A stretch of DNA of 34,093 nt from Atractiella rhizophila (taxonomy: Eukaryota). Where the stretch lies: the NCBI GenBank assembly GCA_021432655.1, contig MU271221.1, forward strand, positions 45,256 to 79,348, read 5' to 3'. Positions 1-34,093 of the stretch are shown here, one piece after another (within the stretch, counting starts at the first letter, position 1; each line of letters begins with the position of its first letter). The translations under genes were made by a program, and so were the position numbers. Below the pieces are notes generated by a model. That model ran no database searches and was not told the origin of the DNA. It saw nothing but the letters and a program-made list of their open reading frames with translations.

Positions 1-604
1 CTCCTCCTCCTCTTCCTCCTCCTCCTCCACCACCGCCAATGTCGACGCCTACTGCTATGCCGAGACCGATGGGCGATTCACGGTCCCAGTCGGCGCCCAT
101 CGCTCCTTCCCGCGGCACAAGATTGAGCATCTCCGAAGTGGTGCTGCTCATCCTCCTCCGCCTCTCCTCTCCCCCTCCATCCGCCCCTTCGCCGTGCGAC
201 TGCGACAGCGAATAGAAGGGAAACGCACCCGCCCCCTCTCCCGCAGCAGCCTCAGCCACCGCCCTCAACTTCCCCGCCGCACTCCGCTCCCTCCTCCCCT
301 CGCTCCCATCCCTCCCCGCATCCCGTCCCTCTCTCCCACTCCTCCCGCTCCCGCTCCCTCCCGAGCGCCCACCGCTTCCGCCGGACACACCCGCAAACAC
401 CCCAGGCGTAGACACGAGCTCAGACGTGCCCGTGAGCGGGAGGACGGTCCCTGGGGAGGGAAGGCCGGAGACGAGCGTGTGCAGCGGGTGCGCGTTGTTC
501 AGGCTCGGCGCGGAGGACGTGGGCAGAGTGATCGTCCCCGGTGCATTCCCCCGCAGAAGGCGAGGGGGACGGGCGGCGTCCGCGTACGATTTGCGACGCG
601 ACAT
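1..604 (-). CDS. RTC1: 5' part of the RTC1/WDR24-like gene, copy A (runs off the window start)
   Basis: ATG at 604 corresponds to ATG at 9789 (MSRRKSYADAARPPRLLRGNAPG...); nearly identical to copy B. Confidence 0.6.
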   Translation of the reverse strand, partial: MSRRKSYADAARPPRLLRGNAPGTITLPTSSAPSLNNAHPLHTLVSGLPSPGTVLPLTGTSELVSTPGVFAGVSGGSGGRSGGSGSGRSGREGRDAGRDGSEGRRERSAAGKLRAVAEAAAGEGAGAFPFYSLSQSHGEGADGGGEERRRRMSSTTSEMLNLVPREGAMGADWDRESPIGLGIAVGVDIGGGGGGGGRGGG

Positions 605-1104
605 TTAATATTTATTACGCATCGATCGATGCTTTTGCTGGGGGAAGTTGGCGGGAGAACGTGGGGATGTATGTCGGCGTACGCGTTCGGTACGCGTCGC
701 TGGGAAATCTGAAGAAAGCTTTTGTCAGAGCTTTTGTATTGTAAAAATAAGAGACCTGCGCGACAAAGGATGGATGGTGTCAATTTGATGAAGCCAGTTT
801 GTTTTTGCTTGCATCAGGTTCCGGAAGAGTGGAGGGTTGTTTTGCAAGCTGGGGATAGGTGGTGCTAGGAGAAATGAATTCTTTATGCTTGTATAATGGC
901 TTAAAGTCGGTAGTAAAAGCTGAGGTTTAATAGGCTGGTTTAAGGAAGGGAAAGAACATTTGCCACTGAGTGACACTGAAAGATCCATGTCTCGTTTGGT
1001 CAAAGACATGTCACAGCAATACCGCACATTTGATACATCAAGATTTGTCACTAGGAGTTCCTCAAAGAAGACAAAAGTAAATTGGTGTTCAGTCCCTACA
1101 CCAA

Positions 1105-2822
1105 CTACACAATCATATCCGTTGAACCTTCTGAAAGGGTAAACCCATAGTAACTCGGTGGATAAAGCTGAGACGCATGACGGAATGCAGATCTGATATC
1201 CTCTTCTTCCCACTCTCCAAAGAAAAGATGTAGGACAATCTGCCTCGGGGCATAACCTGTCAAGAAATCCAAGAATCCCTGGAAATTGAGGGAACAGAAA
1301 GAGAGGTCGAGGGAAAAAAGTTCGGAGAACTGGGAGAGTGATCCGATGAAGCTAAACAAGTCGTGCGGGACTTCATGACCGCCATCAAGGATTATTTTCG
1401 TCATGTCTAGTAGTGCTACAGGCTGCAAGCTTTCCGAAAACACCATGTCTGTCAGATCGAGGTGTTTGAACCATGAAGTTGGACTCAAACTGACAATGAG
1501 CTCGTCCATGGGCTGATAGCTTGATGGGAATCTGATGAGGAGGCAACAGTAGATGGACAAATAGGATAGCTTTGGACCAGAGAAGATAGGATGGATAAAA
1601 TGCGGCACGTAGATGTGCTCCAGCGACACCTCAGAAAGATTGACAGGTGTTGGCAGTTGAACATCAGTTTCTTCCATCAAAGCCAAGCTCGCAGGCAAGA
1701 CGTCAATCTGATGCCAGCTTAATAAATGGATCTTGCATAATTTTGTCCATGAGCAAGTCGTTTTAAGGAAGTTGTGCAAAGACTGTTGTGACCAACCTAA
1801 AAGAGTCAACGATTGTATGGAGCTCAGGGTTGCTAGGGCAATCAGGCCATTGCCCTCGTCGAACAATTTTGAGGAAGAAAAGCAAGAAAGTGAGACGACG
1901 GTGATTGCTTGTTGGAAGTCAATGGCTAAATCGACAAGATTCCTAACATCCACCCGTAAAGAGTCCATGAGATGGCAGTGCAAATTGGTCCAGAATCTTC
2001 TTGCCTTAGGATAAGACACCAGCTTTCGATACTTGATGAAACCCGAAGAAGGCTCGGGATCCAGGATCCGCATGTGATCCCACCAAAGTTTACAAACAGT
2101 TGAGCAGATTTTATGTGTATCGTGGTCATCCAGCACAAGCTGCTCGAAAATAAGTGATAATATTTCTACGGGTAGAGCAGCGATCGGCGACTCTGTACCG
2201 GAAGGGACAGTAGTAAGTTGAAGATGTGAAAATTGGACGCCACGGCGAATCACGAGGACGCCACTACGTTTCGCACAGACGCCACTACGTTTCACAAAGG
2301 GAACTTTGGGCAAGGCGACTGCTACTGTCGCTGTGTGCGCTTCTGAGCCGAATGGTAACTCAACTGTGACTGGCTTGACAACGTCATATTGATATGTGTC
2401 TTCCAATGTCATAGTAGCATAATCATCCAACAGCAAAGAGCAGTCAAAAGGATCCAGATAGATGTGGACTGCGTCCGAAAGATAGCGATGACGGTTTGGT
2501 AGAAAACGAATCGGACATTTTCTCGTAAGACGGCCGGTCCAATCCCAAGGCAAGAAGTGTATAAAGATGCTTCGTACGAGTGGGAGGGCGTCCACAAATG
2601 ATTGGGTCCAGCTCAGGTGTAACGTGTACGGATCGTCAAGTGTGCCGTAGCCTTCAGATATCAACATGATTGGTGTTCGCATTTCGCTACGTGATACAAG
2701 GTGCCTGTGCATAAACAAAACATCAGTGCATCACTCTTACGCCTCACGAAAGCATTCAAACTGAACTGTTACTTGATCGGCGGTCGAATTGCCGTAGACG
2801 AACGTTCACCGGCACCGTTCAT
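1105..2822 (-). CDS. F-box-like plus LRR/RNI-like protein, copy A; exons 2822-2773 and 2704-1105
   Basis: F-box motif SPIAALPVEILSLIFEQLV...ICSTVCKLWWDHM, followed by LxxLxL repeats (IQSLTL, LCKIHL, LSEVSL, LSYLSI, FKHLDL, LFSLDL). A 68-nt intron GTAACA..CTGAT..CACAG (2772-2705) joins MNGAGERSSTAIRPPIK in frame and is conserved in copy B. Confidence 0.85.
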
Positions 2823-3659
2823 CGATTATGGTCCAATATCATCGTTCTAATGTTCAATAGTCTTCATTATTCATTAATATTCATTGGTCATCGTTGAAGC
2901 AACTTTGAAGCTGAAGCTAAGCATCGCCCCCGTCAAGATGAGATGGTCCTCGCAAGATTACGATATTGCGATGAAGGTAGCCGCAGTGGATAATATGCAC
3001 TCGTTCAATAAGAGCAGGAGATTTCAAAGCCTACTCAGAAATATCTATCTCGATCCATGAGAACTACTCACCATTTGGTTAGTATACATACACGCTATCT
3101 ATTCTCTCACAGGCAATCCACTAAGGTTGCAAAGGTTTGAAGAAGGAAATAACCTATGTCATCCTTCGGTGCCGAGGCGTAGACGGTCAAATTCGCGAAG
3201 TCCTATGCATCTGATGATCGCTAGCTTTTACAAATTTCGACTTTTCGCAGTAGCTGAAATGAGTGACATTTGGCATAAATTGCAGTACAATGGGAGCGTT
3301 TAATTTCACCGATTTCATCTTCCCTCACAATTGCCGCTGTTAAGATGGATAATACGACGCAAATATGTACATTGAACCAGCGCCAACTGCCAAATGTCAT
3401 GGAGAAGCGTAGATAGTTTTCAACTCCTCGCCGACTTTCCAACGGTTTCTTCTGGTCGACTACTAAGGATTCTTGACATCTAACATCAAGTCTTATTTTA
3501 CTCAGGTCAGACTCAAAGGAACACTCATGGGACCCTTGTAGTCTATTCTCCTCAATGGCTCCTCCTGGGACTCTGAGTCCAAATACTCGCTCTCGTTGAA
3601 TGTCGAATGAACAGCTCCACAGCACGATCGACAACTACATCTTCTGCCTTCTTCCTGCT

Positions 3660-3719
3660 CAACTCCCACACTCAAAAGCGCCAACATCCCTATCCGAGAT
3701 CACAATCTCGAACCTCTCT
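3660..3719 (-). CDS. 3' tip of the XRCC2-like gene, copy A (cut by the gap)
   Basis: Matches about 13052-13111, encoding ...RFEIVISDRDVGAFECGS*. Confidence 0.7.
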
Positions 3720-3744
3720 NNNNNNNNNNNNNNNNNNNNNNNNN
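3720..3744. other. Assembly gap (25 N)
   Basis: Run of n at the junction between duplicate copy A and the ABC transporter gene. Confidence 1.
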
Positions 3745-3793
3745 ACGTCGTGTTTGCCATCCCGTTTGTTCATCTCTGACTACGTTATGACAG

Positions 3794-4935
3794 GTGCCGG
3801 AAAGTCATCAATCATGATGGCTTTTGTTCAGAATTGTGGAGCTTAGTTCTGGCAAAATCAGTGTGGATGACGTAGACATTAGCAAAATAGGTCTTTCGGA
3901 GTTGCGAGAGAAGATATCCATCATACCCCAGGAGGCCCTTCTGTTCAACGGCACGATCCGTTCAAACCTCGACCCTTTCAACGTTTACGACGATGCACGA
4001 CTCAACGATGCCCTGAAGCGAGCGTGGTTGATCGACGCTCCCTCCGATGCCTCGCCTTCGAAGTCCCGTCGACGATCTACGGAAAAGCTACCGACGGACG
4101 AAGATGGGATTGAAGCAGAGACACCCACAGCTGCCGCAAGCAAAAACAAATTTCACCTTGATTTTGTTGTCGAGGATGAGGGCTTGAATTTGAGTGTCGG
4201 CGAACGTAGTTTGGTGTCTTTGGCTCGAGCTCTTGTAAAGAACTCTCAGGTACGACTTCTTTTCCATCAGATACCCGTCGATGAACATGATCATTCCTAC
4301 TCAGATCATCGTCTTGGATGAAGGTGCGTAAATCACCAAGCTAGCTATTTATCTTGACCATTTCCCTTTAGCTACTGCTGCAGTAGTATGTCACTTCTTG
4401 CCTCTCTCGGTCTGCGCTAATTTCTGGATTCACTTAGGACTATGCAACGGTGGGTTGGTTCAAGGAATTCGGAAGCCTGCTCACAATGAGACCCAGGACT
4501 TTCGCATACAAACCACGATTCGCACGGAATTCTCTCATGCCACTCTCCTCTGCATTGGTAAACTCCTTGTTGATACAACGAGTTTGTTCTGAAATATGTC
4601 TCAGCCCATCGTCTTCGAACAATTCTCTCTTACGATCGGTGAGTCTTAATTTTGTCTCAATTTTCCTTTCAGCTTATTCCTGTCTGCAGGATTCTTGTCA
4701 TGGTGAGCTTCGTCTTCACTTCCTGTCACGTCTTATTGACTGCATCGTAGGACAAAGGTGAAGTCGCTGAATTCGACAGTCCAGAAAACCTCTTTAGGAA
4801 GGAGGATGGCATCTTCCGGCAAGTCACTCATTGCTTCTGACTTGTATGGAATCTTAACGCAGCCACAGGTCGATGTGTGACAAATCTCAGCTCACACTGG
4901 ATGATATACTCAAAGCTTCAAGCTATTATGAATAG
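3794..4935 (+). CDS. ABCC/MRP-family ABC transporter (Yor1/Ycf1-like), C-terminal NBD2, multi-exon, 5' part missing
   Basis: Walker A GAGKSS, Q-loop IIPQEALLFNGTIRSNLDP, signature NLSVGERSLVSLARAL, Walker B and D-loop IIVLDEATAAVD (assembled across micro-exons), H-loop IAHRLRTILSYDRILVM; stop TAG at 4933-4935. One apparent extra T at 3822-3825. Confidence 0.93.
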
Positions 4936-5081
4936 AGTAAAACGATAACCTAGCAACGATTCACATATAGATGTACATGAGTATCAATGCAACTGCGTCG
5001 AAATACTACAAGTGGAATAAAGTTGACCTTCAACAATAACTACCATTGTACCAAAGCAAGCAACACAGCACAGTATTTAAA

Positions 5082-8000
5082 TTAACCAACGTTTAATTCT
5101 GACCGATACACAATTTGAAGTGAAGCTGTGGACAGTGAACAAGGGGAATGCAAGCAATGGGGTGAAGGACACTGAGACATCTCATCGACAAAGTTGTCGA
5201 ATGGGCCGAGCAGAGTATTTGCGCAAAGTGTATGAAGGGCATGTCCACACTCATCACATTTCACAGCAGGATCTTTAACGCTCTTAAAGCTGCTCAATTG
5301 ATTAGTTTAGCCTTGTTTGGGTTTGAGGACAGAAGTGCTGACCAAATGACGCAGTCAAAAGGCGGCTTGCAGAATTGACAAGGACCTTGATCCACGTTCC
5401 GCTTCCCACAGCCCGAGCATAACAGCTCCGCACGAAGCTGACGGATGGTATTAGCAGAATTACCGAAGGAGTGAACAGACTTACGCGGTACGATAGCTTG
5501 ATGGTTTCCACAGGGCAGCTTGAACGCACCATCAACGCTTCAGAATGAAGGCCGTAGCTTTGGAGTACCTCTAGAGAAGTGTTACGATCGTTATATAGTC
5601 AGGTAGATAATCACTAGACATACCAAGGTACGAGACAGTAAGGTGCTTGACCCACATCATATCTATCTTTGCCCATCCTCTCACCCCTCTTGATAAAGCG
5701 TACACACCTGCCACAGCATGACAAAGTCCGATTGGTGCGTCATCATCTACGAAAGCTTGCAAATTTGTTGTTTGACACTGGCGATGATTTGTTCGTCTAG
5801 GTAGGCAAAAGCGTCCTGGACGTAGCTTAGACTACTTTTCCTGCCTGGTGGCTTGATACGTGCGAAAGGGAGAGGAGTAGGAGTATCCAGGGCTGGGCTT
5901 TCGGACCAATCAAAAGCCTTTGGTTTTACCTTGTGGCGTCCTCGTCTTGGTAGAAGCCTGGCGTGCGAAAGTTCTCCTCCTCACTAATCCAGGTCGACGC
6001 AGTTCCCCCGTCGAATCGTTATCGTCCGCATCTGAGCTATTCTCCTCCCTAACCTCCATGAACCTACCGCTACTCCTACCCTTTGACTTCGTCCCCTTGA
6101 CAGTTGTACGATACGACGACAGACTCCTACTTCTGCTCTCCCCACTGCCTCTTTTTCGCATACGGGCACTCCTCGATCGCTCCTCATACTCATCCTCCTC
6201 TGTCTCCTCATCCTGCGTTCGTAACGGAAAAATTGCGGAGGTGATGCGTCGGCTGCTGAAAGTGAGAGACGCTCTGGAAGAGACTCTGGACGAGCTTCGG
6301 GAGCGCTTATTGGGAGAGGTGAGTGGAGACATAGCAAGTGCGGCATGATCCCGCATGAGAGGCGAAGGGAATATTTCGACGGACGACTTTCGTGGGGCTT
6401 GTGACGGGAGTGAATCTGAAGAGGCCGTGTCTTCCTCAAACTGTGGTTCGAAGTATTGATCTGCCGAACGTTCATCTCTGGGAGTTGGAGGCAGAGGAAT
6501 GATCTTAGTTCTCTCCGAAGACGGTTGAGAAATTGGGTTGCCCCATCTTGAAGTCCGCGAGTAGTCTATTGAGCTGAGAGACGGATGTCTCGCGTGCGAG
6601 AGACCTGTTGATCGACGCCTCGACGTCTCTCCATTGCTCACCAATCCCAAAGCCGCTCCTCTTTCCTCCTTAGATCTGCTATCGTCCAACTTCTCCATTT
6701 TCCTCAATTCCTCATCCCACACGTTCTCCTCTCCAAACCATTCTCTCAAAAACATCCAAAACTGAACCGCCTCCATCCTCCCCGCCATCTTCGCCACCTC
6801 CAAATTCCTAGTACAGGTATCGATGAAGGAGAATGTCCCGTCAAAAGAATAGTTCTTAGCCAGAGAGTTGAACACCTCCCTCTCCCCATCGAGATTGGTG
6901 ACTGCACATCCAATTTGTTCGGGAACGTCGACAAAGAACTTTGGCCTTCGCCCAGTAACCTTCGAGGCGGTCGATCTTTTTTTTTGGGTGAGCAAGATGA
7001 GTTTGTAAATCAAAGGTAAGGGACGCACGGCTCCTCTTTCGTTGCCTTCTTCCCCCTCTCCTCATCCACCACCTCCGCCTTTGCAAACACGTACTCATCA
7101 CCATTCGCATTCAGGGCTGCTGTCACCCTCTGCACCTCATCCGCACAATACGTTCCTTCATTGATAAGGTCGTGTTGAACCAAACAACTCTCGCTCCTGC
7201 TCGTCGTCCAAATGGTATCCTGATCCGCCCAAAGAAGCGCTGAAGCCTGAGAACTGCTGCCAGCCGAAGAGTACAGGGAGTACTTTGGAATCGAAGAGTT
7301 GGATATGTCCCATACGTCGACGATGGGCGATTGGAAGGAAAGAGAGGAGGAGGTCTCGGTGAAGATTGAGGATATACCTATCGAAGCGATCTCGCGAACA
7401 TGTGAGGGACGGAAGGAGAGGCGGCGGACGGGATGGGTGGTTTTGAGCGTCTGCAAGGGTTTAGGTCTATCGAAAAGGGTAGCGTTCCATATCTGTCGCA
7501 AGATGAACAATTAACCCTGCTCTCCTAGTCCGACCCCTAGAAAATGGACTGAAAACGAACCTTGATCTTCCTATCCTGACCTCCAGAGGCGACCCAATCG
7601 ACCCACGACTTTGTCTCCTCATCGTACCCATGCGTCCAATCGACACACAACCCGCTCCCCAGATGAGCGATGGAGCTATAATTCATCCCCGGCTTCCTCA
7701 AATCCCACCTCACCAAGCTTCCGCTATCATGGACGGACGCTATCGCGTACACTTCTCCAGGCACAGGCGACAGGGCGAGGTCGCGCACCGGGTCGGAGAG
7801 CGAGTTGAGGATCATACGTGACGGTCGACCTTCGCGGATGTCCTGTCGACAGCAAAATTAGCAGGTGGGTCATGGGTAGTGGATATGCCGCACCCATAGC
7901 TTTAGGTATCCATCTTGGCTGCCAGAGATTAACCAGTGGCCTTGTTCCCCTCCGAATACTACCTTGTTGATCGCTTTCGTGTGTTCGAATTTCACCTGGT

Positions 8001-9789
8001 CTGCAGTAACCTCAAAGTTAGTAGTAACCTCCTTGGTTGAAGAAGAAAGACAGACAGAGCACTACGCCAGATGGTTGCAGTTGCCAAACAACGATCGCAC
8101 CGTTTGTACAGGCCATCGCAAGGTCCTCACTCGAATCTATCACACCCACGGTCATCATGAATCCTATTGAGCTTGGAATAAAGCGCAAGGAAAACCATTC
8201 TAATTGAATGGGAGGAATCGAAGAATAGAAAGATGGAAGAGCACTCACGATTGAAGCCCCAATCGAGTCCTGTAGCGACATACGCTTTTCCGACTTTCTC
8301 TGCGTTTCCCCCACCATCTGAAACGGTGCCTCTAACATCCCACTCCTCCTTCACTCTGTACTGCTGCTTCTCCTCGCCCAACCCAAACCCTCCCAATCCT
8401 TCGGGGAGGGAGAAGGCGACCGAATCTTCTTGTCTTCGAAGGAGGATGGACCGAGACGCCAGGAACGAGAGATGGGCGGAGAGGGAGGAGGTGGCGCGGG
8501 ATCTTTAGCGTGTTTGGATTGGGAGCGGGTTGGAGGATTGGATGGAGACGGAGGGATTATTCGGAGGATCTTTAGGGCTGTATATCACCACACCATGCAC
8601 AAAAATTGTCAGTCAGCTTGGGCTTGAGCTCGAAAGTGAGTCCATTGTATAGATATTGAAAGACATACCATTCTTGCCTACCACGCCCACGAGCTCGTCA
8701 TCTTTCCTCGACCTCTTCAAACCCACTAATCCCCCACCGTCGCTCGAATGCAGGGAGTTCCAAACCCATTCGGGTCTTCTTGTACCACATAAGCGAACCC
8801 CGACTCTTGAACCTCCTAATCTCATCATGACGCATCCGTCTCTCCCAAGCCGACAACTCCTCCTCCAACCACCTCGCCCTGCCCGCCGCTCCTCCCTCCA
8901 AACTACTCCCAGTCGCGCTCCCAAACCCGAACCCGAGCCCCATTCCGACCCCGTCCCGTCCGCGCACCCCACGGGAGGAAGAAGAGAGGATGGGTTGGGA
9001 CGCCCAGCTACCTGATGGACCGGAGGGGCCCGAGGACGAGAATCTGCCTCCGCTTCCTTGGGTTTGGGCCATTCGATGCAGGTACGATCCGGCGATGGAC
9101 CCTGAGCCGGAGCCAAGGTGGGAGAGGGAAGCGTCGTCGTGTGTACCGGTGTAGCTCGTGGAGAGAGTGGAGAAATCGGAATCCCGTCTTCCCACCACCC
9201 CTCCCCCTCCACCACCACCGCCAATGTCGACGCCCACTGCTATGCCGAGACCGACGGGCGATTCACGGTCCCAGTCGGCGCCCATCGCTCCTTCCCGCGG
9301 CACAAGATTGAGCATCTCCGAAGTGGTGCTGCTCATCCTCCTCCGCCTCTCCTCTCCCCCTCCATCCGCCCCTTCGCCGTGCGACTGCGACAGCGAATAG
9401 AAGGGAAACGCACCCGCCCCCTCTCCCGCAGCAGCCTCAGCCACCGCCCTCAACTTCCCCGCCGCACTCCGCTCCCTCCTCCCCTCGCTCCCATCCCTCC
9501 CCGCATCCCGTCCCTCTCTCCCACTCCTCCCGCTCCCGCTCCCTCCCGAGCGCCCACCGCTTCCGCCGGACACACCCGCAAACACCCCAGGCGTAGACAC
9601 GAGCTCAGACGTGCCCGTGAGCGGGAGGACGGTCCCTGGGGAGGGAAGGCCGGAGACGAGCGTGTGCAGCGGGTGCGCGTTGTTCAGGCTAGGCGCGGAG
9701 GACGTGGGGAGAGTGATCGTCCCCGGTGCATTCCCGCGCAGAAGGCGTGGGGCACGGGCTGCGTCCGCGTACGATTTGCGACGCGACAT
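5082..9789 (-). CDS. RTC1: RTC1/SEA2/WDR24-like SEACAT/GATOR2 subunit (WD40 propeller, low-complexity middle, C-terminal zinc finger/RING), multi-exon
   Basis: WD repeats (ELVGVVGKNALKILRI, ATGLDWGF, LAMACTNGAIVVWQL, SVHDSGSLVRWDLRKP, AHLGSGLCVDW, VASGGQDRKIKIW, HPVRRLSFRPSH); WDR24-like CTRNLEVAKMAGRMEAVQFW; C-terminal CGK..CQFC..CVIC..CDECGHALHTLC..CPSPHCLHSPC. Joining the 8698-9789 ORF as the N-terminus needs frame corrections near 8748 and 8390. Confidence 0.85.
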
Positions 9790-12700
9790 TTATTGTGCAT
9801 CGATCGCTTTGAGGACTTGGGGGAAGAACGCGGGGATGTATGTGGCGTACGTGTTCCGTACGCGTCACTGAGAAATCAGAAATCAGAAAGCTTTTCTCAG
9901 AGCTTTTGTATTGTAAAATAAGAGACTTGCACGACAAAGGATGGATGGTGTCAATTTGATGAAACCAGTTTGTTTTTGCTTGCATCAGGTTCCAGAAGAG
10001 TGGAGGGTTGTTTTAGCAAGCTAGGGATGGTGCTAGAACAAATGTATAACTCAAAGCGGTGGCGGAAAGCTCAGTTTATGTGGTTTAGGGAAGGAAAGAT
10101 CATTTGCCAGCGAGCGACACACTGAAAAATCCCTGTCTGGTTGTTCAAAATGATAGAACCTGGATGCCCCAATTGTTCTTGATGGTGGAAAGAAGACAGT
10201 CAGCAGTGCAAAGACTATATAGCGACAGACAAACCTGAATTCCCCAATCGTTCATGATGGTGGAAGACGATGGGGAATCCAGTGAAGGAGAACAAGCTTT
10301 ATATGAGTGGATGGCGTGTGGCCAAGAGCGGGAAGAATTAAGAACTAGAACACAGTGGAGAGAAAGACCTGGGAAAGCCCGTAATCCAACACAAGAGGCA
10401 TGTCACAGCATACCGTACATTTGCCGCTGTCACTGGGAGTTTCTCAGGGAGACAAAGCAAGGAATTGCGGTTCAGTCCGCAGGCCACGTAAACCCATCTC
10501 TTCGTCTCTTGGAGCTTCTAAAAGGATAAAGCTGGAGTAACCTGGTGGATAAAACTGAGACGCATGAAGGAATGCAGATCTAATTTCCTCTTCTTCCCAC
10601 TCTCCAAAGAAAAGCTCTATGGCAATCTGCCTCGGAGCATAACCTGTCAAGAAATCCAAGAATCCATGAAAATCTAGGGAACAGAAATAGAGGTTGAGGG
10701 AAGAAAGTTGGGAGAAGTTGAAACGGTTGAAACGTGGTCCAATGGAGCTGAACAAGTCGGGCGTTAAGATGTTGCTGTCTTCATGACCGCCATCAAGGAT
10801 TATTTTCGTCATGTCTAGCAGTGCTACAGGCTGCAAGCTTTTCGAAAACACCATGTCTGTCAGATCAAGGTGTTCGAACCATGAGTGTGGAGGCAAAATG
10901 ACGGCGAGCTCGTCTGTGGGCCGATAGCTTGATGGGAATCCGACAAGGAGGCAACTGTGGATGCGCAAAATGGATAACTTTGGACCAGAGAAGACGGGAT
11001 GGATAAAACGCGGCACGTAGATGTGCTGCAGCGACACCTCAGAAAGATTGACAGGTGTTGGCAGTTGAACATCAGTTTCTTCCATCAAAGCCAAGCTCGC
11101 AGGTAAGACGTTAATATGACGCCAGCCTACTAAATGGATCATGCATAGTTTTTTCCAAGAGCAAGTCGCTTTAAGGAAGTTGTGCAAAGACTCTTGTGAC
11201 CAACCTAGAAGAGTCAATGATTGTATTGAGCTTAGGGTTGCTAGACCCATCAGGCCGTTCCCGTCGTCGAATAAGTTTGAGGGAGAAAGGCAAGAAAGTG
11301 AGACGACAGTGATTGCTTGTTGGAAATCGATGGCTAAATCGATGAGATTCCTAACATTCACCCGTGGAGAGTCCTTGAAATTGCAGTGCAATTCGGTCCA
11401 GAATCTTCTTGTCTTAGGATAAGACACCAGCTTTCGATACTTGATGAAACCCGAAGAGGGCTCGGGATCCAGGATCCGCATGTGATCCCACCAAAGTTTA
11501 CAAACGGTTGAGCAGATTTTATGTGTATCGCGGTCACCCAGTACAAGCTGCTCGAAAATAAGCGATAATATTTCTGCTGGTAGAGCAGCAATCGGCGACT
11601 CTGTACCGGAAGGGACAGTAGTAAGTTGAAGATGTGAAAATTGGACGTCACGACGATTCACAAGGACGCCACTACGTTTCGCACGGACGCCATCACGTTT
11701 CGCAAAGGGAACTGTGGGCAAGGTGACTGTTACTGTTGCTGTGTGCGCTTCTGAGCCGAACGGTAACTCTACAGTGACTGGCTTGACAACTTCATATTGA
11801 TATGTGCCTTCCAATGTCATAGTAGCATAATCATCCAACAGCAAAGAGCAGTCAAAAGGATCAAGATAGATGTGGACCGCGTCCGAAAGATAGCGATGAC
11901 GGTTTGGTAGAAAGCGAATCGGATGTTTTCTCGTAAGACGGCCGGTCCAATCCCAAGGCAAGAAGTGTATAAAGATGTTTCGGACAAGTGGGAGGGCGTC
12001 TACAAATGATTGGGTCCAGCTCAGGCGTAACGTATAAGTATCGTCAGGTGCCCCGTCGCCTTCATATATCAACATGATTGGTGTTCGCATTTGGCTAAGT
12101 GATACAAAGTGCCTGAGCATAAACAGAACATCAGTGCATCAGTCCTTATACCCACGAAAGCATTCAAACTGAGTTGTTACTTGATGAGCGGTCGAATTGA
12201 TGGGGACGAACGTTCAACTGCATGGTTCATTGATTATTGTCATTGTGCCGATATTCAATAGTATTCAATATTCATTAATATTCATTGGTCATCGTTGAAG
12301 CAACTTTGAAGCTGAAGCTAAGCATCGCTCCCGTCAAGATGAGACGGTTTCTCGCAAGATTACGATATTGCGATGAAGATAGCCGCAGTGGATAATATGC
12401 ACTTGTTCAATAAGAGCGGGAGATTTCAAAGCCTACTCAGAAACATCTATCTCGATCCATGAGAACTACTCACCATTTGGTTAGTATACATACAAGCTAT
12501 CTATTCTCACACAGGCAATCCACTAAGTCGCCAAGGTTTGAAGAAGGAAATAACCTATGTCATCCTTCGGTGCCGAGGGGTAGATAGCGAAGTCCTATGC
12601 ATCTGATGATCGCTAGCTTTTACAAATTTCGACTTTTCGCTGTAGCTGAAATGAGTGACATTTGGCATAAATTGCAGCACAATGGGAGCGTTTAATTTCA

Positions 12701-13111
12701 CCGATTTCATCTTCCCTCACAATTGCCGCTGTTAAGATGGATAATACGACTCAAAAATGTACATTGAACCAGCGCCAACTGCCAAATGTCATGGAGAAGC
12801 GTAGATAGTTTTCAACTCCTCGCCGACTTTCCAACGGTTTCTTCTGGTCGACTACTAAGGATTCTGGACATCTAACATCAAGTCTTATTTTACTCAGGTC
12901 AGACTCAAAGGAACACTCATGAGACCCTTGTAGTCTATTCTCCTCAATGGCTCCTCCTGGGACTCTGAGTCCCAATACTCGCTCTCGTTGAATGTCGAAT
13001 GAACAGCTCCACAGCACGATCGACAACTACATCTTCTGCCTTCTTCCTGCTCAACTCCCACACTCAAAAGCGCCAACATCCCTATCCGAGATCACAATCT
13101 CGAACCTCTCT
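9186..13111 (+). repeat. Duplicated block, copy B, in an intact RTC1 - F-box/LRR - XRCC2 context
   Basis: See copy A. Net 207 nt longer than copy A, mostly from extra sequence at about 10150-10390. Confidence 0.97.
10444..12230 (-). CDS. F-box-like plus LRR/RNI-like protein, copy B; exons 12230-12181 and 12112-10444
   Basis: F-box SPIAALPAEILSLIFEQLV...ICSTVCKLWWDHM and LRR-like repeats. A 68-nt intron (12180-12113) joins MNHAVERSSPSIRPLIK in frame. Confidence 0.87.
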
Positions 13112-14049
13112 CGTCCAGGATTAACGCTGGCTCTGAAGCAAGCCTCCAGCTGTTCGCCATCTCCCTCAACCTCAACTTTTGCTCTCCTCGTGATTGGGGA
13201 TGTCACGATCTGTGCAGTGAGGGCCCAGTGTGCCTCCGACATGGGCTGCACCATGTGTTGTGGGGTTGAGGTAGACGAGCCAAGGCGCGAAGGCAGCGTG
13301 GGGACAGCAGGGGAGCGATGGGAGGCCCAGGACGTGACGAGGGTGATCCACCCAGTGCGTGAGCGAACCTCGCGGAGAGCTGAAACAAGATCTGAGTTCA
13401 TCGTTGCGGTGGTTGAGGGAAGGATGTGTAAGGCTGAGAGTCCATCAACGATGAGGAAAGCGATTTCTTTTCCCCGCGCCGCCGCTCTTAAATAGGAAGG
13501 GAGGGAACGAACGGTCGCCGTTAATTGCGGGAGGGAGGCGGGGCGAAAGACGTGAAGATGCTCCAGCGCAACTTGAACCATAGCGTCCATATTCCTCTCA
13601 TCACTCAACTCCAACCCGTCTAGGTTCGCGCCTTTGAGGTAATCACGGAGCCGGCCCTCGAAGTAGAAACGCAACAACTCCGCCAATCTCTTCACTCTGA
13701 ATTTCCCATCGCAATCCAGCGCCACCACTCCCTTTCCTCTTCCCCCAAGCGGAATCTGCACTGTCTCTCCTTTCTCTCCTGTTGCCGCGAGATCCGGGGA
13801 ATGTGGGATGGGTCGAATTCTCGCTTCCCACGATGACGGAACGAGTGTGGTGAGCGCCAAGAAGTAGAGGGTGTGCGTCTTGGCTGTGCAAGGAGCACCA
13901 ACGATCTCGATGATGTCTCCTCTCTGAAGGGAGTGGGAAGAGGGAGAGGAAACGGTCGAACCGGCCCGGTTAGTGAGCAGGATGTCGTCCAATGGTCCAA
14001 ACCAGGTTGGGCCAGGTGGACGGACGTGGTAGAAGAGATCAGAGAGGAA
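13051..14049 (-). CDS. XRCC2: XRCC2-like Rad51 paralog (RecA fold); true start exon lies upstream and is unresolved
   Basis: LQRGDIIEIVGAPCTAKTHTLY (Walker A-like), VVALDCDGKFRVKRL, LEHLHVFRPASLPQL, Walker B FLIVDGLSA. The frame is open back to the acceptor CTGAT..TATCAG at 14050 (FLSDLFYHVRPPGPTWFGPLDD). Confidence 0.8.
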   Translation of the reverse strand, partial: FLSDLFYHVRPPGPTWFGPLDDILLTNRAGSTVSSPSSHSLQRGDIIEIVGAPCTAKTHTLYFLALTTLVPSSWEARIRPIPHSPDLAATGEKGETVQIPLGGRGKGVVALDCDGKFRVKRLAELLRFYFEGRLRDYLKGANLDGLELSDERNMDAMVQVALEHLHVFRPASLPQLTATVRSLPSYLRAAARGKEIAFLIVDGLSALHILPSTTATMNSDLVSALREVRSRTGWITLVTSWASHRSPAVPTLPSRLGSSTSTPQHMVQPMSEAHWALTAQIVTSPITRRAKVEVEGDGEQLEACFRASVNPGRERFEIVISDRDVGAFECGS

Positions 14050-15122
14050 CTGATAATGTCGGTGATCAGTTGCATGTCAAACACTGAGCTGTAGAAATTT
14101 ATGAGAGACTTGAGGATGGTTCACTTTGTGATCGAGGAATGAACGACTGGATTCGTTATAAGACTCCAATAAATCATAGACCTTGCTAAGGTACGTCATA
14201 GAACAAAGGCGAGGTTAATGTTTGACACGGAGGGACAAGTTATTCTGAAGCATCCCTGTGCGAGTTTAATCGTCTATATTGCCGTTGATCTCAAAGCTTC
14301 ACAAGTGTTGTCTTTCTTTGTTTAGTGAACGTCTCTGTTGCATCTCAGAACCCACAGCACTGTAGGTTACTGTAATAAGCATCGAATATGGAGAGGTGCG
14401 CTCAACAGTTCACACTATTTGAATCTGCTTCAATAGCTTCAACGATATCATGTGCAATTGACGGTGTACAAGGCCTGATGGCTCTGCTTCCTCTAGAGTG
14501 TTTGGGTTGACGACAACCAGGCCGAACTCTGCGTTAATACCACGAATAAGAAATGAAACGACCCGCACAACTGCAAGAAAAGAGCGCATTTCGATGAAGA
14601 GCTAAAGGTTGTGTAAGTATGTGGTACGGAGCGCACCAGAACATACATTCATGTCACGTCAACTGAGAGAAAGCGCCTCTCCCCTTCTCCCCTTCAGAAG
14701 GCAAATCAGCAATAGTGAAACGTGAGAATGTGTGAAGCTGAAGAGGCTGCTAGTCATTTATACTCTTTATTCCAGTTATGCACACTGCAAACAACCCCTC
14801 AGGCTGAAAAACATCGTTCCTTTCCATTTACGCTTGAAAAACGTACCAAAGTCCCAGTGATCGTTTTCGTTCCCTCCATCAGGTTCTGTGCCTCTGTTAC
14901 AGTGCTCTCACCCTCCATTCATATAATCGTATTCTCAATTCGTGGTACACCTTTCTTATGTTCCTCTCATAATACGTCCAAACTAGCCGTTTCCTTTTCC
15001 TCGTTGGCGGGAGCACTTCACTCACGTAGTTTCAGGACTAAAATCACGTGCCCAGAAATCACCCTTCTTTTGCGTCTTTTCTCTTTCACGAGTCTCAAAC
15101 TGTTCAACTTGCACGCTCAAGA

Positions 15123-18100
15123 ATGTCAGTGAATCGCCTGCCTCCCACCAACTCCACCCGCGCACGTTCAGGGTCGACCTCCCGTCCGCGGCCCAGCAAC
15201 CTCTCAGCAGCCTCTATTCCACCTCCCGCGGTCCCACCCACGACGAACGGCAGCCTCGCAGATGGCTCCTCCTCCACCGCCGACTTTCTCGCTTCCGACG
15301 AAGCTCTCTTGAAGGCGTATAGGCTCTCTAGTCTCGAACCAGCGAAGTGGGAAGATGTCCAGTTCGGAGGAGCTGATGACATGGCGTCTGGTGGAACAGG
15401 AGCTGGGGGAGAAAACACTCGTGATCCGTTGGGGTTGACTAAGAGTTCCATTCTAGCGTTTGTCTTGGTTTCCATCACAGAGAAGGATACTGACTATCCG
15501 GTATTTGTAGAAACATTCCAAAGGAGACGGATAAGAAGCAGATCTTGAGCAGCAGCAAGAACTTTGACCCAAAGGTCTTCCTCTCTACAGTTCATCCCAA
15601 TGCATCGTTTGCGGATTTGGCTAGAGGGAGGGAGAGATTACGGGAAGTGTGCGTATCTTCTTCGTTCACTCTTAGTTCGCTCGCAAGTGAACTAACTGCT
15701 ACTATGCGTTTGGGGTTCGGATCGGTCACAGGTTAGATTCACGAACGGAAGCCTTGCAGACCCTCGTAGAGAAAGAATGGGACCGTTTCGTCTCCGTGAA
15801 GGGCGCAACACAGAGTATGTCTGCATTCTACCTTCTTCTTCCGTCCTCCTAATGCCTAAATGGACTCACCGTTGTTGTTGAATAGATGTGATCGAAGAAA
15901 TGAACGACCTCTCCTCCGGCCCATTGGCACCCGGACAAGACGCAGGTGTACGAAATATCAGAGAATCTTTATCCAGTTCGTTTAACACTTCCCTACGTCA
16001 TCAGAGAGTTCCATCCAAAGTAACAATGATGCATGCTCTAGATGCAAACGAAAAGGCGTCTTTAGCGTTCCAGCCCATTCTCGATGCACGCTTGAAGGCA
16101 GAGAGGTTGCGAAGCACCTTAGGAGTGTTTGAGCGGAGCAAGTTCTTCTTCAACTTGCCTGGGGTCATACGAGAGGGGGTCGATTCTGTATGTACTCGCA
16201 TCCCCTTTCGACGAGGGTGGGTTATTGCTAGAAACTGACGGAGGACACAGGGACGATACGATACTGCTCTCACCGCGTATAAGAAAGGGAGATACCTCAT
16301 GGAAAGCCGACCGGGGATGTTGATCCCTTTTGGGGCTGGCGGTGTTGGAGGTGGGGGAGCGGAGGGGAGGAAACGAGTATTTGACAAGGTTAGTGATCTT
16401 TCATCCTCTTTAGTCGGTGAAGGGAAACTCAATCGTCGATGTGACTAGGTCTGGAGTCAGGTGGAAGGAATTGTGGGAGATCTGAAGAAGGACCTTGGAG
16501 CGAGGTTAAGGGATCCGCGTTGTCCTATCGAGGAAGTAGAACGGACGATTGAGTGCGTCTTCCCTCGTTAGCTTCTTTCTCTTTCACTAAAATTCAAATT
16601 GTTGTCAGGATCCTCCTTGAGCTCGATCCCAACGATCAACCAGTATGGATATTCTTGGACACTCAGAATGAGTGGATACTCTCGTTGCTGAAGAAGACAG
16701 AGGAGGTGGGGAGGGCGAAGTTCGCTGGTGCGTTTCGTTTCTATCGCTCCAGAGCGTGATGCGTCTGAACTGTGTTGTTACAACATATACAGAGACGATC
16801 GATAAAGATGGAAGGGAGATGGACGAAGCCTTCATCCTTGCAGACCTGCAAGGAGTTCTCGAAGGTAGGGAGGAAGATATGGATCGAATACTTGGTTCGT
16901 TCCATCCCACTTTCTGACACAAAGAAGAGGAGCTGAAGTGTTGGTGGGACACAGAGACGGGGAGGGGCTCAAGTGTTTGGAAAGCTGCTTACGCATTTAC
17001 CAAGGACTTGAGCGACGTAATGCTCCACGCTCTTCCTACTTTTCTGAAAGTAGCGAGAGGTTACACGGAAGGGAAGTATCAAAAAGTCAGTCCCTTTCTT
17101 TGATTTCGATTCCTGAGTATTAAAAGATGTGGTATTATATGACAGAAAAACCTTTCGTCAACGTCAACGCCGAAACGCTCAGCCACACAATGTAAAAGCA
17201 TGACCTACGGCATCATCACTCTCTACGTGACCCTCATTTCCAATTTCTTCTCCTTCTCCTCCTCGTCCTCCACTGCGCCACCAGATAGCCTTGCGCTTCC
17301 GTACATCCCCTCCAACTCAAGCGCTCTGATGACCGCACATTGGACAAACAAAATCCTCCGAGTCCTCTCCCATATCGTTTCAGAAAGCAACGGTGGGGAT
17401 TTAGTCGGTGAACCCACCCAGCTCTTGAAAGAACTCCTGGAGAGTGCGCGGAGTGGATTCCTCGCTGTTATCGCGAGCTCATGGACGCGTGGTACGTCTT
17501 CAAGCCTATTTCTCGACCGTAACCCATCTGACCTGCGCTGGCGTGCGTGGCGTTGTGCCTGGGATAGATTCGGGTCTCCTAACGCGTATGGAAGATTGGG
17601 AGCCAGATGCAGATGAAGGCGGGCGGAGCACGACCAATGTGAAGCTTCTGGTGCGGTTTGAAGAGGAAGAGCTGAGGTTTTGTGGGAGCATCTTTGGGAA
17701 GGTGGAGAAGGAAGGATTTTTGGGTCGAGCGGAAAGGGAGAGGAGGGAGGAAGTGGTTCGTCCTAGATTCCGCTACATCACCATGTTACAAAGGCTTAGC
17801 GAGTGTTAGCCCATACCCCCAGCCCTCGTCGCTAAGAGCCAGAAAGCGTTTCTTGACAGTTGGTACAATATCTTAGAGGGCATTGGACAGTTAGAAGGCA
17901 CCGAAGAAGTCGACTTGGTACTTTGCACTTTCACCTCTCGAGAAAAGCTAATGCGAAGCATGATAGGACAAACGGTTATTGTTAAGCATGTGCAACCTCG
18001 AAGAATTCCAAGAGAAAGTTATACCCAAGCTCGCAGAAAAGTTCCACGAGATCTTCAAACATGAGATCGACCAAGATCTCGACGTACGCCTTTCATTCTT

Positions 18101-18763
18101 CTGTTGATATCTGTGCTGAACATGTTGACACAGATTCTCTTGAACGTCGTAAAGGAGCTAAGCGATAGACTTTTCAACGATTACGTGGAGAGTAAACGCG
18201 CTCGAATAGAAAAGATCATTACAGTTGGTGTATTGGAAGATGGTATCGATTGGCTCAACACGCCGAAACCGACAGGTTTGCCTTTCGCATATTCTCAATT
18301 GCACCAAATCAGGCTGATCGAATATGGCCAAATAGAGGTCCATCCCTTCATCTACTCCTCTCTCCTTTCCTTAGTCCTTATTCATGCTCAAGTCTCTGGT
18401 GTTACCCCCACATTGGTCAATCGCGTCCTTGAGCGTCTCGTATACGAACTGGCCACCATCACGCTCACTTGTTTCTCAAAAGTTGAAGCTTTCGGCATGG
18501 GCGGAATGCTACAAGCGACTCTCGAAATCGAATTCATTCATCAAACCCTACCCATGTTCATGACTCCAAAAGCAGACGAGACGCTCCAAAAGGTTTATGC
18601 TACCATCAGCGCGAAGAAGACGAGACAGAAGGACTCCGGAGCGGAACTGCAGAAAGACCTGGAAGGCCTCAAAAAGGTCTTGAGCGAGAGTAGGAAGAAT
18701 ACGATGCTCCAGTTTTTGGCTTTCAAGAAACCGAAAGGCGATAGGGAGGGGAACAAGGGATAG
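15123..18763 (+). CDS. SEC5: Exocyst complex component Sec5/EXOC2, multi-exon
   Basis: SSKNFDPKVFLSTVHPNASFADLARGRERLR; LVEKEWDRFVSVK; KAERLRSTLGVFERSKFFFNLPG; ALTAYKKGRYL; EAFGMGGMLQATLEIEFIHQTL. The exon junctions checked join in frame through GT-AG introns. Confidence 0.93.
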
Positions 18764-18971
18764 TGCTTCATGCATCTATGAAGGAGGGTTCTCGAGCTGG
18801 CTCGATCATTGAATATGTGGTTGTTGCATGTAACTACAGGAGTATACCCGATGTAATGATGTATTCCAGCACTTCCGCAAACTGTTACCTCGACAGATTG
18901 TCAGTCGCACCTTGGTAGGCTTGAATGAAACGAAGGCCGTGTGAGGGATCGCTTACAAACCAAACACTCGA

Positions 18972-19188
18972 CTACTTCCCGAAAGGGATCTCCGTCCAAC
19001 CCGCAGGACATTTGCAGCTAGAACAGAGCGCTCAGCAACGGAAAAATCTGAAAGCGCATAGCTTACTTGAATTCCTGTTCTACCGTTCCGTTCGTGCAAA
19101 GCACTATGGAAAGGCAAGTTCTCTCTTCCTTGATAGGTGCTGCCATCGCCAGAGCGGCGAAGAGACTAGCAAAAAAGATAAGCCTCAT
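18972..19188 (-). CDS. Small secreted cysteine-containing peptide, 55 aa; exons 19188-19067 and 19017-18972
   Basis: MRLIFFASLFAALAMAAPIKEERTCLSIVLCTNGTVEQEFNCKCPAGWTEIPFGK*. Classical signal peptide ending AMA-AP, propeptide ending EER, four Cys. The 49-nt intron GTAAGC..GCTGAG..TTCTAG restores the frame. Confidence 0.75.
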
Positions 19189-19198
19189 GTTTAGAAGT

Positions 19199-19455
19199 TA
19201 GACCAAGGTTTCTCGATGTGAAGGGGTCGCTTCGAGTCGTTTCGAGCCAGCTCAATGGCAGTCTTTTTATCGGCTCCTGCCACAAACGCATGGCGACAAC
19301 ATCCCCGTCAACCCACACAGTGTCGCTGTGACGGTGTGGCGAAATCTTGAGTCCAAGACTCCAACGAATCCACCGACAGCACAGAAGACTGACTCCCCTC
19401 AGAACGACCCACTTGCGCGCCGAATGGAGGGCGAAAGCAAAATAGTTTTGGCCTA
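19199..19455 (-). ncRNA. Putative structured RNA element (unassigned ncRNA or structured UTR)
   Basis: Nested complementary helices found by eye: UAGGCCAA/UUGGUCUA, GGGUCGUUCUGAG/CUCGAAGCGACCC, CAGUCUU/AAGACUG, UGUCGGU/GCCGAUA, plus three distal hairpins. Wobble positions are G-U on the minus strand and A-C on the plus strand. Confidence 0.45.
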
Positions 19456-19727
19456 TTACGCTGTTAAATAACTGCTACTAGGAAGCAGACCAAATCTGCA
19501 CTCTGGCATATCAAAGTTGCAACTTGAGCATCGCCAATTCTTAGCTGGTACTTCATCGAAATTTCTAATAATCATCAAACAATGCCCGCCGACTGGGGAG
19601 ATTACTTGTAACGATGAATTGGAATGCACATCGATGAATTTCCCAGAATCAAACCCTCGAGCAATTTCTTTGCACCATAACCTAAAGGCGCCTCAGTTTG
19701 GTTCAGGGATGAGAGGAACGAGCACAC

Positions 19728-21132
19728 CTAACTCAGGATAAGAGCCGTAGGTCTCTGATCGCCTACAGAGCGCTGCCGGCCATATTTGAGAAAGAATTGA
19801 TTAAGAAGAAAGTGCTTACGATTCCTACACCTCGTCCTCAGGGTCCAATGATAGATATCTAGCAGGTCCAGCTTCCAAGCGGGGTAACGAACAGCCATAG
19901 CATCGTCCCAAAAAGTATCGTCGCTCCCCGGAACCCGAATCTTGTACGTTAGAGCTTCCTTCCCCTCCCGAATGCATGCTTTGAGAAGCTGATTCAACAA
20001 CAAGTTGCCGTCTGTGTGATCCAAAGAGCGGCGATTCAAGACCTCTCGGAGCATCTCCTGAAAGTCAGGCTCTTTCCATATCCGTGGCTGGTTCTCAGGC
20101 TGACTCGCATAATGTAACCTGGGAGACGAGATAGCAGTACGCTGAATGCGGAGAGCGAAGGAAGCTGCGTCGCCATCGATAACGAGAGAGGACGACATTC
20201 TTCCTTTCAATGGACGTGTGATGGAAGGGCAAGAAAGACTGCATGCAATCTTTCCCTCATCCCCCAGCTTCCAGCTGTCGTAGACAATCGTATATCCACG
20301 GTCCTGGTACTTCTCCATGCACTTCTTTTCACGATCTTGGAGCGGATGTTGCAGAGATTCTCGCAGCTCGTAGCCACTATGCTTGAAGGTGAGCACGGGA
20401 TAGAGTACTCGAACGTAATCATGGGCAATGTAGTTCATCTGCATCCTGCCGTCAGAATCACTGGCGTGATTACATATATAAGTTAAGAGAGACGACGAAC
20501 AACGACTGTAGAATGAAAGCAAGTGATGCAATGTCTCGGATCTTTATGGTGGCATTCGACGACGTCCACTTTGACCTTCTCGCCTGTTGATTCCCTCGTC
20601 TTGGTCATGCCGCTCACATTCTTAGGGCATGTGATATAATTCGGGTTGTTGTCGTAAGGATGTGGACGCGTCCAGTCGTTCGACGGTTGGTACCCTTCCT
20701 CGTCGACGAGATACCGGACTAGAGCATCGGAGTGACCGACTGGCACATAAATATCGAGGTCTTTAGCGGACCAAGATTCATCCCCTGAGATGAAGGACAG
20801 TGCCGTTGACCTTGAAATGTTCTTACATAAGCGACAGAAGGAAGGAAAATGTGTCCGGTAACTAACCCGGAAATGATGGCTCCTGTCACTCGCATGGCCT
20901 CCCTGAATTCCTCAACGTCGTCCATATACCTGCCGACATACGTCTTGAACTTTGTTTCGAGGTAATCATCGATCTTTTGTCTCCAAAAACCTTTATTCAG
21001 TTTTCGTAGCTTCCCCAACGCCCAGAGGGGTAGAATGCCGAGGATGTAGAAATCAAATATCTCAATAGGAAGGTTGGAGAAGAGACCAGCGTTAGTGGCC
21101 GTAACCTCTGGGTCGACTTGTTGAGACGACAT
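19728..21132 (-). CDS. F-box-like plus Pol-beta-superfamily nucleotidyltransferase-like protein, 428 aa; exons 21132-20867, 20810-20501, 20438-19728
   Basis: Introns GTTAGT..TTCAAG (56 nt) and GTTCGT..CTGAC..TGCAG (62 nt) give FREAMRVTGAIISGSTALSFISGDESWSAKDLDIYVP...KVKVDVVEC...CFHSTVVMNYIAHD..LYPVLTF..EKYQDRGY. The N-terminal LFSNLPIEIFDFYILGILPLWALGKLRKLNK is F-box-like. Confidence 0.85.
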
Positions 21133-22038
21133 ATTGCTGATGGTGCAGACTAAGACTTCAAAACGTTGTTTAGCGCTTGATCAAACGAGAGTAGAGTTCT
21201 ACTTGACAGAGGGTCAACAGCCTGCTTCCTTTGTTGCTTGAACCTTCAAGAGCACATTTGACAAGTGCTGAGAAAAAATCAAGCCAAGCTTCAGGTCATA
21301 CCATTTGAGCCCAGACGGCATCAGGGCAAAGAGTGCCAATGCAATTCGTTCAAATACTTGTACAGTACAAGGCACAGACTCGCTATTGAACTGGTCGGTA
21401 CAGGGCAGTTTATCTTGAGACGCGACAGCTTTGTGCACGTCAAAGCGACAGGAGATGATTTCCTCAGCAGCACCACTCAATAAAGGTATCACAACCAACA
21501 CAAGACAACGCGTCATTTGAGAAGACAACCTCACAAACCACTATCATCTTTCCTGAGAAACAAAACACGCACCTTTACACCAGAGCTGCTTGTGTAGAGG
21601 CTGCTGCAGGCGAATACGAACAAGAATGAGGGTGTCGTCTTTGACTTCTCGTGCAGCTGCGCGTTAATACATTCTACCAGACACTTTATGATTCCCCCGT
21701 CGGAAGTCAAAATAGCTTTATCGCTGGAGAACTGTTGTACTGGGGAGCAGTTCCCATTTATTGTGACAAGTCAACCAACATGAAGCGACACCACGTACTT
21801 CGCGTTCGCACAAACACAAGTTGAATCGTTGCCCAGGAGTCTTCATTGCTTTTCATCAAATACATTCAGTTGCGTGGAGGTGAAAGAGAGAGTGCAGTAG
21901 TTCCAACCAAATGGCAACAACGCTGCACTTGCGCTTTCATCCCGAGAAGCGGCGTATGAACCACTACAACGATGTGGAAGATACAGGCACAAGTGCAATC
22001 ATGAGAATAGGTTGAGAACATGAAAATAAGAGATGAGT

Positions 22039-25000
22039 TCAGTCATCATCGATAACGATTGTCTCCACCTTCTTCTCTCCTTGCGTGCCACTTTGAGGTG
22101 TCTGTGTCGATGCCCCAGGAAGAGGGTGTGGTGCAGTGGCTGAGTTCGGCACACCTCTTCCTCTTCCAACATTCCCGCCTCCTCTCCCCCTTGCCGCTCC
22201 TGTGGCAGTGGATCCCAATGGTCGAAATGTAAGACCACCGCCGCCAGTCTGTCCGAAGCTCTTCCTTTCGTTCGTGGAGGAATAGTAGGAGGCTTGTGGA
22301 GCTTGAGTTGCAAGTGGTGGCGTCTGCTTATATGTTTGAGTGTGAGACTGGGAGTAGGTACCCGAGAATGGACGTGGAGGCACTGTTGCTGTCGCTCTCG
22401 GTGCTGTCGACGACGCCGGCGTTGTCCCTTGAGCTGGGGGCAGGATTCGGCGGAGTAGAGATAGGTGCAGTGCGATATTGCTGGGAGGAAGAGAATGGAA
22501 CCCTTCCGGTTCCACTTGCTGCTCCTGAAACCGTGCGAGCTGGTGTTGGGGCTCCTCCTCTCCCAGTAGCCGCAACACTCCCTCTCCCAGCTCCCACATT
22601 TCCGGTTGCAGCGTACGTCGGCCTATATGATGACGATGACGCATTAGAACTTCCAACTGCGATTTGAGGTTGTGCGCCTTTGAGTGGACTTCCCGCCATA
22701 ATTTGCGATTGGGCACCTTTGAAAGAGCTGCTATCCGTCCTTGTCAACGGCGCTCCTCTTCCCGCTCCGGCTCCAGAGGTACCTCCTCGACCGGAAATCA
22801 CGACACGACCTCGGACTGGAGGATTCATTCGCGCTCTTTTGACAGGTGGGGCAGATGGCCTGGCTGCTTGAGCCTGAGATGTTGGCGCAGAAGGAGCGAC
22901 GGGCATGTATGACTTGGCGGGAGCATTTTTTGGGGCAAGGAGATGCAGGTATTTGGGAGGTGGCTGCACTGATTTCTGTAGCAACGTGCAATGTGTTAAG
23001 CCTAGAAGATAGACAAGAGGGAGAGAACAGCGTACTTGGACAGCATATTTCTTGTCCCTTTCGTCCTTGTCGATCTTCCCTTCAAGCTTCTTCATTTCTC
23101 TCCAGACGTTTTCAGGCACAGAAGTTAACATCATGTCTACTGGCACCATCGGATCTGGTGTTGCATCTGTCATCGATGGCTGAGACGGATCAGAAAGACC
23201 CGAGAGAGAGATATAGCGACGCTTCTCCTTGTAACCTGGAGGAGGGATGTAGAACGACAGACGGCATTTTCGGAGACGTGTTAGTCCAGGAGGTGGCGCA
23301 CCGTTCTCTGTCAACGAAGACGGTGATGGTTCTCGATCTTCCCTGTTCTCCACAGTCGCTGGCACTTCAGATACAGGTTTATCCTTCGACGCCTCCTCTT
23401 TGCTTGCAGGCGAGTCTGGCTGCCCATTCGGATTCTCATGCCCTTCCTCCTTCTTAGTCTGATTTTCTCCAACTTGTACCCCTTCCTCTCCTCTCTCCGT
23501 ATTGACCCCCCTCGACGCTCGCTCGTCCGACATGGACGGGGGATCAACGTCCATACTATCCACCTTCTTGCTTACGTTCGTTGACGCCGCCATAGCTGTC
23601 TCTGCACTAGGTTTCCCTAACAAGGAACCTTCCGTGGCACCCCCTTCTTCCGATACATCCTTCTTGGATTCTGTGCCTTTCGGCTCTTTATGACCCTCGC
23701 TCTTAAGGTCTCCCTCAACCGCAGACGACTTCTCCAGCTCCTCCTCCCCACGTTTCCTCTTCTTTGAGTTTCCATCCCCCGTCCATTCCACCTCCTCAGC
23801 AGTAGATTCCTCCACCACGACATTCCCATGCTCATCCAGCTCCACAAGTCTAAACTCGGAGGGGAGGACAAAGAGATCCTTTGAGGGAGGAAAAGCGAAA
23901 ACTAGGACCTTCTCGACAGGCTTAGGCGGCCCTTTAGAAGTGTCAGAATTCTTTAGTGGAGATGCAGCCTTGGCAGCCAATTCGTTTTTGGTAGCAGGAG
24001 CAGTGGGAATAAAATTCGGAAGCGCTGTGGTCTGCTGGGTCGCACCAGAAGTTGACGCAGGGACAGCAGTGGTCGAAGTTTGAGCCGCCTGTTTCGCCCT
24101 CATCCGCTTCTGCCCCTCCCTCAACATCCCGACATATCTACCTAACGCGCTCAACTGATCGCTCGACGCCTGATTCTGTGCCGCTAGCGTGAGGATTTTG
24201 GCGAGGAGAGGATCGGAGCGAGCTTTGGATTGGAGGAGGGTGACGAGTTCGGATTCCGAGATCTCTTCGTCCACCGATGCACCAGGTCGGGTTTGAGGTG
24301 GCGGAGGTGTAGGTTTGGGAGGTGCTGGCGAGGGTGTAGGCGGGGGAGGAGATGGTGTGAGGTGGGAGAACACGACGTCCTGTTGGATCGGACCAAGAGT
24401 GATAGTAACTACATCAGCTACCCCTCCACCTTCCGGGAGTGGAGACAGAGCGGTTAGCGTGTGATGCCCTGTGGTTGAATAAGAGGGGAAAGCCTTGGTA
24501 GTCAAGAAGAGACGAGTGCGAGTGAGAGCTGCGAGGAGGACGTTACTGTTTCTAGACCAGAAAGCATTGATTAGTTTTTCGTGCTCCCAGAGTAAAGGAT
24601 TGGATGGTCTTTGCAGTTGACGAAACAATCACAATGTTGCTTCAATATGCTGACGCAGAAGAATAAAATGAAACCCAGTGAAAAAATAAAGGGATATTCT
24701 AAACACTCCTTTGCAATCTAAAGAGAAAAAAATATACTGTTTGAGGTCATAATCGATCAACGCGCTCATCTACGCGTTTCATCCAAAGTACAGAGAGGTG
24801 GGAACGAGTTCTTCCGTTCAAGATTATTTCCTGAGTAACAGGTGATACAATTGCGCGGAAGATTACACAGAACCTTCGAGGTTATAAAAACCCCAGCCGA
24901 TTGTGGAGTCTTTCCACCATAAATGAGAGAAGGATATCAACAAACCTCCATGCCGCGGCCGCGATTTGAGCCATAATCAGGCATTTTCGAGGTTCTGAGC

Positions 25001-25228
25001 TGTTGAGGTATTCAGACCCGCGAGCTCTAGCACCTTGCGCAAGGGAACTTAATGAGAGACATATAGGAAGCCAATATAATGTCTCCTCCCAAAAGCATTC
25101 AAGAGACAAGTCCGAATAGATTCAGAAAACTGGGGAAACAAGGGAGACACTCACGACTCCTCGATGGTCTTCGTGTCTTTCGTAGGCCACGGTGGCAAAG
25201 GCACGGGAGTTGTTGGCAACGGCTCCAT
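22039..25228 (-). CDS. SWC3: SWC3-like subunit of the SWR1 chromatin remodelling complex; exon 1 is 25228-25155, then a long first intron
   Basis: Spliced TIEESNVLLAALTRTR, ITLGP, LVTLLQSKARSDPLLAKILTLAAQNQASSDQLSALGRYV and VLVFAFPPSKDLFVLP recall the ordered Swc3 blocks (from memory, not searched). Intron at about 23036-22977. RGG-rich tail ending ETIVIDDD* after one frameshift at 22436-22440. Confidence 0.65.
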
Positions 25229-26221
25229 TGTTCCTCGCGCTGCTCACTGGTCTGACATTTCTGCTCACCAAGGAAGGAAGTAATGCAATGGGCAACGCTC
25301 CCCTTGTCTTCGGATAAGGTTTAGCAGTTCCGTCCGAGCATTACTTTTCCTGCACGCAGGACGATTCGTACTATTAGCAGAGGTGTACAGAAGCTATGAA
25401 ACATAGGTGGAGAGTAACAAAGAGAAAGAGAAAGAGTGTCATCCTTCAGTACTTCAGTTCCCTTGCTGGCTCCGCCATCAGAGTATTCGGCATTTGAAAG
25501 CCTAATGCCTGCCCAGAATCATTTCCATGCAAACTCTGTTAGTAGTTTGGGAAGTAGCAGATGAAGGGAGGATGGAAACATGTGGATTCCAGGCTACAAC
25601 GCCTAGTTCGTTGCTGAAATGCCGGCTAGTTTGCAGTGATATCACAAATCACCGTATGCTAGAAACTCATGCACCTTGACTGAGTACCGAGTGCCGTTGA
25701 AACGTTGAAATGGCATGCAACGGTACAGTCGTTTGGATAGACGATGTTATTTCAACCCGACGCTAACTTGGAGGCATGTTTGGTGATCTTATGACTGAGA
25801 AACGGTGGACACATTTGCAGAAAGGACTACGTCTACTTCTAGTCCCGTTAGACGTTGAGGATCATCCGTTGGAGCATAAATGGTTCCATTTAGTTGTAGG
25901 CATCACGCGCTGCAATCCTCGTCGCATTCCTTGAGGGGGTGATCTCTCAGTTTTGTGTTGAGCCCTAAGTCTATCACCTCAAATTGTTAACTGAAACCTA
26001 TAACTGCACCATAAGTCGGTTGACAAGATACTAGCAAGGTCAGTATTAGGGCACAATGGTCAATGCTTTTGGATTTCAAGATGAACGATGGTCACGGTTG
26101 CAACATCAAACACAATCTACAACACCAAAGAATCAAACTAAGTAAACGCAAAATGCACACGAACGACGGTACCAGTACTGAAAAACAACGACAGCACCCC
26201 AAAATTCCAGATCTTAGACCA

Positions 26222-27856
26222 TCAGACCTCGTAGTTTTGTACACTCGAAGTAGACTCTCCTTTCTTCTCCTGAAACGAATGCGAAGAATGCACGGTTTCT
26301 AACTGCACTGACTGTTCTATTGCATCAGCCTGCTGCACAGATATTTCGGTGACCTTCCACCGCCTTCTCAGCTCCTTTTCATTGGCATTATGAAGGAGAC
26401 ATTACAAGGATTTGGTCACGGAATCGGCCGCGTGGGAGTTCTCGCGAAGGATACGTGTTCTTCTGCTCGTGACTTATTGAAGACATATTGGTGGCAAAGG
26501 ATGCTTCGTAGAGAACGAGCGCCGCCATCACGTACACCTTTGCAATGAAATATCCAACCCCTGCCCACAAACCTGAGCGCTGTACGTCGACGTCAATGGA
26601 ATGGTCAAGATGAAGAGGATGACAAACCGGTTTGATGATAATAAGCAGCAGCTCCAGGATCTAAATTTCTGTAAGCTTCTATTGGGGCCAAGGACGGTCA
26701 ACAAACCTGTAATAGCGTTGGTATTAGTCCAGTTTCGAGGGTTAGTGTGCTAAGGTTCTTTGAGCGACGGATAGTAAATCCCAAATCAAGCCTGAGCTTA
26801 CATAAACTATTTAAAACTGATCAGTCGATAACTCAATGTCAAAAGAAGACGCACTTTTGAAGCCATGAAGTTGGTCTTGTCGAAACCTGACTTCGATTGA
26901 TGTTGTCTGAGATGATAAACCATGCAAGCGCAGAGGATCACATCAACCACGGACGCACCTACCGAACAAAAATTTCAACCATTTGTACGAAGGTAAAAAA
27001 GAGAACTTACAACCCAGACCTAATATTCCTGGGACTAACAGACGTGGAAAGTAGTTGATAATCGGACGTGCCTCACCAAGGGCGTAGAGGACGAATCCGA
27101 CCAGCTGTTACAGCATGTGAGTTCCTTTACTTGGCTATGGCACGGGGGAGATTGCACCGAAGCGATTATAAATAATCCCGCGACACAGAGACACCTTTCC
27201 TTCTGTTAACTCAATTCTACGAGGAGGGAACATGTCTTACCCGTATGTGACGAGCTTCGCCCTCTCATGGGACGGGTTGAACTTCGCCATGCCCCTTGAT
27301 AAACGTTATGAACGGCCAGAATCTAAAAATGCTTGAGAACATGAGAGAATTGACGAACCGAATGATCCGTAGGATGCGGTATATGTAGAGCAGTTGGACA
27401 TACACCGTGAGAGAGCCTTGAAAAGCTGTGAGTGGGACTATCCAACCACCATTTGTGAAAATCAATATGTTAAACAAGTGAAAAAGCCTACTGATGGCTC
27501 GATCAGCGGGTTTGAAAAACAAGAGCGGCCCGTCGAGAGCAGCACTCTGCATGTAGCGGACGAAAAGAACGAATTTGACCACGCTGCTCTTGGCATCATT
27601 GGCTGGGCAAATAAGGCAAGGGAGGTCCATACGTGTCCCCCAAGTTGAGCCAGAACAAGATCACTAGTATCCACCAGGACCTAGAGTACGAGGTCGCGCG
27701 TTCGTGCATGATCGTAAATACATGCAAGAACTGATGGGCTGTTATCCCGAACAAGATAAAACCTATGGAGGCTCCAACGACGACCGGCACAATGTGGAGT
27801 CGGTAGTCCTCCTTCCTCCACTGCACGAAAGTCTGAACTGGCGCTTCAGTGCTCAT
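26222..27856 (-). CDS. Multi-pass membrane protein of DUF6534 type (basidiomycete family), many short exons
   Basis: VVVGASIGFILFGITAHQF..WILVILFWLNLGDT, SLTVYVQLLYIYRI, ASVVDVILCACMVYHL..KSGFDKT, LTLETGLIPTLLQ, YFIAKVYVMAAL. Last exon VTEISVQQ...NYEV* follows a GTAATG..GCTGAG..AAG intron. Confidence 0.75.
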
Positions 27857-29998
27857 GTTTACGACGGCGACGAGGAAAGGAGACAGAACTGATTCCCAGA
27901 CATGAGGACGGTTCACAACTTAAGTAGCAATTCGCAGTCACGTCGGGGAACAGGAGCCAAGAAGGTGTCTCCAACCACACCTCGGGACTCGTTCGCATCG
28001 TGGGGCTTCTACGATATGTCAACTTTCCTCTGAAGAATGAATCAGTGCCATTGCATCTCCAGGTAGATACCGCTTATGACTTACCCCACAGCCGACCACT
28101 GATTCAAACGCCGCTGTCGTGAAAAACCTTCTCCGCAAATCTCAGCATGGCATCCACCTAAATTCAACAATTTTGAATCTTCGAACGGTTGGAGCTCTTG
28201 CCGAAATTCAAATATTACTGAGCCAATCCCAAGGGTCCAAGGTTCTTGACAAGTGCGCAGAGCTTTCAGATTGTCTTTCAGATGTAAGATTTCAAAAGAA
28301 GGCTGAATTCACATTGAGCGTTCAATGAACATTTTGGTTGAGGTCTTCACAACAAAACTCGGGTGAGATCTAAGTAGTTCCGAGCTAGTGACGCCAATGC
28401 CATTATCTGCTGCATGGGTGCATTGGCATCAAACTAAGAGAACAGGAAAGCGAAGGTAGATTGGCGTAGCCATACTGAGCCTCCAGTTTGATGAGTTGAC
28501 ATTTCCACTCATGATTCTCTCATCGTTTCAAGAAACTGTCACCCCAAGGCTGAGGGAAAGAATTCTTCTTAGCGAGCCGAGGCGAAGAAACATCGGACAA
28601 AACCAGCAGAAGCTCCACAAACACCTCTGTACGCGGTCGGGGTCGCAAGAACGTCCTCTATCTCCCCACAATAAGAATCCAGGAGAAAAATCGGTTCTCA
28701 TACTCGGTGATAGGCGACATGTGACGCTTGGGGGCCGATGTACGAGCCACCAAGAGCGCAAGCTTAATCAAGCAACATATTGATTGTAGTCAGGAGAATT
28801 ATCAAATGTGGAAGGGCATCCAATTCTGCCGCCGCTTTAGTCATCGGATGCTGTCGAAATGGCCATCTTTGAACAACGACTGCGGTCCCTGCGGTCCCTG
28901 CGGGTCTCATAACCAGTGGTCACGATCTAGCAACAGTCATCTATGCGTTTACCTTCAAGTTTCAGTTCCTTCTGCCACATTCCCGTGAAGACTACATTTC
29001 GTAATCTGCACAGCCTCGCGACAAGGCGTCGCACCACCCACTTTTGTTTTCTGCAGCTGTACACTATTTTTCTGCAGAAAAAAAAGCATGAAGGTTGAAA
29101 TCTGTATTGGGAAACTAGGGAAATTTGTCGCACATGATTTTTGACTCTGACGATTCGCAAGCCCATGACTGTGGTTCACCAAAAGACAAATCTGACGACA
29201 AAAACATGCTTTCTGAGATCTAAGGATATGGGGCCTGAGCCAGGCATGAGCCTGATACCGATGTGGTTCAGCCAGGGTTCAGCGGCTCGAGCCCCCTATT
29301 ACCGTGCGCCATTATCTGCAATATCACGTCGAGCCTTTGAATTGCTTAGGACCAATTGACTATAGGCTTAGCATTGCGAGCATCGAGCATCCATTTGGCA
29401 TAGGAGCATTCAAGCTTTTTGACAAGCTTTCGGAGTCGAATCACGGAATAATTACCAAACTAGCGTGCTGTTTGGGCACGAACATGAAATTTAGATACAG
29501 AGGTTGCCAACGACCTTCAATCACGATGTCAATTTTCCTGATTTCCAATGATTTCACTTGATTTGGTTGAAAAGCGCGTCAAAATACGATACTGCACAAG
29601 GCGTACCTTTCGGAACTACGCCTCCTGCACTATTTTAAACATCCTCCCGCAGTTCGTGCTTTTTCGTCGATGTGTTGGGATGCTATGTATGGTAGCACAG
29701 ACACGAGGCAGCTCAAGCTTCGTGAAGCTTCAATGTGAAAACGAACGCAACGGAATCTACACAGATCGAGAATAATAAGTGAGCTGTGGATGGCAAGTTT
29801 GTGTGCCTGGAAGGCTGCTCGCACAATCGCATCTTCTCCCTGTTGGTGCTGGCCTTTGGTGAATTCTGTAGCTGTTGTAAAATCAGTTGTATAATCCTGC
29901 TTAGTGGCCCATAAGGGAAATCTGGACAAAAATTTGGAAATGGAAGTGACTGTGGTACGCCTTTTCAGGTTAACTGAACTGCACAAGAGGCAAGAATC

Positions 29999-32421
29999 AT
30001 GGACTGGTCAAAGAAGTGTTCGTAATAATTAGTTTTGAAGCAACTCAACGGTACTTGAGTGGAAAAACTCTGATTTACGTCAAATTTTGGCCATTTCAGA
30101 AGAGACTCCGCATGGTTTCTGCTTTATTATTCCTTTGGACGGTCTCTATTCTACCTTCTGCGAGTGCTCATTTCAACTGATCGCAAATTATGTGTCCAGG
30201 GAGCTCGAGGTCGCACAGGCAAGGTGAATAGAGATAAGGAAGGGTCTTGCATGCGATGCGTCGATATGAAGATCCCGTGTAGAAAGAGGCAGGCAACGTC
30301 CTTAGCTTGTGATGCGTGCAGAAAGTCAAGCCAGGTGTCTGTTTACTTTATCACCTCCATTTCTTCAGGCTCAAAGTCGGATCCATGTAGGTGCGAAAGG
30401 ACCTATTATGCAGGATTGTCTCATCGACGCAAAGGGTCTGTTTTCCACTGTTATCACTAATACCTTTTGAGTTTCAATCGTAGTCTTGGAGTAGACTTGA
30501 AAGGCTTGAGGGATGACGACTATAAAAGCTCAACAGACCTTCTCAAGGACATCAGAGCCCAATTGCCAAAGAAGAAGGCTTTAAAATTCAGTCAGCTTTG
30601 GAAGGACAAAGATAGCGTTGAGGAGATCATCCTTGCAGTTTTAAATCTCAGGGCCTCTACACTACAGCATCGTTTGGTGATGGAAGAGCGGACAAGAAGG
30701 TTTGCAGATAGCCTTCTTTCTCTTGCCTCGCTCGAAAACGGGACGGATTTATTGCTCAACTATCGATTGCAGTCAGCAACGAACAGGACCATCTCTTATG
30801 AGGAGATCAAACAGAATCGTCGCGCTAATCCGAGTCTGAATGCGGACTTCGTCGACGTCCTCCTTTTCTACACTTTCTGCATTGGGTCTATGCTTTCTAC
30901 CCACTCTGAACTTGTTGGCAAATTCGCTTCATTGCGCATGCCTACTCTGCAAGATTTCTATTCCCCGCAAACACAACGTGCCCACTTTCGTCTGATGGGT
31001 AGACTGAAGCACGGACATGGCCGCATGTTCTTGCAGAGGGCTTTCGATCTAGCTTTCATGTCCACTTCGACATTTCGCGAGCCCAGCCTAGCAAACTTGT
31101 CGATCATCCTTCGACTCCTTTTTGCCCAGTGGTCAGGTTATAGCTCCTCCTCCTTCCCTTTGCTCCCTAGTACCCCTGAACTTTTGGCACTTGCGAGGGA
31201 TCACTATCGATTTCTGTGGACACACGGCGATGAGGGGGTGCGAACAAAATTGGTTGAAAAGGGTGACATTTTGAGCTTCCTCATAGTAGTGAGGCCTTCC
31301 TTCCCATCCTTCCCATCCAAGTGCGTCCTGACGCTTCCTCAGATCGATAATTGGATAAGCTCGTTCAACGGCAGCGTCCCCATCTTGTGAGACAAGTCGT
31401 AATACTCCATGCGTCTGTATCAGCCTTGATAAGGTGCTCTTGTGTAGGAGCGAAGAAGATTACAAAGAGTATGCCAGAATTCCTTACAAGCTCTTCACTC
31501 GTCCTCGAACATTCATAGAGATGGAGGTGGACAAAGCGTCGAATGTGCAGCTGCGTGAGTTCTGGGCGTGTACTGAGTCGATTCAACGCCGCCTATGCTT
31601 TTGTCGTACGATCTCATTGCTACAATCAGAGTCCTGCTAATCTACTTCAGGTGAAACGATTCGTCTAAGAGATGAAGTAAAGCTAAAGAACATGCTGGAG
31701 GAAGTATACGAAGTTCTTCTCTACCTCCGTTCGTGGTGGGACAAGAAGTATGAAGTGGTGTTCGTCGTCAAAACTGCGAGCGACTATCAACTCTATCGAG
31801 ATCGTCGGGGCGAACAGAAGGGTGGTAGTGCGAGGGCTTATGAGTTGCATTCAGCGCTCGCCAAGCTATTTGCATGCTCCTGTCGATGGCTCGGTGCGCT
31901 TCATGAGGCTTCCACAGTCTTTTCTTCCGACTATGACATCGAAAAACTCGGCAAAGCTGCAGGAGGGTTTCAAGACATGACGATTCGTCACATTATTATG
32001 TACGTCTGTGCTCTGATTGGCGTTAAGCGTACGGCTGGTCATAACACTCCATCTTGGCCAAATCGTGAACGGGACCCTCTTGCCGCTGTAAGGACTCTTC
32101 ACTAATATGCTCCAATAAAAGGTGTCCATTAAGTCGTATCCAGTTGAACGATCTGCCGGGTGGCTTCCGAAACGTTCTTCATTTCGCGAAGAAACACCCC
32201 GACATGTGGCCACTAGTCACCACGTACGTTGCAACCCCACCGCTCCAGAACGTTTCCTCTCTCGTTGATGAATGTAGAACAGAGTTGTGGAGCACATGAA
32301 GTTCCTCAGTTGGAGACATTACATCTTATCTGATGAATTGGATGCTTTTGAGGAAGAGGCATCGATTACCGAAGAACGGGTCAGCGAACTCTTGCTCGAG
32401 GAGGAGGCATGGCTTTCTTAG
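29999..32421 (+). CDS. Zn(II)2Cys6 fungal transcription factor, multi-exon (start codon uncertain)
   Basis: Removing intron 30337-30390 gives CMRC-VDMKIP-C-RKRQATSLA-CDAC-RKSSQV-C (C-x2-C-x6-C-x9-C-x2-C-x6-C). Acidic C-terminus DELDAFEEEASITEERVSELLLEEEAWLS*. Confidence 0.8.
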
Positions 32422-32479
32422 CCCTTTCCAAAAGGTTTAGACATCTGATTTAGCCAACTTTTAGGATTCACAATGGAAT

Positions 32480-34093
32480 ATGATGCGATCACGCTCCCCA
32501 TCGCTTGAGGACTTCGACCAAACCTTGCGTTGCTTCGTCACAGATGCAAATGACCCTACCTCTCGTTTAGCTAGTCCTCCTACACAGGAAATAGGAACCT
32601 CAACCGGAGCGCCAATTCCAGTTCTCTCCCCTGTGCATGATTCTCCCAAGTGGACCGATTTNNNNNNNNNNNNNNNNNNNNNNNNNNNNNNNNNNNNNNN
32701 NNNNNNNNNNNNNNNNNNNNNNNNNNNNNNNNNNNNNNNNNNNNNNNNNNNNNNNNNNNNNNNNNNNNNNNNNNNNNNNNNNNNNNNNNNNNNNNNNNNN
32801 NNNNNNNNNNNNNNNNNNNNNNNNNNNNNNNNNNNNNNNNNNNNNNNNNNNNNNNNNNNNNNNNNNNNNNNNNNNNNNNNNNNNNNNNNNNNNNNNNNNN
32901 NNNNNNNNNNNNNNNNNNNNNNNNNNNNNNNNNNNNNNNNNNNNNNNNNNNNNNNNNNNNNNNNNNNNNNNNNNNNNNNNNNNNNNNNNNNNNNNNNNNN
33001 NNNNNNNNNNNNNNNNNNNNNNNNNNNNNNNNNNNNNNNNNNNNNNNNNNNNNNNNNNNNNNNNNNNNNNNNNNNNNNNNNNNNNNNNNNNNNNNNNNNN
33101 NNNNNNNNNNNNNNNNNNNNNNNNNNNNNNNNNNNNNNNNNNNNNNNNNNNNNNNNNNNNNNNNNNNNNNNNNNNNNNNNNNNNNNNNNNNNNNNNNNNN
33201 NNNNNNNNNNNNNNNNNNNNNNNNNNNNNNNNNNNNNNNNNNNNNNNNNNNNNNNNNNNNNNNNNNNNNNNNNNNNNNNNNNNNNNNNNNNNNNNNNNNN
33301 NNNNNNNNNNNNNNNNNNNNNNNNNNNNNNNNNNNNNNNNNNNNNNNNNNNNNNNNNNNNNNNNNNNNNNNNNNNNNNNNNNNNNNNNNNNNNNNNNNNN
33401 NNNNNNNNNNNNNNNNNNNNNNNNNNNNNNNNNNNNNNNNNNNNNNNNNNNNNNNNNNNNNNNNNNNNNNNNNNNNCGGAGTCGCCGTCATGGATTGGAA
33501 AGAGAAGCCTTCCCGGCTGTCTCTCAGCAGCAGTTCAGGCACGGAGGGCTACCATGATGCGAACGAGCACCACCAGTTTCCTGAAATGTCCACTGCGAGG
33601 GCTGTTGGACTGGTGGCTGTCTGTACGACTGCCATTACCATCTCAGTGCGTTCCTTCCCATTTCCAATCTGAAATTCGGTGGCTGACTTGATGGCCGCTG
33701 GGGGCATAGATTGCGTCGAACCAGGGTATGGCCATAGCCCTTCCTTCCATAGGAGCAGCGCTCGGCATCCCCAACTCGCGACTTCAATGGCTTGTTTCCT
33801 GTCCGTCTTCTCCGCTTCCCATCTCCTCATAAGTCGTCTAACTCCCGTCAATGTACAGCCAACAGTTTAACGACCGGTTGTTTCCTCCTCCTCTTCGGTC
33901 GCCTCTCGGATCTGTACGGTCATCGTCGCGTCTTCCTCTTGGGAATGTCGTGGACGACAGTATGGAATCTGGGATGCGGCTTTGCACCTAACGAGATCGG
34001 GATGGACATCATGAGAGGACTTGCCGGGTTGGGAACTGCTGCTTCCATACCTGCTGCCGTGGGTGTGCTAGGCAATAGCTTTCCGCCTGGACC
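32480..34093 (+). CDS. MFS transporter (DHA2/drug:H+ antiporter-like), interrupted by a gap and truncated at the window end; start uncertain
   Basis: Spliced IASNQGMAIALPSIGAALGIPNSRLQWLVSSNSLTTGCFLLLFGRLSDLYGHRRVFLLG (motif A) and MRGLAGLGTAASIPAAVGVLGNSFPPG. Confidence 0.88.
32662..33476. other. Assembly gap (815 N)
   Basis: Run of n. Confidence 1.

Follow-up and report, generated by a model that had tools for sequence, protein, structure and literature searches.

F-box/LRR proteins of the FBXL type, such as FBXL17, FBXL2, FBXL3, Skp2 and TIR1/COI1/MAX2, carry the F-box directly before a curved LRR solenoid that is built of cysteine-containing LxxLxLxxC units. Fast-evolving F-box families have been described in C. 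elegans wild isolates, where they show high within-species diversity (PMC8120010). The families of nematodes and plants share a lineage-specific expansion and a within-species diversity that is concentrated outside the F-box, and they mostly possess FTH, FBA or kelch-type substrate domains and come with population data. In fungi, the anciently balanced het alleles of Aspergillus fumigatus (hetA-D) have a deep divergence that does not extend beyond the coding region and some hundreds of bases on its flanks (PMC11138114). Diverged haplotypes can also end up adjacent on one scaffold as false heterotype duplications, whose marks, according to Ko et al. (2022, PMC9516828), are an assembly gap that separates the copies, a halved depth and words specific to each haplotype.

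The locus described here was found in a window of 34,093 nucleotides of Atractiella rhizophila (contig MU271221.1 of assembly GCA_021432655.1). It consists of two blocks, A and B, which are direct copies of 3.7-3.9 kb in the same orientation on one scaffold. Each block has an intact minus-strand ORF, and the two proteins are 82% identical. What looks like a "tandem gene pair" in this public fungal assembly is probably an artefact of heterozygosity: with a probability of roughly 60%, A and B are two haplotypes of one gene that were assembled as a false duplication. The features are as follows.

1..3719: block A, with the 5' part of the left neighbour gene, the F-box/LRR gene A and the start of the right neighbour
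506..2870 in A, 9691-12270 in B: diverged block of about 2.4 kb, comprising the gene with 0.6 kb of 3' and 0.15-0.2 kb of 5' flanking sequence
1105..2682, minus strand: gene A, 525 codons plus stop, beginning with MRTPIML; the frame is open up to 2730
1108..2004, minus strand: LRR solenoid of A, residues 227-525, 11 strand-helix units in the model
2005..2187 (B 11413-11595), minus strand: F-box, residues 166-226, based on a weak Pfam match, the family profile and the predicted fold
2188..2682 (B 11596-12090), minus strand: family-specific N-terminal beta-rich domain, residues 1-165, with predicted strands (pLDDT 30-80)
3720..3744: scaffold gap of 25 N, directly following block A
9186..13111: block B, collinear with block A and running unbroken into unique sequence on both sides
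10139..10396: segment of about 250 bases present only in B, directly 3' of the stop codon of B
10444..12090, minus strand: gene B, 548 codons plus stop; the frame is open up to 12138
10447..11412, minus strand: LRR solenoid of B with a tail that is 23 residues longer, corresponding to 10444-11400 of the initial annotation

The start of gene A was placed via the N-termini of family members in the family alignment, and the open frames span 541 codons in A and 564 codons in B. The deposited model of gene B (BT69DRAFT_1387107, 450 aa) has a later start and one intron that finds no support in the family alignment.

That both genes encode F-box/LRR proteins, as had been proposed from the letters alone, is borne out by the predicted structure, in which a three-helix F-box is followed by an LRR solenoid. 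The AlphaFold2 model that was built with 28 family sequences reached a pLDDT of 75.3 and a pTM of 0.71, with strands and helices alternating from residue 230; a model from the two copies alone was discarded (pLDDT 31.2). The best Foldseek matches in the PDB were TIR1, COI1, FBXL3, FBXL17 and Skp2 (E 1.4e-4 to 4e-3), the top seven all being F-box/LRR proteins with Skp1 or ASK1 as binding partner, or complexes of these. VIA-align aligned 311 residues of the model (residues 165-525) to FBXL17 (6w66_B) with a Z of 16.5 and an rmsd of 7.6, and residues 165-518 to FBXL2 with a Z of 15.9. The family profile matches the F-boxes of FBXL2 (E 2.2e-4) and FBXL17 (E 7.6e-4). FBXL-type adaptors are the best structural matches over residues 165-525 and the best profile matches at the F-box. 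Unlike in these adaptors, a beta-rich domain of 165 residues precedes the F-box, the sequence identity to them is only 10-16%, and the Pfam scan of both copies matched no LRR model and gave as its sole match a weak F-box-like domain, with 19.3 bits in A and 18.1 bits in B, both below the cut-off of 24.3. This cut-off is passed by 5 of the 26 family relatives.

With its F-box and LRR architecture, the encoded product is plausibly a substrate adaptor of SCF. The F-box would dock on Skp1, the solenoid of 11 units would hold the substrate, and the protein would thereby select the substrates of an SCF ubiquitin ligase; Skp1 binding and an SCF role are inferred for this candidate adaptor. The family has been found only in A. 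rhizophila, from which all 26 relative clusters (26/26) originate, and it is thus expanded in this species. A word-based search for homologues returned only the two copies themselves, and a scan of JGI metagenome contigs for relatives gave 118 pattern matches, none of which was confirmed. In 4 of the 26 clusters there is a second member on another scaffold that is 93-99% identical, which fits haplotigs remaining in the assembly.

The initial annotation had described near-identical flanks, an almost invariant F-box core and a divergence specific to the LRR strands. The flanks are indeed nearly identical, as no mismatch to B occurs over the 435 bases of A 71-505 and 21 mismatches occur over 839 bases of A 2871-3719 (2.5%), and the six quoted pairs of LRR peptides are all present as written. 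The divergence, however, is not specific to the strands, as the whole 2.4-kb block differs: the CDS is diverged by 10.4%, the non-coding sequence by 17% on the 3' side of the ORF (plus 308 gap columns) and by 21% on the 5' side, and dS is similar throughout the gene, with about 0.18 overall, 0.137 for the N-terminal domain, 0.154 for the F-box and 0.199 for the LRRs. The F-box has only 3 amino-acid changes in 61 codons, but its dS is on par with the rest of the gene, and it is thus invariant in the protein only. The divergence falls off over a few hundred bases on either side, resulting in a narrow peak centred on the gene, in which the divergence of silent and non-coding sites is 4-8 times that of the flanks.

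If the two copies are alleles, the 18% difference in the protein and about 0.18 substitutions per silent site in the 2.4-kb block, as opposed to 0-2.5% in the flanks, mean that they are several times older than the haplotype difference that surrounds them. The proposed course of events is that the sequenced material contained two haplotypes, as a dikaryon or a diploid would, that these were too different at this locus to be merged, that the assembler therefore retained both, and that the scaffolder dropped block A into a nearby gap, the outcome being a false "heterotype" duplication of one gene. No statement on the ploidy of A. rhizophila was found in the literature on the genome of the species, and the genome data are acknowledged as unpublished in PMC13347111.

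The position of the gap is in line with this. Block A is bounded by the window start on the left, beyond which it may extend, and by the scaffold gap on the right. This gap, which the initial annotation did not mention, follows the last letter of the block immediately and interrupts an ABC-transporter gene, which counts for allelism: the sequence after the 25 N opens in the middle of this gene, and of its transcript contig of 4200 nt (run X3), 2868 nt lie upstream of position 3790, yet the upstream exon occurs nowhere in the window. The search for a longer protein for the ABC-transporter fragment gave only a 59% paralogue on another scaffold and no model of at least 294 aa for the gene. For the left neighbour gene, a single model was matched (P0051, 98% over 37% of the query). 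Run X3 is RNA-like, as judged by its spliced joints, and covers the neighbouring genes, while its summed depth over gene B is 10.4, 0.48 and 0. Contigs break at the borders of true repeats as well, and a real duplication, too, would be expected to leave a gap where block A ends.

Depth in the public DNA run X1 of A. rhizophila points in the same direction, with the proviso that Logan contig depths are one mean per contig and neither copy numbers nor raw read depth. By these per-contig means, merged neighbouring contigs have a depth of 282-354, the contig that carries the letters of copy A at 9691, 9709 and 9748 has 176.4, and the two contigs at 10543 and 10554 add up to 368.1, of which 218.7 belong to a B-like contig and 149.4 to the other. 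By this measure, A-like and B-like contigs appear at about half the depth of the neighbours, and their sum of 368 corresponds to one locus, which would likewise count for allelism. The summed depth over gene B is higher (456-674, with roughly 350 in the neighbours), but this sum also contains at least one contig (depth 349.6) from a third paralogue that is more distant, as well as repeated sequence, and it was ruled out as a measure of copy number. X1 carries both letters also outside the repeat, at 7235-7247 (148.6 of 273), 8405, 9069, 9145 and 14558-14952. About 750 variant places occur in 19,956 bases, of which the alignment of A on B can account for about 312, and 163 of the 303 pieces are less than 99% alike to the window. 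The source of X1 may be another culture or isolate, as its letters differ from those of the window (7 of 507 in the B-like contig, with a word share of 0.85).

The likeness to the cases of Ko et al. (2022) includes a pair of diverged haplotypes adjacent on one scaffold with a gap between them (25 N, 3720-3744), a divergence at the locus above that of the genome at large, and a heterozygous sample with haplotype-specific words (X1); the contig depth appears to be about half as well. The criteria in that source were applied to the depth of raw reads, to k-mer spectra and to linked reads, whereas the depths used here are those of single contigs of a public run.

Alternatively, A and B could be true paralogues that arose when a segment of 3.7 kb or more was duplicated, lying 5.4 kb apart on one chromosome, with flanks that are young or kept alike by gene conversion and a core that is much older or was replaced from a diverged source. 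The common orientation on one scaffold, the intact and constrained ORFs and the expansion of the family to 26 relative clusters in the species agree with such a duplication, and X1, in spite of not being letter-identical to the window, still contains A-like as well as B-like contigs. What speaks against it is that the repeat stops right where a gap interrupts another gene, and that the A-like and B-like contigs, at about half the depth of merged neighbours, add up to one locus. The flank divergence of 2.5% is close to the variant density of X1 outside the repeat, and the excess of divergence in the core at silent and non-coding sites is not simply explained if gene conversion acted on the flanks alone. 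Repeat-induced point mutation of a duplicate was ruled out by the symmetric spectrum of substitutions (177 transitions, 125 transversions; 39 C>T, 42 T>C, 42 G>A and 54 A>G), which lacks the one-sided C-to-T excess that would point to it. Paralogy is thus rather unlikely, but it would gain weight if two isolates were both found to carry A and B.

It is more unlikely still that one of the copies is decaying, be it as a pseudogene or as a dying allele. Copy A lacks 4 residues in the best conserved motif of the family (GGHE----VPHDLF, with DGGHENSNLLPxDFF in the family), and copy B has a 250-base repeat directly past its stop codon, a longer and different C-terminal tail, and a T where 18 of 25 relatives share a P. 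These features would fit decay, but both frames have stayed open over their full length despite a DNA divergence of about 10%, all indels within the ORF are multiples of three, and dN/dS is significantly below 1. Derived states are also split between the copies, as the commoner residue of the family is kept by A at 35 sites and by B at 26, with 17 ties.

Returning to two haplotypes of one gene as the preferred reading, the question is what selection has acted on them. The overall dN/dS is 0.54 and significantly below 1 (Fisher p 3e-4), with 0.14 in the F-box, 0.40 in the N-terminal domain and 0.63 in the LRR domain, within which the hydrophobic scaffold positions have 0.33 and the helices 0.35. 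As judged from the codons of the two copies, purifying selection acts on the F-box, on the N-terminal domain and on the scaffold positions of the LRRs, and the exposed strand positions change fastest. In the 11 LxxLxLxx registers, which were assigned after inspecting the structure model, 22 of 55 codons at x positions carry replacements, compared with 44 of the 207 remaining codons of this domain (odds ratio 2.5, p 0.008); at the hydrophobic scaffold positions, only 2 of 33 do. The proposed clustering of replacements on the LRR strands holds in this sense, for the exposed positions; with DSSP strands alone (17/58 vs 51/237, p 0.22), the enrichment is not significant. Diversifying selection, which had also been suggested, is not demonstrated by these ratios, as even the 55 x-position codons (dN 0.248, dS 0.177) with their ratio of 1.4 do not differ significantly from the silent rate of the gene in this comparison of two sequences (p 0.18), and the strand windows, with a dN/dS of 2.1, do not either (p 0.17).

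It is possible, though tentative, that the copies are alleles that no selection has kept, and that a chance deep coalescence or a piece introgressed from a diverged lineage hit a fast-evolving, weakly constrained and lineage-specific gene, in which case the excess on the strand surface would reflect weaker constraint there only. A ratio of 1.4 that is not different from 1 is what a neutral surface gives, the ratio for the whole gene is low, and the changes fall in less conserved columns of the family alignment (mean top-residue frequency 0.31 in columns that differ between A and B, 0.42 in identical ones). The silent divergence is about 7 times that of the flanks, for which a simple neutral coalescent gives a chance near exp(-7) per locus, so that a handful of such loci per genome would be expected. 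What speaks against chance is the narrow peak centred on the gene with its decay over a few hundred bases, as in the balanced het alleles of A. fumigatus (PMC11138114), and the difference between constrained helices (0.35) and unconstrained strand windows (2.1), the latter differing from the rest of the LRR domain in their ratio of non-synonymous to synonymous changes (p 0.002). A-like pieces, moreover, occur in two further runs from other years and studies (X4 and X5). These runs are thin, with 11 and 2 pieces, and their pieces are A-like in part only, as they have 9, 9, 13, 17 and 5 other letters over stretches in which 10, 13, 18, 17 and 3 sites, respectively, distinguish A from B.

As the replacements are piled on exposed strand positions of the LRR, the two forms probably have different binding partners or bind theirs with different strength. 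If they are alleles, the changes cluster on the face by which a ubiquitin-ligase adaptor is predicted to bind its substrate, and the family of this adaptor has been seen only in this lineage. That balancing selection keeps both forms has perhaps one chance in three, and the gene is a candidate for a long-kept polymorphism, no recognition function being proved. The comparison with the het alleles of A. fumigatus yields as a common trait the sharp peak of divergence (here 2.4 kb with 10-21%) between near-identical flanks (0-2.5%); such a narrow block of deep divergence around the gene is present here, but it counts only if the copies are alleles. In contrast to fungal het loci, there are just two haplotypes here, known from sequence, and no HET, NLR, patatin, gasdermin or other death-related domain was found by Pfam in A and B, nor in the 26 relatives. 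Compared with the nematode and plant families, there is a single pair of alleles, in a basidiomycete, and no test reaches a dN/dS significantly above 1. Of the recognition locus under balancing or diversifying selection that the initial annotation had envisaged, the shape of the divergence peak agrees with het alleles, diversifying selection is not demonstrated by the dN/dS, and the Pfam matches include no domain of incompatibility or cell death.

In the most far-reaching version, which must be regarded as a long shot, this would be a basidiomycete gene of non-self or partner recognition, in which the recogniser is an F-box/LRR adaptor with two anciently balanced alleles that differ in their LRR surfaces and send different targets to SCF degradation, for instance the product of the other allele or that of an unlinked partner gene. 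Such a system, het-like or akin to hybrid incompatibility, would be of a type not yet described in fungi. To our knowledge, there is no F-box protein among the described het genes, and in the literature on fungal allorecognition and balancing selection, none of the matches listed had an F-box in title or abstract. Very few genes for allorecognition or host interaction are known to us from basidiomycetes, and loci like this one are natural candidates in the search for them. Should the duplication be an artefact, counts of family expansion and dN/dS values between paralogues that are derived from this assembly would be misleading.

The segment that is present only in B (10139..10396) contains a 34-nt motif twice with a spacing of 75 nt and a short hairpin. 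It is repeated elsewhere in the genome, the summed depth in that bin being 990, and 2-3 contigs have loose ends within it, at 10227, 10235 and 10286.

The two F-box/LRR genes of the window are probably the product of a false duplication, which exposes a strongly dimorphic gene of a lineage-specific family. They lie in two blocks, A and B, and each block has one long open frame on the minus strand. The neighbours are ordinary housekeeping genes, and the F-box/LRR locus lies outside any F-box cluster.

Features of the locus and its surroundings (window positions)
1-3719, block A, direct and collinear with B
1105-2730, minus strand, long open frame of gene A
3720-3744, gap of 25 N
3745-4330, plus strand, ABC-transporter gene
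7010-8350, minus strand, beta-propeller gene
9186-13111, block B, direct and collinear with A
10444-12138, minus strand, long open frame of gene B
13051-14076, minus strand, weak AAA/RecA-like ORF
18065-18763, plus strand, exocyst Sec5 (E 8.5e-43)

The two proteins share 445 residues out of 541 aligned (82% identity), and the LRR-strand peptide pairs quoted in the initial annotation are all present in them. In the public protein search, gene B corresponds to a hypothetical protein of Atractiella rhizophila of 450 aa, the model of which starts at an internal Met and has a predicted intron that swaps 20 in-frame residues for an out-of-frame stretch; the uninterrupted ORF matches the family alignment better. 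The Pfam F-box-like scores of 19.3 bits (A) and 18.1 bits (B) are both below the cut-off of 24.3, and the same scan of the two proteins matched no LRR family. The F-box/LRR identity is nevertheless borne out by the modelled fold, by its structural matches and by the family profile, which matches the F-boxes of FBXL2 and FBXL17 in sequence. With the family alignment, AlphaFold2 reached pLDDT 75.3 and pTM 0.71 (pLDDT 31 with the two copies alone), and from residue 166 on the model has F-box helices followed by 11 strand-helix units. Its best PDB matches in Foldseek are TIR1, COI1, FBXL3, FBXL17, MAX2 and Skp2, and VIA-align over residues 165-525 gave Z 16.5 for FBXL17 and Z 15.9 for FBXL2. Residues 1-165, ahead of the F-box (A in 1105-2682, B in 10444-12090), form a family-specific beta-rich domain, modelled with a confidence of 30-80, that is kept throughout the family, with a SWTxSF... 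motif, and evolves under purifying selection (dN/dS 0.40). Besides the model of copy B itself, HMMER found 26 relatives among 1.84 billion representatives, 11 with an E of at most 1e-10; all 26 come from other scaffolds of A. rhizophila, and five pass the Pfam F-box cut-off. The most conserved stretch of the family is close to the C-terminus (LDGGHENSNLLPxDFF ... YC ... LFFGEWxEEE).

Divergence had been thought specific to the LRR strands, but it is a whole block of 2.4 kb that has diverged, non-coding and silent sites included.

Divergence profile from the global alignment of A and B (A coordinates)
71-505, 0 of 435 bases differ
506-604, 6%
605-1104, 3' non-coding, 17% plus 308 gap columns
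CDS, 10.4%
2731-2870, 140 bases 5' of the ORF, 21%
2871-3200, 4.4%
3201-3719, 1.3%

Judged by its sequence, this block, including its non-coding parts, has a history deeper than that of its flanks, for which selection on the LRR surface cannot account. Directly 3' of the gene B stop codon, the alignment has about 250 bases that are unique to B (10139-10396), with a 34-nt motif occurring twice at a spacing of 75 nt and a 12-nt hairpin. In X1, a public DNA run of A. rhizophila, they have a summed depth of 990 and are the end point of several contigs whose flanks differ, which is why they are regarded as a small dispersed repeat present elsewhere in the genome.

Nei-Gojobori counts for A versus B (LxxLxLxx register assigned by us on 11 modelled strands)
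Whole ORF, dS 0.176, dN 0.096, dN/dS 0.54 (below 1, p 3e-4)
N-terminal domain, dS 0.137, dN/dS 0.40
F-box, dS 0.154, dN/dS 0.14
LRR domain, dS 0.199, dN/dS 0.63
LRR exposed positions 2, 3, 5, 7, 8 (55 codons), dS 0.177, dN 0.248, dN/dS 1.4
LRR scaffold positions 1, 4, 6 (33 codons), dN/dS 0.33
Rest of the LRR domain (207 codons), dN/dS 0.49

The F-box, described initially as nearly invariant, is so in the protein, whereas at silent sites it has diverged about as far as the remainder of the gene. The reported clustering of replacements at the LRR strands holds in part: amino acids differ at 22/55 exposed, 2/33 scaffold and 44/207 other LRR codons, an enrichment of the exposed positions over the rest of the LRR (odds ratio 2.5, p 0.008), but it is no longer significant when bare DSSP strands are used (p 0.22). 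When these strands are widened by -1/+3 residues, dN/dS is 2.1 versus 0.37 in the rest of the domain, and the N:S heterogeneity (p 0.002) is partly owed to few silent changes in the strands. The pattern is thus real but modest, consistent with a surface on which change is either freely tolerated or mildly favoured. Diversifying selection, as proposed before, does not follow, as dN/dS is below 1 overall and, at the exposed positions, does not exceed 1 significantly when set against the silent rate of the gene (p 0.18); positive selection on the LRR surface is not demonstrated. With the family as outgroup, the commoner residue is retained by A at 35 sites and by B at 26, with 17 ties, and each copy has one blemish in the conserved motif of the family, a 4-residue deletion in A and, in B, a T where 18/25 relatives have P.

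A and B are likely two haplotypes of one locus that the assembly placed in tandem (probability roughly 0.6-0.65). The end of block A coincides to the base with the gap, and the ABC-transporter gene (Pfam ABC_tran, E 4.5e-10) starts mid-gene directly after it. A spliced transcript contig of this gene from the RNA-like run X3 extends 2868 nt further upstream of 3790, and as this upstream exon is absent from the whole window, the scaffold join is at least incomplete, or wrong; the protein collection has no model of at least 294 aa for the gene. Contig breaks occur also at the borders of true repeats, so the gap is no proof of alleles, and the left end of block A coincides with the window start. 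When X1 contigs, in which 0.85 of the words of block A are found, were aligned to 3745-23700, 303 pieces were placed, 163 of them less than 99% alike, with some 750 variable sites across 19,956 bases, for only about 312 of which A placed on B can account. X1 also carries both letters outside the repeat (e.g., 148.6 of 273 at 7235-7247), and variants are nearly as dense there as the differences between the flanks of A and B (2.5%). The depths fit a single locus, 354 for the merged neighbour, 176.4 for the contig with A letters at 9691, 9709 and 9748, and 368 at 10543 and 10554 (218.7 for the B-like contig plus 149.4, by subtraction, for a second one), these Logan depths being one mean per contig and not copy numbers. 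According to PMC9516828, false heterotype duplications are recognised by an assembly gap that separates the copies, by about half the normal depth and by words specific to one haplotype; the gap and such words are seen here, and the per-contig depths would fit half depth. True paralogy is rather unlikely; it would gain weight if X1, which is not letter-identical to the window, came from another isolate with both forms. As would be expected if haplotigs persist in the assembly, four family clusters out of 26 include a second protein that is 93-99% identical and encoded on a different scaffold, often a small one (P0009/P0052 98.9%, P0011/P0053 93.6%, P0018/P0054 98.9%, P0024/P0055 93.1%); these look like retained haplotig pairs, and two such scaffolds are nearly equal in size (41,263 and 41,489 bases).

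On the allele reading, A and B differ at silent sites about 7x as much as their flanks do. In anciently balanced het alleles of A. fumigatus, according to PMC11138114, divergence reaches just several hundred bases past the coding region, and the A/B footprint shares this narrow, gene-centred shape. Two sequences would look the same after introgression or a deep coalescence that arose by chance, and by our estimate a simple neutral coalescent lets a handful of such loci be expected per genome. The gene is thus a reasonable candidate for balanced polymorphism, and for now a candidate only. A Pfam search of A, B and the 26 relatives gave no death-related domain. If the protein works like those of the FBXL type, its F-box would bind Skp1, and a substrate due for ubiquitination by SCF would sit on the concave face of the LRR; as 40% of the exposed strand positions differ, two forms with different affinity or target range are the natural expectation.

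Another, unrelated F-box-like gene with an LPIEIFDFYIL motif is found 7 kb downstream (19728-21180, minus strand), and Pfam has no match in its two ORF pieces. For one X1 contig (depth 349.6), the match to gene B is confined to short conserved islands within 10829-11970 (10829-10884, 11135-11232, 11416-11514 and from 11904), and before 10829 the letters of the contig are similar, not identical, to the LLDMTKIILDGG-coding stretch; the contig represents a third, more distant paralogue, which is not among the close relatives in the protein searches. X1 and X3 agree against the window at single-base indels or substitutions (3822, 5763, 5961, 6977, 8405 and others), joined at 5763 and 5961 by the further, thin run X4, and the window consensus therefore seems to contain errors or a haplotype mosaic at about 0.5%, as calculated from the 0.85 share of words.

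Follow-up and report, generated by a model that had tools for sequence, protein, structure and literature searches.

A transcribed five-exon gene of Atractiella rhizophila encodes a predicted Gad2-related nucleotidyltransferase with an F-box-like N-terminus

The window, i.e. the whole stretch of 34,093 nucleotides of Atractiella rhizophila DNA that was analysed, carries on its minus strand a gene whose ATG lies at 21132-21130 and whose stop codon lies at 19602-19604. Once joined and translated, its five exons correspond letter for letter to a deposited A. rhizophila hypothetical protein of 439 aa (P0001). The features of the gene, in window coordinates, are as follows.

21156..21572, minus strand: possible 5'UTR intron of 417 nt (GTGCGT..TTGAAG), with a loose end of a transcript contig (run X7) behind 21158
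20867..21132, minus strand: coding exon 1, residues 1-88 and two bases of the G89 codon, ending within the hG[GS] motif (between GAIISG and S), from the identity of the spliced CDS with P0001 and an RNA-contig joint
20811..20866, minus strand: intron 1, 56 nt (GTTAGT..TTCAAG), splitting the G89 codon, with a joint skipping these 56 nt in X7 and in RNA run X2
20501..20810, minus strand: exon 2, last base of the G89 codon, then S90-V192, including D106 (20759-20761), D108 (20753-20755) and D171 (20564-20566)
20439..20500, minus strand: intron 2, 62 nt (GTTCGT..ATGCAG) with a CTGAC branch-like site, whose removal joins FHSTVV to MN, from X7 loose ends and P0001
19820..20438, minus strand: exon 3, residues 193-398 and one base, with the MN of FHSTVVMN, YPVLT, KYQDRGY, C258, C262, R267, D282, W369 and C396
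19773..19819, minus strand: intron 3, 47 nt (GTAAGC..CGGCAG), with a 47-nt-skipping joint in X7, also removed in P0001
19728..19772, minus strand: exon 4, residues 399-413 and one base, holding C401 (19765-19767)
19682..19727, minus strand: intron 4, 46 nt (GTGTGC..CTTTAG), with a 46-nt-skipping joint in X7, also removed in P0001
19602..19681, minus strand: coding part of exon 5, residues 414-439 and the stop codon, from P0001 and the spliced translation

The original prediction had proposed two introns, one of them interrupting the catalytic motif, in a protein of 428 aa ending at 19728. Both introns are used in transcript contigs and both are removed in P0001, and intron 1 does split the G-S codon pair. 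The proposed length and end were wrong: two further introns, 19773-19819 and 19682-19727, lead to 439 aa and to a CDS that runs to 19602. The 428-aa model agrees with P0001 over the first 398 residues only, and its TAG stop (19728-19730) spans the donor site of intron 4. It also loses the conserved C401, which is restored when intron 3 is spliced out. The tail that follows (residues 414-439) is not conserved in the family described below.

The five-exon gene is expressed in A. rhizophila, and all four of its coding introns are supported by transcript contigs of run X7. Both junctions proposed originally are thus seen in transcript-derived contigs. For the first, a contig joint that skips 56 nt with CT..AC ends on the plus strand occurs in X7 and in X2, an independent root metatranscriptome run in which this one gene junction was found. 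For the second, the loose ends of X7 contigs at 20438/20501 equal window 20501-20516 and 20425-20438, the letters found across the intron in each case. The X7 contig is 1 nt short at 19654-19656, which would end the open reading frame at 423 aa. Two other runs indicate presence only, without a junction, each through a single contig: an exonic one of 184 nt with 0 differences (X1) and one of 186 nt with 3 differences (X5). Upstream of the start codon, another X7 loose end equals window 21576-21605 with 2 mismatches, which hints at the 5'UTR intron listed above.

A search with the family profile (hmmsearch) against the six-frame open reading frames of the window matched the gene itself and no second family copy. 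The relatives are found elsewhere: 1207 cluster representatives match at E<=1e-3, 202 of them at E<=1e-10, and the members with names come from Tulasnella, Coprinellus, Mycena, Athelia, Favolaschia, Trametes and Vararia. On these searches, the protein is part of a large family of fungal proteins, most of them from Basidiomycota, in keeping with the basidiomycete expansions mentioned in the original prediction. No description of such a fungal family was found in the literature searched for an F-box + nucleotidyltransferase (NTase) architecture, and a search under the name Atractiella rhizophila returned ecological papers only.

At its N-terminus, the protein displays a segment that resembles an F-box.

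20953..21075, minus strand: F-box-like segment, residues ~20-60, NLPIEIFDFYILGILPLWALGKLRKLNKGFWRQ..., from Pfam F-box matches of relatives, comparison of the family profile (A1) with the PDB, and AF2 helices

An F-box had been claimed for this protein from the outset. This claim stands through the positional homology of relatives and not through P0001 itself, since neither the whole protein nor exon 1 has an F-box match in Pfam at E<=10. Among 109 aligned members, 13 have a match to the F-box or F-box-like models of Pfam (E<=0.01), 6 of them above the curated cut-off, and all 13 matches fall on P0001 residues ~20-59 in alignment A1; P0010 and P0095 are also above the F-box cut-off. Against the PDB, the A1 profile gives 12 weak matches (best E 0.019), of which 11 are F-box domains: ten carry the name of an F-box protein or of Skp2, and the other is a chain of 53 residues from a Skp1-Skp2 entry. 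Helices 23-31, 36-45 and 49-67 are modelled by AF2 at pLDDT 85-97. The F-box-like nature of the N-terminus is therefore supported through its relatives, not through its own score. Residues 21-50 share the LPxEI...L..L....W pattern with the F-box proteins of SCF ligases (PF00646/PF12937; FBXW7, cyclin F, FBXO4, Skp2), which the family profile matches and whose Pfam cut-offs are exceeded by relatives at the aligned position. Unlike in these proteins, the F-box of P0001 lies below detection and its partner domain is an enzyme fold instead of a repeat domain.

This partner domain is encoded by exons 1 to 3.

20292..20883, minus strand: NTase core, residues 84-241, with introns 1 and 2 inside and a structural match to class II heads over residues ~58-249, from motif conservation, the AF2 model, Foldseek and VIA-align

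All the motifs quoted in the original prediction are present, i.e. GAIISGS-x15-DLDIYV (84-111), KVKVDVVE (167-174), FHSTVVMN (187-194) and KYQDRGY (235-241), and its description of the NTase as apparently intact agrees with an acidic triad that is complete and conserved in the family alignment (D106/D108/D171). Over the 109 members, the column counts are 109/109 for G89, 107/109 for S90, 107/109 for D106 and 106/109 for D108, while column 171 holds D in 92, N in 7, Q in 7 and another residue in 3. Both GS and DxD are kept in 105 of the 109 members, and D/E171 as well in 90. In the AF2 model, D171 sits on a strand (169-175), as does the third carboxylate of the Pol-beta superfamily. The hG[GS]..Dh[DE]h signature of this superfamily, in which the two parts are usually 9-13 residues apart, is found as IISGS-x15-DLDIY, the spacing of 15 being constant in the family consensus and that of E. 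coli Cca being 12. Other motifs of the family are FHSTxVMN, YPxLT and KYxxRG. Conservation and modelling together support a Pol-beta-superfamily NTase core spanning residues ~58-250 with the complete metal-binding set G89-S90, D106-x-D108 and D171.

Direct comparisons with known families return little. P0001 has no Pfam match at E<=10 in the copy used and no match among PDB sequences (phmmer), and the three separate exon pieces give nothing relevant in Pfam, only one sub-threshold sCache_2 row (E 0.22). Weak 'nucleotidyltransferase' matches in PHROGs were obtained for only 3 of the 109 members. One member, P0060, is above the Pfam cut-off for ANT(2'') across GS..DLD (25.2 bits vs 21).

The fold was predicted by AF2 with the family alignment (pTM 0.70). 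In this model, pLDDT exceeds 85 across ~residues 30-250 and confidence is low for residues 270-439; a single-sequence AF2 model was useless (pLDDT 31.7). Carried out on the spliced protein as the original prediction had proposed, AlphaFold and Foldseek point to an NTase fold. All the Foldseek rows listed against the PDB are NTase-fold proteins, none of them at E<=1e-3, and VIA-align reaches Z 10.2 with 3wfo_A (rmsd 4.0, 171 aligned), followed by 3aql_A (9.2), 3h37_A (9.2), 4wby_A (9.1), 9kma_A (8.2) and 1miv_A (8.1). The best eight rows of VIA-align are class II enzymes (Z 10.2-7.2); FAM46B (6jyj_A) comes at Z 7.1, after which the scores drop to Z 4.8. Furthermore, Atlas structural rows 8-10 are PolyA_pol. 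In the model, the closest resemblance of the core is thus to the head domain of class II CCA-adding enzymes and poly(A) polymerases.

Indeed, class II tRNA NTases and bacterial poly(A) polymerase I (PF01743 head; 3wfo, 3aql, 3h37, 4wby, 1miv, 1ou5) provide the best structural matches, with 155-171 residues aligned over model residues ~30-250, and they have in common with the fungal protein the hG[GS]..DxD logic and the helix-turn layout of the active site. They differ from it by their spacing of 12 instead of 15 and by the possession of RRD, EDxxR and body/tail domains. EDxxR is the nucleotide-templating motif of class II NTases; on inspection, neither it nor motif B (RRD, within KRRDLTINA in E. 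coli Cca) is present as such in the family, which displays FHSTxVMN and KYxxRG instead. None of the 109 members matches PF01743 (PolyA_pol) at E<=0.01, and hhalign gives a probability of 0.5% between family profile A1 and E. coli Cca. At the level of sequence, these comparisons do not place the family in the class II NTases. The non-canonical poly(A) polymerases TENT5/FAM46 also match the NTase fold (170 aligned for FAM46B, and several Foldseek rows), but they score below the class II heads, give no sequence match and have another C-terminal helical domain. As neither a body nor a tail domain that could bind tRNA was detected in the protein, an RNA substrate is a guess drawn from the structural neighbours only.

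The same comparisons bear on the chemistry of the enzyme, for which the original prediction had considered a nucleotide second messenger, RNA tailing or NMPylation of proteins. Of these three, synthesis of a cGAS-like messenger has the least backing from the structural neighbours of the model. A messenger synthase of the cGAS/CD-NTase/OAS type, signalling in fungal immunity, would share the GS..DxD..D superfamily signature and would suit a family that is expanded, fast-diverging and endowed with viral homologues, like conflict systems. However, no Pfam match to the cGAS, OAS or CD-NTase families was found in the 109 members, and no chain of these enzymes occurs among the 50 VIA-align rows or the Foldseek rows listed, which is weak evidence; this role is very unlikely. 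An active NTase that adenylylates or NMPylates a protein or a small molecule, as do ANT(2''), LnuA or Fic-independent AMPylators, would fit the weak Pfam matches of members, which are to small-molecule NTases or NTases of unknown function (Aminoglyc_resit, DUF2204, DUF6036, NTP_transf_5), the presence of ANT(2''), LnuA and TM1012 in VIA-align at Z 4.1-4.5, and the lack of a detected RNA-binding body or tail domain. The clearly best neighbours are, however, NTases of RNA 3' ends (Z 7-10 over ~165 residues), whereas the small-molecule enzymes stay at Z <5, and such an acceptor is considered quite unlikely.

Beyond the core, the protein carries a C-terminal module.

19765..20243, minus strand: Cys4 module comprising C258, C262, C396 and C401, putatively a zinc site, accompanied by the conserved residues R267, D282 and W369, from column counts

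The cysteines are found in 64/72 (C258), 81/90 (C262), 80/81 (C396) and 65/71 (C401) of the members counted at each column, and the accompanying residues in 91/99 (R267), 94/97 (D282) and 94/96 (W369). Of the 109 members, 45 have all four cysteines and 73 have three or more. These four conserved residues tie the C-terminal region to the core and probably form a zinc site.

The nearest named relatives of the family are the Gad2 proteins (Gabija anti-defence 2, PF26128) of phages and giant viruses. The A1 profile retrieves a protein carrying PF26128 (P0163) at E 2.2e-11, with 97.5% over 94 columns in hhalign, and structural neighbours in the Atlas that pass the naming bar are named Gad2 (TM 0.48 by query, 0.72 by row, 189 aligned). 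By profile comparison, the fungal family and the Gad2-type (PF26128) enzymes found in phages and giant viruses are homologous. Although P0163 has a precomputed PF26128.2 annotation, the Pfam copy used returns no Gad2 match for it. The negative Pfam scans of P0001 and of the 109 members are therefore uninformative on Gad2.

The original prediction had also mentioned relatives in large DNA viruses, and these were recovered both by structure (BFVD) and by sequence profile (hhalign). BFVD, which gathers viral structures, gives 54 matches at E<=1e-3 (best 2.5e-8); among the 15 best, six bear the name F-box domain-containing protein, and rank 49 is a BTB protein. The F-box + NTase proteins of giant viruses are the top viral structural matches, and the top BFVD rows cover 250-276 columns. 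Like the fungal protein, the giant-virus proteins (Klosneuvirus, Cedratvirus, Orpheovirus and Catovirus in BFVD) place a cullin-ligase adaptor domain ahead of the NTase core, and sequence homology extends across the whole core. Two giant-virus loci of IMG/VR (L002 and L003) were found with a six-sequence alignment as query, whereas a search for relatives with P0163 alone returned no viral one. An ORF of L002 matches over 161 columns, from ISGS to KYxxRGF (96.5% in hhalign profile comparison); the proteins of both loci have another N-terminal domain and no F-box.

Several features separate these relatives from the fungal protein. The viral relatives examined have Q at the position of the third Asp, so that the ancestral chemistry may not need this residue, and giant-virus proteins carry DFD/FDF where the fungal family has FHST. 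P0163, L002 and L003 showed no Cys4 tail. Gad2 itself, known from SPbeta-like phages with homologues in giant viruses, has a predicted NTase domain whose ISGS..DLD(I/V)Y and KYxxRGF motifs are common to the fungal protein. Unlike Gad2, the latter is cellular, displays an F-box-like N-terminus and a Cys4 module, keeps the third Asp and belongs to clusters that are devoid of PF26128 annotation in the Atlas. Gabija is not known to occur in fungi, and the biological target of the fungal protein must therefore differ from that of Gad2. In the parts of the Gad2 literature available, the phage founder is stated to defeat the Gabija defence system, and no biochemical mechanism is given for a Gad2-type enzyme. 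In the available part of a study of Pandoravirus (bioRxiv 10.1101/2023.12.02.569716), cluster 7 comprises BTB-NTase proteins that carry Q for the third Asp and DFD/FDF for FHST.

Alternatively, the protein could be a substrate receptor or sensor instead of an enzyme, in which an NTase-fold domain replaces WD40 or LRR repeats as the target- or nucleotide-binding module of an SCF ligase, leading to ubiquitination without any nucleotidyl transfer. Such a receptor would account for an F-box that precedes a domain with a variable tail, an order also seen in classical F-box receptors, for the junction of the same domain to BTB in giant viruses (the BFVD protein and the Pandoravirus cluster just mentioned), for the RING domain (zf-C3HC4), another ligase-adaptor module, found in 11% of the members of an Atlas cluster, and for the missing third carboxylate of the viral relatives. 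Against it, G89, S90, D106 and D108 are near-invariant and D reaches 84% at position 171 over 109 diverse members, as expected for an active site under selection, whereas a domain that only binds would have no need of the complete triad. A role as receptor is thus judged unlikely.

The reading that appears rather probable is that the protein, with its F-box, Gad2-like core and Cys4 tail, is a metal-dependent NTase docked on Skp1 and acting most likely on RNA 3' ends; as a best guess, it can be called a Skp1-docked RNA-end nucleotidyltransferase. Through its F-box, the protein would dock on Skp1, whether in an SCF ligase or as a Skp1 dimer. The three Asp would hold two Mg2+, and an NMP would be moved from an NTP onto a hydroxyl acceptor, the likeliest one being an RNA 3' end. 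The tailing of RNA or of another target would thereby be coupled to the ubiquitin machinery, in a setting that is probably a fast-evolving conflict between host and parasite or between self and non-self.

The gene reveals a large, apparently catalytically intact, Gad2-related branch in fungi, which is transcribed and, as far as sequence can tell, wired to an F-box. This wiring recurs in giant viruses, a pattern which suggests that nucleotidyl transfer and ubiquitin ligases may be functionally linked. A much broader proposal, which is improbable, would make the Gad2-type NTases a widespread and unrecognised system of eukaryotes and giant viruses that couples nucleotidyl transfer to cullin-RING ligases through F-box, BTB or RING domains. 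The fungal copies would nucleotidylate RNAs or proteins of invading elements or of non-self for the ubiquitin machinery, and the copies of giant viruses and phages would be counter-weapons derived from the same enzyme. If this were true, the fungal family, with its complete Asp triad and its Cys4 zinc module, would be the best entry to the chemistry of phage Gad2. Its members are in any case tractable eukaryotic proteins for finding the substrate.

For scans based on open reading frames, the gene also holds a practical warning: the catalytic motif stays hidden as long as the 56-nt intron 1 is kept in, and without splicing of the 47-nt intron 3 a conserved cysteine is missed.

A protein search with exon 3 of the five-exon minus-strand gene led to P0001, a 439-aa hypothetical protein of Atractiella rhizophila, with 100% identity across 87% of the query. 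The two introns of the original prediction are canonical and are both used in P0001, which includes two more that had been overlooked, and the 428-aa product then proposed is common to P0001 only over its first 398 residues. Scripted checks confirmed that the translation of the five exons is exactly P0001 and that all introns are GT..AG.

Gene model
21132-21130, minus strand: start codon ATG
20811-20866, minus strand: intron 1, 56 nt, GTTAGT..AG
20439-20500, minus strand: intron 2, 62 nt, GTTCGT..CAG
19773-19819, minus strand: intron 3, 47 nt, missed originally
19682-19727, minus strand: intron 4, 46 nt, missed originally

As had been predicted, the catalytic motif is interrupted: intron 1 falls within the G89 codon (GAIISG|S), and the hG[GS] portion of the active-site signature is therefore divided between exons. 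The start codon stands, since an upstream in-frame ATG is absent.

The gene is expressed. The transcript evidence consists of assembled contigs placed on the window, not reads; X7, a run of unrecorded kind, accounts for 64% of the sampled words of the stretch and several RNA runs for small shares. A joint skipping exactly 56 nt at intron 1 is found in X7 and, independently, in the RNA run X2, a root metatranscriptome, and joints skipping 47 nt and 46 nt at introns 3 and 4 are found in X7. Intron 2 is without a joint row; its junction is nevertheless used, because loose ends at 20438 and 20501 match the window sequence across the intron letter for letter. Both junctions first proposed are thus used in transcripts, and the X7 form, from which the four introns are absent, can only be derived from cDNA. 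The only transcript contig over the last exon, from X7, has one base fewer in the CCC run at 19654-19656 (depth 38/38), with which the ORF would be 423 rather than 439 aa long. The missing base may reflect an error in the genome or in the contig, or an allele, which makes the exact C-terminal tail provisional. X7 also includes second contigs over 20308-20438 and 20866-21010, with 8-9 differences per ~145 nt, which are either allelic or derived from a very close paralogue. Upstream, a 5'UTR intron is possible at 21156-21572 (417 nt, GT..AG), X7 contigs past 21158 matching 21576-21605 with 2 mismatches. In the 3'UTR, an X7 contig skips 47 nt (19451-19497) with GC..CT ends on the plus strand, a doubtful GC-AG intron if shifted by 2, the short side being only 20 letters.

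P0001 has no match among PDB sequences or in Pfam, the copy scanned apparently being without PF26128. An exhaustive HMMER search returned 1207 cluster representatives at E<=1e-3, 202 of them at E<=1e-10. The family alignment A1 includes P0001, 102 of the 149 other listed rows and six of the eight matches of a separate search; long, multi-stretch or partial rows were kept out. Named members come from Tulasnella, Coprinellus, Tephrocybe, Mycena, Athelia, Favolaschia, Trametes and Vararia, and the Atlas clusters are mostly from Basidiomycota, one being mostly from Ascomycota. The family-profile scan found no paralogue within the window, and searches of the accessible literature found no publication on this fungal family or on F-box-NTase (nucleotidyltransferase) fusions. 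The closest relative, P0010 (Tulasnella sp. 403, 836 aa, E 6.5e-49), carries two complete F-box + NTase modules in tandem, which reflects a genuine duplication and fusion or else the merging of two gene models.

Conservation in A1 (P0001 numbering)
G89: 109/109
S90: 107/109
D106: 107/109
D108: 106/109
D171: 92/109 (N in 7, Q in 7, other residues in 3)
F187, T190, N194 of FHSTxVMN: conserved
Y205, P206, T209 of YPxLT: conserved
K235, Y236, R239, G240 of KYxxRG: conserved
C258: 64/72
C262: 81/90
R267: 91/99
D282: 94/97
W369: 94/96
C396: 80/81
C401: 65/71

The metal-binding triad is therefore conserved, and the columns from C258 to C401 extend conservation past the NTase core. Of the 109 members, 45 have all four residues of the conserved Cys4 set, and 73 have three or more. 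Since C401 belongs to exon 4, the set is complete only in the five-exon model, and the conservation of this residue argues for intron 3 independently of RNA.

The predicted structure (AF2 with A1; mean pLDDT 72.4, pTM 0.70, blocks at 85-97 over residues ~21-130 and 151-250) has an NTase-like fold, as originally proposed. Foldseek found nothing in the PDB at E<=1e-3; among the matches listed, all have the NTase fold (CCA-adding enzymes, TENT5/FAM46, TUT4/Cid1/GLD-2, LnuA, MenT1, SpoT). A VIA-align comparison covering 48,161 chains retrieved eight class II CCA-adding, A-adding or poly(A) polymerase heads (Z 10.2-7.2, 155-171 residues aligned), then FAM46B (Z 7.1), the next match being below Z 5. 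In the model, G89-S90 start helix 89-97, D106 and D108 lie on strand 106-111 and D171 on strand 169-175, a predicted placement that is the layout expected of an NTase. Links to NTase families at the sequence level are only weak: the family member P0060 is above the ANT(2'') cut-off across its GS..DLD stretch, a few relatives have sub-threshold DUF2204, DUF6036 or NTP_transf_5 matches, and the family profile gave no alignment with E. coli Cca.

If the enzyme is active, it would transfer an NMP to an acceptor hydroxyl. The likeliest acceptor would be the 3' end of an RNA, since RNA-end NTases are the only structural neighbours that score strongly. What speaks against this reading is the lack of a tRNA-binding body or tail in P0001 and the replacement of class II motifs B and D. 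The acceptor may instead be a protein or a small molecule, through NMPylation; messenger synthesis, also raised originally, is the least favoured reading.

The N-terminus of P0001 is itself under Pfam detection; the F-box announced in the original prediction is supported through relatives and the family profile. Of the 109 members, 13 have an F-box or F-box-like match at E<=0.01, six above curated cut-offs; P0010 and another relative, P0095, are likewise above the F-box cut-off. All 13 matches fall in A1 on P0001 residues ~20-59 (LPIEIFDFYILGILPLWALGKLRKLNKGFW). The best 12 PDB matches of the A1 profile include ten that bear the name of an F-box protein or Skp2, together with a 53-residue chain from a Skp1-Skp2 entry. 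These eleven align at the F-box, and the E-values are weak (0.019 to 0.8). The region forms three confident helices in the AF2 model, and the relatives and profile show it to be positionally homologous to F-boxes. It would bind Skp1. Alternatively, P0001 might be a ligase receptor with target binding only, rather than the RNA-end-modifying enzyme favoured here.

Relatives in large DNA viruses, which had been suspected, were found by structure and by sequence. Foldseek against BFVD gave 54 matches at E<=1e-3, the best being giant-virus proteins (Klosneuvirus, 2.5e-8, then Harvfovirus). Among the top 15, six bear the name 'F-box domain-containing protein' (Cedratvirus, Klosneuvirus, Orpheovirus, Catovirus; 250-276 columns aligned), and these structural matches have the same F-box + NTase layout as P0001. 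Lower matches are short phage 'poly A polymerase head' or nucleotidyltransferase proteins, with a BTB protein at rank 49. The nearest annotated Atlas clusters, which rank before bacterial PolyA_pol, are named Gad2 (PF26128) and come from Nucleocytoviricota and Uroviricota. The A1 profile matched P0163, a protein with PF26128.2 as its precomputed annotation (E 2.2e-11; hhalign 97.5%). The available text of a 2023 preprint and of two 2026 reviews presents Gad2 solely as an anti-Gabija protein with a predicted NTase domain and gives no mechanism.

Furthermore, the giant-virus locus L002, on an IMG/VR contig of 163 kb, has a 557-aa ORF whose alignment extends from ISGS to KYxxRGF (96.5%). In the ORFs of L002 and of a second such locus, L003, Q replaces D171 and FDFDF stands in for FHST, features shared with the Pandoravirus 'cluster 7' BTB-NTase proteins in the available text of a preprint (bioRxiv 10.1101/2023.12.02.569716). 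The L002 (1415-3088) and L003 (279-1976) proteins, of 557 and 565 aa, have the NTase core at the C-terminal side, preceded by a conserved N-terminal domain with a ...CCSGGGLYFT... motif and no Pfam match.

No functional cluster was seen among neighbouring ORFs in the window, which include:
18065-18763, plus strand: Sec5 C-terminal piece
3818-4321: ABC transporter piece
1105-2730, minus strand: weak F-box-like ORF, 541 aa (Pfam E 9.5e-4, below cut-off)

The last of these is unrelated to the NTase family in the profile scan of the window. A run of N at 32663-33476, an assembly gap, accounts for the low GC of the last composition bin and for the ORFs found there in all six frames.
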